From positions 4,606,509-4,670,508 of the forward strand of contig OY763324.1 of NCBI GenBank assembly GCA_963667365.1: a DNA stretch of 64,000 bases. The letters are read 5' to 3'. Source of the DNA: Candidatus Poribacteria bacterium. Lineage in GTDB: Bacteria > Poribacteria > WGA-4E > WGA-3G. Of this stretch, positions 1 to 64,000 are shown one piece after another. Both the position numbers and the translations under genes were made by a program. The notes under the pieces were generated by a model. The model was not told where the DNA came from. It worked only from the letters and a program-made list of their open reading frames with translations, and did no database searches. Numbering within the stretch: the stretch's first letter is position 1; each line of letters starts with the position of its first letter.

Positions 1-703
1 AAACCTTTCCACTGGTTCACCGCATTCTACGGTATCCTCCAAGACGGTGGGTTTGATGTGATTATTGGTAATCCACCTTATGTGGGGTATAGTAAGGTTA
101 AAAAAGATTACAAGGTAATTGGATATGAAACCGAAAGCTGTGGAAATTTGTACACATTTATCATTGAAGGTGTTTTAAAACTTCTGAATTCAAATGGAAT
201 TTGTGGTATGATTATTCCCATCAGTGCCTTTTCCAATCGTAGTATGCAGGATTTCCAAAATTTTATAAAAAAATACCCAATTTTACACGTTTCAAATTTT
301 CATCAGCGCCCTGCCCAACTATTTGAAGGTGTCTTACAACGTTTGTCAATTTTTCTTATCAAAAATAGCAAGGAACAAAATGTAAAAATTTACACTACTT
401 CTGTTATAAGATGGCGTAATGAAGCAAGGGATATACTATTTGATAATTTAGTCTTCACTTTGTCATCACAATCTCATCAACAACATATTTTAAAGGTTGG
501 CAATAACCTTGAAAATTCAATACTCGAAAAATATCAGACACATAAAGAAATAAGATATTATCTATCACACAAAAATCAGAAGTTGATGAATATTATTGCT
601 TATCGCACAGCCGGTGGTGGTTATTGGTGGACTTTCCTTAACACTGAGTTCAAAACACAGTCACTAAGCAATAAAGTAGCTCACTTTGACAGTGTGTATG
701 ATG
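1..703 (+). pseudogene. N-terminal part (enters from upstream) of an N6-adenine DNA methyltransferase / type IIG-like RM enzyme, interrupted by an IS
   Basis: Frame 1 is open from nt 1 and reads ...FDVIIGNPPYV (NPPY catalytic motif IV of amino-MTases). The stop at 709-711 lies inside the IS left inverted repeat. Removing the IS restores an in-frame fusion with 1575..1944. Confidence 0.6.
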
Positions 704-1574
704 CTAGGTAGTGTTTACATTTGAAATGTTTTGACATTTTGCTGACATTTTGGTAGTCTGTATTCATGAACATCAAAAATACAGACAGATCCCAAGAACT
801 TCCGGTTGCTATTAGTGATGCAGCTTGGGAAAGTCTTTTACCATTTCTCCAAGCGTATCCAAACCTCTATGTAGGAGATGCAGAAGACTGTAGAAGGTTT
901 CTTTCCGCCCTTGTGTGGATAGCGAAAGAAGGAGCTACTTGGCGTGCTATACCAAAAGTCTACGGTTATTGGAACACAATCTATCGTAGGTTCAGTAGAT
1001 GGTGTGATACAGGTGTTTTTGTTGCGCTCCAAGAACATTTTCACGATGCTGGTGAGATTTCTGCTATTCTTATTGATAGCACGATGGTGCGTGCCCACTC
1101 CTGTGCAGCTGGTGCTCCCCAAAAAAAGGAGGACAAGACGCACAAGCACTCGGACGAACCCGGGGCGGATTTACCACGAAACTAAATCTATCTCTCAGCG
1201 ATAAATGGATACCTCTCAGATTTACTTTGACAAAGGGACACTGCAATGATATTACGCAAGCATCCGAACTGATTACAGGATATTCGTTTGAGTATGTTAT
1301 AGGAGATAAAGCCTATGACTCGGATGCGTTTATAGCGGAGATCGTTTCCAAAGATGCGATAGCTGTGATACCACCACGCAAAAATCGTATACAAACACGC
1401 ACTTATGACAAAGAGTTGTATAAACTCCGAAACATAATAGAGCGCTTCTTTCATAGACTCAAACAGTTTCGGCGTGTAGCAACACGCTATGATAAACTCG
1501 CAGTCCGATATCTTGGCTTTGTCCATTTCGTATCAATACTCATGACAATCTAAGAAAATGTAAACACTACCTAG
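704..1574 (+). mobile_element. IS5-family (IS427-group-like) insertion sequence, apparently intact
   Basis: Perfect 18-bp terminal inverted repeats ctaggtagtgtttacatt (704-721) and aatgtaaacactacctag (1557-1574), flanked by a TAG (or CTAG) direct repeat. Internal two-frame transposase. Confidence 0.8.
766..1553 (+). CDS. IS5-family DDE transposase (orfA 766..1185 fused to orfB by a -1 programmed frameshift at A7G, 1121-1128)
   Basis: orfA ...AAGAPQKKEDK; the -1 frame is open from 1122 and reads KKGGQDAQALGRTRGGFTTKL...GDKAYDSDAFIAE...YKLRNIIERFFHRLKQFRRVATRYDK, the typical IS427/IS5 DDE C-terminal signature. Confidence 0.75.
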
Positions 1575-1944
1575 AGTATTCATGGGTATTTTAAGTTCAA
1601 GCCTCTTTTGGTGGTATTATTTCATTAACTATGATTTGTTTAATTTGAAAGATTACATGATATTTTCTTTCAAGTTCAATTATCCTACAGATGAGTTTAT
1701 TGAAAAAGAATTAATCTGTCTTGCTGAAAACCTAGAACAGGAATTACTTGGAAATGCTATAAAGTACGAAATTAAGAGTAAAACAAGAGGAACCTCACAA
1801 ACTATTAAATATCAGAATTCTGAATCAAAACCAACGATTGACAAAATTGACCGGTTACTTGCCCAACACTACGGCTTCACAGACGAAGAATTAGACTTCA
1901 TCATAAACTACGACATCAAATATCGCATGGGACTCGGAAACTAA
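1575..1944 (+). pseudogene. C-terminal part of the IS-disrupted methyltransferase / RM gene
   Basis: Same frame as 1..703 once the 867-bp IS (a multiple of 3) is removed. C-terminus ...LAQHYGFTDEELDFIINYDIKYRMG resembles the C-terminal tail of type IIG / PglX-like enzymes. Confidence 0.5.
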
Positions 1945-2081
1945 AATCCATATCACTATCTATCTTTAGTCCCAGCAGAGCGAAAGGTTGAGTAACAGTA
2001 TCTAAATATCTATATTTTTCTTGATATTTCTATGGATTTATAGTATGCTATTAACCCAAGTTGCTCCCTATAAAATACTTT

Positions 2082-2411
2082 TTAATCCATAGGATTTCCT
2101 CTGAAAATCAATGGATATATCACAAATATGTTAGGACATTCACGATACAGTCGCAGGTTCATAATATATAAGGTTGTTTGAAACACTATTCGCAAATATC
2201 TAAATCCAATAATACGAAAGGTATTTATGCGATTGATACATACCCAGTCGCTGTGTGCGATAATATTCGGATCAGACAGTGTTGCATCTATCAGGGTAAA
2301 CAATGACGTGGTAGAATCGCAAGTAAACATCTGTATTCTTTTGGTCTCATAGCACATCTCATAGCCACCGAACCGGAGATATCTGGGTTGTGATAATCTA
2401 ATTCTTTGCAT
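2082..2411 (-). pseudogene. Fragment of an IS5-family transposase (internal DDE-domain piece)
   Basis: ...FTLIDATLSDPNIIAHS... resembles IS5 Ins5 TLVDATIIEAPSS. Lacks the N- and C-terminal parts; no IRs seen. Confidence 0.35.
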
Positions 2412-2562
2412 TGTTTTTTATATTTTTGAAAAATGATATTGAATGTTTTACAATAATCTGTTGATTTATAGGATTTTCGTGTTTTATCCTACCATATCTC
2501 ATCCTGTTACTCAAGCACGATTATGAACTTTTAGTCTTATCTAATCATACAGGACAATAAAA

Positions 2563-3855
2563 ATGAACAACATAACTCATATTCAAAATGACTTTAGTGA
2601 AAATATTGTTTGCGTAGATGGCAATATTCCAGTTGATCTACCAACAAAGGATGGAGACAGGTTTTTATTCATCAGTTACGATCAAAGTTGCCTAACACAT
2701 GGTTTGCACAAATACCCCGCCAAATTTTTCCCCGAGCTCCCTCGTTGGCTCATTAAACGTTATTCTCAGGAAAACGACTGGATACTTGATCCGTTTACTG
2801 GGAGCGGCACCACAAATGTTGAAGCTCTTCTCTTAAAACGCCACTCTGTAGGAATTGATGTTGATCCGTTTTCCAGATTCATTTCAACAGTAAAAGTAAC
2901 ACCTTTAGCGGTAAAAGAACTTCATTCCGCACAAAAACAACTTTTGGAGGCTATTTTTCACTATAGCTCTTCTCTCGTTACCGAAGCAGAATTACCCGAT
3001 TTCCCTTACAGAGATAACTGGTTCAATAAAAGCATCCTATTGGAGTTGACATACTTAAGAAAACAAATTCAATCCCTCGATACAAGCAATAAAGTGAAAG
3101 ACTTCTTCAAAGTCTGTCTGTCTTCTATAATCCGTTCTGTCTCTAATGCAGATAACAATTGCACTCGGACAGTAATACGGAAGAAATTGAATAAATTAGT
3201 TCGTCCCACTGATGCTTTAAACCGTTTTGTGAAAGCTCTCAACGTAAAAATTCCAAAAATGATGGAATTCTCCCAGAAATATCCAGCTAACATTACCATA
3301 GATTTTCCTTCAAATATGGAGGCAAGGGACATCAAATATAAGACGAATCACTTTCATTTAGCGTTAACTTCACCACCTTATGTCAATGCTGTTGACTATC
3401 CGAGAACCCACCAATTAGAAATGTATTGGCTCGGCTTTGCACAAGAATCATTACTCGCTCTAAAAAAACAGAATATCGGCACAGAAAGTGTTTCTGCCCT
3501 ACATTACAAGACCCTACACAATACAGGGGTACCAGAGGCTGATGAAGTTATAACAAACATCTTTAAGGTTGATCCGAGACGCGCTTACATCGCTTTTAAA
3601 TATTTAGACGATATGCGAAAAAACCTTATTGAAGTTCACAGAGTTTTGCACGAGGGGGGTAGATATATTGTTGTTGTTGGTAATAATCGAATTAGGGGAC
3701 ATTTATTTGAGAATTGGAAGTATCTCATATCCATCGCCAAAAACGTTGGTTTTGAAATTGAAACTTACTTCGGTTCTGAGATTATTAAGCACTTTATTAA
3801 AGTTCCTCGAGAACAACGTATCAACACCGACTGGATTCTCGTCCTCAAAAAATAA
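2563..3855 (+). CDS. DNA methyltransferase (N6-adenine / N4-cytosine, PF01555-like) of a type II RM system
   Basis: AdoMet-binding block ILDPFTGSGTTNVEALLLKRHSVGIDVD (aa 75-100), catalytic SPPY (aa 272-275), and ...HEGGRYIVVVGN. Confidence 0.75.
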   Translation: MNNITHIQNDFSENIVCVDGNIPVDLPTKDGDRFLFISYDQSCLTHGLHKYPAKFFPELPRWLIKRYSQENDWILDPFTGSGTTNVEALLLKRHSVGIDVDPFSRFISTVKVTPLAVKELHSAQKQLLEAIFHYSSSLVTEAELPDFPYRDNWFNKSILLELTYLRKQIQSLDTSNKVKDFFKVCLSSIIRSVSNADNNCTRTVIRKKLNKLVRPTDALNRFVKALNVKIPKMMEFSQKYPANITIDFPSNMEARDIKYKTNHFHLALTSPPYVNAVDYPRTHQLEMYWLGFAQESLLALKKQNIGTESVSALHYKTLHNTGVPEADEVITNIFKVDPRRAYIAFKYLDDMRKNLIEVHRVLHEGGRYIVVVGNNRIRGHLFENWKYLISIAKNVGFEIETYFGSEIIKHFIKVPREQRINTDWILVLKK

Positions 3856-3872
3856 GGAACGGAGGTAGATAC

Positions 3873-4382
3873 ATGGAAAATAGAGCTGCTTCGGGAAAAC
3901 AAGCCTCAGTAGATGGATTTGCCCACGAACATATAGCTGCTGCTATTTTGATGAAAAAATATCACCACGTCTCATTAATGGATGTTCCCTTATCGTCCTA
4001 CGACATGCTCATAGATCTTAAAAATACCAATAACAAGGAGCAAATAATTCGGGCACAAGTAAAAACAGCACGTAAGAGCATTCCATTTACAGGTGGCGGA
4101 CGGGGTGGCGTTGATAGAGAATACAGTTCGAACGTTAAGACTTATACGCATTCCACTGAAACTTCCGATGTTGTCATTGGCGTTCATCCAACAGCAGATA
4201 ATGCTTTTGTGCTCTATTTTGTTCCAACACTACTCATAGAAAAACTGGATCAGAAGAGCATCTCTATTCAAAAGGTAAAAGATTTGAAGGAAAATTATTA
4301 CATCTTAGAAAATTGCAAAAATGAGAAAATAGTAACCGAAAAATGTCAGGAATACGGTATTCTCCCAAAGCAAATACCTTAA
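3873..4382 (+). CDS. Putative small type II restriction endonuclease (PD-(D/E)xK-like)
   Basis: Starts 17 bp after the MTase stop, same strand. ...DMLIDL...IIRAQVKT fits a D...(D/E)xK core. 169 aa. RM genes are typically paired. Confidence 0.45.
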   Translation: MENRAASGKQASVDGFAHEHIAAAILMKKYHHVSLMDVPLSSYDMLIDLKNTNNKEQIIRAQVKTARKSIPFTGGGRGGVDREYSSNVKTYTHSTETSDVVIGVHPTADNAFVLYFVPTLLIEKLDQKSISIQKVKDLKENYYILENCKNEKIVTEKCQEYGILPKQIP

Positions 4383-4410
4383 TACGGTATTCTTCCAAAG
4401 CAAATACCCT
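4347..4410. repeat. Tandem 31-bp direct repeat, each unit a hairpin (ggtatt-N11-aatacc), spanning the REase stop codon
   Basis: gaatacggtattctcccaaagcaaatacct / taatacggtattcttccaaagcaaataccct. Two mismatches. Confidence 0.7.
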
Positions 4411-4559
4411 TGGTTTTCTAATCAGTCTCAAAATACGAAAGTTCACTTGAGGGAACATGCTCTCGCGGTCAAAAACGCCTCTGAGCTCTATACTGGTGGA
4501 TACTACGCTGAATCAAATCTAATAACGTACCACCCTTGCAGTCAAGAATTTCTGTAATG

Positions 4560-4853
4560 TCGGAGTTATGATGGAGGTCTATCAGAAAACAAGGTGTTTA
4601 CCACACCTTGCTGGGACACCTCAAAATGTCAGAGATGTTACCTGATAATATCTCTGACTCACGCCTCGTGAAAGAGAATGATAAATACTATCTCTGTGTT
4701 TCCTATACTGTGACAACTCCGAAGCGAAAGCCAAACGGAAGTGTTGTTGCTTTAGACCCTGGCGTGAGAACATTCCTCACATATTTTCATGAGCGTGATT
4801 TCGGATGGCTTGGACACCAGGCTATTAATATGAGTAACTTGCAAACCGTATAA
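4560..4853 (+). pseudogene. Degraded IS200/IS605-family TnpB (OrfB) remnant
   Basis: MEVYQKTRCLPHLAGTPQNV (4570-4632) resembles the TnpB N-terminus. In another frame, ...RLVKENDKYYLCVSYTVTTPKRKPNGSVVALDPGVRTFLTYF resembles the TnpB RuvC-I region (vGIDlGik). Total coding capacity is about 100 aa, against roughly 400 aa for an intact TnpB. Confidence 0.4.
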
Positions 4854-4987
4854 GAAGTGAAATACATAGTATCGCACGGATATATACAGGCCAATATCAT
4901 CGGTAGATTACCTATGCTGTTGATCTCCTACGCGAAACGTTTCCCACCCGCATAATCCGCAACGCAAACAAAAAAAATAAATATTTC

Positions 4988-5130
4988 TTGACTTACGATA
5001 ATTAACATGCTATAATATATCGTAAATAAAATTAACTTGACTTATCAATATTAGCATGCTATAATATATCATAAATAAAATTAACTTGACTTATCAATAT
5101 TAATATAGTATAATAACAAATAGTATAATA
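4988..5130 (+). promoter_or_regulatory. Three tandem 49-bp repeats, each a near-consensus sigma70 promoter (TTGACT-17 bp-TATAAT), plus a fourth -10-like tagtataat
   Basis: -35/-10 pairs at 4988-4993/5011-5016, 5037-5042/5060-5065 and 5086-5091/5109-5114. All point toward the gene at 5160. Confidence 0.7.
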
Positions 5131-5159
5131 ACAAACATCAAAAGGAACAATAAAATCAA

Positions 5160-5807
5160 ATGAAAAAAAGATTTATAGCAAGAGAAAAAGACGGAAACGT
5201 TATCATCGGCGGACACCACTCCGACAACGGAACTTTTATAACTTACAACGCAAACGAACCCACACAAGAAGAGGAATACGAAATCAGATACATCTACCAA
5301 CTCTTTTCAATACCAAACGTATACCACATTCACTTCTTCGACGAAGCTCAAGACGGCACCATATATGGACTCTCATTACCACCACAACCAGAATGGATCG
5401 TCAACATCGGATGGAACAACCTAACAATAACTGAAGCTATCGTCTGGACATGTCTTATCGCCTGCTATCACGAAAATAAAACCGCATGGGTACCACACAA
5501 CGATATTGATGAAGTACTAAAAGCATATAGAAGATCACCAGGATCACTCAAAATGACCATTAAAAAAATAAGACAAAAAATCGCAAATACAAAATGGCAC
5601 ATAGAGAACCTACGCAACGAAGGATACAGACTATCACAAATTGATAGGAAAGAGGCCGCAAAAAATGAATATATCAACGCAATAAAAAACGGATACCCCA
5701 AACACAAACTCGTAAATATTACCGCAGAGGCTACTGGAATATCACCACAACAGATACGAAGATGGGCAAAAAAATACCAATGGACAGATAACAAAAAGGA
5801 GAAATAG
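5160..5807 (+). CDS. Putative DNA-binding regulator (OmpR/CadC-type winged helix plus C-terminal HTH), lysine-rich
   Basis: ...SLKMTIKKIRQKIANTKWHIENLRNEGYRLSQI fits the trans_reg_C wHTH pattern. C-terminal ...ATGISPQQIRRWAKKYQW is HTH-like. Confidence 0.4.
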   Translation: MKKRFIAREKDGNVIIGGHHSDNGTFITYNANEPTQEEEYEIRYIYQLFSIPNVYHIHFFDEAQDGTIYGLSLPPQPEWIVNIGWNNLTITEAIVWTCLIACYHENKTAWVPHNDIDEVLKAYRRSPGSLKMTIKKIRQKIANTKWHIENLRNEGYRLSQIDRKEAAKNEYINAIKNGYPKHKLVNITAEATGISPQQIRRWAKKYQWTDNKKEK

Positions 5808-5810
5808 AAA

Positions 5811-6422
5811 ATGAATACGAAAAAACCTGCTATAGTCCCAAAAAAAGATAAAGACAGGTTTAATGTGGACACAAAATATCCTAACATACAAAAACATCAT
5901 TATCATATCTATATCAAACTCTGTGCAAAATACGGCATAGATAAACGAGGGATGCGACGCGTCAACACAGAAATGCTGAAAATATTAGGCATGACAGTAA
6001 CACCCGAAAATCGTGTTTGGTGCCGTAACAAATTCAGATCAGCAAACCCAACAAGTCCAAGATTTAAGCAAGAATATAAACCGTATTATAAAAATGAAAT
6101 CGTCACAGAATCGTCCATTTACCTATCCAGTGCAAAGTCCGCACTCGTCAATGACGAAGCACTGTTAGACGACTTTCTGGAGGAATACGAATTGGACGAT
6201 TGTGCAGACTTAATCGGCCAATTAACACCTTATGAAAAATCTAAATTCCTTATTGAACTTCTCAAATACCGTCCAGAAAATATTTCCAGTCAAGGACAAA
6301 TCTATATCCTCGCACAAGCACAAGCTGCCTCTCTCTCGACAGATGGTGATAGACACAGAGTCAGAGATAACACTGATGACGTTGAAGGACAGGATACACT
6401 TGATGGAACAGACAACGGATAA
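5811..6422 (+). CDS. Hypothetical protein (positional candidate for a small terminase or accessory subunit)
   Basis: ORF only. Its stop overlaps the downstream terminase-like gene. Confidence 0.3.
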   Translation: MNTKKPAIVPKKDKDRFNVDTKYPNIQKHHYHIYIKLCAKYGIDKRGMRRVNTEMLKILGMTVTPENRVWCRNKFRSANPTSPRFKQEYKPYYKNEIVTESSIYLSSAKSALVNDEALLDDFLEEYELDDCADLIGQLTPYEKSKFLIELLKYRPENISSQGQIYILAQAQAASLSTDGDRHRVRDNTDDVEGQDTLDGTDNG

Positions 6423-8100
6423 ACAGAAAATTCAAGCAATCTGCTTTTTAGATGTCGGGTGTTTCGCTTGGAAATACTTTGAAGAATACATCACCAGCGC
6501 ATTCGGTAAACATCACGAACCGATATTCACTGCTATTGGATTAGGTGAACGTGGCAAACGTGTCAATATACTTGCTCCACGCGGTAGTGCCAAAAGCACC
6601 TGCATGGCAATTATCTATCCATTGCATTGCATATTCTTTAAGTGGGCTTATGAAACACTCGGACTTGAACCTTTCAGTTTTATTGTTATTCTCTCTAAAT
6701 CACACACTATGGCAAAATCAAGAATACAAGACATCAAACGGAAGATAGAGACAGACACACGATTCAAACATCTCAAAGGTAAAGAAAGCTGGGGAGAAAC
6801 ACGTCTCATCACAAGCAACGATGTACTGCTCGTACCAAACTCACGCGGTGGACAGATACGCGGTTCTCTGTTCGGAGGACATAGACCCGACCTCATTATC
6901 TCGGATGACCTTGATGATCCTGAATCTGTGCGTAATCCTGATGTGCGTGCCAAAGACCAGTTGTGGTTTGACAGTGATTTAATGCGGGCTGGCAGTCTTG
7001 ACGGCACAACCAACTTCATCAATATAGACACGGTCAAGCATGCAGAAGCAACTGCAAACTTACTGCGGCAACGGGCAGGTTGGCGGACTCTCTTTTTTCG
7101 AGCAATAGAACATCCCGCTGATCTATGGCACCCAACAGCAGAGGAATCATGGAAACAATGGGAGAAGATATATACCAATCTGGAATTGGAAAATACAGAC
7201 CGTATAACACAAGCGGACGCATTCTACAATGAAAATAAGGAACAGATGACAGCAGGTGTCAAGGAATTGTGGCCGGAAGCAATTACATATCTGGATGTAC
7301 GGAAAGAAATCTGCGATGTTGGATACTTCCCTGTGCTGCGTGAATTACAGAATAGCACACACGACCCATCACAAGCACTCTTTGATATGGAGAACGCTAT
7401 GAGATTCACGTTGGCTAACAATGGCTTACTGCGTTCAGACAATCGTCTTGTCGCGTGGCAGGAGATCGCAGGTGTCACGATATTTTTGGACTGGGCAGGC
7501 GGTAAAGAAATCGCGGATAACTGCTTTGCTGCGTGTGTTGCAGTTGCTTGGGTGCCACTACCCGGCTCACGACAAGACCAAACTGATGCTATTATGGACG
7601 GTGTTCACGGCTACGTCATAGACGCGAACCTCGCACGTGTCGGTGCTACAGAACAGATGCGGATGATATTTGATATGATTGATAAGGTGCGTGCTGAGAT
7701 ACCGAAACGTGACATCAAAATCAGACTCGGTATTGAAGGCTTTGTTCAGGACACATGGAATGCACAAAAACAGGTGATTGAACAGGACTTTCGGAAAGAG
7801 AAGGACGCACGCAACGTTCGCGATTGTCCAACTATTGAATGGTTACCTCGACTCAAAAACAAATTTGATCGTATTGACGCATTACAACCGATAATCCGAA
7901 ACGGATGGCTCGCCTTCAGAAAAGGACTACACAACGAATTTTACAAGCAGATGAGTTTATATCCCACTGGGGACTTCCTTGACGCACCTGATGCGCTTGA
8001 AGGTGCATGTCAATTACGAGTGAGTCGTTTTGAATCTGAACGTAAACAACGTAAGGACGCTGCTCGCAGAAGAAATCAAAACTTCAAAGTACGCATTTAA
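6403..8100 (+). CDS. Phage terminase large subunit-like protein (ATPase plus RNaseH-fold nuclease). The ORF is open from 6232; likely start at 6403, 6376 or 6343.
   Basis: Walker A-like ILAPRGSAKST. Walker B / catalytic RPDLIISDDLDD. Nuclease-domain motifs IFLDWAGGKE and FLDAPDALEGA. Confidence 0.7.
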   Translation: MEQTTDKQKIQAICFLDVGCFAWKYFEEYITSAFGKHHEPIFTAIGLGERGKRVNILAPRGSAKSTCMAIIYPLHCIFFKWAYETLGLEPFSFIVILSKSHTMAKSRIQDIKRKIETDTRFKHLKGKESWGETRLITSNDVLLVPNSRGGQIRGSLFGGHRPDLIISDDLDDPESVRNPDVRAKDQLWFDSDLMRAGSLDGTTNFINIDTVKHAEATANLLRQRAGWRTLFFRAIEHPADLWHPTAEESWKQWEKIYTNLELENTDRITQADAFYNENKEQMTAGVKELWPEAITYLDVRKEICDVGYFPVLRELQNSTHDPSQALFDMENAMRFTLANNGLLRSDNRLVAWQEIAGVTIFLDWAGGKEIADNCFAACVAVAWVPLPGSRQDQTDAIMDGVHGYVIDANLARVGATEQMRMIFDMIDKVRAEIPKRDIKIRLGIEGFVQDTWNAQKQVIEQDFRKEKDARNVRDCPTIEWLPRLKNKFDRIDALQPIIRNGWLAFRKGLHNEFYKQMSLYPTGDFLDAPDALEGACQLRVSRFESERKQRKDAARRRNQNFKVRI

Positions 8101-8252
8101 TAGGGTTATATAATGCGACAACAAACCGAAATAAATGACATCTGATGATTTCAAGGGATTTGTGATATAACTATTAGAAAGACAATAATTTGATTTGTAC
8201 CTAAGTATGTTGTTTAGACGTTAAAACTGTAGAGTAATCTACCAAAATTGGT

Positions 8253-10211
8253 ATGAAAAATAAATGGAGTTATAGAATGCAGTTCAAAACGTTAGTCCTT
8301 ATCAGTGTTGTAGTAATTATATTAGGAATTGGGGTGGTTGCAGATGGTTCTTCTGGAATAGATCATCGTGATATTTTTGTTGGTGCAAGTGCAAGGGCAG
8401 TCGGTATGGGAAGTGCCTTCACCGCAGGTCCCTCAACTAATAACGGTTTTTTATGGAATCCTTCATCACTTGGATTTATGAATGGCTTGGAAGTCAATAT
8501 GGGAGGAATTCCGTTTTCTGGTGAACCCTCAGGACCAGATCAGGCATTTTCTTTTGCCGCGAGTCCCTATACACTCGGTTTAACAGATAAAAATGTAGGA
8601 AATCTCTCTTTAGCATCATGGTTCAATGGTTGGAACAATAGCAATAGTGAATCTACGCAGATTGTACTTTTAGGATATGGCTTGGCATTTGGTCCACAGA
8701 CATCAGCTGGTGCGAATATACGCTATTATCAGCACAACACACCGACAAGAACAAATTATCTTTGGAGCACTGATATAGGGATGCAGTTTACATATCCATT
8801 GGAAAAGGTTGGAGATTCAATTACGTTTGGTATGAATCTATCAGAATTAAGCAATGGAATTCGTGAAAATGGTGAACTAATTGAAAGTCTACCATTGGCA
8901 GCACGTTTCGGAACAACATATCGTCCTGACAGTGCAACTCTGTTATCTGCCGATGTTGCTATACGAGGACAAAATGATGCGAATTGGGGTGAAAGGCTTC
9001 GGTTACATTTTGGTGCAGAACGTTGGTTATTTAACAATCATCTCGGTATTCGCGTAGGATATACAGCACTAACTGCATCCGACAAATTTAGTGCTGGTCA
9101 ATGGACTCAAGGAATTAGTTTTCAAAACTCTTCTGGACAGTTAGATTATGCACATGTTCGTGGCGGTGATTTAGATCAAAGTCTGCATTGGATCTCAGCT
9201 ACATTACGTTGGGGTGGAAAAGATAGACAAATAACATTTTCTAAGCCTAAATCTTCTTCATCAAAACCTACAACCGAATCAAAAGGTAGAGATGATACAG
9301 AGACAATTCAACCGATCCTTATGCCGAAAACACTTGATGCAAATCCAGAAACTGATGTGAATAGAAGAGAATTACAACTTTCCAATAATGCTATTTCACC
9401 GAATAGTGATGGGGTAGCTGACAGCACCACATTCCAGTTTAGTGTAAGGGCAAATGATAAATGGCGATTAACACTTCGTGATGCATATACAGAACAGGTA
9501 TGGGAGAAAACTGGAACTGGCTCACTATCAGAGGGTGTGGTTTGGAATGGAATGGGAACATCTGGTAAATTAGTTCCTGATGGCGACTACGTCCTACAAT
9601 TACATATTATTGATTCTGAAGGCAATGCACATCTAAGGCATAGCAAAAAAGTCACGGTAGACCTGATTCCCTCTACGGTTGATGTATCCAAAAAAAGTTC
9701 TACAAGTGTCGGCATAAAGGTATTTGACATCAATCCTATAACTGAATGGAAACTTGATATATATGATGCAAGCAATACGTTAGTGGAAAATAGTGAGGGT
9801 AAAGGCTCCCCACCAGAGACGATAGTCCTAACAAAAGTTCCACAGTCAACCACAGCAAAATATCGATTCGCATTGACAGTCAAAGATATTGCTGGAAATC
9901 AGAGTATTCAACAAGCACAGCTACAATTCGGTAGTGGAAATGCTGATAGCAATACTCAGGTTGTAACTGATGAACCTAAGTTAACATTGATGGTCGGGTC
10001 CTTCGGTGAAAGACGCAATGCAAATATGTTGGCTGAGAATCTACGACGTTTATATCCGAATGAAACAGTGAAAATATATACTGCTACTGTGAATGGAGAT
10101 GCGATGCATAGGGTAACAATCGGAACGTTCGTTGAACGTTCGGAGGCATCTGGACTCATGCAACAAATTCAAGAATCGCAAGGTGTTGAACCTATATTGA
10201 TTACACCGTGA
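8253..10211 (+). CDS. Outer-membrane FadL/PorV-like beta-barrel protein with Ig-like middle region and C-terminal SPOR (peptidoglycan-binding) domain
   Basis: Signal/TM N-terminus. GASARAVGMGSAFTAG...WNPSSLG fits the FadL-family N-terminal pattern. C-terminal LMVGSFGERRNANMLAENLRRLYP...VTIGTF is SPOR-like. Confidence 0.5.
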   Translation: MKNKWSYRMQFKTLVLISVVVIILGIGVVADGSSGIDHRDIFVGASARAVGMGSAFTAGPSTNNGFLWNPSSLGFMNGLEVNMGGIPFSGEPSGPDQAFSFAASPYTLGLTDKNVGNLSLASWFNGWNNSNSESTQIVLLGYGLAFGPQTSAGANIRYYQHNTPTRTNYLWSTDIGMQFTYPLEKVGDSITFGMNLSELSNGIRENGELIESLPLAARFGTTYRPDSATLLSADVAIRGQNDANWGERLRLHFGAERWLFNNHLGIRVGYTALTASDKFSAGQWTQGISFQNSSGQLDYAHVRGGDLDQSLHWISATLRWGGKDRQITFSKPKSSSSKPTTESKGRDDTETIQPILMPKTLDANPETDVNRRELQLSNNAISPNSDGVADSTTFQFSVRANDKWRLTLRDAYTEQVWEKTGTGSLSEGVVWNGMGTSGKLVPDGDYVLQLHIIDSEGNAHLRHSKKVTVDLIPSTVDVSKKSSTSVGIKVFDINPITEWKLDIYDASNTLVENSEGKGSPPETIVLTKVPQSTTAKYRFALTVKDIAGNQSIQQAQLQFGSGNADSNTQVVTDEPKLTLMVGSFGERRNANMLAENLRRLYPNETVKIYTATVNGDAMHRVTIGTFVERSEASGLMQQIQESQGVEPILITP

Positions 10212-10237
10212 TAAGTGTTACGTGTCTATTGAATTCT

Positions 10238-11098
10238 CTACATCCTATAGAATTCTAATGCGTTCTGGTAGAAAAGACGGTTTTGCTCTGACTCTGATGC
10301 GTAATCAACAACCGAGAGAAGTGCCTCTAACCATTCATTATACGTTGCGGCTAAGGTGCAAACAGGCCAATCACTACCAAACATAAGACGGTCATAACCG
10401 AATACGTCAATAAGATGTCTTATATAAGGTTTTAATTCTTCAGATGTCCAGTTTTCACTTGCAGTTGTAACGATGCCAGACACCTTACAGTGAACATTAT
10501 CAAAGGCGGCGAGTTTGCGTATATGGGTTGCCCACGGCTCAAACTCTCCGTCTTTTATATTTGGACCTCCACAGTGGTTGACAGCGTGTGCTACATCAGG
10601 AGTGGCTTTTACCAATTCAATTGCTGCAGGAAGTTGATCATGTTTAGCACAGAGTTCGAAGGAGAGATTATATTTTGCTAATAATTTCACACCATTAATC
10701 AGTTCCGGACTTGCATAGAAATGATTGTCTGGATTATGCCATGCCATTCGACGTATTCCCATAACAAGGTCAAATGCTGCAAGTTGGTCAAGGATAGCGT
10801 CTACGTTTGGCTTTTCAAGTGGAGCAGCGGCAGCAATTGCCCCAATCATACCATCTGTTTCCGCAATCTGCGTTAACCATTCCACTTCTTGTACAACATG
10901 TGTTTCTGCGGGATCCCCTTCTACATGAACAGATTTCACAACGTTTATGTCACTGACCGCATCGCGATAATCTTGTGGTGTATATTGTTGTTTGAGGAGA
11001 TCAAATCCGTCTAACCATGGGTATTCCAAGTTGGATGTATCCCATAGGTGTTGGTGTGTGTCAATGATTTTATGCATATATGTCCTTTTCAAATTCAC
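10238..11098 (-). CDS. Amidohydrolase-2 family metal-dependent hydrolase
   Basis: N-terminal IDTHQHLW (metal-binding HxH). TIM-barrel amidohydrolase_2 length and motifs. Confidence 0.75.
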   Translation of the reverse strand: MNLKRTYMHKIIDTHQHLWDTSNLEYPWLDGFDLLKQQYTPQDYRDAVSDINVVKSVHVEGDPAETHVVQEVEWLTQIAETDGMIGAIAAAAPLEKPNVDAILDQLAAFDLVMGIRRMAWHNPDNHFYASPELINGVKLLAKYNLSFELCAKHDQLPAAIELVKATPDVAHAVNHCGGPNIKDGEFEPWATHIRKLAAFDNVHCKVSGIVTTASENWTSEELKPYIRHLIDVFGYDRLMFGSDWPVCTLAATYNEWLEALLSVVDYASESEQNRLFYQNALEFYRM

Positions 11099-11258
11099 AA
11101 AGATGAATAATACATGTCATTATTATATCAAACAAAATGTAAAGTCAAGATAAGCACTGACAGAAAACTATAAAAGCATCCGAACAAAGGTTTGTAAAAT
11201 CTGTATGTTTATGTTACTATATTATGTATAGAAATTCAACTATTGAAAAGGCTTATAG

Positions 11259-12050
11259 ATGTCTACACACCCCAATTCATTTCCTACCTATTTTGCCCTA
11301 TTCAAACTGACATTGCGTCAGTTATTCTGGGGTCGTCGAGGACTCCTGATGTTGGTTGGATGTGTTTTCCCACTTATCATCGCTATAATATTTAGATTCA
11401 CGGTAAGTGGAACAACAAGCGTCAATACTTTTATACCACATCTAACATTTTGGTTTTATGGGTTTTTGACGAATTTGTGTGCCATATTTTACGGTTCAGC
11501 CATTGTCTCTGATGAAATTGATGGCAGAGGATTGACATATCTGCAGATGCGACCAATACAAAAACCAATGCTATTGTTAACCAAATTCGCAGCCTACATG
11601 GTAGGTGCAGTTATCCTCTTAAGTATATCACATTTACTTCTGACAGGTATAGTACAGACACATCCAAAACTTAAGGATCGTTTGACAGTATTTGCAATGA
11701 GTTTTTTATACACTGGTTCATTGTCAATAGGTATGATAACATACGGGACATTTGCAGTGTTATTGTCCGTTAGGTTTAAGAATCCTGTGATATGGGGTTT
11801 GCTGTATGTGTTTGGCTGGGAGAAATTAACTGCATTGCCAGATTTGCCAACCGGAATCAAACGGATTGGACTCACGCATTACCTGATGACACTATTTCCA
11901 GATTACAAAATGCGCGGAGACTATCTTAATCATGCGTTAGGAAATACTCCGCCGGCATCATGGGTAGCAGTTGTAATTATCTGTATACTAACAGTAGGAG
12001 CAATGTGGATTGCTATCAGTATTTTTCGGGAGAGGGAGTATTTGATGTAG
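11259..12050 (+). CDS. Polytopic membrane protein, ABC-2-type permease-like
   Basis: Six predicted hydrophobic helices. No adjacent ATPase, so a transporter role is unproven. Confidence 0.35.
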   Translation: MSTHPNSFPTYFALFKLTLRQLFWGRRGLLMLVGCVFPLIIAIIFRFTVSGTTSVNTFIPHLTFWFYGFLTNLCAIFYGSAIVSDEIDGRGLTYLQMRPIQKPMLLLTKFAAYMVGAVILLSISHLLLTGIVQTHPKLKDRLTVFAMSFLYTGSLSIGMITYGTFAVLLSVRFKNPVIWGLLYVFGWEKLTALPDLPTGIKRIGLTHYLMTLFPDYKMRGDYLNHALGNTPPASWVAVVIICILTVGAMWIAISIFREREYLM

Positions 12051-12076
12051 GAGTTCATTCCTACAATTTGCCAACC

Positions 12077-13279
12077 TTATATTTTATCTGAAAGCACACG
12101 TGCAGTCTCGCGCGATACGATAAGTTCTTCATTCGTGGTTACGACAAGAATCTTTGTCCGACTATTCTCTGCTGATAGGTCAGTTTCTCCTGTTGATTTC
12201 TCATTTTTTTCCGTGTCTAAATAAATACCACACCATTCAAGTCCTTCACAGATTTTAGCCCGTGTCGTTGCACTTTTCTCTCCGATTCCACCCGCAAAAG
12301 CAATAACATCAACACCTCCAAGTGCTGCAATATAAGCCCCTATATACTTCTTTACCCCATAAACATAGGTTTCCAATGCCAAACGCGCAGTGTCGTTACC
12401 CGCTTCAATTGCCGATTCTACATCTCGCATATCTCCACTCGTGCCAGATATGCCTTTCACACCAGAATCCTCAATCAGTTGTCGTCGGATCTCATCAGTA
12501 GAGAATCCATCTTTGTCCATCAGATATAAGACAGCAAATGCATCTAAGTCACCACAACGCGTAGATTGAATCATACCGTATTGTGTTGATGCTCCCATAG
12601 AGGTATCTATAGATTTTCCGTCTTTGATTGCACATATAGAGGAGCTGCCACCGAGATGACAGGAGATTACGCGAAGTCCCTCACTGGTTTCACGACCAAG
12701 AATCTGTGGTACGCGTTCCGATATATAGCGATGTGATGCTCCGTGAAATCCATATTTGCGTATACCGTGTTGTTCTACCCAAAAGCGGGGAACACCGAAT
12801 TCGTAGGCATAATCAGGGATGGTTTGATGGAACCATGTCTCAAAAACTGCGACAAGTGGTGTAGTCGGAAGAAGTTCCTGAAAGGCACGAATAGATGCAA
12901 TATAGGCGGGATTATGCATCGGAGCAAGTGGTGTAGATGACTCCAATGCAGCAATTACGTCTTCCGTAATCCGTGCTGAACGCCAATATCCTTTGGCAAG
13001 AATGGTTTTGAATCCGACTCCATCCAATTCGTTTAGGTCTGTAAGACATCCAACTTCAGGATCGGTGATGAGTTGCATTGCGTGTGCAATCGCATCAATG
13101 TGTGATGGTGCATCAATTTCACCTTCCCGTGATGGTTTTCCCGGTACCGAATGTGTGAAGGCAGATGGTGAATTGCCGATACGTTCTACACCTCCCTTAA
13201 CAAGCGAGGTAGTTGTACCCATATCAAGGATCTGGTATTTGAATGATGTGCTTCCTACATTTGCACAGAGTATACGCAT
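12077..13279 (-). CDS. ackA: Acetate (propionate) kinase
   Basis: MRILCANVGSTSFKYQI N-terminus. ...GFHGASHRYISER. 400 aa. Confidence 0.85.
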   Translation of the reverse strand: MRILCANVGSTSFKYQILDMGTTTSLVKGGVERIGNSPSAFTHSVPGKPSREGEIDAPSHIDAIAHAMQLITDPEVGCLTDLNELDGVGFKTILAKGYWRSARITEDVIAALESSTPLAPMHNPAYIASIRAFQELLPTTPLVAVFETWFHQTIPDYAYEFGVPRFWVEQHGIRKYGFHGASHRYISERVPQILGRETSEGLRVISCHLGGSSSICAIKDGKSIDTSMGASTQYGMIQSTRCGDLDAFAVLYLMDKDGFSTDEIRRQLIEDSGVKGISGTSGDMRDVESAIEAGNDTARLALETYVYGVKKYIGAYIAALGGVDVIAFAGGIGEKSATTRAKICEGLEWCGIYLDTEKNEKSTGETDLSAENSRTKILVVTTNEELIVSRETARVLSDKI

Positions 13280-13315
13280 TCGTTTGGTTTCTTTTTGTTG
13301 AACGGATTAATGGAA

Positions 13316-13698
13316 TTATTCGTCTGCTTTTACAAGAGTTTGATAGTAGAGGGCTTGGCTGATTCTTGTTCCCTGCAAACGAAGTTCATCAAGTATTGGT
13401 TTGACTATCGGAATTACTCCTTAATCTCTTGAGCAAGTACGATGGTGGCACATTCACCTATATGTAGAGACTTTTGATTCTGAAGTTCTATCACTTGATT
13501 CAAGTCAGTCACTGAATGACAATGGATCCACTCTGCTGCTTCAACTTCTGCCGCTCCTTGTTTTCCTGCACCATCTACAACTACTTCAATGTAGACTTCT
13601 TCAGGGATAATAATTGAGTGGTAAACCTTCCGAAGCAGATCTAATTGACTAATTTTTGAAAGTTCAATCAAAGGTGTGCTATTTGTGACAATTTTCAT
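13316..13698 (-). pseudogene. DUF3368 (PIN-like) toxin, disrupted by frameshift and internal deletion
   Basis: ORF 13414..13698 encodes the N-terminal 94 aa (MKIVTNSTPLIELSKI...EVYIEVVVDGAG). A different frame, 13316..13420, encodes GVIPIVKPILDELRLQGTRISQALYYQTLVKADE, the typical DUF3368 C-terminus. Confidence 0.5.
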
Positions 13699-13987
13699 TG
13701 TGCTGGTTTTTTATAACTTCCAAAGCACTTTCTACTTCAGTTGATAATTCTTCTGCAGTCTGTTCAGCAAAGGGTGAAATTCCAGCAGCAGACATCAACT
13801 CTGAGAGATCCCATCTTGAAATGGAAAGCAGTTTTGCAGCTTTACCTGCACTGATATCACCTTGCCGAAGGAGTTCTAATACATAAGCTTCTTTTGCCTT
13901 GTATTCTGCATCAGATTTATGATGTAACAGTGCCTCGTCAATTGCAAGTGTGAATTGAACTTCGACTTGTGATTTATCCATACTCAT
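13679..13987 (-). CDS. UPF0175-family antitoxin (HTH)
   Basis: ...LELLRQGDISAGKAAKLLSISRWDLSELM. Overlaps the downstream DUF3368 gene by 20 bp, the canonical UPF0175/DUF3368 pairing. Confidence 0.65.
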   Translation of the reverse strand: MSMDKSQVEVQFTLAIDEALLHHKSDAEYKAKEAYVLELLRQGDISAGKAAKLLSISRWDLSELMSAAGISPFAEQTAEELSTEVESALEVIKNQHNENCHK

Positions 13988-14160
13988 AGTTTACTCACCT
14001 ATTGGGTATCTTGAGCGTTTTCCGTTCACTGGATAATTTAAAGAATCAATCTATTAAACATTTTAGCACATAATTCCCTACAATTCAACTCCTATAGAAT
14101 ACATTAAACAGGAAGGCGCGCTTACAAAGCGCGCCTGTTGAACAATACAACTGAAAAACA

Positions 14161-17100
14161 TTATTCCGCTTTCGGCAATGTTGGCAGTGTTAAACGTGGA
14201 CGGTCACCAAAATCGGGGAGTTCGGGTGGGTTTTCTTCCATTTCCTCAAGGAGGAGTTCTATTGCCTTATCAAGTTGTGGGTCACCCTCAGCAATGTAAT
14301 CCTGTGGACGGTAATCTACTTCAATGTCTGGATCAGTACCGTAGTTTTCAACACTCCAACCGACATCTTCGAACCAGAAAGAGTACTCAGGTTGTGTTGT
14401 GGAACCTCCATCTACAAACCCTTGATGTGGTGATATTCCGATGACACCACCCCAAGTTCGTTTACCGATTAACTTTCCTAACTTCATTAGCTTGAAACAG
14501 TGAGAGAATATATCACCATCAGAACCCGCATTTTCGTTGGTAACGGTTACCATTGGTCCTAACACAGATGCAGCAGGATATGGGTTCGGTGTACCCCATC
14601 GTGGATGGGCATATCCAATACGACGGCGAGACAACTTTTCTAAAATGAGTTGCGAGACATTACCTCCACCGTTATAACGTACATCAATGAGTAGACTGGG
14701 ATAACTAACTTCTGCCAAGTATCCCCGATGGAATTCCGCATATCCACGTCTTCCCATGTCAGGGATATGGACGTATCCTACCTTACCATCCGTTTTTTCG
14801 TGAACGTACTTTCGATTTTGTGCTACCCATTCACGATACCGTAACTCGCTTTCACCGCTAAGGGTTTTGATGGTGACAACGCGTTTCTCTCCATCTTTAG
14901 CATTTTTGAAGGTTGCTTGCACCTCTTGTCTACCCAGATTGACCAATAACTCACCTGGTGAGATATTTTGACTAACAGATTGCCCACCAATCGCAAGCAA
15001 TATGTCATTTTCTTGAACATTAATTCCGGGAGCGTTCAACGGAGAATCCCTTCTCTCATTCCAAGTATCTCCTCGAACTATGTGTGTAATACGATATCCG
15101 TTATTGTCTGGATCGTAGACATAATCAGCACCGAGAAATCCTTGTCCGTAGTTTGGCGAACTGCGGTAATCACCACCAGATTCATACGCATGTGATGTAC
15201 CCAGTTCTCCTTGCATTTCCCACATAAGGTCAGAAAATTCCGCACGGGTTGCTATCCTATCAAGTAATGGTAGATAACGTTGATATACGTTTTCCCAATC
15301 CACATCGGACATATTTTCTGTCCAGAAATAATCGCGCTGAAGTCGCCACGCTTCGCGATACATTTGTGCCCATTCTGCTGTTGGGATAACGGAGGGTCTG
15401 ATTCGGTTAATTTCTATCCAACCAGTATGACGATTAGAGCCTTTGTTCTCAGACTTTTGACCTTCTTCAACTTTTCTGCCAGCTTTTATAACACGCAACC
15501 GATTTCCTGTGCGATACACAAGAAACTTATTGTCTCGTGAGAGTTGGAAGTTATCAATATCTGAAACGAGAACTTCCTTCTTCTGTTCTTTGAAATCGTA
15601 AACATGGAGTTTACCTTTAGATCCTGAATCCTCTTCACCAGGTGAATTCTGGGTGTGTCTAACGGGAAAAGTAGTAAAAATCACTTTTCCCTCAATCCCA
15701 TCAATCTGTCCGTATCGTCCATGCGAATAGGGAAAAGCGACTATACGTTGTTCAATACCATCTAATTCAATATTAATCGGTTTTTTCTTTTTCTCTTCAG
15801 CTTTCTTTTTAGCATCTTCATCTTTCTCTGATGACTTGTCTTCAGAATCTTTGTCCTCTTTATCCTCTTTTTCTTTGTCTTTTTCATCTTCTGGTGATGG
15901 AGCAGCAGGCACAAATGGGTTGGGTAAATCCTTCTGCAAGGTCACCAACAGTGGACGTGTAGCGATAGGGAAACTAAGGTCAAAGTGTAACGCATCACCA
16001 ACAGGATCAAATTCCCGTTGGGAGAAAAAATATAGGTATTTTCCATCTGGATCCCATGCGGGTGCATAGTCTTTGAATTCAGGTTGTGTAACATACCAAG
16101 TTTCACCTGTTTCAACTTTACAAAGCTTAATTGATGAAGTAGTTTCTGTAGCAGGAAAACTATAGGCGATCCATTTACCATCTGGCGACCAATTTGCACC
16201 TTGGATGCGGTTGTATAGGCTTTTGTCAAGTACCCGCAGTTCTGAAGTTTCCAATTCTATATGGAGAAGTTCAAAACGGTGATTAACGATTAGGATCTGA
16301 TCTTTTAAGTTATCACCTTTAGGACATACGACCAGTTGTCGGACATGTCCTATATCCAATTCGTCAAGTCGACGTATCTCATCACTACCGTCGCAGGTAT
16401 GGATTTCTAACGCTTCCTCGCCATCTGTATCAGAGAGGGTAATGACACGTTTTCCATCGTTCAGCCATTGTGTCTTACGGTAGCGAGTACCGTTACGTTT
16501 ACCCTGTTGTAGAACGGCACCATCCCAATTTGCCATTGTGAATAGTTTTCCACGAGAAGTTAAGGCAAGAGATTGACCCTTAGGAGATGGTGCAAATTCC
16601 TGCAGATATTGCGAGGCACTTACAAATTTTCGTTGTCGTTGAATACGTGGACTGCGGAATTCAACATCAACTTTATAATTGTTATCATTTTCAATATCGT
16701 AGACCCATAGGTCAGCACCGGCATGGTAGACGATGCGTGTACCATCAGTTTGTGCTGATCTGCTATAATATGTTTCTTGATGTGTGTGACGTTGCATGTC
16801 TTCACCAGAAGTCAGACATGAGTAGATATTTCCAACACCTTCGTGATCTGAGATAAAATAGATACGTTCCCCTACCCACATCGGTGTAGTAAAATTACTA
16901 TCAACTGGAGTCAAAGGTTGAAATTGTCCATCACCCTCGTTGTCTAACCAGAGTTGACCTGCAGTTCCACCACGATAACGTTTCCATCGTGCGGGTTCAC
17001 GTGTCAACCTACCGAGTATAACACCACCATTACTGCCAAATGATATGTGGTTTGCTGGACCGTAGGGAAGTCGTTGTGGTTCTCCACCTTCTTGAGAAAT

Positions 17101-17445
17101 GCTCCATATCCACGCTCCGAATGCAGAACCAGCAGCACTGGAATATAGAATGTTTTCTCCATCTACATCCCACCCGACAATACTGGCATTGCTTCCTTGA
17201 TATGTAAGTCGTTTTGCTTCTCCTCCGAGTGCTGGCATGACGTATACTTCCGCTGGACCTTCTTCACGTCCAGCAAACGCGAGTAGTTCACCGTTTGGTG
17301 ATAGTTGTGGGGAACTTGTTGCACCAAGATTTGATGTGAGCCTACGTGCTACTCCACCAGTGATTGGGACTGTCCACAAATCATCCTCACATACAAATAC
17401 AATAGTTTCATTGGAAATAGTTGGGAATCGAAAATATCCTGACAT
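14161..17445 (-). CDS. tri: Tricorn protease homologue (beta-propellers plus PDZ plus S41-type peptidase)
   Basis: 1094 aa. IVFVCEDDLWTV and LIGKRTWGGVIGISP match Thermoplasma tricorn IIFVCCDDLWEH and LIGTRTWGGVVGITP. Acidic KE-rich insert at about aa 500-560. Confidence 0.85.
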   Translation of the reverse strand: MSGYFRFPTISNETIVFVCEDDLWTVPITGGVARRLTSNLGATSSPQLSPNGELLAFAGREEGPAEVYVMPALGGEAKRLTYQGSNASIVGWDVDGENILYSSAAGSAFGAWIWSISQEGGEPQRLPYGPANHISFGSNGGVILGRLTREPARWKRYRGGTAGQLWLDNEGDGQFQPLTPVDSNFTTPMWVGERIYFISDHEGVGNIYSCLTSGEDMQRHTHQETYYSRSAQTDGTRIVYHAGADLWVYDIENDNNYKVDVEFRSPRIQRQRKFVSASQYLQEFAPSPKGQSLALTSRGKLFTMANWDGAVLQQGKRNGTRYRKTQWLNDGKRVITLSDTDGEEALEIHTCDGSDEIRRLDELDIGHVRQLVVCPKGDNLKDQILIVNHRFELLHIELETSELRVLDKSLYNRIQGANWSPDGKWIAYSFPATETTSSIKLCKVETGETWYVTQPEFKDYAPAWDPDGKYLYFFSQREFDPVGDALHFDLSFPIATRPLLVTLQKDLPNPFVPAAPSPEDEKDKEKEDKEDKDSEDKSSEKDEDAKKKAEEKKKKPINIELDGIEQRIVAFPYSHGRYGQIDGIEGKVIFTTFPVRHTQNSPGEEDSGSKGKLHVYDFKEQKKEVLVSDIDNFQLSRDNKFLVYRTGNRLRVIKAGRKVEEGQKSENKGSNRHTGWIEINRIRPSVIPTAEWAQMYREAWRLQRDYFWTENMSDVDWENVYQRYLPLLDRIATRAEFSDLMWEMQGELGTSHAYESGGDYRSSPNYGQGFLGADYVYDPDNNGYRITHIVRGDTWNERRDSPLNAPGINVQENDILLAIGGQSVSQNISPGELLVNLGRQEVQATFKNAKDGEKRVVTIKTLSGESELRYREWVAQNRKYVHEKTDGKVGYVHIPDMGRRGYAEFHRGYLAEVSYPSLLIDVRYNGGGNVSQLILEKLSRRRIGYAHPRWGTPNPYPAASVLGPMVTVTNENAGSDGDIFSHCFKLMKLGKLIGKRTWGGVIGISPHQGFVDGGSTTQPEYSFWFEDVGWSVENYGTDPDIEVDYRPQDYIAEGDPQLDKAIELLLEEMEENPPELPDFGDRPRLTLPTLPKAE

Positions 17446-17710
17446 TCACACCTCCACGGATTGAGTTAGTAATAATTGAATAACATTTCCTATTATGTTA
17501 ATTTACTGTCGTTGTAGAAATAACATAGACACATTATTGTAAGAAAGGAAAAAGACTAAATGTAATAGGCGAGGCACCATATCACATCAAATGTATCAAA
17601 ACATTCAATGAGGACCTCGCCATACAGATTCAAGATTCAAGTCTAAGACAAGACACGCATATGGTCTTAGTTTATTGATAGCAATTGCAAACTTGGAGGA
17701 AGAGTATATT

Positions 17711-20704
17711 TCACTCTAATTTTGCCTGCTCTTCAGAACTTGATGGGTCTCCAAGCCAGAGTTCTACAGCCGGACTGCTTGCGATGCGTCTATTTCCAAC
17801 TGAAGCATTTATGACAAATGTATACGGTCTTGTCTGCTTATTTCCGGCGAACGGGTTTCGGCGTAGTTCGTTAGTACCGCTGGTAATAATGTTTGGTATA
17901 AGGGTTATTGTTGCCTCCGATTTACCTCTTCGGAGTACAGTGGTTTCTCGTTGGAGTCTCACTCCGAACGGTAATCCGACTACAGTTAGGTTCATGTTCT
18001 GTCGATTCCCATTACGTCTATTAACACTGACGGTAATATCAACCGGTCCATCTGGTGTTACTATAACTTCATTAGGGGTTGCAGATACGATGATGGGTGA
18101 GGACTCAGTAACACTCACAACCACGTTCTTGCGTTGTACAGTCTGATCATTATTCCGAATACGATATACCTGTATTGGGGTAGCTGCACGTCGTATCTTA
18201 TGTCCGGTTGCCGTATTCACAGTACCGACTACCTGAACGACGCTATGTGCCAAGTCCGCGTCTGCTGCAGCGGTCAGGGTTAGATACCCTTGGTTATTAC
18301 CACCTTCAGAAAGAATAGCACTCTGACTTGCTGTAATTCCTGGAGGTAGATTTTCAACTGAAAGTAGTATCGGTTCCGTAAACCCAACTCGACGTTGGAG
18401 TGTAACTTCCAACAACACTGTTCCACCCCGTCCAATGTTCGGATTGTCTGGTGTCACTGAAATAGCAAAGTCAGGAACGGTTGGACGTATGTCTAAGTGG
18501 TATACATAACCTGCTCCACCTTTACCAGATACATCTTCAACGCGAAGTGCATATTCCCCCGGACGTGCAAAACTGTAATCAATAATTGCATTTCGTCTGC
18601 CACCTCTACCAGCATTATTTCTTAATACCCGACCTTCCGCGCTTAACAATGTCAAGGAAGGACTCAGAGGAGAATTCAGTTTTTCTGCAGATAAATCGAT
18701 GGAATATCCACCGATATCTGCGAAAAATCCCCATGGACCGTATCCATTCGTAACCTTAACGAGAATTTTGTTCCTACCTTTTTTAACCGGTAATTCAATA
18801 ACGTCATCGCCTCGGTTTAAAGGTCTATGTACATATTTGCTGAAAATGAGTTTATCGTTTACCCATATCTTTATGGTGTCATCTGACCCAAGTGATAGGA
18901 TGTACTTCTGGTCCCGTTTAGATTGGAAGTAAGTTAGAGCATATCCAGTCACATCATCTTCTGGCACACTGGAAAAGACATTTTCGCCTCTACTGTTGGT
19001 TCTATACCATTTAATCCGTCTTCCCTCTTTTCCTACATATTCCTTCTTTAAATCAATTTCTATTTCAGGTGGGAAGACATTTTCATAACCTTTCTCGTCT
19101 GTGTTGTCAAATGGGTGAATCACCCACCAAGGACCGAGACGTGAACCTTCTTCAATAGTAAAGCGGTAATAGTCCACCTCTCCCGGTTTAGAAATACGTC
19201 CGCTGATCGCACCTGGGGTTGCGACTTGTTGTGAACTTTCAATCCGTTTGGCAATAAGCTGCCCCATCCGGACGACTTCTTCAGCGACAAAAGCGATGAT
19301 ACGATCCCGATCTGTGTCGGTAATATCAGCATTTTCTTTCCCTGCCATACGAGTGATGGTTGCTTCCCACTGTTCGGAGGTAAGTGCACGGTTTTCCGGT
19401 GAACGAAGCTCATGGCATGCTGTGCATTTACCTTGAAATAAAATTTCGGATTCAGCATTCTTAGCATGCTCTTCGTTTTCTTCAGCAATATCTGTGGCTT
19501 GGTTATCAGCATTTGCATCTACCGATTGTTCTACTTCCTCAGAATATTGGTTAGCGATAAATGGGAATATACCGTAAGAAGTACGTATGAGTGTTACCCC
19601 TGGCTGCTGATCACTCGGTAATTCAATTTCCAATTCAGTTTCTGGCAGATTTTCACCACCAATTGTGGTTTTAGTTTTAGTGCCAATTTTACCACCTGTT
19701 GGGTAAATATAGGTATTATATGGGACTACACCGATTATCAAACGGTATACAGAATCTGGATTTCCACGATAGAGTAGGTCTCGAATACGAAGGAAGTAAG
19801 TTCCATCATCAGGTAATGTATAGTCAATTAGTGGATCAAGACTAAAAAATCCGTTGCTGCGTGCAAGTTCCGTTCCTTGTGAATCAATTAAGGAGATAGT
19901 AGGATTAAAGAAGGTCTGGCTGATGTTGTTATATCTATATGCTTTTACATTGAAAACACATCGTTCTCCTTTTAATCCTTCAAAAGTGAAGTAATCTTCG
20001 TCACCACCTGAATTGATGACCCCATTGACAATGATCGGTAATTCAATATCAGATGCGGATTCGGTGTCGTTATTTGATTCAATCTCAACAGTATCAGGTA
20101 CATCTGTTACTTCAAAGGGCCATGCAGTAGAAGCACCGTTTTTACCAACGATACGAATTTCACGTACACCGATTTGGGCATCAGGTGCAATTTCTAACTC
20201 AACAGTCATGCCACCTGTTGCCTTCGCGGCAGATTTTAGGTAATGAACGATGTTTGTTTGATCGTCTTCACTGATTTCTGCACCTTTGTCCTGCACCATA
20301 CGTTTTACAACAGCTGTCCACTGTGTTCCTGTCATAGAACGATTGCTTGGGGAACGGAGTTCATGACACTGACCACAATTCGCTTCAAAAACAGGTTTAT
20401 GCGTTTCATCAACTTCCCCACCACCTGGATTGAGTTTTCCAGTGATGCCAGGGTCACCTTCAACAATAAGTGTATGCGCACCGTCTAAATCTGAACCTTG
20501 TATTTTTACCTCAACCGTTTTTCCAACTTGTGCTCCTGCGGGAAAAAGAGAATTTAGACGTGGAGTGGCTTGAGCAAACACAGTAATAGGCGCACACATT
20601 GAAACAAGGAACATCAATAGCAGAATCTGTTGTACTCTTAACATTGAAATGAAGTTGAATTGTTGATTATTACAGAATAAAATAAACTTATTTCGTACCC
20701 ACAT
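17711..20704 (-). CDS. Secreted Planctomycete-type cytochrome c (PSCyt) domain protein with Ig-like domains
   Basis: Signal peptide. Two CxxCH motifs (CGQCHELRS, CTACHELRS), each followed by ...W...RM. Confidence 0.6.
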   Translation of the reverse strand: MWVRNKFILFCNNQQFNFISMLRVQQILLLMFLVSMCAPITVFAQATPRLNSLFPAGAQVGKTVEVKIQGSDLDGAHTLIVEGDPGITGKLNPGGGEVDETHKPVFEANCGQCHELRSPSNRSMTGTQWTAVVKRMVQDKGAEISEDDQTNIVHYLKSAAKATGGMTVELEIAPDAQIGVREIRIVGKNGASTAWPFEVTDVPDTVEIESNNDTESASDIELPIIVNGVINSGGDEDYFTFEGLKGERCVFNVKAYRYNNISQTFFNPTISLIDSQGTELARSNGFFSLDPLIDYTLPDDGTYFLRIRDLLYRGNPDSVYRLIIGVVPYNTYIYPTGGKIGTKTKTTIGGENLPETELEIELPSDQQPGVTLIRTSYGIFPFIANQYSEEVEQSVDANADNQATDIAEENEEHAKNAESEILFQGKCTACHELRSPENRALTSEQWEATITRMAGKENADITDTDRDRIIAFVAEEVVRMGQLIAKRIESSQQVATPGAISGRISKPGEVDYYRFTIEEGSRLGPWWVIHPFDNTDEKGYENVFPPEIEIDLKKEYVGKEGRRIKWYRTNSRGENVFSSVPEDDVTGYALTYFQSKRDQKYILSLGSDDTIKIWVNDKLIFSKYVHRPLNRGDDVIELPVKKGRNKILVKVTNGYGPWGFFADIGGYSIDLSAEKLNSPLSPSLTLLSAEGRVLRNNAGRGGRRNAIIDYSFARPGEYALRVEDVSGKGGAGYVYHLDIRPTVPDFAISVTPDNPNIGRGGTVLLEVTLQRRVGFTEPILLSVENLPPGITASQSAILSEGGNNQGYLTLTAAADADLAHSVVQVVGTVNTATGHKIRRAATPIQVYRIRNNDQTVQRKNVVVSVTESSPIIVSATPNEVIVTPDGPVDITVSVNRRNGNRQNMNLTVVGLPFGVRLQRETTVLRRGKSEATITLIPNIITSGTNELRRNPFAGNKQTRPYTFVINASVGNRRIASSPAVELWLGDPSSSEEQAKLE

Positions 20705-20762
20705 TGAATGTTACCTCCACAATGTTCGGAAATTGATTTCAAACTCCTACCACTATACTCCA

Positions 20763-21815
20763 TTAGAATTCGTGGGTTAATCTATTGTTTTGGATATTCC
20801 AGATTCGGACTTTTCCATCACGGCTACCAGCTGCAACACGATTCCCATCTCGACTTATTTTTACCGCGTAAACAGCATCTGTAGGTTCATTAAAAGTTCT
20901 GCGTCTGTTTCCAGATAGAATATCCCAAATTATCACGGATGAATCTGCACTCCCGGATGCGATAACTTCTTGATTATTCCATACGCCGCAATCTACACTA
21001 TAAACAGGACCTTGATGTCCATTAAAAGTGCGATCTGCAGAACCTCGTGTATTACCATTGTTGTCTTGTGTTACTCGCCAAGATCTGACTGTGTTATCTG
21101 CAGAACCGGAAACAATTAGGTTTGATCGTGTTCCATACGCAAGGGAATAGACAGAATCATCATTGCCATCAAAACTAACAAGGACCGTATAGTCATCAGG
21201 ATTCCACACTTTTAGTGTCTTATCTTCACTGCCAGTTACGAAATAATTTCCGTTCGGATGGTATAGTGCACAGAGTACTCTGCCCACGTGTTGTGTTAAC
21301 CATTTTGCCTGATCGTCTAAAGGTGTATCATCATCAAGATTTTCTAAATCGATGACAGCACTAAATTCGTCCATACTGGCAGTGAGTAATTTTGCATTAT
21401 CAGGACTGATAGCGATAGATTCAATTGTATCGGCATGAATCTCAAATGTATTGATGAGTTCTTCTGTAGCGACATTCCACATACGAATTTCACCACTACG
21501 TGCTGCCTGACCACCGCCTGCATACAACAATCTACCATCAGATGAAAACTTCAGACATCTGACTCGACCAGCGTGTGGTTCGTATGCATGGATCATTTCC
21601 TTTGACTCTAAATCCCAGAGTTCAACCCACTGATATTTACCGACTGCCAGTGTTTTTCCATCTGGACTAAATTCAAGTGCCCAGATAGGAGATAACGCCA
21701 CAGCTCTTTCTTGTGATTTTTCGTCTGCTTGTATAATAATATTCCCAATCAGAGAAATAAGAAAAAGCAATAGGATTGATAAGAAGGAAAGAATTTTTTT
21801 ATTACGGTTTTTCAT
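20763..21815 (-). CDS. Secreted WD40 beta-propeller repeat protein
   Basis: Signal peptide. Repeated ...SGSADNTVRSW / GSRDGKVRIW WD motifs. Confidence 0.7.
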   Translation of the reverse strand: MKNRNKKILSFLSILLLFLISLIGNIIIQADEKSQERAVALSPIWALEFSPDGKTLAVGKYQWVELWDLESKEMIHAYEPHAGRVRCLKFSSDGRLLYAGGGQAARSGEIRMWNVATEELINTFEIHADTIESIAISPDNAKLLTASMDEFSAVIDLENLDDDTPLDDQAKWLTQHVGRVLCALYHPNGNYFVTGSEDKTLKVWNPDDYTVLVSFDGNDDSVYSLAYGTRSNLIVSGSADNTVRSWRVTQDNNGNTRGSADRTFNGHQGPVYSVDCGVWNNQEVIASGSADSSVIIWDILSGNRRRTFNEPTDAVYAVKISRDGNRVAAGSRDGKVRIWNIQNNRLTHEF

Positions 21816-22031
21816 TTGTCAATTCTATTTGTAATAACGAGGGTGGGTCATTATGATGAGAAAATAGGGAAGGATTGTAGTAGGAGATACAGTGAAATCT
21901 GCTACAACAAGTTACCCAATGTTATCCGATGTTCAGACAACAAAAACGTCCCAGCCTCTGTTAGCAGCAGATAGCGTGAGATCAACGGACAACTGTTGAT
22001 CTCGCGCAATATGATAGAGTGCGTTTTCTGA

Positions 22032-23345
22032 CTAAGCCAAGACACCCCGGATTGGTCGTCCGCCTCGTGAAAGGACAATACGGACACCATCAGGAGATTC
22101 AATGCTCTGATTGTAATCAATACCGAGACTCTGATAGATGGTTGCTGACAAGTCTTCAGGTTTGACAGGTGTCTCGGCAGGTTCCATTCCAAAGGGATCG
22201 GATGCACCAACAACTTGTCCACCTTCGACTCCTCCACCTGCTAACATAATAGAGAAAACACGTGGATGATGGTCACGTCCACCGTTTCGGTTGATGACAG
22301 GAGTTCTACCGAATTCACCCATAGCAACTACGAGTGTGCTGTCAAGTAAGCCACGTTCTGAGAGATCATTAATCAGTGTAGCCATTGTCTGGTCAAATGC
22401 ATTGAGTTTCCCCGGCAAAAATGAGAAAATATTGTTGTGGTTATCCCAACCGCCATTACTGACAGTGACAAAGTTAACCCCAGCTTCAACAAGTCTTCGT
22501 GCAAGGAGACAACTTTGACCAAATGTGTCACGTCGATACGCCTCGCGTGTATTTTTGGGTTCCTTTGACAGGTCAAATGCCGCGCGAGCGTCCTCTGAAC
22601 TCATTAGATTGTAAGCTGCATTATAGAAGTCATCCATGGCTTCAACCCTTGGATTCCCTGCCTCATATTTCTTAAATGCGTTATCAACAGCTTGACGCAG
22701 GTCCTTTCGGTCTTCGACGCGTTCATAAGAGACCTCTCTTGGAGGTTCTAAATCTCGGACTTTGAAATTATTACTCGCTGGGTTACCATCCGGCGAAAAC
22801 GGGTCAAGTGATGCTCCTAAGAATCCTCCACCTGCGTAAGCGACTGGTGAGGGAATAGCGATATAAGGTGGCAAAGCACTCCGTTGTTCTTTGAGTTCGG
22901 CGACAACAGCACCATGACCAGGAACAGCAAATCCGGGCAATGGTTGATAACCTGTAATCATATAATGTGTTCCCCGTTCATGTGCAGCTTCGGGAGATGT
23001 CATAGAACGTATGATACAGAGTTTATCAGTTTGTTTTGCAAGCCTTGGCATATGTTCACTAATTTGTATACCGTTGACATTTGTCGGAATAGGTTTAAAC
23101 AGACCACGGATCTCTTCAGGTGCATTGGGTTTAAGATCCCACATATCAAGATGACTTGGACCTCCACCTAACCAAACAAGAATAACAGATTTGGCAGATG
23201 CTGGGTTAGCAGTTGGTTTTGCATACGCTTTTAATCGGAAAAAGTCTGTAAGACCGAACCCAAAAAGACCAAGGACACCAGCCTTAATAAGATCTCTGCG
23301 ATAAAATCCTTCGCAGTCTGTATTTGTGCAGTTTCTTTCGGGCAT
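22032..23345 (-). CDS. DUF1501 family protein (sulfatase-like, Tat-secreted), the usual partner of PSCyt/DUF1549-DUF1553 proteins in Planctomycetes/Verrucomicrobia
   Basis: Twin-arginine signal RRDLIKAGVLGL. ...GGWDNHNN...GEFGRTP...GRDHH motifs. Confidence 0.7.
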   Translation of the reverse strand: MPERNCTNTDCEGFYRRDLIKAGVLGLFGFGLTDFFRLKAYAKPTANPASAKSVILVWLGGGPSHLDMWDLKPNAPEEIRGLFKPIPTNVNGIQISEHMPRLAKQTDKLCIIRSMTSPEAAHERGTHYMITGYQPLPGFAVPGHGAVVAELKEQRSALPPYIAIPSPVAYAGGGFLGASLDPFSPDGNPASNNFKVRDLEPPREVSYERVEDRKDLRQAVDNAFKKYEAGNPRVEAMDDFYNAAYNLMSSEDARAAFDLSKEPKNTREAYRRDTFGQSCLLARRLVEAGVNFVTVSNGGWDNHNNIFSFLPGKLNAFDQTMATLINDLSERGLLDSTLVVAMGEFGRTPVINRNGGRDHHPRVFSIMLAGGGVEGGQVVGASDPFGMEPAETPVKPEDLSATIYQSLGIDYNQSIESPDGVRIVLSRGGRPIRGVLA

Positions 23346-23661
23346 AGTTGTTCTCCTAAAATTGGTTAGCAGTTATCTCATAATTCTAAAAACTATCAAC
23401 ACTCATGAGATATATTCCAATATGTTGGATGTCTATATGTCAAGATGACCGTTGACAAGTTGAACATTCATTTCACTAACATTGTTGCTTATTATATCGG
23501 AGGGTTTTACCTTGGTGATATGCGAAATATGGAACGAAAACCATCCTAACCGCACTTCAAGATATCAGATTGATTAATTATATCGTATTAAAAGGTGTAT
23601 GTCAAGGGAAAATGACACAAATCAAAGTCATGTTATTTATACTGTTTCTTAGGAATTATTT

Positions 23662-25122
23662 CTACATTCTTTGACGAAGTCTTAGTGCTCTGAGCCATCT
23701 TTGTGCTTTAGGAACTGAAGTATCAAATGGTTCTTTCATTTCATAACATTCAGTTTGTCCAGCATAAATGTGGTGCCAGTCAACTATACACGGCATTTTC
23801 TGTTTTTTTAGGTTTCGCATTAGATACCCGCGGACTCTTGCACGAGTATCACGAGGAGCATTGCTAATTGCATGACTAATTTGGTCATCAGTGATTACAC
23901 GTCTGATACATCCTTCACTTTGAAGTGCATAGAATATTCCGTTATCAGGATCAATATTGTGATATTCTAAATCGAGACTTTTGAGCCATGGGTCGTCCCA
24001 TGTCAGTTCCTCTTCAGTTATTAGTGCCTCAAGAAACCACTTTTTTGCCGCCCAATCAAGGCGAGTTGTAAGGCGGGTCCAATCTACTTCAAGGTCATTA
24101 AGTACAGTTTCCCATTCCGTGATGACCCATTGTGCCGTTTCATCAGGGTTGGTTATTACCTCTTGTACAAAGTTTAGGTACTCTCGCTGAATGTCAATAG
24201 CAGATACCGTTCTGCCGTTTTGCAGATCAACCTGCCATTCAAGGGTGGTATCCCGTGAGATATGTTTGATAGCAGCAATGGGATCCATAAGTTCAAGGTT
24301 AGGAATAGGTAGTTTTTCACCATGAATGTCAAAATGTTTCTCAATTGCATCAAGTACAAGTGCAGTTGTGCCTACCTTGAGTGCCGTCGCATACTCCGAC
24401 ATGTTAGAGTCCCCGACAAGTAGATGAAGTCTGCGGTATTTTGTATAGTCGCTAAGCGGTTCGTCCCGAGTATTGATAATCGCGCGGCTAAACTGAATCC
24501 ATTCATAGATTTCAGTGACGATATGATCCGCCCTTTGTGATATTTGGTAACCGAGAAAGTCGTCAACACTGTATTGTCCATCTCCAAATTCAAGGATGTC
24601 ATCGTACCCACCTACTCTACCAGCACCTGCGAAAATTTGCCGCGTTACGAAAAACGGAAGGAGAGTAGGAATAACGATTCTATAGAAAGGAACATCTCGT
24701 CGCGCCTGAAAGTTTTCATGGCAACCAAATGTAGCACCTGTAAAATGATCTATGTTATTTTTGTAAAAGGCTACGTGAGAGGACCGACCGGTATCTTGTA
24801 GAATTGCTGTTATGACGTGTTCAATGGCTTTATCATAAGCTATAAGGTCAAAAAGGTTGGCACATTCTGGTGTGGCATATTCAAGATGTCCCATATCAAT
24901 GTAGAGTCTGCCACCATTGAAGAGAAAACCACCATTACCTGGAGGTTCGCCCCAATCACGATAGTGGAGATCGGGAATACCGAGTTGAACTTCTTTGAAA
25001 ACATAGTCCCTAACGTTCGCAGCAACACCTTCAGGGGATACCTTTATACGCTGTGTTTGCATTGTCTGCGGCTGAATCATGCATCCAAATTCAGTTTCGA
25101 TTCCCATTATTCTGTAAGTCAC
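23662..25122 (-). CDS. pafA: Pup (UBact) ligase PafA
   Basis: MTYRIMGIETEFG N-terminus of the PafA/Dop carboxylate-amine ligase family. No Dop-loop insertion. Positioned downstream of prcA. Confidence 0.8.
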   Translation of the reverse strand: MTYRIMGIETEFGCMIQPQTMQTQRIKVSPEGVAANVRDYVFKEVQLGIPDLHYRDWGEPPGNGGFLFNGGRLYIDMGHLEYATPECANLFDLIAYDKAIEHVITAILQDTGRSSHVAFYKNNIDHFTGATFGCHENFQARRDVPFYRIVIPTLLPFFVTRQIFAGAGRVGGYDDILEFGDGQYSVDDFLGYQISQRADHIVTEIYEWIQFSRAIINTRDEPLSDYTKYRRLHLLVGDSNMSEYATALKVGTTALVLDAIEKHFDIHGEKLPIPNLELMDPIAAIKHISRDTTLEWQVDLQNGRTVSAIDIQREYLNFVQEVITNPDETAQWVITEWETVLNDLEVDWTRLTTRLDWAAKKWFLEALITEEELTWDDPWLKSLDLEYHNIDPDNGIFYALQSEGCIRRVITDDQISHAISNAPRDTRARVRGYLMRNLKKQKMPCIVDWHHIYAGQTECYEMKEPFDTSVPKAQRWLRALRLRQRM

Positions 25123-25171
25123 GGATTTGTTCCTTTATTGGATAGTTGGAATCATCCATCGGTTGCCATTA

Positions 25172-25939
25172 TCATTTTTCGGTAAAAGCCTTAATTTCAT
25201 CTTGAGTTAGAATACGGAATTTAGTGTCTGAAGGTAGCGTATCATCTAATATACCTACTTCTATTTCTCCATCCTCCAATTCTGTCTTTATGATGTCATC
25301 TATCTGTTCGTCCGTTACTTCTGCATCATCTTCTGCTTCTTCAAAACGTTGACTTAATAATCTGCCAACTGCCCATGTTTTGAGTCCTAACTGTAACGCA
25401 ACGGTAAAACTTCGATCCGAATCAGTTTCTGTTGCCGCAAGGTAGTCTTGCATAGCATTTTCGATTTCCATGGTTCCACCAATCACTGCTGACTCATGGT
25501 GGATGTTGACATTTCCATCGTAGTTAATATGTGTAAATTGTGACGTAGCATCTCCATCGCCAATTTCAACAAGGAGCATTTTGATAATGTATGCCTCACC
25601 AGCAATTGCTTCAAATGCCTGTTTGAAGGTGTGTGCCAATACATAATGAGTTAATCGATGTAAATTCACATCTTCAGTGGCACTTTGAAATGCTTGGACG
25701 CTTGCAGTATCTGTAACAAGCATTCGAAGACGTTCAATGTCGGCAGGGTGACCGATAGCAGAGAGGGCAATTCTGTCATGAACTTCAAATATTTTCTGTG
25801 CACCTTTCGTAACAGTTAAAAGGAGGCTGCCTTTTTCATAAGGTAATCCGACGACAGGACTACCGAGTCTAAGTTGGTCTTCAATATAGTCGCGCCGGTC
25901 CTGAATTGCTTCAATCCAACGATACGGCAGATCACGCAT
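25172..25939 (-). CDS. prcA: Proteasome alpha subunit (ORF open from 25960; likely start MRDLPY at 25939, overlapping the prcB stop as TAATG)
   Basis: ...YRWIEAIQDRRDYIEDQLRLGSPVVGL alpha-type N-terminus. Acidic C-terminal tail. Confidence 0.8.
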   Translation of the reverse strand: MRDLPYRWIEAIQDRRDYIEDQLRLGSPVVGLPYEKGSLLLTVTKGAQKIFEVHDRIALSAIGHPADIERLRMLVTDTASVQAFQSATEDVNLHRLTHYVLAHTFKQAFEAIAGEAYIIKMLLVEIGDGDATSQFTHINYDGNVNIHHESAVIGGTMEIENAMQDYLAATETDSDRSFTVALQLGLKTWAVGRLLSQRFEEAEDDAEVTDEQIDDIIKTELEDGEIEVGILDDTLPSDTKFRILTQDEIKAFTEK

Positions 25940-26820
25940 TATGTAGCCTCCACATAACAATCTTTTAAGAATTCATCGGTGAGAGTTTCTACTCCCTGTT
26001 GTGTAATGGTTTTGACAGTAGGAAATATTTCGGCTTTTGCGTTGTATCCGCTGGTTGCCGCATCATATTCGCTTGCTGTATCAAGCAGTCGTAGGATAGT
26101 GATGGTTGCCAGTCGTTGATCCATATCCTCTAATCGAGTATCACCCCATCGATCAATATAACGTAATACCCCTCGGATCCATATTGAACCCGAACCTGTC
26201 GTAGCAAAGTCTACATTCTCAAAGTGTGCGCCGAGTGCATCGTAGAAGTAAATTTTCCCACCGTTCTCAGATTCATCTTTTTGTGGAGTATACAAAGCAA
26301 AGATTGGGATTACCGCGCCGATGCCTTGCATTGCCATTGGCAGATTATCACGTATAAGACGTGAAAGCGTTCGGAGTTTACCTTCAACACTCAATTCCTG
26401 AAGTTGGCTTCGTCTGAAATATTGGAATGAGTGTTTTAAGACACGTGCTATCTCATAAGCCATTGCAGGTGCACCAGAGATAGCAAGAACAGAATGCGTA
26501 TCAATTGGTAAGACTTTCTCAGCACGGTCATGAACAACGGAAGTTCCAGCAGTTGCGCGCCGATCTCCTGCGATGATAATTCCATCTTGATATCGCACAG
26601 CAACAACCGTCGTGGCTTCCGGTATTTCCAGTGTAGAGCCAGGAGTTTGTTCCCCTTGGGAGAGAAACTGATTAGTATCGCGCAACGGTTTTTTGCCGAC
26701 ACTAAAAAGGTCATGCTTTGCGATCATTTCAACTTCTGATGTGTTGAAGGCGACTTCAGTATCATCTGGCAAGGTGGCTGAATGTTTTAATAAACTGAGA
26801 AAGTCACCTTTATGGTTCAT
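25939..26820 (-). CDS. prcB: Proteasome beta subunit with propeptide
   Basis: Propeptide followed by ...ATTVVAVRYQDGIIIAGDRRAT (N-terminal Thr nucleophile after processing). Confidence 0.8.
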   Translation of the reverse strand: MNHKGDFLSLLKHSATLPDDTEVAFNTSEVEMIAKHDLFSVGKKPLRDTNQFLSQGEQTPGSTLEIPEATTVVAVRYQDGIIIAGDRRATAGTSVVHDRAEKVLPIDTHSVLAISGAPAMAYEIARVLKHSFQYFRRSQLQELSVEGKLRTLSRLIRDNLPMAMQGIGAVIPIFALYTPQKDESENGGKIYFYDALGAHFENVDFATTGSGSIWIRGVLRYIDRWGDTRLEDMDQRLATITILRLLDTASEYDAATSGYNAKAEIFPTVKTITQQGVETLTDEFLKDCYVEAT

Positions 26821-27017
26821 TATTCCCCCGTTCTTTGTCGGTACCGCCGGGATTGGTCTTTGTCAACGCGGCGCATACGTTTTAACAGTTCTTGTGTATC
26901 CGGTCTGTTGACATCGGGACGTTTCGGTGCGTTACTATCGTCTCCACCATCATCGGGTTCAACTGGTTTTACCGGTCTTTGTTTACGTTCGGGGAAAAAG
27001 GCAGTCTGGTCTTTCAT
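26820..27017 (-). CDS. pup: Pup-like small protein modifier (UBact-like): 65 aa, disordered, C-terminus ...RQRTGE
   Basis: Sits in the canonical pup slot between dop and prcB. Stop overlaps the prcB ATG by 1 nt (ATAATG). Low-complexity charged sequence ending in Gly-Glu. Confidence 0.6.
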   Translation of the reverse strand: MKDQTAFFPERKQRPVKPVEPDDGGDDSNAPKRPDVNRPDTQELLKRMRRVDKDQSRRYRQRTGE

Positions 27018-27071
27018 TTGAAATATCTCCTTAATCTACTATACGGAAGCAGTTTGCATTACAAACCGTGG

Positions 27072-28589
27072 TTAACTCAAGCCAAGTTTTTCAACAAGGG
27101 TTTGTGGGTTAGGGGACAGGTCAAGTGCTTCATTATATTTTCGTGCGATTTTAGCGTCTGCAAGAGAGTTCATATTGATTGTAACAGGTTTACCATTGAT
27201 GTCAAAGGTAATGCTATCCCATTGAACAGTTTTGATTGAATCTTCAAACTTATTGAGAGATTTTCCTCGAAAATAAGCACGTGTGTCCAATGGAGGCGTA
27301 TGTATAGCGTGTTGGATCTGTTCGTCTGTTATAACACGTTTCATTTGTAAACCATAAAATAAACCCTCATCCATATCAATGTTATGGTATTCCAAATCAA
27401 TGCTCTGTAGCCATGGATCATCCCATGCAATATCTTCAGATTCAACGAAGGTTTCCAACAACCACTTTTTTGCTACCCAATCAAGTCGATCAGTAAGCGT
27501 CATGGGATCAGTTTCAAGTGTGTTGAGTGTTTCTTCCCACTGTGTCAAGACCCAATCAGTATCTCCATTTTGATGAGCGAGATGTTTCTGGGCGAGTGCA
27601 AGATACTCACGTTGATGGTCAATTGCACTCATCATTTTACCATCAACTTTTTGTAACATCCAGCGATAGGTTTGGTCATGAGAAATCACTTTGATAGTAT
27701 CAATGGGGTTAGCAATTGCAATATTCTTAGGAATAAGCCGTTGTTCAATAAGATCAATAACAAGAGCAGTAGTTCCGACCTTGAGTGCCGTTGCGTATTC
27801 GGACATGTTTGCATCCCCGACGATTCCGTGAAGCCTTCGGTATGTCGCTGGGTCCGCGTGTGGTTCGTCACGGGTATTGACAATCGGACGTTTGTGCATC
27901 GTATCCACACTCGCTTCAACATGAAAGAAATCAGAACGTTGGGTGAGTTGGAAATGTCCTGGTGTTGCAAGTCCTGCCTCGGTTTCTATACCTATCTTAC
28001 CTGACCCAGCAAAAATTTGTCTTGTCACAAAAAACGGTAGGATACATGCCTTGAGATAATCAAACGGAACTTCTCGCGCCATAAGATAGTTATCGTGACA
28101 ACCGTAACTATGTCCATAAAAATCTGTATTGTTTTTATATAGGAGAACACGTTGTCCAAGTTCTTGACTACGTCGTTCAGCACATTTGTAAAGTATACGT
28201 TCACCTGCTTTGTCATGTGCCACGAGATCAAATAGACTTTGACATTCTGGTGTGGAATATTCCGGATGTGCATGGTCATTGTAAAGACGTGCACCGTTAA
28301 TTAGGATACGGTCACTCTTTATTTCCCGGAAGGATCGTCCTGGTTCTTTAGCAAATCGTTCGCGATCTCGTTTTTCTTCCTCAACTTCGTCTGGGTGGTT
28401 ATTTAGATGTTCTGCGCGGAATCCGCGTTCATCCCGAAAGGGGTCTTCACCATCATAGTCCCATTGAGGCAAGAAAGGATCACGCCGATAGTTTTTTATG
28501 AGTTCAATGGATTCCTTAACGGGATCAATCTGTTCTGCATTTTCAAGTGTGATTCCGTATTCGGTTTCGATTCCAAAAAGTCTGTGCAT
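27072..28589 (-). CDS. dop: Depupylase/deamidase Dop
   Basis: MHRLFGIETEYG N-terminus, plus a roughly 40-aa acidic Dop-loop insertion (...DYDGEDPFRDERGFRAEHLNNHPDEVEEEKRDRERF). Upstream of pup. Confidence 0.8.
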   Translation of the reverse strand: MHRLFGIETEYGITLENAEQIDPVKESIELIKNYRRDPFLPQWDYDGEDPFRDERGFRAEHLNNHPDEVEEEKRDRERFAKEPGRSFREIKSDRILINGARLYNDHAHPEYSTPECQSLFDLVAHDKAGERILYKCAERRSQELGQRVLLYKNNTDFYGHSYGCHDNYLMAREVPFDYLKACILPFFVTRQIFAGSGKIGIETEAGLATPGHFQLTQRSDFFHVEASVDTMHKRPIVNTRDEPHADPATYRRLHGIVGDANMSEYATALKVGTTALVIDLIEQRLIPKNIAIANPIDTIKVISHDQTYRWMLQKVDGKMMSAIDHQREYLALAQKHLAHQNGDTDWVLTQWEETLNTLETDPMTLTDRLDWVAKKWLLETFVESEDIAWDDPWLQSIDLEYHNIDMDEGLFYGLQMKRVITDEQIQHAIHTPPLDTRAYFRGKSLNKFEDSIKTVQWDSITFDINGKPVTINMNSLADAKIARKYNEALDLSPNPQTLVEKLGLS

Positions 28590-28650
28590 TATTTATGTCT
28601 TTCTACGGTATGTAAGACAGATGTATAAGGTATAAAATTAAAATAAAGAA

Positions 28651-30477
28651 CTATATCACCGGACTCGGTGTTTTTCGCTGTTCCCTCTTTTCAGATAGAA
28701 TAGGCGTGACTTTGACAACATTCACAGGATCGTAATCTAAGAGTTTTAACCAATCCTCTGTAGCTTCCGTCGGTGGGAAAATATCGTTTTCGCTAAATTC
28801 TGCATTGAGTGCATCTATCAGGTCATCTGAAGATATACCTGTCTGCGTTTCGGGAGAAGCAATAGCACGTTTCATAGCAGTTTCTTTTGCTCTTTGAACA
28901 ATAGACTCAATAATCGCACCACTGCAGAGATGACCACGGTAAAGTATGTCACGTCTTCCGCTGCGGAGAGCAACTTCAAGGAATCGATTTTCTGATGTCT
29001 CACGGAACATTTCATCTACAACTTGTGTAATCAAATTATCTATGACTTCCTTATCTGCGGTATCTCCTGTTTCAGATTCAATGGGTAGGTCTTGAGTAAG
29101 GTAGATACTAAATATATCCTTGGCTGCATCTTTATTGGGACGTGTGACTTTAATTTTTCTATCAATTCTTCCGGGACGCAAAATGGCAGGATCAATTAAG
29201 TCTGGTCGGTTTGTTGCCAGAATGATGACTACTTCCTGTAATGGCTCAATACCATCCATTTCTGCACAGAACATTGGCACGAGTGTGTTAGAAATACTGT
29301 GTGATCGCATAGCGCGACGTGTGCCTAAAATAGATTCCGCTTCATCAATAAAGACAAACGCAAGTTTACCCTCAGCACGTTTTTCGCGTGCAGAAAGAAA
29401 GATTTCTCTGACTTTCCGTTCCGATTCACCCAACCACATATTGAGTATTTCGGGACCTTTAATGTGAAGAAATGCTCCTTCAATCTCTTCACCAGACTCT
29501 GTCTTGAGACGTTCTGTTAAGTTATAGGCGGTGGCTTTTCCGATGAGTGTTTTACCACATCCTGGAGGACCGTGGAGGAGAAATCCTTTTGGGACAGTAT
29601 ATTGAAACTTTTTAAAGAGTTCAGGATGTAGAATCGGCTGCTCAATTGTATCTTTTATTCGTTGAATAGTTTCGTCAAGACCACCTATTTTCGACCATGG
29701 TATTGGTGGCACAGCTTCAAGTGCATAGTCGTTCCGTTCTTTTGAAGCAATACGTTCAAGTGCAACTTTTAAACTGGAATCAAGCCGTACTTCGTCACCC
29801 GTCTTTAACTTTACATCAACTAAGTCAGCAGCACGTTCAATTATAACAGATTGTAGACTCGGTTCTGACCCAACACGCAACCTGCCATCTGATAGTACAT
29901 CTGCAATTTTGGCAATTGGTCCCGATTCGTTATAACCAAGTTCACCAACTACGACGAAGGCTTCATTCAGAAGGACACTAACACCTGTTTTTAAGTTTTC
30001 TTTTTCCAGTTGTGGGTCAATATTGGCATAGTATTCTGACCCGCCTACGGTAACGCGCGCTGTATCGTCTTGAGGGACTGCAAGGAGAGTTCCAATGCGA
30101 TTTGCTGGTGCTGTCAGTTTTTCAATTTGTTCATCCATCTCATCGCGTATACGCTCTGCTTCCTGGACTATGGCTCGAACTCTTTGTCGGAACTCACCTT
30201 CATCGTTAATGATAGACCGACGTAATTCAATCAGCAAACGTCGTCTTCGGTCTTCCACAGGAGTTTCTGAGATGATTTGGTGAATCAGATGTAAGGAATA
30301 GCCGGAACTCGCCTCATCTCCAACGATCTCATCTTCTTCCGGTTCCAACTCCTCCTCGTCATCAAAAAAAAGTTTCTGATCGTCCGGACCTATGTCAGCA
30401 TTGCTACGGTTTTTCTTATCGTACATTTTGTACGTCTCCTCAGACAGAATGGGTGACTTTACGATAAAGTTTACCAC
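28651..30477 (-). CDS. mpa: Proteasome-associated AAA+ ATPase (Mpa/ARC). Likely start MYDKKNRSN at 30426.
   Basis: Coiled-coil N-terminus, OB region, AAA module GPPGCGKTL...VFIDEAESIL. First gene of the pup-proteasome operon. Confidence 0.85.
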   Translation of the reverse strand: MVNFIVKSPILSEETYKMYDKKNRSNADIGPDDQKLFFDDEEELEPEEDEIVGDEASSGYSLHLIHQIISETPVEDRRRRLLIELRRSIINDEGEFRQRVRAIVQEAERIRDEMDEQIEKLTAPANRIGTLLAVPQDDTARVTVGGSEYYANIDPQLEKENLKTGVSVLLNEAFVVVGELGYNESGPIAKIADVLSDGRLRVGSEPSLQSVIIERAADLVDVKLKTGDEVRLDSSLKVALERIASKERNDYALEAVPPIPWSKIGGLDETIQRIKDTIEQPILHPELFKKFQYTVPKGFLLHGPPGCGKTLIGKATAYNLTERLKTESGEEIEGAFLHIKGPEILNMWLGESERKVREIFLSAREKRAEGKLAFVFIDEAESILGTRRAMRSHSISNTLVPMFCAEMDGIEPLQEVVIILATNRPDLIDPAILRPGRIDRKIKVTRPNKDAAKDIFSIYLTQDLPIESETGDTADKEVIDNLITQVVDEMFRETSENRFLEVALRSGRRDILYRGHLCSGAIIESIVQRAKETAMKRAIASPETQTGISSDDLIDALNAEFSENDIFPPTEATEDWLKLLDYDPVNVVKVTPILSEKREQRKTPSPVI

Positions 30478-30678
30478 ATTTCTAACTTAATTTGCGAATC
30501 TTTTCACCATTTGCAATTATCTTAACAGATTAAGGTTTATAGATAGATATTGCTTAAATGTTGTCTTAATTGTGGTAATTGTTATTATTTTAGCATATTT
30601 TGCAGATAGTTGCAAGTTAAAATATAGTGAGTTTCAATAGCATTTTCTGTCTACTGTCATTTATATCTCTGATAGATT

Positions 30679-30700
30679 TAAACAAACTCGAGTTTGTTTA
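30679..30700. promoter_or_regulatory. Perfect 22-bp palindrome taaacaaactcgagtttgttta about 200 bp upstream of mpa
   Basis: 11-bp arms, no spacer. In the AT-rich leader of the proteasome operon. Confidence 0.4.
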
Positions 30701-31123
30701 GTTTACCATGCAATTTATTACAAGACAAGTAAATAAGGTATATTAAACTATGATCAGTAGATGCAGGTCTTTATGTGATTAGGGAATTGGATAGGCACAA
30801 TTAAACAACGAATCGGTAGAATATGGATTGAGTCAATGAACTCCGCTGAATTTTAATGTATTAATGAAACATTTAACGGAGATATCGTGTTTAGGTTAGT
30901 CGTATCTGTCAATGCTTATTCGGCACGTTCACCCGTAGTTCCAGAACATTGAATAAGACTTAGGTTGACATTAACAAATTGACTATCTATATTCTGACTT
31001 AGCAAGAAATTAAATCAAGCATTATCTAATGCAGAAATAGAATAAATATGAGTAGTAAAATATGAGACTATTAGAAGAAAATCAAGATTTGTTTGGGATG
31101 ATAATAATAGGTAGGTGTGTTGA

Positions 31124-34100
31124 TTAGGTAGACTTCGGTGACAGATTAGTTTGTTCGGAATTTTGACTCTTACCTATCGAATCCTTCGACGGAGTAGAAT
31201 AAACACCTCGTTGTACACGAACAATTTCTCCTCTTTCTATAAGACGTTTAAGTTCATTTTTTATTGCCTCCGGATTTCCTTCAATAGACTTAACAAATTC
31301 TGCAGTCTTTTTATCACTTTCATCAAGAAGAGATAATATTTGAGTTCTAAAGGGTACACGCAACGGTGCACCACCCCTAAGTTTTTTTAAATAACGGTTC
31401 GCTTGTCTTGAAGAACACCCCAAAATATGTTCAACTTTTTCTCGGTCAGATCTTCCAGTAAGATTATCCCGTTCCGTTTCAAAATGTTGACGGGTAGCAA
31501 TTACCTCAGGAAGTTTGTCAAGTCCACCAGCCACCTCAAAATCTTCCCAGTCAAATAGGAGTGTATTGACATTATCTGTAATACCAGGAAGTTCTATACC
31601 AGACATCAAAACGACAGTTTTATCAGATAGATGATACAATCCTATGCGATTGATAATTGATCTAAGTATAGCGGCAATATTCTGTTCATAAATAGATTGT
31701 AACCTATCATCCTTATAAAGTCCCGTCTCTAAATCCTTCTCATAAAGGAGTGGTTGTCTATCATTTCCAAAGTATTTTTGTGCTTGCCGCCAAATCATAC
31801 TTTGTGGTGGGTGGGGCGCACCGACAATCCAAATGACTTGAACTTTTTCAAGAATTGTCTCCCATCCTGTAACATTTATTGAATGACGTAGAAAATGTAC
31901 GTTGTCTGTGTCTACAATTTCTGACATCTGGTTGTATGTTGCAACCTCAGAGATAATTGCATGTGAAACACTCGTATCTTTGTTGATTTCAGCAAAGATT
32001 CCAGCAAGAAATCTGAGACCTGTTTCCCTAACTCCAACCACATCCCAGTTACCGTTGTATGCTAATATCGTTTCACGTGCATATATACCTGTCCGAATTT
32101 GAAAGATCTGATTTCCTTTATGAAACGATTGATTTTCAATGTGTCTTACCTCTGAGACTTCGTATGGAAAAGTCCTGCGGAGATGTTCACCCGTGATTGA
32201 TCTGGTTGTCACTAAAAGACGTTTGATGGTTGGATGTAGTGCTGGTGGCACCCAGAACTCAAAAACTTGTTTATCCCACTGAACTCGTGTATCTTCATCT
32301 CGAGTGTAATATTCAAAGAAACGAATTAATTCATGCCATTTCGTCCAGTTAGGATTAGAACAGACAGTCGGAAAATCGTTTATATCCTCAACTGTTTCTG
32401 TTTTTAAAATACCAAGTTGGATTGCTTTTTCCATATCCACAGGTATTTTCATATATTCGTTTACAATATAAGATTTAGGTAGGAAAAAAGACAGATTTTT
32501 CGCCTTTAGAATATCTGCCGCCTTATCATCTATCGGAATATATGCTTCCACACCTCCCTCAAACTCAATTGTAAATTGTGCTAATTCTTGTGCTGTATCA
32601 GGATCAACATATCCCCGCTCAATGACCTTGGATTGCACATTTATTGCACACATTTGTTTTATGATCTCTTTTTCCTGCAGTCGAAATGCGTGTACCACTG
32701 AACGGATACGTCGAACGGAATCATCATCAAACCTTCCATTGAATTCTAAGGCATTTAGTAAGAAGTTGGCAAAGTTACCTAAAGAGTCTCCACGCCAGTT
32801 CTGTATCCATTCCTTCAATAAATCCACTGACAATTCACACCTGATAAAGTTTGCTTGAGAATTCAATACTCCCGAAATATAAGTTCGTTTTGAATTGTCC
32901 ATTTGTCCAAAGATTTCTGTCATCACTGCTGAGTATTGTGGATTATAAAATAGTCCCGGAAAAGACATAATTATAGTATTCTCTTTTTGTAATTTTTCAT
33001 ACTGAGCCAAAAACCCGTGTTGTTGACATTCCGTGTAGACAGGACACTGTGGACAGATACTTTTGTTGGGATCTCCCCCTTTTTTTTCCAGCGTGTCGCA
33101 ACGGTCTGCGTCTATGCAGACATTTCCAAATTTAAATGTGTTAGCTATTCGTTCATCAAGAGGTATATCTTTTACCTGTTCCCATAGGTAGTTCCGTTGT
33201 TTCAATATCCCAAAAGATGTTAGGTTATATTTATGTGAAAGTTGATCTACTACTGTAGCAAATGTATGTTTAGGCACATTCAAACATAGAGGGGTTTTAT
33301 TGTGGAGAAAAGAGGTAATATCACAGATTCCATCCATATCTGTATCAATTATCAGTCCGAGAACGCGTGTCCCTCCCTCAAAAATCTTCTTCAACTGGTT
33401 AACATCTTTTTTAAATGTTTTATAGGACTGTATCAAATGTTTCTTTTCACCCAGTATTGGAGCAGGACGTTTTATCTTCAATGGACTAATTTTTCCTTGC
33501 CGAACACTCAGGACATCTTCTGATAACAGGGGACCGGTAGTAGGTAGTATTCCGGTGTCATTCCAGACTTCTGTTATTGGAGTAGTTTCAATTGGTAAAC
33601 CGAAGCCGGGAGCAGATGCGCGTATCCACACTGTTCCTTCGCGCTCCCATAGTAATACATCCGTGTTACGATCTTTATTTTCTTGGTATGTCCACTGGTG
33701 AAATTCGTTATTTTCTCTTATATAAGAAAAACCACGCCGAATAAATGCTTCTCTTGCGAGATCAAGCCTATGTGTCCCAAGTGATAATGGCACAGCAGTA
33801 GGTGTTTTATTATCATCATCTTTTATTAGTAGGATGGCTGGTTCATCTTCTTCAGTTGTGTCGGGTTCATGAAGAATATCGCGTAGGATATTAATTGGTG
33901 CAAAGAGAATATCGCTTGAAATAATAGGTGGGTCCAAAAGATTTCCCATGAGAATCTCATAACGCGCATCCCAACGACTGTGTCCTCGATCTCCCAAAAT
34001 TTCAAGGTACACGGACCTTTTATCTGAAGTGTGTTTACAAATATACGACCTTTCCGTTTCAGTTTCTGAATGCAGATAATCTGGTATTCGGCAGGAAAAT

Positions 34101-34588
34101 CGTATCCCACCAGATTTTGTCAATGTTAAGAGTGGATTCACGACATAATTAACCAGTGCTTCGATACAGGTGATAAATGCATCTGGCGCGGCACATAGGG
34201 CTTCATAGTTAAAATTGATGTCATGCCATCGTGCCCCGTAGCGTTCGGAAGGAATACCGGTAAACACTTGAATTCCCCAAGATTCACTCCACCGACGGGG
34301 ATCCCAACTTTCTGTTACCTGACGAGTTGTAAATCGCTGATTCCATTTATTCATATCTAAAGTTCTGGGAGCTCTGTCGTTTTCTGGAGCACGTCCTATC
34401 GGCATAAAAGATATGTGTGCATCCTCAAGTGTATGGAGCGGTACAGATTGTCCGTACGCACAATGGACAGTATACTCATACGAAATACCTTTATTGTATG
34501 CAGCGGGTTTTATTGATGTCTGACGTTGCCGAAGTGGATTATTGTGTCGTTCGTGACAACGTTCAATAAGTCTTATTAAATTTTTCAT
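31124..34588 (-). CDS. Giant orphan protein (1154 aa): possible AEP primase-polymerase-like N-terminus, Cys-rich Zn-ribbon, C-terminal winged HTH (AbiEi-like)
   Basis: ...GIQVFTGIPSERYGARWHDINF, ...LTKSGGIRFSCRIP and ...EILGDRGH loosely resemble PrimPol motifs I-III. CDADRCDTLEKKGGDPNKSICPQCPVYTEC. C-terminal ...RLIERGEIVRVQRGVYSTP. No Walker A motif. Sits in an AT-rich island. Confidence 0.5.
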   Translation of the reverse strand: MKNLIRLIERCHERHNNPLRQRQTSIKPAAYNKGISYEYTVHCAYGQSVPLHTLEDAHISFMPIGRAPENDRAPRTLDMNKWNQRFTTRQVTESWDPRRWSESWGIQVFTGIPSERYGARWHDINFNYEALCAAPDAFITCIEALVNYVVNPLLTLTKSGGIRFSCRIPDYLHSETETERSYICKHTSDKRSVYLEILGDRGHSRWDARYEILMGNLLDPPIISSDILFAPINILRDILHEPDTTEEDEPAILLIKDDDNKTPTAVPLSLGTHRLDLAREAFIRRGFSYIRENNEFHQWTYQENKDRNTDVLLWEREGTVWIRASAPGFGLPIETTPITEVWNDTGILPTTGPLLSEDVLSVRQGKISPLKIKRPAPILGEKKHLIQSYKTFKKDVNQLKKIFEGGTRVLGLIIDTDMDGICDITSFLHNKTPLCLNVPKHTFATVVDQLSHKYNLTSFGILKQRNYLWEQVKDIPLDERIANTFKFGNVCIDADRCDTLEKKGGDPNKSICPQCPVYTECQQHGFLAQYEKLQKENTIIMSFPGLFYNPQYSAVMTEIFGQMDNSKRTYISGVLNSQANFIRCELSVDLLKEWIQNWRGDSLGNFANFLLNALEFNGRFDDDSVRRIRSVVHAFRLQEKEIIKQMCAINVQSKVIERGYVDPDTAQELAQFTIEFEGGVEAYIPIDDKAADILKAKNLSFFLPKSYIVNEYMKIPVDMEKAIQLGILKTETVEDINDFPTVCSNPNWTKWHELIRFFEYYTRDEDTRVQWDKQVFEFWVPPALHPTIKRLLVTTRSITGEHLRRTFPYEVSEVRHIENQSFHKGNQIFQIRTGIYARETILAYNGNWDVVGVRETGLRFLAGIFAEINKDTSVSHAIISEVATYNQMSEIVDTDNVHFLRHSINVTGWETILEKVQVIWIVGAPHPPQSMIWRQAQKYFGNDRQPLLYEKDLETGLYKDDRLQSIYEQNIAAILRSIINRIGLYHLSDKTVVLMSGIELPGITDNVNTLLFDWEDFEVAGGLDKLPEVIATRQHFETERDNLTGRSDREKVEHILGCSSRQANRYLKKLRGGAPLRVPFRTQILSLLDESDKKTAEFVKSIEGNPEAIKNELKRLIERGEIVRVQRGVYSTPSKDSIGKSQNSEQTNLSPKST

Positions 34589-34785
34589 AGTGTCATATTT
34601 GATTATATTAGTTTAAATTATGTGTCGGTGGAGAATTTCGATTCTGATATTTAATTATGAAAGCGGATTGTTTTGCTAAAGTATCACAGCATTACATTAT
34701 TTGTCAAGTATTATTAAATAACCCAAGTTGCTACTTATTGGATTTTCAACGTTATCGTGCTCTTAACATGGGATATTTAATCTTT

Positions 34786-34860
34786 TGCTCCATCGGAGGG
34801 ATATGTTTATAGCACGCATATACCGTCATTCTTCCGCTCCATCGGAGCGATATGTGGAAA
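34786..34860. repeat. Two copies of a roughly 22-bp direct repeat (gctccatcggagggatatgt / gctccatcggagcgatatgt), each with a ctcc..ggag hairpin, 200-270 bp upstream of the giant ORF
   Basis: Copies at 34787-34807 and 34837-34857. Confidence 0.55.
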
Positions 34861-35190
34861 TCGTTACCGTAATGGATAGATTTTTGTCTTAGATTTACCG
34901 TGAGTTAGGTATAAGCAACTTTGGGAATCGGTAAATATGCACTGCAAAATGACTTTGTTATAGTGCCTGTTAAATCTTGTAAAGTTTTGAGTCAATCCTG
35001 ATAAAATTAGTCATAAATAGCCTATAAACCCAATGGTGATAAGGGATTGTAGCAAATTCCCAAATTCCTACAATTCCGATTGACTCAAAAAACTCAAAAG
35101 TATGACATTGTAAATTCGGCAAATAAATATGAAATCCTGCATGTCTGCTAAACCGAACTCACGTTAAATATAGTGATTCCACAATTAATT

Positions 35191-35220
35191 TTGACAAGAC
35201 CTACTTTATTATAGTATAAT
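35191..35220 (+). promoter_or_regulatory. Candidate sigma70 promoter of the rplM-rpsI operon (TTGACA-18-TATAAT)
   Basis: TTGACA at 35191-35196, TATAAT at 35215-35220, about 55 bp upstream of rplM. Confidence 0.45.
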
Positions 35221-35275
35221 ACATTAATGCATTTGAGTATATAACTAATGGAAATGTCAACATTTACCAAAAAGG

Positions 35276-35722
35276 TTGAGAATTATGGTATTAAAAACAA
35301 AAACCTATTTCCCTAAATCCGAAAAACAGATTAAGTGGTACATCGTAGATGCAGATGGACAGGTGCTCGGACGATTAGCATCCCGTATTGCACAAGTACT
35401 GAGAGGAAAACACGACCCGAGTTTTACACCTCACGCGGATTTAGGTTATCGTGTTGCTGTGATTAACGCTGAAAAGGTCGTTGTCACTGGTAATAAGGCA
35501 GAGCAAAAAACTTATTTCCGACATAGCGGTTATCCTGGTGGTGATAGGTATCGAACTTACAATGAACAGATGGAACGCAATCCAGAATATATTATTACAT
35601 CTGCTGTCAAAGGGATGGTTCCAAAAAATAGTCTCGGTGCTAAATTAATGAACGGTTTAAAAGTATACACTGGAACGAACCACCCTCACCAGGCACAAGA
35701 ACCGGAAGTCTTAACATTTTAA
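35276..35722 (+). CDS. rplM: 50S ribosomal protein L13
   Basis: ...KWYIVDADGQVLGRLASRIAQVLRGKHDPSFTPH...VINAEKV. Confidence 0.95.
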   Translation: MRIMVLKTKTYFPKSEKQIKWYIVDADGQVLGRLASRIAQVLRGKHDPSFTPHADLGYRVAVINAEKVVVTGNKAEQKTYFRHSGYPGGDRYRTYNEQMERNPEYIITSAVKGMVPKNSLGAKLMNGLKVYTGTNHPHQAQEPEVLTF

Positions 35723-35737
35723 CAGTTGAGGAAATAT

Positions 35738-36133
35738 ATGGCTATAGAACAATTTTGGGGAACAGGAAGACGTAAAACATCAGTAGCGCGCGTCCGAATT
35801 ATTCCAGGGGGTGAAGGCGATATCATCGTCAACAAGAAACCTATTGAGGATTATTTTGATCGTTCTGACCACGTACAGGAAGCGCGACGTCCGATTGAAC
35901 ACGTTGAACGGTCTGGTGAATTTGCTATCCATGTGAATGTCCGTGGTGGTGGTAATACCGGTCAAGCGGGTGCAATCTCACACGGTCTCGCACGAGCACT
36001 CGTCAAAGCAGATGAATCGCTAAAGCCTACTTTGAAAAAGGGCGGATTTTTAACACGTGACTCGCGTATGGTAGAACGCAAAAAATACGGACAAAAAGGT
36101 GCACGGGCACGGTTCCAATTCTCCAAACGGTAA
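35738..36133 (+). CDS. rpsI: 30S ribosomal protein S9 (tool ORF from 35726; ATG at 35738 with a GAGG RBS)
   Basis: ...GTGRRKTSVARVRI...GGGNTGQAGAISHGLARAL...KKYGQKGARARFQFSKR. Confidence 0.95.
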   Translation: MAIEQFWGTGRRKTSVARVRIIPGGEGDIIVNKKPIEDYFDRSDHVQEARRPIEHVERSGEFAIHVNVRGGGNTGQAGAISHGLARALVKADESLKPTLKKGGFLTRDSRMVERKKYGQKGARARFQFSKR

Positions 36134-36186
36134 TCTTTTCTTGCGTCCAGTCCAATTGACGCTACTTTGTGGTAATTCTGTATTAA

Positions 36187-37476
<1,290 letters not shown>

Positions 37477-37584
37477 GTGTATTGACCCAAACATCCCTCC
37501 ATCACATTTTTCATTCATTCAATAATTTTGCAATTTAACTTGACATTTGTCAAAAAACGTTGTATCATAATATTTTGTGATTTT

Positions 37585-37657
37585 GAGCCGTTAGCTCAGC
37601 AGGTAGAGCATCTGACTTTTAATCAGGTGGTCACAGGTTCGATTCCTGTACGGCTCA
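37585..37657 (+). tRNA. tRNA-Lys (anticodon TTT)
   Basis: Cloverleaf: acceptor gagccgt/acggctc, anticodon loop cTTTTaa, T-arm GGTTCGATTCC. CCA not encoded. Confidence 0.85.
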
Positions 37658-37668
37658 CCTTAATATGC

Positions 37669-37743
37669 GCCCCCGTCGTCTAGCCTGGCCAAGGACACCG
37701 CCCTTTCACGGCGGCGACACGAGTTCAAATCTCGTCGGGGGTA
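37669..37743 (+). tRNA. tRNA-Glu (anticodon TTC)
   Basis: gcccccgTCGTCTAGCCTGGCCAAGGACACCGCCCTTTCACGGCGG...GAGTTCAAATCTCGTcgggggtA, close to E. coli tRNA-Glu. Confidence 0.85.
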
Positions 37744-37752
37744 TTTTTCATG

Positions 37753-37795
37753 AAGAGACCCAACCCATCTGCTGTGGGTTGGGTCTCTTGTTTAT
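37753..37795 (+). terminator. Rho-independent terminator after the tRNA pair
   Basis: 15-bp perfect stem aagagacccaaccca / tgggttgggtctctt, loop tctgctg, then a T-rich tract. Confidence 0.7.
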
Positions 37796-37852
37796 CAATA
37801 AACACTTATACTTAAACAATTACTATTGATTCATTGGCAGTATCGGTAAGTC

Positions 37853-38311
37853 TCAATCCGCAGCCTCTGCCAGTTCCAATAATATTGGGGACTCAACACG
37901 AATAGCGTCTTTGATGCAAACTTCCTCACATAGTAGACAACCTACACACTCTGTCGGTTTCACCAGTTCGCAGATACCAAAGAAACTATCAGCGTGTTCC
38001 TTTGTTGCAGGGTCTGTTATTTCAAGACATTCCCATGGACAGATTTGTACACAGAAATCACATCCAGAGCATAGTTCCTCATAAATTACAGCGATGGGTC
38101 TATGTTTAGGACGTGGGATAAACTTACACACTTTACCGAATTGGTCTCGGATAGCTTCCACAGGACATACCATCCCGCATGCACTACAATCAATACATAC
38201 ACCCGGGTCTATGATGTGTAATTTATTTCGATCACCAGTAATCGCGTCAACCGGACAGTTATCTAAACACTGTACACACCCGATACATTCATCAGTGATG
38301 TAATATGCCAT
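37853..38311 (-). CDS. Iron-sulfur protein with four CxxCxxCxxxCP [4Fe-4S] motifs
   Basis: CIGCVQCLDNCP, CIDCSACGMVCP, CSGCDFCVQICP, CVGCLLCEEVCI. Confidence 0.8.
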   Translation of the reverse strand: MAYYITDECIGCVQCLDNCPVDAITGDRNKLHIIDPGVCIDCSACGMVCPVEAIRDQFGKVCKFIPRPKHRPIAVIYEELCSGCDFCVQICPWECLEITDPATKEHADSFFGICELVKPTECVGCLLCEEVCIKDAIRVESPILLELAEAAD

Positions 38312-38335
38312 TTTAGTTCCCTCAATTTGATTTAT

Positions 38336-40744
38336 TTATGATAATCCAAGATGTGTCGCAACCTGTTCGTCCAATTTCGCAGCCCATTCTTCAGGTGAAT
38401 GCACCTTTCCATATCGTGACATCACAATCTTTCCCTGTTTATCAATTAACACGAATGCAGGAACTTTCTGCCATGGATTTATACCAAATAGCTTGAAAAG
38501 TGGACCGTTGTAATCATCACCATCAAGTATATGTTGTCCTTTGCAGTTTTCTTCATGGATACGATCTCTTAATTCATCGTTTGATCCACCATAAATGCAA
38601 ATACTGATAATATCAAATCCTCTTGTATGATATTTATCATATATTGTATAAATATTCGATTGTAATTCACCCGAGGAACAAAAATATAGCAGTACAACAT
38701 TTCCTCGCTGTGTTTCAGGACAAACATGCTCTCCATATACATCAACAGCTGAGAAATCAGGAACCATGCTACCTACCCGTGATGTTTCCGTCCAACTCAC
38801 GATTTGTCCTAATCTATCTTGTCTATTGTCAACAGAAATTATTTTACCTTCTCGGTCAATGAGCCACTGAGAAGGAACAGAGTTTATACCAAAATACTTT
38901 GCAACCTTAGTTTTCCAGACTTCTCCATCAAAGATGTGGGACCACGGAATTTCATGTTCCTCAATATATTCACGTAGTTCTGCTTCGTTTTCATCCAGGC
39001 TTACACCGATGACTTCAAATCCGGTCTTGTGATGGGTCTCGTATACTTTTTTGACATACGGTATTTCTGGTGTGCAGAAACGACACCATTTAGAACAGAA
39101 ATTGAGAAGTACCATTTTCCCTTGATAGTCTGAGAACGATATCGGTTTACCCTCAAGTGTCACAGCGGTAAAGTCAGGTAGTTGTCGTCCAACCCATGCT
39201 GTTTGTGCCCATCTGTATTCAGAGTGGGGTTCCCATGGGTATTTTTGTGCTAATTCGGTTTCCCCCAAAGTTTCATAAATATCACCGAGTCCGCGTAATG
39301 CGTACCATTCGTCAGGTTCGTGTGTCAGCCGTTCCTGAAATACCTGTAACATCTGAACTATCAAAGTTTTACACTTACCTATCAATTCAGAGTTACCATC
39401 AGGATTTTTCATAAGATACCGATAGATGTGGCACGGAGTTCTGCCTAATTCATTATATAGTCTTGTTAACCAGTGATGCAAATCAGATTCGTCTGGATGT
39501 TGTGCCCTTCGATACAATTCTTCAAGTGCTAATAACGTCTTTTCATATAATGGGTCATCACGATTATATAAACTTTTGGCATACAGACTAATTGTGTGAT
39601 AGCAAACTTCTGCATCGTTAGATAACAATTCCATTGCTTGTTCAAGGTATGGAACATCACTGTCTCCTACAATGATTGACAACACCTTCGCTGCTGCACC
39701 GTTGTTCGGCATCTTTTCATACACATCTTCAGTGAATTCTTGGAGTTCCAACAGCATTGCTTGGGGTAACCGCGGAACGTACTCAGCGAGTTCCGATGGT
39801 AATGTTGTACGTCCGTCAATAACTCCATCTTCAAGTTTCATTTTAAAATACTTCAGAAGTTGTTCTTGAATTTTCTGAGTAAGTCTCCATCTGCGGTCTG
39901 AAAGTCCATGGTTTTCAAGAGAATCGAGAAAAGTATCCCAAAAATTAGGGTTTTCGTGTGATAGATCGTCTGTTTTCAATTGGGATTCTGATTCTTGATG
40001 TAATTCTTTTTGAAATGCTGCTTGTTCCTCTATAAGCAAGTCTATACATTTCTTAACCAAGACATTACTTTTCTCTATTTTTCTTTGACACATCTTAAAT
40101 AGAGTTGGATTTTCTGCATCTACCTTGAGTTCCTTAATAATTTCCTTGAGTTTAGCATATACAGCATAAGGCGTTTTCAATCCTTCATAGGCAATCTTAG
40201 CATCCTGATACCGAACGGTTGCCCCCTCTTGTTTTGCCCACGTGTATAGGTTTTCGAGTGAAGTTAGGACTCTTTCTTGCCAGTCTATATCCGATTCATA
40301 AATAACATAACAACATCGGTATCTGTCTATTACAAGTAAATTCATTCCTGGATCTTCAGGTACCAACCGCATACCGTTTTCAATATGCGATAGATATTGA
40401 GAGTCACCTTCCGCACATGCAACAATTGCTAAAATAATTGCCGCAGCACCGTTATTAGGATCTGTTTTTAAAAAACTTTCTGCTAACACTCTTAGTTTTG
40501 GCAACATCTCTTTTTGAAATCGCCAAAAGTAATCGTGCAACCCAGGTGGAAGTGCAGTTTGTCCATCCGTGACACCTACTTCAATCTTTTCTTTAAGGTA
40601 GGTAAGGAGATTTTCCTGCATCTCCTCATCCAACTCTAATTCACCAGTACCTGCAGAAAACCCGAAGTTGCGGAGAGAGTTCAAGAAAGTATACCAGAAA
40701 TCTGTGGAATCAAATTTCTCTATCATATTTGTTTTCCTATTCAC
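38336..40744 (-). CDS. Large cytoplasmic protein, paralog A: duplicated novel N-terminal module plus two thioredoxin-fold (TlpA/redoxin-like) domains
   Basis: Repeated module KFDSTDFWYTFLNSL...LELDEEMQENLL / NPNFWDTFLDSLENHG. Redoxin domain with WCRFC (CxxC). Second redoxin-like domain has a single Cys. Confidence 0.5.
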   Translation of the reverse strand: MNRKTNMIEKFDSTDFWYTFLNSLRNFGFSAGTGELELDEEMQENLLTYLKEKIEVGVTDGQTALPPGLHDYFWRFQKEMLPKLRVLAESFLKTDPNNGAAAIILAIVACAEGDSQYLSHIENGMRLVPEDPGMNLLVIDRYRCCYVIYESDIDWQERVLTSLENLYTWAKQEGATVRYQDAKIAYEGLKTPYAVYAKLKEIIKELKVDAENPTLFKMCQRKIEKSNVLVKKCIDLLIEEQAAFQKELHQESESQLKTDDLSHENPNFWDTFLDSLENHGLSDRRWRLTQKIQEQLLKYFKMKLEDGVIDGRTTLPSELAEYVPRLPQAMLLELQEFTEDVYEKMPNNGAAAKVLSIIVGDSDVPYLEQAMELLSNDAEVCYHTISLYAKSLYNRDDPLYEKTLLALEELYRRAQHPDESDLHHWLTRLYNELGRTPCHIYRYLMKNPDGNSELIGKCKTLIVQMLQVFQERLTHEPDEWYALRGLGDIYETLGETELAQKYPWEPHSEYRWAQTAWVGRQLPDFTAVTLEGKPISFSDYQGKMVLLNFCSKWCRFCTPEIPYVKKVYETHHKTGFEVIGVSLDENEAELREYIEEHEIPWSHIFDGEVWKTKVAKYFGINSVPSQWLIDREGKIISVDNRQDRLGQIVSWTETSRVGSMVPDFSAVDVYGEHVCPETQRGNVVLLYFCSSGELQSNIYTIYDKYHTRGFDIISICIYGGSNDELRDRIHEENCKGQHILDGDDYNGPLFKLFGINPWQKVPAFVLIDKQGKIVMSRYGKVHSPEEWAAKLDEQVATHLGLS

Positions 40745-40769
40745 TGTTTTGTGAAAGTATATGAATTAT

Positions 40770-43181
40770 CTATATGTGCGCTGACACAAGCTCATCTATC
40801 CTCACAGCCCACGCTTCAAGTGAATGTACCTTCTCATAACGTGCATCAATGACCTTACCATCAGCATCAATCAGAATGAAGGCAGGTAGTTTAACTTTTC
40901 GAAATCCTGAACTCGATCCAAATCCGGACTGCTCCACCAGAGAACATTGCAGTCCATCTTCATCAGCATAGACATAGTGTCCTTTATGGTTTTCTTTGCG
41001 TACTACTTTGTGCAAAGCTTCTTCGTCCCTCCAGCCACCAATATTGAAACCAATTACCTCAAATCCATTGTTGTGATGCTTCTTGTATAGTGTGTCAATG
41101 AGTGCGAGTTCAGGTTCACGATTTATGTAACCAAAATGGACTAAAACAACTTTTCCTCGAAATGCAGCTGCAGATATAGAATTGCCATCTATATCAACTG
41201 CAGTAAAATCGGGAATAACGTTGCCAATACGTGTAGTTTCTGTCCACTTCACAAGTTGTCCAAGATGTTCTCCTCTTGTATGAACAGAAAGAATCGTTCC
41301 ATCCCTGTCAATTAACCACTGTGAAGGAACTATGTAAATAGAGAAAAACTGTGCAAGTTCGCTTTTCCATCCTTTTCCATCAAATATGTGGTGCCACGGG
41401 ATCTCATGTTCCTCTATATATTCGCTTAGTTCCTTTTCGTTCTCATCCAAACTCACACCAATTACCTCTAATCCATTGTGGTGATGTTCCTCATATACCT
41501 GTTTGAGATACGGAATTTCTGAATCACAGAAACCACACCACTTCGCACAAAAATTTAGCACCAACATTTTACCACGGTAATCTGAAACAGATATAGGAGT
41601 GCCATCAATAGCAACCGTTGAAAAATTGGGAATTTGCTTTCCAACCCATGCTGCCTGATCCCATCTGTATTCAGGATGGGGTTCCCAAGGGTATTCTTGT
41701 GCTAATACAGTTTCACCTAATACTTCATAGACATCCCCAAGTCCGCGTAATGCATACCAATCGTCTGGTTCGACATTAAGTTGATGCTTAAATGCATGTT
41801 GCATTTGCTCAATCAAGGTTTGACACCTTTCAATCAGTTCTGCATTTGCTTCAGGATTTTTCATCAGATTCCGATATATATGGCATGGTGTTCTACCTAC
41901 GTTCCTATACAGTTTTGACATCCAACTTGTTAATTTCGCTTCATCTTTGTGCTCCGCTCTTTCAAACATTCTCTCAAGAGCAGTAAGTGTTAGTTTGAAC
42001 AATGGATCGTAATGTTTATCATAATGTCTAAGTGCATAAAAGCAGGTTTCAGCATCTTTGGGTGCCAACATCATAGATTGTTCAAGGAATATAAGGTCAC
42101 TATCCGAATTTACATTTCGGATACGTTTACCCTCCCATACTATGCTTGCTAATATTTTCATTGCAGCACCGTTTTTTGGTTGTGTTTCAAGCACCTCTTC
42201 AGCGAATTCACGGAGTTCCAAATGCATCACTTCTGGAAATTCTGAAATATGTTCATGAAGATCCGTTGGTAATATTGTTCTTCCGTCAACCACACCTGCT
42301 GCAATCGTAGCTTCAAGGTAATCAAGAAGTTGCTCTTGGTCCTTCTCAGTAAGTCTTCTTGGAGGTGCATTTTTACGATTTTCAAGCGATTTTAGAAATG
42401 CATCCCATATATCGGTATGATCAGATATTTCATCAACTAAATCTTGTTGGTCCTCCGATTGTTGTCCTGTATACTTCCGAAATGCAGCCTTCTCCATGGG
42501 AACCAAATCTCGACACTTCTTTATTAGGGAATTACATATCTCAATTTCCGTACTACTTTTATCAGAACCTGATGAATTTTGTAGGTCTCTGAGTCTGTCT
42601 TTGAGTTGTTTATAAACTGTATAAGGCGTAACTCTATGCTGCAAATAGAATGACCTAGCCTCCTGATAACGAGCAGTGTCCTCTTGTTGTTTAGCCCATG
42701 TATATAAGTTTTCAAGTGACCTAACAACTTTCTCGTGTCGCTCAAATTCAACGTTAAAATATTGACTTTTTCTGTATTTATCAATCACAACCAAATTCAT
42801 ACACGGATCATTCGGTACCAACGCCATTGACTCATCCACCTGTGGATCATTATTAGCATCCCAGTCTGAAATTTCTACAATTGTGCGAAGTAAGGATGCT
42901 GTGCCGTTTTGTGGATCAGATTGAAGAAAACTATCAGTTAATTCCCGTGTTTTTGGTAACATCTCTTTTGGAATCCGCCAATAGTAATTATGTAGTCCAG
43001 GAGGAAGTGCTGTTTCACCATTCGTAACATCTTCATCAATCTTTTCTTTGAGATAGGCAAGGAATTTATCCTGCATCTCCTCATCCATCTCCAATTCACC
43101 TATTCCATAAGAGAGTCCTTCGTTATATAGAGAGTTAATGAATGTATACCAGAATTCTGTTGAGTCATATTTATCAGCCAT
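40770..43181 (-). CDS. Paralog B of the 38336..40744 protein (803 aa, same architecture, CxxC = WCGFC)
   Basis: Collinear similarity over the full length (MADKYDSTEFWYTFINSL..., ...FCAKWCGFCDSEIPYLKQVYEEH...). Confidence 0.5.
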   Translation of the reverse strand: MADKYDSTEFWYTFINSLYNEGLSYGIGELEMDEEMQDKFLAYLKEKIDEDVTNGETALPPGLHNYYWRIPKEMLPKTRELTDSFLQSDPQNGTASLLRTIVEISDWDANNDPQVDESMALVPNDPCMNLVVIDKYRKSQYFNVEFERHEKVVRSLENLYTWAKQQEDTARYQEARSFYLQHRVTPYTVYKQLKDRLRDLQNSSGSDKSSTEIEICNSLIKKCRDLVPMEKAAFRKYTGQQSEDQQDLVDEISDHTDIWDAFLKSLENRKNAPPRRLTEKDQEQLLDYLEATIAAGVVDGRTILPTDLHEHISEFPEVMHLELREFAEEVLETQPKNGAAMKILASIVWEGKRIRNVNSDSDLIFLEQSMMLAPKDAETCFYALRHYDKHYDPLFKLTLTALERMFERAEHKDEAKLTSWMSKLYRNVGRTPCHIYRNLMKNPEANAELIERCQTLIEQMQHAFKHQLNVEPDDWYALRGLGDVYEVLGETVLAQEYPWEPHPEYRWDQAAWVGKQIPNFSTVAIDGTPISVSDYRGKMLVLNFCAKWCGFCDSEIPYLKQVYEEHHHNGLEVIGVSLDENEKELSEYIEEHEIPWHHIFDGKGWKSELAQFFSIYIVPSQWLIDRDGTILSVHTRGEHLGQLVKWTETTRIGNVIPDFTAVDIDGNSISAAAFRGKVVLVHFGYINREPELALIDTLYKKHHNNGFEVIGFNIGGWRDEEALHKVVRKENHKGHYVYADEDGLQCSLVEQSGFGSSSGFRKVKLPAFILIDADGKVIDARYEKVHSLEAWAVRIDELVSAHI

Positions 43182-43270
43182 TTTTTCTTTCCTTGAATTG
43201 TGTTAGAATAGTGAAGTACTCCAGATTTAAGTGAGAAAACAAAGGTTAACTGTGGTAGTTAATGAAAAAT

Positions 43271-43576
43271 TTATAGATGTTTTGTAAGTAGTTCTTCGAG
43301 TTTCGCACACCAAGATTCTCGTGAGTGTATCTGTCCGTATCGAGACATTAATACTTTTCCATCTTTACCTATCAGCACAAATGCTGGATGAAAACGACCA
43401 AATCCAATGCCAAATTGCTGTGCCAACGGACCATCCCAGCCATCACCATCAAAGAGGACTTTGTCCTGCATCTCTTCGTCCATCTCCAATTTACCTCTGC
43501 CCGATGCGAGTCCAAAGTTATTAAGTGAGTTTAGAAACTTGTACCAGAAATCTGTAGAATCGTATTTGTCTCTCAT
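43271..43576 (-). pseudogene. Internally deleted third copy of the paralog family (N-terminal 40 aa fused to C-terminal 60 aa)
   Basis: MRDKYDSTDFWYKFLNSLNNFGLASGRGKLEMDEEMQDK matches paralog N-termini. ...FHPAFVLIGKDGKVLMSRYGQIHSRESWCAKLEELLTKHL matches their C-termini. Confidence 0.6.
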
Positions 43577-43610
43577 AATGTACTCCGCGGCGTGTATTGT
43601 TTAGATAAAA

Positions 43611-44342
43611 CTAAATAATATTTCCATTTTTGTCCACATAGACGACTTCCCATCCCTCAGGTTCTATCCCATTGTTTTGAAGGTCAGCTTTCTGTTCTTC
43701 AGAAAGTTTCGGTTCAGAGTTCCGATTCTTGCTCGATTTAATCTCGTACTCGGAGTCAATTTTGCATACGTACATTCTCCCTGGGACAGAGGGAAGCGCA
43801 TTTTCACCAATCACTGTCCAGTCTTCTATTTCGGGATTGTCGCGCCTTGCTTCTTGGATTAGTTGATATTGACTAATCTCCTTATCAATGTATACTGATT
43901 GTTCAAATTCATCTGCATCATGGTCTACAAGGTACTCATTTGAAAACACATTAATGCGTATGTCAAGATATTCCTCATAATCCTTGTAATCTTCTATACT
44001 CACACCTTTATCAAGTAGCATTTGAATCCATTCGTGGCGTGGGTATTTGGCATCTACATCTCCCAATGTATATTCAATGATGCGTTTATTTCCAGTGTGT
44101 TTGTCAGTCTTAAAGGAAAAATATTCTGGTTTTGAGATTTCTATTTCACAATATTCCTGAAATGAAATGGTTTTGTCAATGAACATCTTTTTAGTTAACT
44201 CAACACGTGGATGTTTAGTAGATTCATCTAATGTCCTAACTTCTGCAGAAGAAGTTGGCTTAGAGTTAGGTTTTTGAGAATTGTATTCTGTATCATACGC
44301 TTCCATTAGAGATTCAACGGTTTGGATTCTGGTATTTTGCAT
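43611..44342 (-). CDS. Hypothetical acidic protein
   Basis: ORF only. No recognisable motif. Confidence 0.3.
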   Translation of the reverse strand: MQNTRIQTVESLMEAYDTEYNSQKPNSKPTSSAEVRTLDESTKHPRVELTKKMFIDKTISFQEYCEIEISKPEYFSFKTDKHTGNKRIIEYTLGDVDAKYPRHEWIQMLLDKGVSIEDYKDYEEYLDIRINVFSNEYLVDHDADEFEQSVYIDKEISQYQLIQEARRDNPEIEDWTVIGENALPSVPGRMYVCKIDSEYEIKSSKNRNSEPKLSEEQKADLQNNGIEPEGWEVVYVDKNGNII

Positions 44343-45117
44343 GGTCTTTCTCCTGTGTGATATATTTATCTTGTGTAAGTCGGGAGAATAAGTAGAACCC
44401 TATTTACACAATATTTTTCCTCAAACTACATGACACTTATAATTTTCAAATCATCAAAAGCTTGTCCATCTTGGTCAGTGATACGTAAAATATATGTCGA
44501 TGCACCTTCCTCATTACATATCTTAACGAGGATACTATTTTTATCTGCTTTAAGGAGCACAGGAATAGTGTATTTATCAAGTTTTGCTGCATAGGTTTTG
44601 GTATGTGAGAATACCTCTTTACCATTTAACCATATTTTCCCTTGGTCATCACTATCAAATAAGGGTACGTCGGATGAGTTCAGAATCGTTGTGTTTCATT
44701 TTGCACCTCTTGGAGCAGATGGTTTCATAATTTGTGACGCGTTTTAGAGCAGAATTGGGTGCATATTTTTCAACAATCTTAGGAATTACATCATCTTGCT
44801 ATGAATTTCTTTGAGGAAAAGTATAATAGTTTTATAATATTTAGAGGCGATCTAAAATAAAGGACTCTCTTAGAAGTGTTGCAAACTTAGTATTGGACTG
44901 GATTTATGAGGTATTGATGATATAGGCAAGAATTACTGACTCTAAAGTTTTTGGTGTGACAGTCTAAACTGAGATTCTGATAAATGCAAGGGTATTGTCT
45001 AACGATTGAATTGCACAGTTCTTGGATTTAAAACTTGTGCATGAAGCAGTGTATACTCCAGTAATCGTTAGGCAACACCCTAAGTATGTTGACTGGTTGG
45101 TAGTCAACCAGTGCTAT

Positions 45118-45381
45118 TTACTCAAAATAATCAGCATTAATTTCTATGAAATGTTCCCATTCTTCAGGTACATCTTCTTCCATGAAGATAGCCTCAACGG
45201 GACATTCCGGTTCACACACACCACAATCAATGCATTCTTCTGGATCAATGTAGAGCATTTCTACTTCTTCAAAGTCGTCTGGCGCATCTGTTGGGTGCGG
45301 GTGAATGCAATCTACAGGACACACATCAACACAAGAACTGTCTTTTTCGTCAATGCAAGGTTCGCAAATTACATATGTCAT
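45118..45381 (-). CDS. fdxA: 7Fe-type (FdxA-like, [3Fe-4S][4Fe-4S]) ferredoxin, copy 1
   Basis: MTYVICEPCIDEKDSSCVDVCPVDCIHP...DPEECIDCGVCEPECPVEAIF. Confidence 0.85.
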   Translation of the reverse strand: MTYVICEPCIDEKDSSCVDVCPVDCIHPHPTDAPDDFEEVEMLYIDPEECIDCGVCEPECPVEAIFMEEDVPEEWEHFIEINADYFE

Positions 45382-45421
45382 GGTAATACTCCTTTCATTT
45401 GTTTATTCAATAGTAATAAAT

Positions 45422-45700
45422 TTAAACACTGGGTTGTTCATTGAAAAAATCAGCGTTAATTTGTATGTAATGCTCCCATTCTACGGGAACATCTTCTTCA
45501 AAATAAATAGCCTCAACGGGACATTCGGGTTCACATACGCCACATTCAATACATGTTTCAGGATCAATGAAAAGTTGATTTACACCTTCATAATCATTGG
45601 ATTCATCACTCGGATTTGGTCGTATGGAATCACATGGGCAAATATCAACACAGACACTGTCTTTTACATCAACACAAGGCTCACAAATTACATAAGTCAT
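45422..45700 (-). CDS. fdxA: 7Fe-type ferredoxin, copy 2
   Basis: MTYVICEPCVDVKDSVCVDICPCDSIRP...CIECGVCEPECPVEAIY. Confidence 0.85.
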   Translation of the reverse strand: MTYVICEPCVDVKDSVCVDICPCDSIRPNPSDESNDYEGVNQLFIDPETCIECGVCEPECPVEAIYFEEDVPVEWEHYIQINADFFNEQPSV

Positions 45701-45755
45701 TTCTTTATCTACCTTTTATTATATCCATTTTTTCTAATTTGTCAATTATTGTTTT

Positions 45756-46019
45756 TTATTCGAAATATTCTGCATTTATTTCTATGAAGTGTTCCCATTC
45801 ATCTGGGACATCATCATCCAAGAATATGGCTTCAACGGGACATACCGGAACGCATGCAGCACAGTCTATACATTCTTCAGGGTCAATATAGAGCATTTCC
45901 ACTTCTTCAAATTCATCTGGGTCTACATCCTGCATTGGGTGAATACATTCCACTGGACATATATCCACACAAGCACTGTCTTTTATATCAATACATGGTT
46001 CGCAAATTACATAGGTCAT
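45756..46019 (-). CDS. fdxA: 7Fe-type ferredoxin, copy 3
   Basis: MTYVICEPCIDIKDSACVDICPVECIHP...CIDCAACVPVCPVEAIF. Confidence 0.85.
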   Translation of the reverse strand: MTYVICEPCIDIKDSACVDICPVECIHPMQDVDPDEFEEVEMLYIDPEECIDCAACVPVCPVEAIFLDDDVPDEWEHFIEINAEYFE

Positions 46020-46120
46020 TGTTTTACTCCATAATGCCTGTTTCGTATCATTGGATTATCAGTAGTTATTGACACTGCAGTTGTATATGTAGTGTGACTG
46101 CTAACTATATAAAACCGTCT

Positions 46121-46864
46121 TCAAATAATCGGCAGGGCAGTATTCACTTGAGCAGATTTCCAGTGAATCTTTGGGTTTGGCACGTCATCTGAATAACTAT
46201 ATCCGCCTTGGACATAGCGTATACCTACCATAATCTCTAATCGATATGTTAATTCCTTCGCCTCAGCGATATCTATTTCGTCGTCTTGATTTTTATTTAG
46301 ATCAAAACCCTGATGGATTAATTTCACTTGTAATCCATGTCCAATTAATGAATCTGATAAGAGTTTTGCCAATAATTCAGCATCCGAAAACGATAGTTCG
46401 TCACCATCTTCCTTATTCCGCAAACTAAAACCGTTATGCCTAACTGAAACGTTTAATCCTTCGTTTTTAACCAATGATTCCAGTAATGTCATATCCTCAT
46501 CATGGTAAACAATACCTTCATTTGCAATAATCTTTAATGTATAGCCGCGATCAATAACATTCAAAGGTAGTGTCCGTTCAGCGATTAGTGATTTTAATAT
46601 ATCTCTTATTTCAGGTGTGCGATGTGTTTCTAAAGCGAGACAGTTTATCGCATCCTCCATAATTGGTGCAGTTCTCCCGACAGAAATAGAATGGCTCTTG
46701 CCACATCCGTTCATCCACTGCTTTATTACCTTCTTCATGGCTTCTTGTGTTTCTCTAAAAGCATTGTCACTAACCAATTGTGGACCTCTGTTGGAAGCAT
46801 TTATAGGTAGTTTGTGTTCCTCAATTAAAGTGTCAAGTAATTCTTTTACATCATTCGGTGTCAT
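46121..46864 (-). CDS. Repeat protein (4 x about 55-aa L..LI.E..L...GF.L modules), paralog 1; candidate soluble anti-sigma or partner of the ECF sigma
   Basis: Internal repeats. Paralogous to 46923..47663. Co-oriented immediately downstream of the ECF sigma. Confidence 0.3.
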   Translation of the reverse strand: MTPNDVKELLDTLIEEHKLPINASNRGPQLVSDNAFRETQEAMKKVIKQWMNGCGKSHSISVGRTAPIMEDAINCLALETHRTPEIRDILKSLIAERTLPLNVIDRGYTLKIIANEGIVYHDEDMTLLESLVKNEGLNVSVRHNGFSLRNKEDGDELSFSDAELLAKLLSDSLIGHGLQVKLIHQGFDLNKNQDDEIDIAEAKELTYRLEIMVGIRYVQGGYSYSDDVPNPKIHWKSAQVNTALPII

Positions 46865-46922
46865 GTTTCATCCTCCTTCTATATGAGAAACGGATCTGAT
46901 CTACTGTTCAATAGTCTACAAT

Positions 46923-47663
46923 TCACCTTCTTGGAAACCGCCACAGAGAGATACATATACTGGCACTTTTTAATGCAGTTTCGGATTCTTCATCATCGGA
47001 ATGTAAGTAATTGTACGAATTTAGCACATAGTTGATACCTAAGGTATCATCTATCTTTTTTGCAATCTCTTTTATCTGTGCAAGGTGCATGTCCCCATCC
47101 TGCGTTTTCTCTAAGCTGAAACCACGATGAAACATTTTCGCCTTTATATGCTTTTCTCTTAGTGTTGTTTCAAGACTATCTGTTACCCTTTTTAATTGGG
47201 AAGATGGCACCTCAACTTCTGATGGTTTCTCTAACCTAAAACCACCGTGTAATATTTTTACAGGATAGCGCGTTGAATCATCTTCTGCTAAGGTAATCAA
47301 TCTAAAACCTTGATCGGTGAAACGGATCGCCATATTCTGTTCCGTTATGATAGATTTAATAAGTGCTTCAACATCTATAGATTCCAACAATTCTATTACA
47401 GCCGACTCAACATTTGATTTGGTGTAGAATTCCATAATATCTGATCGAACAGGTGAACGAGAATGTATGTTTCCATCTGTGTTCCATTGATGAATCACAT
47501 CTTTGATGCGTGATTCCATAACGGTATCCAATGATCGAAAATTCTGGTTGGGTGCTATATCAACAACTTCAATCGGAAGTCCCTTCTCTATAATCAAGGT
47601 CTTTAGCAACTCCTTGACATCATTCGGTGTCATCTGTGTTCTCCTTTTAATGTTAGAATGCAT
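46923..47663 (-). CDS. Repeat protein paralog 2
   Basis: MTPNDVKELLKTLIIEKGLPIEV... shared N-terminus and module structure with 46121..46864. Confidence 0.3.
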   Translation of the reverse strand: MHSNIKRRTQMTPNDVKELLKTLIIEKGLPIEVVDIAPNQNFRSLDTVMESRIKDVIHQWNTDGNIHSRSPVRSDIMEFYTKSNVESAVIELLESIDVEALIKSIITEQNMAIRFTDQGFRLITLAEDDSTRYPVKILHGGFRLEKPSEVEVPSSQLKRVTDSLETTLREKHIKAKMFHRGFSLEKTQDGDMHLAQIKEIAKKIDDTLGINYVLNSYNYLHSDDEESETALKSASICISLWRFPRR

Positions 47664-47688
47664 ATCAATTGAAAAGGTTACATAATTA

Positions 47689-48339
47689 TTAGTTCTTGCT
47701 AGAATTTCCCATTTTTTTTGTATTATCTTGTTTCATAAATATGTTGTCGAATTCACCGGGATATTCAGCCTTCATCCATGCAAGAACCTTTTTCTTAGCA
47801 CGATGCAATCGAACTTTAGTCGCTGACAATGATATTTTTAGCGTGTCGGCTATTTTTTCCAACTTCATTTTAGGATTTGCAAGTTTCTGTTCAAATACTT
47901 GCTGTTCAGAAATAGGTAACCGTTGTGCCAGAGCATAAACGATCTCCATCTGTTCTTTCGCTATGATGCGATAAATAGGGGAACGATGTTCAAGATCTAC
48001 CAAATATGCCTCTGGATTTCCTTCGAGTGATCCTATTTCGAGTTTTCTCTGATCTTCTCGGAAGTATGCAGCAATGAGTTGATGCGCTATACTGAAAAGC
48101 CAACTGGAAAAACTCTTGGGATTCCGTAGAGTACTGAGATTTTGATGAACCTTAATAAATGTCTCTTGAACAAGATCTTGTGCGGTTTCCCAATTTCCAA
48201 CACGTCGATAGAAAAAACTGAGGAGTGGACCTTCGTACCGGTGATACAGAATCTCAAATGTCCCATCATCAGTGACATCTATATTTTGATTAATCAATTC
48301 CTCATCACGAAACTCATCCATTAGAAACACCTTTATCAA
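47689..48339 (-). CDS. ECF-type RNA polymerase sigma factor (sigma-70 regions 2 and 4)
   Basis: ...AQDLVQETFIKVHQNL (region 2) and ...LEKIADTLKISLSATKVRLHRAKKKV (region 4 HTH). Confidence 0.8.
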   Translation of the reverse strand: MIKVFLMDEFRDEELINQNIDVTDDGTFEILYHRYEGPLLSFFYRRVGNWETAQDLVQETFIKVHQNLSTLRNPKSFSSWLFSIAHQLIAAYFREDQRKLEIGSLEGNPEAYLVDLEHRSPIYRIIAKEQMEIVYALAQRLPISEQQVFEQKLANPKMKLEKIADTLKISLSATKVRLHRAKKKVLAWMKAEYPGEFDNIFMKQDNTKKMGNSSKN

Positions 48340-48738
48340 TTGATTGGATATAGGTAACTACCTTTTCCTGGAGGTCTTGTGCAACCTCCTGTTTACCGTT
48401 TTCATCCCGTCAACTCCTAATAAGAAAGTCATTCCATACATCCATACCGTGGTCTTTCATCCTATTTTTTCCTATATTATGTTTGCAATTCATCGGTATA
48501 TGTTTAGTATTGTTCATTTGAAATTAGTTTAAAAGGTAAGAATGTGTATCAATGAAAAAGGTTACATAAAAGATATGCTCAGGTTGGGAAGTGTGTCTGA
48601 ATGGAAATTCTTTTTATGCACATTATGTAGTATTTCAAGGACATTAGCAAGTTTTCTGAAGAAAAGCGATTACTATGATAACTAAAAATTAGAAAAGTGT
48701 AATAAGATAATTTCTAAAAATTTGGAGAAATATAATCC

Positions 48739-49296
48739 ATGCTCAAGAATTTAGTAAAGATAACCTGTGTGTTTGCGTTATTGGTATGTTTTGTCGGATG
48801 CGGCGATGTTGATAAGTACCAGGTGTCACCTATAGATTATTCTGCAATTAATAGTGTTCTAAAACGTTGGCGCGAAGGCTATGAAACAGAAGATGTAGAG
48901 ACCTATATGAGTGCATACTGGTCACAAGGTTTTCGGTACGTTTCAGATATGGGGACAGACGGTGATAAAACTGATGATGTAGTGTTTGATGATATACGTA
49001 TCGAACGGGATTCAGCAACCTATGTTTTTAGTAGATATCAGGATATTGAAATTGAACTTTCAATACCACCAGAAATAAAATTATATAACGATGGAACTCA
49101 TGCCGAAGTACGAAATCACTACCGTATCCAAGGTTTTGTGGCAGATGGCGAAGCACTTGAAGGTGGTTACACAGGTTGGTTTGCAGAAGGTGACAACCTG
49201 TTTATCTTTGAAAAAAGAGACGAAATATGGCGTATCGTCGAATGGCATGACGAAGCTTTCAATGATGATGAAATCCGCGCTGCTAATAATCTATAG
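48739..49296 (+). CDS. Lipoprotein, NTF2/SnoaL-like fold (paralog 1)
   Basis: Lipobox LLVCFVGCG. ...VLKRWREGYETEDVETYMSAYWSQGF. Confidence 0.4.
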   Translation: MLKNLVKITCVFALLVCFVGCGDVDKYQVSPIDYSAINSVLKRWREGYETEDVETYMSAYWSQGFRYVSDMGTDGDKTDDVVFDDIRIERDSATYVFSRYQDIEIELSIPPEIKLYNDGTHAEVRNHYRIQGFVADGEALEGGYTGWFAEGDNLFIFEKRDEIWRIVEWHDEAFNDDEIRAANNL

Positions 49297-49406
49297 TTTA
49301 TTATAGTTTGGACAACTTTTTACATCCATGATAAAATGTTCAAACTATATATAACTATTACTGCCTTCCTGGTTTATGAAATAACAGCGTTGGAGGGAAC
49401 ATCAAT

Positions 49407-50021
49407 ATGTTCCAAATATTTATAAAGATATTCGGATTTATTACATTATTGACTTTTTTTGTTGCTTGTAGTGTTGAACTTGATATGGTGGATGAAAAAC
49501 CGGTTGAAGTGCAACAAGTGCCACCTGAGGATATTTTGGGTATCAACGATGTCTTAAAACGGTGGCAAGAAGGATTTGAAATTGGGGATATTGATACCTA
49601 TATTGACACATATTGGTCAGAAGGTTTCCGATACGTTTCAGATATGGGGACAGAAGGGGATAAAACTGATGATCTTGAATTTGATGATATAAGAGAAGAA
49701 CGCGATTCAGCAACTAAAGTGTTTAGCCAATTTCAAGATATAAAGATAGAACTCACTATGCCACCGGTTATCACAATAAATGATGAATATACTCAAGCCG
49801 AAGTGCGAAATCACTACCAAATTCAAGGGTATGTTGCAGATGGCGAAGCTTTTGAAGGTGAATATACAGGATGGTTCGCAGAAGGTGATAACGTGTATAT
49901 GTTTGAAAAACGAGATGGAGAATGGCGTATCACAGAATGGCATGACGAAGCCTTACATGCAGAAGAAATTCAGATTGAAAATAATCAGTTGTTGCCTATA
50001 GTTTGGTCGACTTTAAAGTAG
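49407..50021 (+). CDS. Lipoprotein, NTF2/SnoaL-like fold (paralog 2)
   Basis: Lipobox FFVACS. Strong similarity to 48739..49296 (...YRIQGFVADGEALEGGYTGWFAEGDN... versus ...YQIQGYVADGEAFEGEYTGWFAEGDN). Confidence 0.4.
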   Translation: MFQIFIKIFGFITLLTFFVACSVELDMVDEKPVEVQQVPPEDILGINDVLKRWQEGFEIGDIDTYIDTYWSEGFRYVSDMGTEGDKTDDLEFDDIREERDSATKVFSQFQDIKIELTMPPVITINDEYTQAEVRNHYQIQGYVADGEAFEGEYTGWFAEGDNVYMFEKRDGEWRITEWHDEALHAEEIQIENNQLLPIVWSTLK

Positions 50022-50057
50022 GAAGGGAAAATTGACAACGCATTAATTACGCCAAAT

Positions 50058-50100
50058 GGTATCTCATGATGTCATGAGATACCATGGTTCTTTTCCTCAT
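50058..50100 (+). terminator. Stem-loop (12-15-bp inverted repeat ggtatctcatga..tcatgagatacc) plus T-tract; candidate intrinsic terminator
   Basis: Located 37 bp after the 49407..50021 stop, followed by ggttcttttcctcatttt. Confidence 0.5.
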
Positions 50101-50166
50101 TTTGGTTATGGTTTAAATACCTTGTGTTCAGTAACTACGTTTTGAAATCATTGGGTTTGTCTTGGT

Positions 50167-50283
50167 TGGGAATGGAGATAGTGTCGTGAATGCATGGGTA
50201 GACTCATTTAAGATTTCAGGACCATATCTCAATGTATCCGCAAAAGCAAAGCTTGCAACAACATGGGGACAACTCAAGCAATA
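50167..50283 (+). pseudogene. C-terminal remnant of a third member of the 52466/53905 paralog family
   Basis: Translates ...GNGDSVVNAWVDSFKISGPYLNVSAKAKLATTWGQLKQ*, matching ...AWVEKITISGIPVSPIRKATTIWGQLKQE. No upstream ORF. Confidence 0.5.
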
Positions 50284-50302
50284 GTAATGAATAACTAAGT
50301 AA

Positions 50303-52441
50303 GTGTTTAATACTATTGTTTACAGGAAGGTGCTAAATTGGATGCACAATGCAGTACTTACCTATTCTATTCTGTTTTTGATTCTCTTATCTGTATCCAT
50401 AGGATTCTGTCAAACACAAGAGGTGTTTGGCACAATTCAGGGGCAGGTAACAGACAAACATAACAACCCACTCTCCGATTACGTCATTTCAGTCGTATCA
50501 CAAACAGACAACATAACATACTCCGCTAAAACCAATTCTGGTGGACAGTTTACAATTACGAATCTTCCCGTTGGCACTTGGGTTTTAATAGTTCAGCATT
50601 TCAGTACGTTACTTGCTCAACGTGAAATTACAGTTGAAAAAGAAACCGAAGTTGAAACCAATTTCGTGATTAAAGGGACAGGTGTTATCTCAGGTTTTTT
50701 GCTTGATTCTATTAGCAATCTACCGCTACCAATATCAGGTGAAATACAGGTTGGACTCCTCTCACATGACGTGGAACGGATAGAAAGTATTTTTCGTGGC
50801 AAGGTATCTAACGGGTGTTTTGAAGTTAATAATCTGTTATCGGGACACTATGTAATTATAGATGCTTTTGATGGTTATGTTTTTGCAAAGAATGATTCTC
50901 CAGTCGTGACGGTTTATCCGGAAGGTCATGTCGGTGGTGTGGAGGTATTCTTAAAACGTGGAGCGTATCTTCACGGACGATTTGTTGATGCAGATAATGG
51001 AAATATAATTCCAGGAGTATTCATTAGTGCTGCATCAGAAAAAAGCAATGGTATCTATGCTGATGGTGAGTTAACGTATGAAACAGAGACAGAAACAAAA
51101 GGTGAATTCCAAATCTCAATACCAAACGACTCTGAGACCTATTATGCATTTACACTAATCGCATCACATCCACAGTATCAAACCCAACGTTGGCGGTGGG
51201 AAATGTCACCTGACAAAGATATCTATGCATTAGGTGAATTATCCTTAGAGCCGTTTCTATCCTTGCATGGTAAAGTTGTTTCTTTTAACTCACACCAAAC
51301 AGTTGCTGGATTAAAAGTTCAGTTAAAAATGCACCATAAGTCTACCGACTTTTTCCGTGGTGCAGCACAACTTGAACACACCGTTTACACTGACGTTGAC
51401 GGTGATTTTCTCTTCACTGAACTCCATCCTATTGAATACAGTTTGACAATTTCCCAGAATGATGTTATTATTGGATTCTTAGAGTTAGTAAACCCGCATA
51501 ACAAAAAACTGCTTAAAATCCACTTACAAGAACTGAAAAAGTTATTCGGTACGGTTGTTGATACACAACATCGTCCTATTGCAAATGCTAAAATCTACGC
51601 ATCACGTCAGAACGAAAATCCTCACGGTCACGACGCAATCCTTTCCATGACGCAGACAGATGTCAACGGAACTTTCCAAATGCTGCTATTAGATACGAAG
51701 CCACATCTGCTATCCGTTGAAGTTACCAAAGAAGGTTTTCTTTCAAGGGTATATCCAACAGTTGAGATAGGGAATAATCCACTGGTTGTTCCTCTTCATG
51801 AAGGTATAGTTATCCAAGGGCGCGTTATACATCCAAATGATCACCCATCAGATGGGTATTATGAAGTTAAAATTTTTCCTACAGATACAAGAATGGAAGC
51901 AACACTTAATCCACTGTCATTGATAAGACCCATTCTATCAAGACGTTTTCCTGTGACTGAACAGACTTTTGTTTTGGAAGGACTTTTTGAGGAGAAGTAT
52001 TCTCTGTTTATCACGGGACCTGGAATCGCTGCAACTGGAATTGAAGTCAATGCAACACCAATAAGTGAAGAAGTGCTTATCGTAGCAGACAAACAGGCAG
52101 TGGGGATAAACGGACAAGTGCTTTGGGCAGATACCGGGGAACCAGTACATAACGCTATAGTATCCCGCTCTTGGTATCCGTGGGAATTGAGTCGTTACGA
52201 TATGTCGCTGACCTTAGATCGCTTTGAAACCGATACAGATTCTCAAGGGAATTTTGCATTTACAAATTTGACACAAGGACGTTATATGTTACAGGTTCGT
52301 GTTGTCAGGACAGAATATGTAAAAGAATCTGAAAGCTATCAACGTAATCATATACAGAAAAAAGTTATTATCCCCACTTGTAGCAATACTACATATCGTA
52401 TTTTTTTGGGAAAATCGGACGGTACACCTTTTGTAAGGTAG
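50303..52441 (+). CDS. Secreted protein with multiple carboxypeptidase-regulatory-like (CarboxypepD_reg / transthyretin-like) beta-sandwich repeats
   Basis: Signal peptide. Recurrent G.I.G.V.D....P...v motifs (e.g. VFGTIQGQVTDKHNNPLSDYVISVV). Confidence 0.5.
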   Translation: MFNTIVYRKVLNWMHNAVLTYSILFLILLSVSIGFCQTQEVFGTIQGQVTDKHNNPLSDYVISVVSQTDNITYSAKTNSGGQFTITNLPVGTWVLIVQHFSTLLAQREITVEKETEVETNFVIKGTGVISGFLLDSISNLPLPISGEIQVGLLSHDVERIESIFRGKVSNGCFEVNNLLSGHYVIIDAFDGYVFAKNDSPVVTVYPEGHVGGVEVFLKRGAYLHGRFVDADNGNIIPGVFISAASEKSNGIYADGELTYETETETKGEFQISIPNDSETYYAFTLIASHPQYQTQRWRWEMSPDKDIYALGELSLEPFLSLHGKVVSFNSHQTVAGLKVQLKMHHKSTDFFRGAAQLEHTVYTDVDGDFLFTELHPIEYSLTISQNDVIIGFLELVNPHNKKLLKIHLQELKKLFGTVVDTQHRPIANAKIYASRQNENPHGHDAILSMTQTDVNGTFQMLLLDTKPHLLSVEVTKEGFLSRVYPTVEIGNNPLVVPLHEGIVIQGRVIHPNDHPSDGYYEVKIFPTDTRMEATLNPLSLIRPILSRRFPVTEQTFVLEGLFEEKYSLFITGPGIAATGIEVNATPISEEVLIVADKQAVGINGQVLWADTGEPVHNAIVSRSWYPWELSRYDMSLTLDRFETDTDSQGNFAFTNLTQGRYMLQVRVVRTEYVKESESYQRNHIQKKVIIPTCSNTTYRIFLGKSDGTPFVR

Positions 52442-52465
52442 TAGGCATACTTCCTATTCCGTTGA

Positions 52466-53167
52466 GTGATAAACGACATGAGATATATATCATACGGATT
52501 GAGATTATTTATCACGTTTCTCGTATTCTTCATTTTTCAATCAACGGTGGATGCTGTTACGTGGGTAGATGACTTTGATCAGGAGGTAGAAGATAACTGG
52601 CAACTACAAGGAAACGATTCTGAGTGGCGTATTGAGGAAGGCTTTCTTAGAGCAAAAATTCAGACACAAAAACAGTGGCAAACCATATTTGAACTCTACA
52701 AATTTAATGCATATCCTGGACCTTACAATAATATAAAAATACATATTGAAAACCTCGGTGGAACTGATGTCCGATTCGGTATTGCCATAGGTAAACATTT
52801 CCTGAAGGATGATGGGGATTTGGATGAAGTAGGATATTATCTATTCTTCACAACCGATATGCAAGCATCACGCAATGGCAAAGTCTTTCTCGGTCCCGGA
52901 AAACGTTGGCATACGGATGCCCTCAATGAGATGGAGTTACTTTTTGACAGGGGCAGATTTCAGTTGTATGGTAATGGGGAATCTCGTTTGGATTTTCTTG
53001 ACGCGAACCTAACACAAATTGATATAATCAGTTTTGTCCTCGTCGGCTATGTAACTGATGTTGCAAGCACAGGCAAAGCTTGGGTAGAAAAGATAACTAT
53101 TTCTGGAATCCCGGTTTCACCAATACGTAAAGCTACGACAATCTGGGGACAACTGAAGCAGGAATAG
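52466..53167 (+). CDS. Secreted DUF1080/LamG-like fold protein (paralog 1)
   Basis: Signal peptide. ...WVDDFDQEVEDNWQLQGNDSEWRIEEGFLRA. Confidence 0.35.
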   Translation: MINDMRYISYGLRLFITFLVFFIFQSTVDAVTWVDDFDQEVEDNWQLQGNDSEWRIEEGFLRAKIQTQKQWQTIFELYKFNAYPGPYNNIKIHIENLGGTDVRFGIAIGKHFLKDDGDLDEVGYYLFFTTDMQASRNGKVFLGPGKRWHTDALNEMELLFDRGRFQLYGNGESRLDFLDANLTQIDIISFVLVGYVTDVASTGKAWVEKITISGIPVSPIRKATTIWGQLKQE

Positions 53168-53179
53168 ATAATAGATTCT

Positions 53180-53923
53180 ATGTTACGGAAAAATTTAGAT
53201 CTGATTTTTGATGTATTTTTATTGATAACAGTTGTAGGCGTTGCATTTTGGTGTACTTATGCTAAGGCAAAGTTGCGTCCAAGTGAGAGTGCAGAACCTG
53301 CTGCATCGGGAGCATACTATAGAACTCCCGGCAAAAATAGTAAATGGTTTGGTCCTGAGGTGAACTCATTAACACTTTGTGAGGGTGTGCATAACCCGTA
53401 TAATAATAGAGGGTTTTTTGATATTGTAGAAACTATAGAGAACGCTGTCGTTTCTAAATCTAAAATTGATGGCGCATTACATTGGTATCGACGACAGAAA
53501 TGGGGTTTTGCTAACGACGAAACACCATGGGGCACAAATGTCTCTTACATTACGCTCCGCAATGACCTTGGATGGAGTGAAATTAATCGTGGAACTGGAA
53601 CTACTGGATACCCATGGAGTGGGATAGAACGACATTGGCGAGACGGTCATATTATACGCGCACAAGCCTCCGTGATGGGATGGCGACAATATGCTCGTGG
53701 AAGAGCGCGGTGGATTTGTCCAATGTATTACAAAACTGGAGGTTGGCAAGGAGAAAGTCTTGAGGTACATTGTAAAACACTCAGAACATGGTTTCCACCT
53801 GACTGGAACGTCATGACACAGAAAGATCGCGATTTCGGTACTCCAGTTGAGCGGAGTCCTGGGGTAATCAGTCGCAAAGGGAAACGAACAAATCGGTGGT
53901 ATGATTGTTTACGACTCAATTGA
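53180..53923 (+). CDS. Hypothetical membrane-anchored protein
   Basis: N-terminal TM helix. Trp/Arg-rich. No motif recognised. Confidence 0.3.
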   Translation: MLRKNLDLIFDVFLLITVVGVAFWCTYAKAKLRPSESAEPAASGAYYRTPGKNSKWFGPEVNSLTLCEGVHNPYNNRGFFDIVETIENAVVSKSKIDGALHWYRRQKWGFANDETPWGTNVSYITLRNDLGWSEINRGTGTTGYPWSGIERHWRDGHIIRAQASVMGWRQYARGRARWICPMYYKTGGWQGESLEVHCKTLRTWFPPDWNVMTQKDRDFGTPVERSPGVISRKGKRTNRWYDCLRLN

Positions 53924-54645
53924 AAACCAAATATAATAATAGGTTGATGCGGATTATTTATATATATATTATCCTTATTATTTCTATAACATGTTTTATC
54001 CTCCCTACATTTTCGGAAACTTGGTATGATGATTTTGATTCCGAAAATCCAGATGCTTGGCACATCGTAGGAAACGATGATGTCTGGAAAGTTGCCGACG
54101 GATTTTTACGCGTTGGTGTAAATCGGGATTGGGAAGTTAATTACGATCTATATCAACTCATTGCATTTCCTACACCATACCGTGACTTTAGCATTAGAAT
54201 CAACAACATCGGTGTTGATAAAATACGTCTCGGTTTCTGTGTTGGACGACATTTTCCTGATACATCTGGAGAAGACCCATTTTTCTACGTATTTTTTACA
54301 GATGAAATAAGAGCGCGAAGGTTTGATGGCAAGGGGAGTAGTCATCCATTTCATAGTAGGTTGTCACGTGAACCGCGTTTGCGTTGGAACACAGACGAAT
54401 TGACAGTGATGGAGATACATTTTAACTCTGGACTCTTTCTCGTATTTGCTGATGGTGAATTCCGTGCAAAATTCCAAGATCGAAACTTCAATCGTGTGGA
54501 AATTCTTGGATTCGTAGTAGAAGGAATCAATATAGCAAACCAGTGGATTGGTGAAGGATGGGTTGATTCCTTCACGATATCTGGTTTAAATGTGTCTTCA
54601 AATGAAAAAGCAACCTCAACTTGGGCGGATATAAAGGACAGATAA
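53905..54645 (+). CDS. Secreted DUF1080/LamG-like fold protein (paralog 2)
   Basis: ...TWYDDFDSENPDAWHIVGNDDVWKVADGFLRVG. Collinear with 52466..53167. Confidence 0.35.
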   Translation: MFTTQLKTKYNNRLMRIIYIYIILIISITCFILPTFSETWYDDFDSENPDAWHIVGNDDVWKVADGFLRVGVNRDWEVNYDLYQLIAFPTPYRDFSIRINNIGVDKIRLGFCVGRHFPDTSGEDPFFYVFFTDEIRARRFDGKGSSHPFHSRLSREPRLRWNTDELTVMEIHFNSGLFLVFADGEFRAKFQDRNFNRVEILGFVVEGINIANQWIGEGWVDSFTISGLNVSSNEKATSTWADIKDR

Positions 54646-55151
54646 TGAATAGTCCACAAAAACCTCATGCTGGGAGTATTCATTCCAGATTTGATCGTAT
54701 CACACAAACGCAATTATTGAAGGAATTGCTTTTTGTATGTATATGGATTGGATTTGGTACTTTAACGCTTTGGGGAGGAGACATATTTGGATTTCTTTCT
54801 TTTTCCCACAATACCCCCACAAACACTACTCTACAAGTTGAATTCCCTCATGTTTATGATATATGGAAACGAGGAGAGGGAGTTTTCGTGGATACGCGAC
54901 CTGCAACCTACTTTAAGAGGGGACATATTCCGGGTGCAGTAAATGTTCCTATCAATCGTGTTACACAACATTTAAATGTCCTACCAACAAATAAAGAAAC
55001 CCCATTGATAACGTATTGCGGAAGTATTGCATGCCCAAACTCCTATCAATTGATGCATGTGCTGTTAGGAGAAGGTTACCTAAACGTCCGTTATTTTCCG
55101 CGTGGATTGAAAGGTTGGCAGACGTTAGGATATCCATTGGAAACAGAATGA
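54621..55151 (+). CDS. Rhodanese-domain sulfurtransferase (membrane-anchored)
   Basis: ...ATYFKRGHIPGAVNVPI... active-site loop YCGSIACPNS. Confidence 0.7.
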   Translation: MGGYKGQIMNSPQKPHAGSIHSRFDRITQTQLLKELLFVCIWIGFGTLTLWGGDIFGFLSFSHNTPTNTTLQVEFPHVYDIWKRGEGVFVDTRPATYFKRGHIPGAVNVPINRVTQHLNVLPTNKETPLITYCGSIACPNSYQLMHVLLGEGYLNVRYFPRGLKGWQTLGYPLETE

Positions 55152-55648
55152 CCATTTCATCGCTATTGATAACGGTACTAAGAATAGTTCTTGGGTCAAT
55201 TCTGCTGATTGCGGGTGTTACTAAACTCGCGAATTTTGGAGCATTTATTTATGATGTTGCAGGTTACCAGATGTTACCCTCATATCTCATCAAACCAACA
55301 TGTTATATTTTGGTTTCTACAGAGATAACATTAGGAACAGCGTTATGTTTTGGGTATTTTTCGCGGGGAGCAGGTTTGCTTTCTGCCTTACTATTCTTGA
55401 TATTTTCGGTTGCGTTAGCAAATGTGTTGTTACGTGAACTTCCTCTATCGGATTGCGGTTGTGGTAATTATCTATTTAGTCTTTTAGATTATTTAGGTCT
55501 TTCGGTTTCTACAACACCTAATTGGAAGATGATATTTGTAGACATTCTGTTGGCAATTGTTTGTATAGGGGTAGTTTTTTCACCACAACAGGGATATGGT
55601 CTGGATTCACTAATTCGGTATGCAAGAGGAAATGATCCAACGGGTTAG
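55148..55648 (+). CDS. DoxX/MauE-family membrane protein (start ATG at 55148 overlaps the rhodanese stop as ATGA)
   Basis: MTISSLLITVLRIVLGSILLIAGVTKL (MauE/DoxX signature). Four TM helices. CGC motif. Confidence 0.6.
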   Translation: MTISSLLITVLRIVLGSILLIAGVTKLANFGAFIYDVAGYQMLPSYLIKPTCYILVSTEITLGTALCFGYFSRGAGLLSALLFLIFSVALANVLLRELPLSDCGCGNYLFSLLDYLGLSVSTTPNWKMIFVDILLAIVCIGVVFSPQQGYGLDSLIRYARGNDPTG

Positions 55649-55690
55649 CAGGATTGAAGTATAGAATATAAGACTTTCATAAAGATGTCT

Positions 55691-56419
55691 TCACGAATCG
55701 CTGCAGATCGCATTTGCACGTAATTTCTCATAATATGGCAAACATTCCGATAAGACACCTTCTAACATCTTCGGAAACGGTTCCTGTTTCGGGTGATAAG
55801 GAGTAAAACCCTCACTCCGATGCACATTATGATACCAATGCGGAGCCCAAACACCATCAGAAGAATTTCCACCACTTTGCCATGACAGCATTGACTCTTC
55901 GAACGGAAGACCTAATTGATTACACAGTCTTGACAGGACACGTTTCGGTGCTAACAACAACTCACGTGCATCCAATACAGGTGGTGATTGTCCAAATTTG
56001 CGTAACTCCGAGAACAATTCTGCTTGTGTCTTCAACCCAGTATCTTTCAAAGATGGTATCCCGATGACTTTTGTTAAGGATGGCAACATCTCTTTCGGAT
56101 CTCGGATTAGCAAGATATTCACCGTTTTCTGCATGAAAGATCTGTCTATATCCACAAGGTGGTGTGCCATTTGTTTCATAAATAATACCGGTTTAGCACA
56201 AGGACCGAGGATAACATCACGGATTACGGCAGCACCATCTGTCTGCATTGATTCCATAATCTCTTTTCGACCTGGGTGGACGGCACCCGTTACATACAGG
56301 TAATGCGCGTATAAAGGTTCATCTATTATTTCCGTATCGCTTCGTTGTCCGAAGGCGTACATTAGTGCTGTAGATATGTTCCGTGGTCCAGACCAGAGAC
56401 AGATTCGTTGTGTATGCAT
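55691..56419 (-). CDS. Sulfotransferase-family protein
   Basis: P-loop-like LWSGPRNISTALMYAF (PAPS 5'-phosphate-binding-like) and overall size. Confidence 0.4.
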   Translation of the reverse strand: MHTQRICLWSGPRNISTALMYAFGQRSDTEIIDEPLYAHYLYVTGAVHPGRKEIMESMQTDGAAVIRDVILGPCAKPVLFMKQMAHHLVDIDRSFMQKTVNILLIRDPKEMLPSLTKVIGIPSLKDTGLKTQAELFSELRKFGQSPPVLDARELLLAPKRVLSRLCNQLGLPFEESMLSWQSGGNSSDGVWAPHWYHNVHRSEGFTPYHPKQEPFPKMLEGVLSECLPYYEKLRANAICSDS

Positions 56420-56588
56420 GTTAATTCCTTACTGTTCATAGTATACTGTTTACCGTTTATAGTGTCAAGTGCTAAGAAAATTCCATAGTCAGACAAGAGA
56501 CCAAAGTATATTCTACAAAACCTATACTAACGTGAGTTCGGTTTAGCAGACATACAGGATTAGATATCTTTTAGCCGAATTCATAAAG

Positions 56589-57656
56589 TTGCTTATACCG
56601 AACCCACTTTATACTATAAACATGTTAAATATGTCAAGACGCACTATCATCACAACAATCATCATTCCTTGCATGCTGATATCGGGATTAATTATCTTCT
56701 TAATCAATAATCAACAAGAATTACAGGGAGAATTAATACTCTCCCAAACACGTCTGGACTTTGGTACTATTCCAGAATGGAAAGGAAAGATAACGAAAAC
56801 TGTTTTGGGACAGAACACTGGTAATAAACCTATCAATATATCCAGAATTCAAACAGGTAGTAGTTATGCCGAAGTTGATGGTCCAACTACCATTCCACCA
56901 GAATCAGAAAGCACATTCAAGGTAACCCTACACCCACAATTCCTACCTACGGATACGACTTCCACAACTGCTAGATTATTCACTGACAGCATTAAGACTC
57001 CTCAAGTATACTTGACAATTGTTGCAACAGTAAAGCGGTTTGCAACCCTGAGTGCTGAGGTATGTGATTTTGGTGAAATTCACACTGAGACATCGTATGA
57101 AAAGCATGTCAAACTGTTTGTCAACGAACCTTTAAACAAACAAGAAATCAAACTTCTTCCTACTTCACATAATATGTTGAAATGGAAGATTGCACCTGAT
57201 GAAAATACAGATTGTTATATACTCACGATTCGATTGCATGCTACAAATAACGACAAGAAAAATGGTAAGCTATTTTCTGACCTGTTAACGATTGCTTTTC
57301 CAAATGATCGGACATTGACATTACCGATTGTAGCTAAATATATAGAACATATAATTGCCATACCTGAAAGTCTCACCTATGGTACAGTAAATACTGGGAC
57401 AATACCCTCACTGAGATTCACGATCAATGCGAAATCTGCATTTAAGGTTTTGAGCATTCAGTCACCAGACTATTTACGGGTTGTGGAGACTACAAATCCT
57501 AACGGAACGAAGGAAGATACATCAGTTTTCGGTAAGCAGTTCGAAGTGTCTTGGGATGTATCAAAATCACCTATTCTGATGCGAGAATTGATTAACATCA
57601 GTACCACAATTTCATCTATAAGCATTCCCATTTACGGCTATATCAGCACAGATTAA
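56589..57656 (+). CDS. DUF1573-like (Ig/PapD-like fold) membrane-anchored protein
   Basis: N-terminal TM. ...LDFGTIPEWKGKITKTVLGQNTGNKPINISRI. Confidence 0.4.
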   Translation: MLIPNPLYTINMLNMSRRTIITTIIIPCMLISGLIIFLINNQQELQGELILSQTRLDFGTIPEWKGKITKTVLGQNTGNKPINISRIQTGSSYAEVDGPTTIPPESESTFKVTLHPQFLPTDTTSTTARLFTDSIKTPQVYLTIVATVKRFATLSAEVCDFGEIHTETSYEKHVKLFVNEPLNKQEIKLLPTSHNMLKWKIAPDENTDCYILTIRLHATNNDKKNGKLFSDLLTIAFPNDRTLTLPIVAKYIEHIIAIPESLTYGTVNTGTIPSLRFTINAKSAFKVLSIQSPDYLRVVETTNPNGTKEDTSVFGKQFEVSWDVSKSPILMRELINISTTISSISIPIYGYISTD

Positions 57657-57798
57657 CCTACAAGTCCATTTTCTACACAGGGTAGTGAGTAGCAATATCA
57701 TCAGATAACAGTTTGTCAAATTGTATTTTTTTACGTTGTGTGAAACAGACAGGAAGGAAATATGTCTGCTAATTTATAAGGTGAATGGGTTAATATTA

Positions 57799-57948
57799 CT
57801 ACTGTTTTTCTATAAGTCTACCGACGAAAAAGACAATCACACCGAGTGCCAAGAAACCCATCTCAACACCCATTGCTTTTGTTTCACTATATCCGTATGG
57901 ATTGATAAGTCCTAAATACAGAGCAGCACCTAAACATGCTATACCCAT
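57799..57948 (-). CDS. Possible small two-helix membrane protein (49 aa from ATG; GTG/TTG extensions possible)
   Basis: MGIACLGAALYLGLINPYGYSETKAMGVEMGFLALGVIVFFVGRLIEKQ. Hydrophobic. Not in the ORF track. Confidence 0.2.
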   Translation of the reverse strand: MGIACLGAALYLGLINPYGYSETKAMGVEMGFLALGVIVFFVGRLIEKQ

Positions 57949-58056
57949 TAATTCCAATGTCTTGCCAATATAATACACCTGACACCCAGTTGATTTGAGG
58001 ACAATCCCGCATATTCCAAGGAATGGTGTGTACGTCGGGATTGTCCGAATATGTTA

Positions 58057-58761
58057 TTAGTAAAGTCTCTTAATTTGCCCCCATCGGATCAATTTCTGTT
58101 GTGCATTTGGATTAATCTTTGCTGTGAAAACGATATCTGGAATCCAATGATTCTGCTCAGTATAACCAAGTGGTGCCCAAGCGATTTTATTTTGTAGATG
58201 ACCGTTATCAACATCATCATAGGACAGACTAAAACCGATTGTATTACCTTTCTTTGCAATGTCACCAAGTCTAAAACTCAGTTCACAGGTTTGTCCATCA
58301 TTTCCCCATGCTACCGATGTTAATGGTGATTTTAGGACAGATTCCTCACTTCCAACAGGTATTTCATATCGGTGAAGTTCATCCTTACTTTGGGTATGGT
58401 ACTCGTCAATATGGAGGACAAGTCGATCTTCTCTAAATAGTTTAGATTGATATTTTTCAATTTGATCATCTTGTATTTTTACAGCGACATAAAGGAACCC
58501 GCTTCGCCAGACCGCTTTGAAGGATCCGGTAAAATCATAGGACTCCTGCCACTCCTGTCCCGCAACGATTTCTTGTTTGAATTTAGCTGGTAGTACATCA
58601 TCCCATACTGGATCATCAAGATAACCGTCAACGATAGGTGCAACAGGAACAAGTTCCGCGTTATATTGAAAATTTTCAAGTTTTTCGTCAATTACATGTC
58701 CTATAGCATAGGACACCAATGTCAACAAAATTACACCAATCAAAAGAATCTGTTTACGCAC
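58057..58761 (-). CDS. Secreted carbohydrate-binding family 9-like (DOMON-like) domain protein
   Basis: Signal peptide. ...PIVDGYLDDPVWDDV..., the hallmark motif of CBM9-like domains. Confidence 0.45.
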   Translation of the reverse strand: MRKQILLIGVILLTLVSYAIGHVIDEKLENFQYNAELVPVAPIVDGYLDDPVWDDVLPAKFKQEIVAGQEWQESYDFTGSFKAVWRSGFLYVAVKIQDDQIEKYQSKLFREDRLVLHIDEYHTQSKDELHRYEIPVGSEESVLKSPLTSVAWGNDGQTCELSFRLGDIAKKGNTIGFSLSYDDVDNGHLQNKIAWAPLGYTEQNHWIPDIVFTAKINPNAQQKLIRWGQIKRLY

Positions 58762-58898
58762 TATAGGATTCCTCCTTGGACATGATTGGAATTAGTATAT
58801 CATAGCCAATTTATTGTTGTCAACTTTATTTTATTCTTGGTGTTTAAACTAATATAGATACAACGCAACTAAAAGTGTAGGACGACATAACATTGATT

Positions 58899-59020
58899 CT
58901 CTGTAGGAGCAGCCTTTGGTACCGATCCAATAAATACCAAAAAGCGCATTTGGAGTTGAGTCGGAGTCGCTCCTACAGAGTGAAAAATCACATTTTAATG
59001 TGATTTCTCCAATGCGGAGA
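58899..59020. repeat. Cluster of hairpins in the ftsH upstream region: 12-bp inverted repeat ctctgtaggagc / gctcctacagag (58899-58910 / 58969-58980), 22-bp palindrome aaatcacatt-tt-aatgtgattt (58985-59006), 5-bp stem tctcc/ggaga
   Basis: Read directly from the sequence. Confidence 0.6.
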
Positions 59021-59378
59021 AACATATAATCAGAGTTCAGTATAATTACTTACAGGTATATGAACTTTCATATCTTCTAATTCAGTATGTACAAAATTTT
59101 CAACTTCATCTTACAGTTACGGAATTAGAAATTACTTGATATTTAGCATTAGAATGTGTCTTGGACAGGATTTTTTTCAAATTCAGTTGATATTCTGCTC
59201 AAAGTGTGTTATAATTTGCTCATAAGGACACTAATATATCAACAAACAGACATAAGAGAAACAAGTTAATATTTACAATGATTACGCGTTCTCAATATGA
59301 GTGCCTATCTTGGATGCTTGCCAAATTCTGCAGCATCGTAATAAGTCCATTACATTTTTAATATAGAAAACGAGGCGA

Positions 59379-61280
59379 TTGGTTGTGAACAAGAACACAA
59401 AAAACATGCTCGTGTGGTTTATTTTGGGTTTGGTCGTTGTAGTCGCTATCTACCAAATTATCAATCGAAGCGACCAAGTATACGAGATGGCAACATCCGA
59501 TTTTCATAGTTACATCGCGATGGATAAAAACCCATTTGAAGGATATCTTATTCTTGATGATGAAACGGTTGAAGGTAAGTTTCATGAATTTTTCATACCA
59601 AATATAATCAAAGAACATACTACAGAGAATATGATGTTCCCCGATAAATGGAAGGGTGAATTTAAGACAAGTCGTGACACTAACGAAGATTATGATTTAC
59701 AAGAAAAATTGGATTCAAAAGGTATTGGCTATAGAATAAAACCCAGATCAAATTTTCCAGATTGGTTACTTGTATTTGGTACTACTGTAGTTCCTTTGTT
59801 AATTTTCTTAGGTTTGATGATTTTCCTTTCCCGGCAGATGCAAGGTAGTGGTAACCGCGCGCTCTCATTCGGCAAAAGTCGTGCAAAACTACATACTGAA
59901 ACAGAAAAGAAGGTAACGTTTGAAGATGTCGCAGGGGTTGACGAAGCTAAAGATGCGCTTGAAGAGATCATCCAATTTCTCAAAGCACCAAAAAAGTTTG
60001 AACGTCTCGGTGGCACAATTCCAAAAGGTGTGTTGTTAGTCGGTCCTCCTGGAACTGGCAAAACAATGTTGGCACAAGCTGTTGCTGGCGAAGCAGATGT
60101 CCCATTTTTTAGTATCAGCGGTTCCGATTTTGTTGAAATGTTTGTTGGTGTAGGTGCTTCAAGGGTTCGTGACCTCTTTGAAACAGGAAAGAAAAACGCG
60201 CCGTGTATTATTTTCATTGATGAACTGGATGCAGTTGGTCGTCATCGTGGTGCAGGTATCGGTGGTGGACATGACGAGAGAGAACAGACGCTAAACGCGT
60301 TGCTCGTTCAGATGCAAGGATTTGAGGCATCTGAGGGTGTTATTCTGATCGCAGCCACCAACCGACCAGATGTCCTTGACCCGGCACTATTACGACCGGG
60401 AAGATTTGATCGTCAGATCATCGTAGATCTCCCAGATGTACGTGGAAGACAAGCTATTCTCGGTGTACATACCAAAGAACCATATAAACTTTGCGATGAT
60501 GTCAACTTAGAGATTTTAGCTAAAGCAACTCCCGGCTTTTCGGGAGCAGACCTGAAAAATATGGCTAACGAAGCGGCACTACTCGCCGCAAGACAAGATA
60601 AAGATACGATTGATATGAGCTGCTTTGACGAGGCTAAAGATCGTGTGATGATGGGACCTGAACGGCGCAGCTTAGTGATTAGTGATGAAGAGAGACGCAT
60701 TACTGCTTATCACGAAGCAGGACATGCCCTTATGTTACACTTTGTACCTGAAAGCGATCCTAATTATAAATGTACTATTGTGCCACGTGGTAGAGCACTC
60801 GGTGTAACAGCTAAACTCCCACTTGAAGAACGTCACAATCTCAACAAAAAAGGACTCCTTGCACATATTATATTTGCTTTGGGTGGTCGTGTCGCAGAGG
60901 AAATCATCTTCAACGAGCAAACAACCGGTGCACAAAACGATTTTGAACAAGCAACACATCTTGCACGTAGAATGGTAACACAATGGGGAATGAGTCCGTT
61001 GGGACCGTTGACCTTCGGTAGAAGAGACGAACAAGTTTTTCTTGGCAAAGAATTAGCAGTACATCAAGACTATAGCGAAGAAACCGCCATAGCAATTGAT
61101 AAAGCAGTATACGACATCGTAATGGAATGTTACGAAAGGGCGAGAGAGATTATAGAGACTAACCTTGAAGGTTTGAAAATGTTGGCAGATGCCTTGTTAG
61201 AACGTGAAACACTAATTACAGAAGAAATAGAAGATATTCTCGGACCCCGGCCACAGTTGCCTGCGAAATCCCTCACATGA
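59379..61280 (+). CDS. ftsH: ATP-dependent zinc metalloprotease FtsH (TTG at 59379 per ORF track; GTG 59385 or ATG 59406 possible)
   Basis: Two TM helices. AAA module [11 protein letters not shown]...IIFIDELDA. Zn site HEAGHAL. Confidence 0.95.
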
Positions 61281-62122
61281 ACTGCAGAGGAAAACAACTC
61301 GATATTGGCAGTAGCACCCATATCATGGGTGTATTGAACGTTACTCCAGATTCATTTTCGGATGGTGGTGTTTACTTAGACCTTGATAAAGCTGTGTTGC
61401 ATGCCAAAACTATGGTTGCAGATGGAGCCACTATTATAGACATCGGTGGGGAATCGTCTCGACCAGGATCAGATCCTGTTTCAGCAGAAGTAGAAGTACA
61501 TAGGGTTTTACCGGTAATAAATGCTCTCGTTTCTGAAAAATTGGATGTATTACTTTCCATAGATACTACAAAAGCGGTTGTAGCGAAACAAGCACTTGAA
61601 GCAGGGGCACACATTATCAATGACATTACAGCACTACGCGGAGATACTGCGATGGTACAGGTCGCTGCAGAGATGGAAGCGGGTGTAATATTGATGCACA
61701 TGAAGGGAACACCGCGCACGATGCAACGTGCACCACAATACAATGATGTTGTAAAAGATGTATACGCAGAATTAGAGACTTGGATAGGTAATGCAACACG
61801 ACACGGCATTGCCCCTGACCGAGTTATTATTGACCCAGGCATCGGATTTGGTAAAACGACAAAACAGAATCTACAGATTTTAAAACACCTTGACATATTT
61901 AGAAGTCTAAACAAACCGATATTAATTGGCACATCACGCAAATCCTTTATTGGCAACCTGTTAGATGTCCCTGTAACCGAAAGGGTTGAAGGCACTCTGG
62001 CAACGGTGTGTTGGTCGATCGCACAGGGAGTAGATATTGTACGTGTTCATGATGTTAAAGCTACAACTCGTGCTGTGCGAATGACAGATGCCCTTTATCG
62101 TTATAGTGAAACCGACCTATAA
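61277..62122 (+). CDS. folP: Dihydropteroate synthase
   Basis: ...[16 protein letters not shown]...[10 protein letters not shown]... 4-nt overlap with ftsH (conserved ftsH-folP synteny). Confidence 0.9.
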
Positions 62123-62128
62123 AAACAG

Positions 62129-62521
62129 ATGCTTCAACAACAGATTCAAGGAATAGGTATAGATATTATTGAGGTAGAACGTATTAGACAACTTTCCCTT
62201 CGATGGGGAAGTAGGTTTGAACAACGCGTCTATACTGCTCAGGAACTTGCCTATTGTGGAGAAACGTCATCCCGTTATGGTAGGCTTGCGGCACGGTTCG
62301 CAGCAAAAGAAGCAACATTAAAAGCGCTTGGTACCGGTTTAACAGTTGGTATGTATTGGCAGGATGTGGAGATATGTGCTGATACTGCAGGCAAACCATC
62401 GCTCATATTACACGGTAAAGTTAGACAATATGCATCAGAAATCGGTGTAGTTAGTTCCTATGTGAGTCTTTCACATGCCGTAGAATATGCAATAGCACAA
62501 GTGACCCTCTGTTGCACTTAG
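62129..62521 (+). CDS. acpS: Holo-[acyl-carrier-protein] synthase
   Basis: GIGIDIIEVERIR...AARFAAKEA..KALG. 130 aa. Confidence 0.85.
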   Translation: MLQQQIQGIGIDIIEVERIRQLSLRWGSRFEQRVYTAQELAYCGETSSRYGRLAARFAAKEATLKALGTGLTVGMYWQDVEICADTAGKPSLILHGKVRQYASEIGVVSSYVSLSHAVEYAIAQVTLCCT

Positions 62522-62628
62522 GAAATACAACACTCCTACATACATAACACCTCCAATCACATTTTCAATATCATACACATGCTTACATTCATGTAAGAGT
62601 TTTTGACTATATATAGGAGTAAGTAAAA

Positions 62629-63783
62629 GTGATTAGTAGTTTAGATTATATTCTCAAATGTAAATCGTCCATTCAACACTATATTATAATGTCCTTATTT
62701 TCCATAATCGTCCTTATATTCTGTTTTTCCACATCACTTGTCGCTGCATCTGAAACACAAACAACAGCGGATGCAGATAGGTTTCTCAATCAATTGCACG
62801 GTGCTGAATATCGTGGTATGGGTGGAAGTTTTGTTGGTACTACTGGTGGTGCTAATTCTCTGGGAAACAATCCTGCTGGTATCATGTCTACTGAGGGAAA
62901 CCGATTTGTATTTCACTTTTCTCGTTTCCCACGGACAATTGCTCTTCTATCAAAACCGAATTTCAACACCACTTATGAGGACTTTAGTCGGTATGAACAA
63001 CTTGCCTCTGGAATAGAAACACTTAATTTGATATTTCCTATGGGGAAAATTGGCACTTTAGCAACAGGTTTCTCCATAGCACACGAAGGACCTTTTCGAC
63101 GCGTAAACCATGAAGGTAAAGCTCTGAACAATTTCCCAGAAAACAATCTTGCCATTGGATTCGGTTACGGTGTAAGTATCTTCGGTGGCACTGTTGTTGG
63201 AATTGATGCGAAGTGGATCCGTTCTAAGGTTACAGATGATTCACAGCAAGAGCATTTTGGTCGTGGATATGCATATAATGTTGGAGTTATTCAACAAATC
63301 GGTAAGACCTTTCAAGCAGGCATAGTCGTACGCAATTTAAGTAATGGATTGTCATTCGTAGATCCTTCCATTCCTGATAAAATAAACCGTAATGTTATAG
63401 CAGGTATTGCGTATCAACTTGATATGTCCGACACAACATTTCGTTTAGGTTTAGATGTACACCCTCCCTTTAACGATGGTGTTAGAACTAATATTGGTGT
63501 TGAGATTTGGTATAAAAACCGCATTGGTGGAAGAATTGGATTTCTTAGAGATACAGAAAGACGTTATGCATCTGTATATGTATTGGAAGATGCAGCATTT
63601 GAAAAAGAAGAACGGACATGGAAAGCTGAAGGTCTATGTATCGGAATTGGTGTGCGTTTCGGAAACATAACCCTTAATACTGCATATACACCACAGTTTA
63701 AACCGACTGGGTCGGATGATGAACGTATACGCATTGTGCAGGGTACGTCTGTTTACACTTTTTCAATCGGACAAGATTATTGA
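62629..63783 (+). CDS. FadL/PorV-like outer-membrane beta-barrel protein (paralogous to the N-terminal domain of 8253..10211)
   Basis: Signal/TM. ...GAEYRGMGGSFVGTTGGANSLGNNPAGI parallels ARAVGMGSAFTAG...WNPSSLG. C-terminal aromatic residue. Confidence 0.45.
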   Translation: MISSLDYILKCKSSIQHYIIMSLFSIIVLIFCFSTSLVAASETQTTADADRFLNQLHGAEYRGMGGSFVGTTGGANSLGNNPAGIMSTEGNRFVFHFSRFPRTIALLSKPNFNTTYEDFSRYEQLASGIETLNLIFPMGKIGTLATGFSIAHEGPFRRVNHEGKALNNFPENNLAIGFGYGVSIFGGTVVGIDAKWIRSKVTDDSQQEHFGRGYAYNVGVIQQIGKTFQAGIVVRNLSNGLSFVDPSIPDKINRNVIAGIAYQLDMSDTTFRLGLDVHPPFNDGVRTNIGVEIWYKNRIGGRIGFLRDTERRYASVYVLEDAAFEKEERTWKAEGLCIGIGVRFGNITLNTAYTPQFKPTGSDDERIRIVQGTSVYTFSIGQDY

Positions 63784-63893
63784 AAAAATTGTATGTATTG
63801 ATATTGTATCATGAACGTATATTTTAAATGCGTACTCACTTAGGGATGTATGAGTTCTTTATATGAATTACGTATGAAGGTCTCTAAATGTAA

Positions 63894-64000
63894 ATGATGT
63901 CAGATGAATACAACACAATAGTTGGTATTGCATCAGCCAAACATGTTGTAAAGAAATCTCGTTTTTTTGGCGAAGCAACTGCAATAGATAATCGTGAAGA
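63894..64000 (+). CDS. yigZ: IMPACT/YigZ-family protein, 5' partial (runs off the window)
   Basis: MMSDEYNTIVGIASAKHVVKKSRFFGEATAIDNRE fits the YigZ N-terminus (...I.KSRF.a.a). Confidence 0.45.
   Translation, partial: MMSDEYNTIVGIASAKHVVKKSRFFGEATAIDNRE

Follow-up and report, generated by a model that had tools for sequence, protein, structure and literature searches.

Paired TPR-like and thioredoxin-fold proteins of Candidatus Poribacteria, their putative redox role, and the remnant of a third copy

Poribacteria are uncultivated, widespread sponge symbionts in which sensing and gene regulation are almost unknown, and we found no literature specific to Poribacteria and thioredoxin or sigma factors. 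One locus in a Candidatus Poribacteria genome raises two questions: what do two adjacent genes for redoxin-domain proteins of about 800 aa do, and how did the 101-aa gene beside them arise? We examined this locus within a stretch of 64,000 nucleotides of contig OY763324.1 (assembly GCA_963667365.1), hereafter the window. The three open reading frames that an earlier note had described, A, B, and C, are present on the minus strand, and A and B are, as proposed there, collinear paralogs (51% identity over the full length, E = 0). The frame of A reaches a GTG at 40744, which gives 802 aa, and residue numbers follow this frame; the most probable start codon is the ATG at 40726 (M7), which agrees with all homologues. 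A database entry of 796 aa (P0001) is 100% identical to gene A.

Domain architecture of genes A and B

The two genes and their domains lie as follows.

38336 to 40726, minus strand: gene A, 796 aa from the ATG at 40726; head plus TPR-like hairpins, twice, then a thioredoxin fold with CxxC and a thioredoxin fold without cysteines
39980 to 40726, minus strand: N-module repeat 1 of A, residues 7 to 255 of the 802-aa frame
39215 to 39961, minus strand: N-module repeat 2 of A, residues 262 to 510, with the invariant Cys381 and Cys438
38795 to 39202, minus strand: first thioredoxin fold of A (Trx1, ResA/TlpA-like), active site WCRFCTPE at 39074 to 39085, cis-Pro motif VPS
38348 to 38791, minus strand: second thioredoxin fold of A (Trx2), without conserved cysteines, cis-Pro kept
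40770 to 43181, minus strand: gene B, 803 aa, architecture as in gene A
42432 to 43181, minus strand: N-module repeat 1 of B
41667 to 42422, minus strand: N-module repeat 2 of B
41247 to 41654, minus strand: Trx1 of B, CxxC motif WCGFC at 41526 to 41537
40773 to 41243, minus strand: Trx2 of B

Each protein contains two domains of the redoxin/AhpC-TSA/Thioredoxin_8 type (Pfam matches with E values of 1e-19 to 1e-32), and the CxxC motif is found in the first only, in agreement with the initial description (A, WCRFC, residues 554 to 557; B, WCGFC, residues 549 to 552). Trx1 and Trx2 share 35% identity in A and 28% in B. Across family members from 50+ loci, the CxxC was kept in 72 of 74 open reading frames; among aligned homologues C557 and E560 are invariant, and C554, W553, and the VPS cis-Pro motif are nearly so. 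The best PDB sequence and fold matches of Trx1 were ResA, TlpA, and tryparedoxin (E = 3e-24; TM score, 0.80 to 0.85; rmsd, 1.6 to 2.1 Å), with Foldseek giving TM scores of 0.80 to 0.85 to ResA and to 4grf. Trx1 thus combines the CxxC site and cis-Pro loop that mark the fold of TlpA/ResA-like thiol-disulfide oxidoreductases. NCBIfam models for the named subfamilies scored below their cut-offs, at 108.9 and 113.3 bits versus 170 for ResA (NF002854), 48 to 64 versus 230 for TlpA (NF047696), 43 to 46 versus 123 for DsbE (TIGR00385), and 20 to 38 versus 140 to 374 for the peroxiredoxin models. The peroxiredoxin motif PxxxT/SxxC (AhpC/TSA, BCP/PrxQ) is absent, the active site reading NFC(A/S)KWCxFC. 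Trx2 is presumably redox-inactive, as judged from its sequence.

The region before the thioredoxin folds is a module repeated twice, as had been noticed: residues 12 to 248 of A align with residues 264 to 475 (31% identity, E = 1e-26), and the two copies in B align at 24% identity (E = 1e-15). Each module opens with a conserved head of ~70 aa, formed by two helices, a beta-hairpin, and a helix, and is predicted to continue in TPR-like helical hairpins; its invariant cysteines are C233, C381, and C438. The AF2 model of the N-module is all-helical (pLDDT 88, pTM 0.80), and a Foldseek search of the PDB with it returned only TPR superhelices (CTR9, SPINDLY, Ski3, OGT), as weak matches (E = 3e-5 to 1e-3; TM score, 0.2 to 0.25). 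The PDB sequence search with the family profile matched thioredoxin domains only and gave no match for the N-module. Pfam TPR models stayed below the gathering score in A (TPR_17, 22.4 versus 24.4 bits; TPR_19, 16.8 versus 25) and had no match in B. Two distant relatives, P0132 and P0139, which are detectably related in sequence to N-repeat 2 plus Trx1, carry significant Pfam TPR matches beside a redoxin domain. The N-module is predicted to be a TPR-like alpha-solenoid with a conserved head. The earlier description of the module as novel therefore probably does not hold for its fold: given the AlphaFold model, the Foldseek relatives, and the Pfam TPR domains in distant relatives, the fold is probably a common one, and only the sequence family is restricted to the lineage. 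The model of full-length A (pLDDT 88.5, pTM 0.82) suggests a defined arrangement of the domains relative to one another.

In accordance with the earlier note, neither A nor B has a signal peptide; no 19-mer reaches transmembrane level (maximum Kyte-Doolittle value, 1.35 in A and 1.11 in B). Signal peptides and membrane anchors are likewise absent from more than 100 full-length homologues, and the N termini, MxxKYDSTDFWY, are acidic in 40/40 of the homologues inspected residue by residue. Because transmembrane segments and signal peptides are absent, and because fusions to sigma factor domains (described below) have no transmembrane segment, the family proteins are probably cytoplasmic. One relative of the short form of the family (P0123) has a signal-peptide-like N terminus, so some members may be exported. 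The WD40 proteins encoded nearby are predicted to be extracytoplasmic.

All of the genome loci at which the family was found (52/52) belong to Poribacteria, and a sequence search against 1.84 billion representatives gave 25 matches at E ≤ 1e-3, which suggests that the family sequence is essentially confined to Candidatus Poribacteria. The proposal that the array is evolutionarily dynamic was confirmed: copy number ranges from one to four between genomes, and other species also have copies that are partial, frameshifted, or chimeric. Such evolution of a gene array is ordinary. A recent tandem duplication as the source of A and B was ruled out, both being old clades with orthologues in several species. 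Between strains, 12 synonymous and 8 nonsynonymous codon differences were counted in A, and 14 and 10 in B; both genes are apparently under purifying selection.

Origin of the 101-aa gene

43271 to 43576, minus strand: gene C, 101 aa, relic of a third paralog of the C type (WCGPC clade)

In gene C, the first 41 residues of the family run straight into its last 60, much as first reported. Residues 1 to 41 are 66 to 73% identical to the N termini of A and B, and residues 33 to 101 are 40 to 49% identical to their C termini. Both parts of C match, residue for residue, the two ends of a third full-length paralog (P0016; 795 aa, 56% identical to A), which is intact at positions 10001 to 12388 of locus L002 in a 99%-identical sister genome; 1 of the 101 aa differs. 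Mapped against L002, the deletion removed exactly 2,082 bp in frame (694 of the 795 codons, codons 42 to 735), with flanks that are collinear at ~99% identity, and the junction lies between 43454 and 43453 (...DKVL|FDGD...). C is thus an internally deleted family member, as the earlier note had supposed. Its proposed route, homologous recombination between copies, did not stand up, since both ends come from P0016 and the junction has 0 nt of homology; the lack of shared sequence also rules out a microhomology-mediated deletion.

Two accounts compete with a simple deletion: unequal homologous recombination between tandem copies, with removal of ~700 codons, or a repeat collapsed during assembly. 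Tandem paralogs lend themselves to such events, and chimeric copies of 1.2 kaa (P0002; L042 6295) indicate that recombination between copies or partial duplication does occur in the family. Both halves of C nonetheless derive from one gene, and an independent, ~2%-diverged assembly (LXNI01011954.1) carries the identical junction, so C is no assembly artefact; the refuting condition named in the earlier note thus fails, which speaks for its finding. We regard the recombination and artefact accounts as barely credible and, as far as sequence comparison reaches, refuted.

Gene C is the decaying remnant of an anciently diverged third paralog, left by a single in-frame 2,082-bp deletion; the A, B, and C types are all old clades. 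The deletion is common to two strains and absent from a third. The C frame is still open, with three synonymous and one nonsynonymous differences between the two carrier strains, too few for a test of selection.

Gene cluster, promoters, and sigma factors

The array is the distal part of a conserved cluster, all on one strand, with the order (short family member)-ECF sigma216-unk246-unk247-one to three FdxA-(ECF sigma-TM-WD40-unk243)-one to four family genes-polyferredoxin. In the window, the genes and promoter motifs around A, B, and C are as follows.

48540 to 48566, minus strand: P1a, ECF-type promoter motif upstream of sigma216, same motif as P1b
47689 to 48339, minus strand: sigma216, ECF-type sigma-70 family factor, head of the cluster
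47656 to 47682, minus strand: P1b, ECF-type promoter motif TGTAACCTTTT-N8-GATATGCATTC between sigma216 and unk246
46923 to 47663, minus strand: unk246, likely start M11 at 47633
46121 to 46864, minus strand: unk247
45756 to 46019, 45422 to 45700, and 45118 to 45381, minus strand: three tandem FdxA-like ferredoxin genes
44736 to 44764, minus strand: P2, ECF-type promoter motif ATGCACC-N17-CGCGTC
44655 to 44699, minus strand: sigma-WD40 stub, 14 codons (MKHNDSELIRRTLI*) of a 1,388-aa ECF-sigma + TM + WD40 gene
43611 to 44342, minus strand: unk243, conserved 243-aa protein
37853 to 38311, minus strand: fer152, final cluster gene, a polyferredoxin that carries the CxxCxxCxxxC motif four times

The polyferredoxin gene follows the 3′ end of A after 24 bp, and in 21 of the loci examined it comes directly after the final family gene. 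Unk243 is encoded upstream of the first family gene in 14 of the loci, between that gene and sigma-WD40 where the latter is present. In about six species, a short family member opens the predicted sigma216 operon. Unk246 and unk247 are paralogs (31% identity) with no known domain in Pfam or NCBIfam; unk243 and unk246 have no relatives in Pfam, NCBIfam, or the PDB, and no anti-sigma candidate can therefore be named. Pfam and NCBIfam searches of A, B, unk243, unk246, and unk247 gave no match to an anti-sigma domain of the class I ASD or ZAS kind (zf-HC2, RskA, and the like; HxxxCxxC). The cluster contains no recognised ferredoxin:thioredoxin-reductase-like component, no ccm/res or cytochrome oxidase assembly genes, and no chaperone genes.

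The sigma-WD40 gene was also lost by deletion in the window's strain (~3.9 kb, L002 5025 to 8917; junction 44660|44659). At this locus the strains form a series with no deletion, one deletion, and two deletions, a record to the base pair of gene loss in progress in a symbiont.

The P1 motif gave 38 high-scoring matches in 1.15 Mb, 38/38 of them in the sense orientation. Sites lie upstream of sigma216, or of the short family member where it precedes sigma216, and between sigma216 and unk246; in L035, L037, L038, L040, and L053, P1 also precedes solitary family paralogs by ~115 bp. The position of P1a points to a presumed autoregulation of sigma216. P2 is conserved ~60 bp 5′ of every gene of the sigma-WD40 type, sigma-family fusions included. 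It is kept in the window, where the stub, unk243, C, B, A, and the polyferredoxin gene follow it; its presumed sigma factor is sigma-WD40, which the window's strain has lost. None of A, B, and C is preceded by its own P1 or P2 motif, and all three are predicted to rely on read-through from P2 or from P1b, ~4 kb upstream. The coding strand between 38311 and 48339 has one weak terminator-like hairpin only (5-bp stem, inside unk247), and terminator-like sites in this interval were not enriched over shuffles; a simple scan for sigma-70 promoters and terminators did no better than shuffles.

In at least two species, a sigma domain of the sigma-WD40 type continues in frame into a complete family protein (P0075, P0091, L029). 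The fused domain is a paralog of that of sigma-WD40 (64 to 69% identity); at 25% identity, sigma216 of the window was ruled out as its orthologue. Sigma domains of the sigma-WD40 type carry one invariant cysteine in sigma2 and one in sigma4 (18/18), and sigma216 has no cysteines at the positions of this pair. A, B, and C themselves stand alone, with no covalent fusion to sigma2-sigma4. The connection between the family and sigma factors is new, and three ECF surveys make no mention, in their main text, of a thioredoxin-fold extension.

Putative function and relation to known systems

From motifs, gene context, and structural models, we lean, by a modest degree, toward the family being putative protein thiol-disulfide oxidoreductases that are directed at clients and belong to a redox module under ECF sigma control. 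ECF sigma factors would control the family members, the helical solenoids would hold a protein client, and the presumably low-potential, ResA-like CxxC would swap disulfides with that client. The dead second thioredoxin fold may serve as a binding or structural domain, and the co-encoded ferredoxins may be part of the same redox circuit. If the proteins are merely stress-induced disulfide reductases, the outcome is a useful annotation upgrade and unsurprising.

A possible but unlikely alternative is that the family members are regulators, whose head/TPR module would bind an ECF sigma factor and set or sense its redox state, as an anti-sigma or activating partner; the fusions would then be the single-chain version, analogous to ECF42 with its TPR extension. 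The in-frame fusions with their retained P2 promoter, the short member at the head of the sigma216 operon, and the invariant cysteine pair are all consistent with this. So are parallels in other ECF groups. A review (PMC8999054) reports the same sigma2/sigma4 cysteine pair in WD40-extended ECF57 members, for which it suggests a sigma2-sigma4 link. The TPR extensions of ECF42 are required for activity of the sigma factor, and extensions are considered to make contact with its core domains (PMC7826278; PMC8999054). SigK is a precedent for a disulfide-regulated ECF. The copies per genome (up to four in tandem plus several solitary ones), however, look like diversified effectors more than dedicated partners, and the family is intact and apparently under purifying selection despite deletion of the adjacent sigma-WD40 gene. 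The head has no recognisable anti-sigma domain, sigma216 lacks the corresponding cysteines, and the fusions could be by-products of a deletion-prone locus.

We consider it distinctly unlikely that the proteins form a previously unrecognised class of sigma regulators in which TPR-scaffolded thioredoxin folds, fed by dedicated ferredoxins, change the redox state of the invariant sigma2-sigma4 cysteine pair in ECF57-like factors, by reduction or by oxidation, and the fusions represent the covalent complex. If true, the cellular redox state would be coupled directly to alternative sigma factor activity.

Highly doubtful, in our estimation, is a role as chaperedoxin-like holdases, functional analogues of CnoX/YbbN that would protect cytoplasmic proteins in oxidative or hypochlorite stress through mixed disulfides at the CxxC, with no turnover as a reductase. 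A thioredoxin fold joined to TPR-like repeats in a probably cytoplasmic protein, encoded in an ECF (stress) cluster, with a redox-dead second fold suited to binding, would fit such a role, and the present observations do not separate holdase from reductase activity. The domain order, on the other hand, is reversed, no sequence relationship to CnoX is detectable, the thioredoxin domain is of the ResA/TlpA type rather than the thioredoxin-1 type, and the cluster has no chaperone genes.

Very improbable, finally, is the reading that the proteins are peroxiredoxins, or else common reductases of the TlpA/ResA type that work outside the cytoplasm in maturing cytochrome c or copper centres. It is suggested by database names ("TlpA disulfide reductase family protein," "redoxin domain-containing protein," "peroxiredoxin/TPR repeat protein"), the strong Pfam AhpC-TSA and Redoxin matches, and the signal-peptide-like N terminus of one short-form relative, and opposed by the >100 homologues without signal peptide or anchor, the fusion to a cytoplasmic sigma domain, the scores below NCBIfam cut-offs, the WCxxC site in place of PxxxTxxC, and the lack of ccm/res or oxidase assembly genes.

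The locus supplies a lineage-specific family whose catalytic motif is clear and whose structure is modelled with confidence, and it connects thioredoxin-fold proteins and ferredoxins with cysteine-bearing ECF sigma factors in a way open to test. The P1 and P2 motifs, both sharply defined, could serve to map ECF regulons in Poribacteria genomes and metatranscriptomes.

Among known systems, the likeness to the ResA/TlpA/tryparedoxin type lies in the Trx1 fold (TM score to ResA and a Bacteroides TlpA-like protein as given above), the WCxxC site, and the cis-Pro loop; the position of Glu80 in ResA is matched by the family glutamate three residues after the second cysteine. The family differs in having no membrane anchor or signal peptide, in placing Trx1 inside an 800-aa protein, behind ~500 aa of helical repeats and before a cysteine-less thioredoxin fold, in reading WCGFC in most members where the ResA/TlpA type has WCxPC, and in lying among genes for ECF sigma factors and ferredoxins instead of cytochrome maturation genes. 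The chaperedoxin CnoX joins a thioredoxin fold to TPRs. With CnoX/YbbN and with generic TPR-plus-redoxin proteins such as P0132 and P0139, the family shares a thioredoxin fold and, by prediction, a protein-binding helical scaffold; it differs in its duplicated module, non-TPR head, added dead thioredoxin fold, and lineage specificity, and the relation to CnoX is one of analogy. The PDI-like a-b arrangement and nucleoredoxin have tandem thioredoxin folds, some of them redox-active, and resemble the family, by analogy alone, in a catalytic CxxC fold followed by a related cysteine-less one; the family proteins are bacterial and probably cytoplasmic. As in ECF42 with its TPR extension, other Poribacteria carry the whole family protein as a C-terminal extension of an ECF sigma domain, and the neighbouring sigma-WD40, deleted in the window, resembles ECF57, as described for that group, in its WD40 extension and sigma2/sigma4 cysteine pair. 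Unlike these extensions, A, B, and C of the window are stand-alone proteins.

Architecture and distribution of the tandem paralogs

The window, part of a 4.78-Mb Poribacteria contig, carries three tandem genes of a single Poribacteria protein family:

38336-43576, minus strand: open reading frames (ORFs) A (802 amino acids [aa]), B (803 aa), and C (101 aa)

As the earlier note had proposed, A and B are collinear paralogs, aligning end to end with 51% identity. The start of A is most likely the ATG at 40726, which would give a protein of 796 aa, as in all homologues. The twice-repeated N-terminal module described in that note was recovered in both proteins, the first ~250 residues being homologous to the next ~250 in A (31% identity, E = 1e-26) and in B (24% identity, E = 1e-15). 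The final ~290 residues form two related thioredoxin-fold domains (28 to 35% mutual identity), and the CxxC motif is restricted to the first (WCRFC, 554-557 in A; WCGFC, 549-552 in B), as that note had stated. No segment of A or B is sufficiently hydrophobic for a signal peptide, in line with the original reading, or for a membrane helix.

The first thioredoxin domain (Trx1) is ResA/TlpA/tryparedoxin-like both by sequence (E = 3e-24 to ResA in a PDB profile search) and by fold (TM score 0.80 to 0.85, rmsd about 1.6 to 2.1 Å). Its CxxC(xx)E motif is kept in 72 of the 74 family ORFs recovered from homologous loci; the active site is mostly WCGFC, with WCGPC in a clade that includes the parent of C, and its Trp is replaced by Ser or Gly in four ORFs. 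Across the homologue alignment, the second Cys never varies, nor does the Glu located three positions later (equivalent to ResA Glu80), and the cis-Pro motif VPS is almost invariant; the second domain (Trx2) retains the cis-Pro and lacks conserved cysteines throughout the family. The family scores far under the cutoffs of the NCBIfam ResA, TlpA, DsbE, and peroxiredoxin models and lacks the peroxiredoxin PxxxTxxC motif.

The N-module has no sequence match in Pfam, NCBIfam, or the PDB. An AlphaFold2 model built from a 107-sequence alignment was confident and all-helical (pLDDT 88, pTM 0.80), each repeat opening with a head built from two helices, a small beta-hairpin, and one short helix and continuing as a run of helical hairpins. 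Foldseek searches of the PDB returned only generic TPR superhelices with modest scores (CTR9, SPINDLY, Ski3, OGT, NatA, and IFIT), and more distant sequence relatives contain significant Pfam TPR matches. The module, which the earlier note had considered unknown, is therefore predicted to be a lineage-specific TPR-like solenoid rather than a new fold. Confidence was likewise high for the full-length model (pLDDT 88.5, pTM 0.82), which suggests that the four modules are held in a defined arrangement; no PDB entry combines all four.

A search of 5.8 billion proteins yielded more than 120 full-length relatives (47 to 70% identity, 765 to 824 aa), and every match in the minority with an organism name came from Candidatus Poribacteria. 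Scanning one genome per GTDB species gave 52 loci, 51 titled Poribacteria and one from an "uncultured bacterium" metagenome-assembled genome (MAG). With the 509-aa N-module as query, phmmer detected only 25 matches at E ≤ 1e-3 among 1.84 billion cluster representatives: members of the family, fragments, a "short" form having a single N-repeat plus the CxxC domain, and a few TPR-plus-redoxin proteins. Database sources give the family generic names only, and a literature search turned up no characterization of it. We conclude that the family combines known parts in a new arrangement specific to this lineage.

Two variants were observed among the homologous loci. A ~638-aa subfamily without Trx2 recurs (L015 8516, L020 5473, L028 12785, L029 4006, L044 10004, and L045 10010), so this domain is dispensable in some paralogs. 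Two genes are in-frame chimeras, in which a full copy (P0002, 1,256 aa) or the first ~650 residues (L042 6295-9918, 1,208 aa) are joined to a copy missing its first ~240 to 350 residues; one of the two sits in a chromosome-level assembly. These chimeras show partial duplication or unequal crossing-over within arrays.

Origin of gene C and a second deletion

Residues 1 to 41 of C match the family N terminus and residues 33 to 101 the C terminus, bearing out its description as a fusion of the two ends. In the homologue alignment, C equals, residue for residue, the first 41 plus the last 60 residues of P0016 (795 aa), the intact C-type paralog of a sister genome. The P0016 locus (L002, on a 4.51-Mb contig) shares ~99% DNA identity with window 35000-49500, and relative to it the window lacks exactly L002 10124-12205 (an in-frame loss of 2,082 bp, equal to 694 codons). 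This nucleotide-level comparison placed the junction between window positions 43454 and 43453, with zero shared nucleotides. Because the deletion lies within a third paralog that is only ~56% identical to A, it was intragenic and not an inter-copy crossover; the homologous recombination between copies first invoked for C is thus contradicted. In a neighbor-joining tree, A-, B-, and C-type genes form old clades with orthologues in several species.

The identical junction is present in an independent assembly (GCA_001752985.1, contig LXNI01011954.1, ~98% identical), which rules out an assembly artifact; its C ORF is 101 aa long with one substitution. The two carriers differ in C by three synonymous changes and one nonsynonymous change, too few to show maintenance, and the mini-ORF is most likely a relic. 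The tandem array with its deleted copy is ordinary genome evolution, now precisely documented.

Between the ferredoxin genes and unk243, an uncharacterized neighbor, L002 carries an intact 1,388-aa gene (4985-9151), here called sigma-WD40, whose product has an ECF sigma domain, one transmembrane (TM) helix, WD40 propellers, and a C-terminal region. The window is without 3,893 bp of this gene (L002 5025-8917). The remnant and the 15-mer found at both deletion sites are as follows:

44699-44655: sigma-WD40 stub of 14 codons, with its ECF-type promoter motif kept
44645-44659, minus strand: 15-mer TTTGATRGTGATGRC
43439-43453, minus strand: second copy of the same 15-mer

LXNI01011954.1 retains the 3' end of the sigma-WD40 gene, and the two deletions are therefore independent, giving three haplotypes. 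In both strain-specific deletions, the endpoint coincides exactly with the 5' edge of the 15-mer, which occurs twice in the window, at these two sites only (0.11 expected). An imperfect copy marks the deleted left edge in the larger deletion and not in the smaller. The 15-mer may mark a hot spot for breaks or stalling, or be Chi-like.

The ECF sigma-associated gene cluster

Family members recur in a same-strand order. Its upstream part is [short family member]-sigma216 (the cluster-head ECF sigma)-unk246-unk247 (one to four copies)-FdxA-like ferredoxin (one to three copies), and its downstream part is [sigma-TM-WD40-unk243]-family member (one to four copies)-fer152 (a polyferredoxin)-convergent purA. 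The window shows this gene order between 48339 and 37853, its gaps measuring 24 to 101 bp except at the deletion scar, and the coding strand of its cluster has a single weak terminator-like hairpin, inside unk247. Two promoter motifs are conserved:

48566-48540 and 47682-47656: P1, TGTAACCTTTT-N8-GATTTGCATTC
44764-44736: P2, ATGCACC-N17-CGCGTC, upstream of the sigma-WD40 stub

P1 precedes sigma216 or, where present, the short family gene ahead of it; it also lies in the short sigma216-unk246 spacer and, at a distance of ~115 bp, before solitary family paralogs in five other loci (L035, L037, L038, L040, and L053). Its 38 hits are all sense-oriented, and the rest of the 1.15 Mb scanned yielded none of comparable score. 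Every sigma-WD40-type gene, the window stub among them, has P2 ~60 bp upstream. Their -35/-10 layout, typical of autoregulated ECF promoters, suggests that both are ECF promoters, and P1 could serve to delimit the sigma216 regulon throughout Poribacteria.

Complete family members with an in-frame fusion to a sigma domain occur in two chromosome-level genomes and one MAG:

L001 10001-13009 (P0075), L029 559-3567, and P0091, other Poribacteria: sigma-family fusions of 1,002 aa

The fused sigma domain is 64 to 69% identical to that of sigma-WD40, and the fusions have no TM helix and have P2 in front of them. All 18 sigma-WD40-type sigma domains carry an invariant cysteine pair, with one residue in sigma2 and the other in sigma4.

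Several neighbors merit description. The three tandem FdxA-like (7Fe-type) ferredoxin genes at 45118-46019 encode 87 to 92 aa, are ~70 to 78% identical in DNA, and vary from one to three copies between species. Directly after the ECF sigma gene, 46121-47663 encodes the paralogs unk246 and unk247 (236 to 247 aa, 31% identity), a pair preceded by its own promoter-motif copy and found in one to four copies in other species. Neither matches Pfam or NCBIfam, and unk246 had only a chance-level match in the PDB (E = 0.57); they are candidates for an unrecognized sigma partner. The short family form (~440 aa; a single N-repeat, additional TPRs, and a WCGPC domain) opens the sigma216 operon in several species (L013 5319-6830, L045 461-1774, and equivalents in L017, L018, and L050) and is absent from the window; a relative, P0123, has a signal-peptide-like N terminus. 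Membrane-anchored WD40-repeat proteins without a sigma domain often precede solitary family paralogs (L030 7882-9939; similar in L025, L031, L036, L043, and L046), so the WD40 association reaches beyond the canonical cluster. Divergent from the sigma216 promoter region, 48739-50021 (plus strand) encodes two adjacent SnoaL-like/DUF4440 proteins; in some ECF groups, such domains are known to occur as partners or extensions. Elsewhere in the window, a 608-aa Mpa/ARC-like AAA ATPase with the proteasomal-ATPase OB domains Prot_ATP_ID_OB_N/C (28651-30477, minus strand) hints at a Pup-proteasome-type system in this genome.

Proposed function and relation to known ECF systems

On balance, we lean toward A and B being cytoplasmic, client-directed thiol-disulfide oxidoreductases. 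Produced under ECF control, they would act on protein clients held by the solenoids, with the dead Trx2 fold serving as an auxiliary binding domain; the cluster ferredoxins probably belong to the same redox circuit, and no enzyme coupling them to it was identified. This proposal is based on the strongly conserved ResA-like active site, the helical, predicted protein-binding scaffold, the absence of export signals, the conserved ECF-sigma and ferredoxin cluster, and the ECF-type promoter motifs before some paralogs. A and B are under purifying selection between strains.

The main rival is that family proteins regulate the sigma factors themselves, perhaps via the conserved cysteine pair. The sigma-family fusions speak for such a role, as does the position of the short form as first gene of the sigma216 operon; it nevertheless appears unlikely given that paralogs are numerous and that A and B have outlasted the adjacent sigma gene. 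A CnoX-like holdase role is more doubtful still, and it is highly improbable that the proteins are conventional periplasmic TlpA-type proteins or peroxiredoxins.

Conservation of the ECF-type promoters, fusion to sigma domains, and a sigma neighbor that bears cysteines together make the family a reasonable candidate for a new redox-to-sigma signaling link. The main text of the three ECF surveys consulted does not mention a thioredoxin-fold C-terminal extension. Among characterized systems, a review describes such a sigma2/sigma4 Cys pair for WD40-extended ECF57 and suggests that it links both domains (PMC8999054); TPR extensions are essential for ECF42 activity (PMC7826278), and SigK has a known redox-sensing disulfide.

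Follow-up and report, generated by a model that had tools for sequence, protein, structure and literature searches.

Few bacterial signalling devices are as abundant as ECF sigma factors, and how those that have no recognisable anti-sigma are controlled is an open question in the field. A locus from Poribacteria, a sponge-associated and uncultured phylum, raises this question in a specific form: do the soluble repeat proteins encoded directly after its ECF sigma gene restrain the sigma factor, or are they what the sigma factor produces? The analysis covered a 64,000-nucleotide stretch of poribacterial DNA, called the window, and related loci. The locus is a clean phylum-wide case, with one sigma factor, two precisely defined predicted promoters and an invariant partner family whose confident predicted structure has no PDB match by Foldseek. 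These features bring the question within direct reach of experiments in a heterologous host, despite the lack of cultured Poribacteria. Literature searches for Poribacteria together with ferredoxins or sigma factors found no account of the cluster.

A conserved run of sigma, repeat-protein and ferredoxin genes

The six-ORF minus-strand run reported in the preliminary description was confirmed in place, and its genes are, in order of transcription:

47689 to 48321, minus strand: ECF sigma factor, 210 aa from the ATG at 48321; Sigma70_r2 and TIGR02937 above cut-off
46923 to 47633, minus strand: paralog A, 236 aa, predicted soluble alpha-beta-beta repeat protein; invariably the first gene after sigma
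46121 to 46864, minus strand: paralog B, 247 aa; five predicted alpha-beta-beta units and an insert
45756 to 46019, minus strand: Fd1, 7Fe-type ferredoxin by sequence, 87 aa
45422 to 45700, minus strand: Fd2, likewise 7Fe-type, 92 aa; CPCDS replaces CPVDC
45118 to 45381, minus strand: Fd3, likewise 7Fe-type, 87 aa; the most conserved copy

About 12 kb was inspected per poribacterial genome. The arrangement recurs in 53 species-level genomes and is therefore not due to chance. A search for the repeat proteins near ECF sigma factors elsewhere had been proposed as a check, and it bore out the pairing: an A-type paralog lies directly after sigma in all 52 related loci from Poribacteria that include a sigma gene, across a gap with a median of ~83 nt. 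Behind A come B-type paralogs, whose number in these loci runs from 0 to at least 6, and then one to three ferredoxins. The A/B copies range from 1 to 8 and do not correlate strictly with ferredoxin copy number. No RNA family was found within the cluster using Rfam. The 52/52 synteny, together with a motif shared by the regions before sigma and A, supports a functional link between the sigma factor, the repeat proteins and the ferredoxins.

The sigma factor belongs to a Poribacteria-specific group

The window protein is an ECF (group IV) sigma-70 factor that consists of sigma-2 and sigma-4 domains only and scores above the family threshold. It reaches 61.5 bits against a cut-off of 24 for Pfam Sigma70_r2 and 72.3 bits against 42.9 for the NCBIfam sigma70-ECF model TIGR02937. 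Region 4 scores 20.9 bits in the window protein, under the Pfam cut-off of 25.7, and PF08281 is recorded for most orthologs. The protein fits no named ECF subgroup in NCBIfam (SigZ, SigW, the Bacteroides type and others), all of these models scoring far under cut-off; the best is TIGR02985 with 82.9 bits against 126.4. Orthologs within Poribacteria are at least 60% identical, and the next matches are generic ECF sigma factors with at most 36% identity, values that place the sigma factor in a separate, Poribacteria-specific group. The protein contains no cysteine and extends only ~30 residues beyond region 4. Its start had been put at TTG 48339; the ATG at 48321 is the most likely start instead.

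Two promoter-like motifs flank the sigma gene

A 30-nt ECF-type motif, TGTAACCTTT-N12-CATTCTTA, is almost confined to two sites, one before sigma (or the redoxin gene that precedes it) and one before A. The window contains exactly two perfect copies:

48537 to 48566, minus strand: P1, ECF-type promoter-like motif TGTAACCTTT-N12-CATTCTTA, exact pattern match, ~220 nt 5' of the sigma start
47653 to 47682, minus strand: P2, second motif copy TGTAACCTTT-N12-CATTCTAA, exact match to the 27-nt pattern

P2 occupies the sigma-A spacer, beginning 6 nt past the sigma stop codon and 49 nt ahead of the A start, and no terminator was found in this spacer. The spacing within the motif is invariant. Its geometry fits sigma-E-type ECF promoters, with AAC in the -35 box, ~19 nt and TC in the -10 box. 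The core TGTAACC[TC]TT occurs 105 times in ~0.65 Mb of poribacterial DNA: 46 occurrences stand 48–54 nt 5' of A, 28 lie before sigma, 26 before the redoxin gene preceding sigma and 5 elsewhere. The P1-type motif before sigma, or before its preceding redoxin gene, was counted in 49 instances across related loci. A metagenome scan gave promoter-like matches again at sigma and at A; in its search for further regulon members, only chance matches appeared outside Poribacteria.

P1 is thus a predicted autoregulatory promoter of sigma, and P2 a predicted sigma-dependent promoter of an A-B-Fd1 operon. Motif position and conservation are what suggests that the sigma factor reads both. Since repeat-protein and ferredoxin genes always follow this stress-type sigma, and the motif is shared by sigma and the first repeat-protein gene, the sigma, repeat-protein and ferredoxin genes probably form one small regulon.

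A and B are repeat proteins with a previously undescribed architecture

The start assigned to A in the preliminary description (ATG 47663, 246 aa) cannot stand, as this codon lies inside the -10 box of the conserved motif. The start is at 47633 (MTPNDVKELL) and gives 236 aa, in agreement with the 235–236 aa of most homologs. Of the lengths 246 and 247 aa given for the paralogs, only the 247 aa of B is therefore kept. BLASTP aligns A and B with 31% identity (E = 4e-26). Both are soluble, acidic proteins with maximum KD19 hydropathy of 1.39 (A) and 0.92 (B), and they have a highly conserved N-terminus in common; A has a distinct conserved tail, SLWRFPRR.

Four modules of ~55 aa had been proposed for these proteins. 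An hhalign self-match (85% probability) and the AlphaFold secondary structure point instead to five helix plus beta-hairpin units of ~35–41 aa, each ending in G-[FYP]-x-[LY]. The glycines of these endings in B are G27, G107, G145, G186 and G221, which gives unit spacings of 80, 38, 41 and 35 aa and an insert of ~45 aa after unit 1. AlphaFold modelled B with a pLDDT of 94.5 and a pTM of 0.89, and A with a pLDDT of 76 and a pTM of 0.78. Foldseek found no match to the B fold in the PDB (best E = 0.14, TM at most 0.24), a profile search of PDB sequences gave no matches for A/B, and neither Pfam nor NCBIfam has a family for them. The B family has only 18 representatives among 1.84 billion proteins, and no sequence relatives of A/B were found outside Poribacteria. 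The alpha-beta-beta repeat architecture, as modelled, is previously undescribed. Two histidines, H143 and H184, are invariant in B and sit in H-x-G-F turns, which is only suggestive as a clue to function. No cysteine is conserved in A/B.

Several candidate assignments were rejected. Weak Pfam matches (TraI_middle, Glrx-like, Mnd1, FeoC, DUF4224) are below threshold, short and inconsistent; the TraI_middle match, for example, covers 34 aa at 24 bits and occurs in 22 of 131 A/B family members. The JGI label "antitoxin of RelBE/YafQ-DinJ" on one A homolog has no support from Pfam or NCBIfam. The H-x-G-F turns do not indicate a 2H-phosphoesterase, whose two H-x-T/S-x motifs are different (TM 0.10). 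GyrI-like/SHS2-module proteins (BmrR C-terminal domain, Lin2189, p22HBP) resemble A/B in having repeated strand-helix-strand-strand units, and they supply the best non-significant Foldseek matches for A and one for B. With TM values of 0.15–0.18, E values of 0.014–0.4 and no sequence similarity, this modelled resemblance is only a lead.

The tandem ferredoxins are predicted to be expressed differently

The ferredoxins had been described as near-identical; the actual identities are 78% (Fd1/Fd3), 70% (Fd2/Fd3) and 59% (Fd1/Fd2). Each gene does have its own ribosome-binding site, of GGAG type, and the spacers measure 101 nt (B-Fd1), 55 nt (Fd1-Fd2) and 40 nt (Fd2-Fd3). Fd3 is 92–100% identical across the subclade. 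Three orthologous copies are common to the window's whole subclade, which indicates that the triplication is old and not a recent amplification.

The cysteine pattern C-x7-C-x3-CP ... C-x2-C-x2-C-x3-CP is kept in all three window ferredoxins and intact in 112 of 116 related copies. Among solved single-domain relatives, the best matches are 7Fe ferredoxins (2v2k, 1bc6, 1h98 and Azotobacter FdI). The full cysteine pattern is shared with the 7Fe ([3Fe-4S][4Fe-4S]) ferredoxins of the FdxA, Thermus and Bacillus schlegelii kind (2v2k, 1h98, 1bc6), and identity to the solved proteins is ~50% over the whole chain (E = 3.5e-25 to 2v2k). Fd1–Fd3 are accordingly 7Fe-type by sequence, with a predicted content of one [3Fe-4S] and one [4Fe-4S] cluster. 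The earlier term FdxA-type holds for the cysteine pattern and this homology but not for the NCBIfam FdxA equivalogs, under whose cut-offs the proteins fall (93–96 bits against 125 for FdxA_Actino; 69–80 bits against 135 for FdxA_Protbact). Unlike FdxA-type proteins, the window ferredoxins have a 10-residue insertion after CPVDCI, and poribacterial ferredoxins come in up to three tandem, differently promoted copies, some relatives having TGA at a ligand cysteine.

Two further elements lie between and after the ferredoxin genes:

45718 to 45745, minus strand: consensus sigma-70-type promoter TTGACA-16-TATAAT, 12/12 positions, in the Fd1-Fd2 spacer
45092 to 45112, minus strand: 8-bp hairpin directly 3' of Fd3, z = -2.1

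Of 23 triple-ferredoxin loci, 22 have a sigma-70 promoter with at most one mismatch ahead of the second ferredoxin gene. The three genes are thus not equal copies under the stress sigma, as had been proposed, since this conserved promoter precedes Fd2 and Fd3. No promoter of its own was found for Fd1 and the B-Fd1 spacer is unstructured (fold z = -0.2), so Fd1 is probably read through from P2. The promoters predict that the tandem ferredoxins are wired differently, one stress-induced and two constitutive. The hairpin after Fd3 is a possible end of the transcription unit; it has no T-run on the minus strand.

In four related species (L010, L014, L018 and L025), as opposed to the window, an in-frame TGA replaces Cys53, a cluster ligand, in one ferredoxin, and the frame is otherwise intact to the normal stop. 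A SECIS-like hairpin follows, its perfect 6-bp stem beginning 10 nt past the TGA codon (13 nt past the first base of TGA); 16 nt separate codon and loop, and the second position of the loop is G. The perfect stem is present in 4/4 TGA copies versus 7/100 Cys copies. With an in-frame UGA at a cysteine position followed by a SECIS-like hairpin, these copies have the sequence features of bacterial selenoproteins and point to a possible selenocysteine-ligated iron-sulfur ferredoxin. Sec-containing hydrogenases have been reported in Poribacteria (PMC13582414). No Sec-type (W-U-x-x-C) redoxins were found in the poribacterial loci, and the matching passages of a recent selenoproteome review do not include a selenocysteine ferredoxin family.

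The neighbourhood is rich in redoxins and lacks a classical anti-sigma

The redox theme that had been suggested was borne out in the surroundings by TlpA-like CxxC redoxins, double-redoxin paralogs and a polyferredoxin nearby. Downstream of the cluster, the window holds the polyferredoxin, a relic and the following pair:

38336 to 43181, minus strand: two paralogous cytoplasmic double-redoxin proteins of ~800 aa, 51% identical to each other

In each of these two proteins, the helical N-terminal region is duplicated and there are two thioredoxin-fold domains of TlpA/ResA-like type. The CxxC lies in the first of these domains and reads WCGFC (803-aa protein) or WCRFC (802-aa protein). They score 110 and 107 bits for AhpC-TSA, 99 and 86 bits for Redoxin, and 113 bits for the ResA subfamily model, under its cut-off of 170; a predicted thioredoxin fold with CxxC makes them TlpA/ResA-like. 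Homologs of ~800 aa directly flank the sigma-A-B-Fd cluster in many relatives. In about half of the genomes, a cytoplasmic TPR-like plus TlpA-like CxxC redoxin lies under the sigma factor's own predicted promoter. The redoxin is ~430 aa when ahead of sigma and ~800 aa as the downstream double version.

The preliminary description had allowed for a cognate anti-sigma encoded upstream, and no classical one was found in the divergent upstream operon. This operon encodes SnoaL-like lipoproteins, a CarboxypepD_reg protein, secreted unknowns, and rhodanese-like and MauE proteins. A hidden anti-sigma was rejected there, as none of the proteins combines a cytoplasmic domain with a transmembrane helix after it. 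No anti-sigma domain, whether zf-HC2, RskA or another, was detected with Pfam and NCBIfam in A, in B or in the proteins of the divergent operon. The conserved neighbourhood has no kinase, two-component system or regulatory C-terminal domain.

Discussion

We lean, with little more than even confidence, towards a small regulon of a Poribacteria-only ECF sigma factor that is autoregulated and drives A-B-Fd1. The sigma factor would transcribe its own gene from P1, which in about half of the genomes would also cover the upstream TPR-like plus TlpA-like CxxC redoxin. It would further transcribe A, the B-type paralog(s) and the first ferredoxin from the nearly identical P2 right after its own stop codon, and such transcription would make A and B the main local output. 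The paralogs A and B may work together as a hetero-oligomer, the 7Fe ferredoxin serving as their redox partner, in a response to oxidative stress or in a thiol or iron-sulfur response. Fd2 and Fd3 would also be made constitutively from the consensus sigma-70 promoter as a housekeeping ferredoxin pool. The redox stimulus, the cooperation of A/B with the ferredoxin and the way in which the sigma factor is held inactive are parts of the scheme that we infer. A/B look more like output than regulator, for they have their own sigma-type promoter and loci differ in the number of B copies (0 to at least 6); a variable copy number and an own promoter are expected of effectors.

A positively autoregulated ECF sigma factor normally needs a brake, so A may yet be a regulator. 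A, alone or with B, would then be a new kind of soluble anti-sigma or co-regulator with redox release, possibly relayed by the ferredoxin; the B-type paralogs would be decoys or partners, and P2 would provide negative feedback through excess anti-sigma. We regard this as unlikely but worth taking seriously. A single A-type copy holds the first position in 52/52 loci, is the sole non-ferredoxin gene adjoining sigma in every genome and is kept even where there is no B-type paralog (L050, L052, L053). With no terminator between sigma and A, the two are predicted to be co-transcribed from P1. The absence of a classical anti-sigma, kinase, two-component system or regulatory C-terminal domain from the conserved neighbourhood points the same way, as do the cysteine-free sigma factor and the distinct tail of A. 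Undetected soluble anti-sigma variants probably exist (ECF reclassification paper, PMC7826278). Against this, A is unlike the known helical anti-sigma domains and has no HxxxCxxC, zinc motif or transmembrane helix. The features of class I anti-sigma domains or ZAS are not seen in A/B, which have no Pfam match, no conserved cysteine and alpha-beta-beta AlphaFold models. A full sigma-type promoter separates sigma from A in place of the usual translational coupling, the family grows to 7–8 copies in some genomes, and the N-terminus common to A and B argues for a common non-regulatory activity. It is doubtful that A/B are structurally unprecedented soluble ECF regulators in which A inactivates sigma and the paralogs plus 7Fe ferredoxin form a cytoplasmic redox-sensing release switch; if they are, a single candidate phylum would have an anti-sigma mechanism of its own, coupled to a ferredoxin.

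The brake might instead be the TPR-like plus TlpA-like CxxC redoxin, acting as a thiol sensor or anti-sigma analogous to RsrA of RsrA-SigR, with A, B and the ferredoxins as pure targets. Its gene lies directly under P1, ahead of sigma, in 26 motif instances; the example in L009 has WAVWCGPC and no signal peptide, and the helical N-terminal domain could bind a sigma factor. The 800-aa homologs also follow the ferredoxins in many loci, as the two paralogs and relic do in the window. We consider this improbable: the redoxin does not adjoin sigma in the window or in many loci (e.g., L001, L004–L007, L013, L048, L049), it has no anti-sigma domain signature in Pfam or NCBIfam, and redoxins of this TlpA-like kind are typically also found among the targets of ECF sigma factors that govern thiol-stress regulons. 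The adjacency could also be mere conserved gene order, with A-B-Fd as housekeeping genes under another sigma factor and the motif as an unrelated repressor or activator site. The clear housekeeping promoter for Fd2 and Fd3 agrees with that, as does the -10 part CATTCTTA, in which the CGT that many ECF promoters share is missing. The motif, however, has -35/-10 geometry with invariant spacing, stands at promoter distance from both genes, lies 5' of the sigma factor's own gene as expected for ECF autoregulation and occurs almost nowhere else, which makes this explanation very hard to credit.

The favoured regulon can be compared with two kinds of known system. SigR-RsrA of Streptomyces, SigH-RshA of Mycobacterium and EcfO-Reo of Bacteroides likewise have a two-domain ECF sigma factor, an own-type promoter before the sigma gene and an adjacent regulon rich in thioredoxin-fold and redox proteins. 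The poribacterial locus differs from all three in having no ZAS or recognisable anti-sigma gene; in its place, an alpha/beta repeat protein with its own copy of the predicted promoter follows sigma. The poribacterial sigma factor, unlike these three, falls in a separate Poribacteria-only group with at most 36% identity to any other ECF. ECF41 sigma factors are regulated by a long C-terminal extension, in contrast to the ~30 residues after region 4 here, and the poribacterial neighbour gene is of a different family from the ECF41 neighbour. In both systems, the neighbour carries a sigma-dependent promoter (predicted here); ECF41-type systems have no separate anti-sigma, and none was recognised in the poribacterial locus. 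The conserved neighbour gene of ECF41-type systems is the main target of the sigma factor and not its regulator.

Structure of the gene run

Six minus-strand ORFs occupy 45118-48339, as the preliminary description had them: an ECF sigma factor, the paralogous repeat proteins A and B, and the tandem 7Fe-type ferredoxins Fd1, Fd2 and Fd3. The assignment of the first gene is borne out by matches to Sigma70_r2 (61.5 bits) and TIGR02937 (72.3 bits), each exceeding its cut-off; against all named ECF subgroup models every score is far under its cut-off. A and B are 31% identical (E = 4e-26), which upholds their paralogy, and neither matches a family in Pfam or NCBIfam. Several details of that description were revised. 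The probable sigma start is 48321 rather than 48339. A, previously started at the ATG at 47663, begins at 47633 and is 236 aa long; the 47663 ATG falls within a promoter box. The ferredoxins, called near-identical, share 59-78% identity, and the proposed four 55-aa modules of A and B are instead five helix-plus-hairpin units of ~35-41 aa each, the first being followed by a 45-aa insert. The AlphaFold model of B is very confident (pLDDT 94.5, pTM 0.89), and that of A is moderate (pLDDT 76, pTM 0.78) and has the layout of B minus one helix. A and B are acidic, soluble proteins, and no transmembrane segment or conserved cysteine was found in either. Their invariant residues include an N-terminal M-x-P and two histidines, which sit in corresponding H-x-G-F turns in units 3 and 4.

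A shared promoter motif precedes sigma and A

Alignment of the regions upstream of sigma genes yielded the conserved motif ATGTAACCTTTT-N10-CATTCTTA. In the window, exactly two sites match TGTAACCTTT-N12-CATTC perfectly, both on the minus strand. P1 lies ~220 nt upstream of sigma, and P2 begins 6 nt past the sigma stop codon, 49 nt ahead of the A start. The geometry resembles that of sigma-E-type ECF promoters, with AAC in the -35 element and, ~19 nt on, TC in the -10 element. Over all of the related poribacterial loci (~12 kb each, L-numbered) there are 105 copies of the motif core: 46 precede A at 48-54 nt, 28 precede sigma and 26 precede a ~430-aa cytoplasmic TPR-like + TlpA-like CxxC redoxin encoded before sigma on the same strand. 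The remaining 5 are at other sites, 3 of them being a variant ahead of a second, unrelated ECF sigma. In a metagenome scan, promoter-positioned copies turned up only at sigma and A, on contigs carrying genes closely homologous to those of the window. No terminator was found in the sigma-A spacer and no significant structure in the B-Fd1 spacer. We infer from this arrangement that sigma would autoregulate via P1 and drive A-B-Fd1 via P2.

The second ECF sigma is ~28% identical and lies downstream of Fd3 (L023:7927, L030:8754, L034:7939). Its upstream motif retains the shared -35 part (TTGTAACCTTTTT) and differs in the -10 region; it may be a paralogous sigma with overlapping -35 specificity.

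The cluster is conserved across Poribacteria

A/B homologs are from Candidatus Poribacteria in every case where the source gives the organism, and an exhaustive profile search returned only 18 among 1.84 billion representatives. A locus scan using one genome per species gave 53 loci, onto which the window's proteins were mapped; 52 are titled Candidatus or uncultured Poribacteria and one (L054) only 'uncultured bacterium'. Sigma orthologs have identities of ≥60%; across a gap, the next sequences are generic ECFs at ≤36%. The gene after sigma is A-type in 52/52 sigma-including loci, with B-type paralogs (0 to at least 6) and 1-3 ferredoxins, in that order, downstream of it. The loci form two subclades. 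In subclade 1, sigma has ~63-66% identity to that of the window, and A-B precede 1-2 ferredoxins. In subclade 2, to which the window belongs, sigma is 75-88% identical and most loci carry the orthologous Fd1-Fd2-Fd3 triplet, so the triplication is old. Three A-only loci of this subclade (L050, L052, L053) have two ferredoxin copies each.

In L026, L028 and L040 (~5897-5989), within expanded arrays of 6-8 A/B paralogs, a B-type gene carries a 35-codon piece of ferredoxin N-terminus fused directly ahead of it; L026 and L028 have an additional second P2 + A-type unit. These fragments and second units record the tandem duplication of entire P2-A-B-Fd modules.

Genomic surroundings and the role of A and B

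Features surrounding the cluster in the window
37585-37743, plus strand: two tRNA genes beside the polyferredoxin gene
37853-38311, minus strand: 152-aa polyferredoxin with four Fer4 motifs, at the end of a minus-strand run, downstream of two redoxin genes
43271-43576, minus strand: 101-aa ORF, relic (with internal deletion) of a third 800-aa TPR-like + double TlpA-like redoxin gene
44438-44659, minus strand: gene remnant (last ~73 codons only) inside the ORF-poor stretch 44343-45117
48739-55648, plus strand: divergent operon for secreted or membrane proteins

The 101-aa relic shares 73% identity with redoxin residues 1-41 over its N-terminal 41 aa, and residues 737-803 correspond to its C-terminal 60 aa. 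The gene of the 44438-44659 remnant is intact in related loci, directly upstream of a 243-aa gene. The distance from Fd3 to the remnant's position is ~3-4 kb in those loci compared with ~0.5 kb in the window, and in several relatives a second ECF sigma gene falls within this stretch; DNA thus appears to have been lost from the window at this place. The divergent operon encodes two SnoaL-like lipoproteins, a 712-aa CarboxypepD_reg repeat protein, three unknown signal-peptide proteins, a rhodanese-like protein and a MauE/DoxX membrane protein. In many related loci too, the CarboxypepD_reg gene diverges from sigma.

There is strong support for a functional link between sigma, A/B and the ferredoxins and, from three kinds of neighbor, for the redox theme proposed in the preliminary description: TlpA-like CxxC proteins under P1 or downstream of the ferredoxins, the window's two 800-aa redoxin paralogs with the relic of a third, and the nearby polyferredoxin gene. 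A and B are most likely effectors, the output of the system, a reading we favor with modest confidence. A doubtful alternative casts A as an anti-sigma factor: it is always single-copy and first after sigma, the two would be co-transcribed from predicted P1, and all other kinds of regulator are absent from the conserved neighborhood. However, A lacks a helical anti-sigma domain and has its own promoter, the family reaches 7-8 copies in some genomes, and the conserved N-terminus is common to A and B. That the redoxin is the sensor is less probable still. 

Candidate selenocysteine ferredoxins in related species

In four related species, an in-frame TGA takes the exact place of Cys53 in one ferredoxin copy; the window itself has no such copy.

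Ferredoxin copies with in-frame TGA
L010:1296-1559
L014:7184-7447
L018:6821-7084
L025:7178-7441

Cys53 is the second cysteine of C-x2-C-x2-C-x3-CP (TGA context ECID*AVCEPACP) and, by homology, a predicted [4Fe-4S] cluster ligand. The frame is not interrupted again before the normal stop codon. Starting 10 nt past the TGA codon (13 nt past its first base) is the hairpin AACCGG-CGTGT-CCGGTT, which has a perfect 6-bp stem and, at loop position 2, a G; the stem is perfect in 4/4 TGA copies versus 7/100 Cys copies. Sec-containing hydrogenases are reported to be encoded in Poribacteria (PMC13582414). Among the passages that a term search retrieved from a 2026 selenoproteome review, the only ferredoxin-named families are ferredoxin-thioredoxin reductase and HgcB (PMC13188914). 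The TGA copies are candidates for a selenocysteine-containing 7Fe ferredoxin.

The tandem ferredoxins have different predicted promoters

Regulatory elements in ferredoxin spacers
45718-45745, minus strand: consensus sigma-70 promoter TTGACA-16-TATAAT in the Fd1-Fd2 spacer, 12/12 consensus positions
L009:6762-6806 and 7106-7148: B-Fd / Fd-Fd spacer hairpins, with equivalents in the clade having 1-2 ferredoxins

The Fd1-Fd2 promoter is kept with ≤1 mismatch in 22/23 triple-ferredoxin loci. Given this conservation, Fd2 and Fd3 would also be expressed independently of the ECF sigma from this predicted promoter, and the tandem ferredoxins would thus be wired to different promoters. Fd3, with interspecies identity of up to 100%, looks like the housekeeping copy. 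In the clade with 1-2 ferredoxins, strong conserved hairpins without a U-tract (z about -3.5) occupy the B-Fd and Fd-Fd spacers and may be partial terminators or mRNA-stabilising elements, whereas in the window's subclade these sites hold promoters or short spacers lacking structure.

The cysteines of the 7Fe pattern are complete in Fd1, Fd2 and Fd3. Among single-domain relatives of solved structure, those closest to them are 7Fe ferredoxins, from Mycobacterium smegmatis, Bacillus schlegelii, Thermus and Azotobacter, and all three window proteins differ from the solved 7Fe ferredoxins by a 10-residue insertion.
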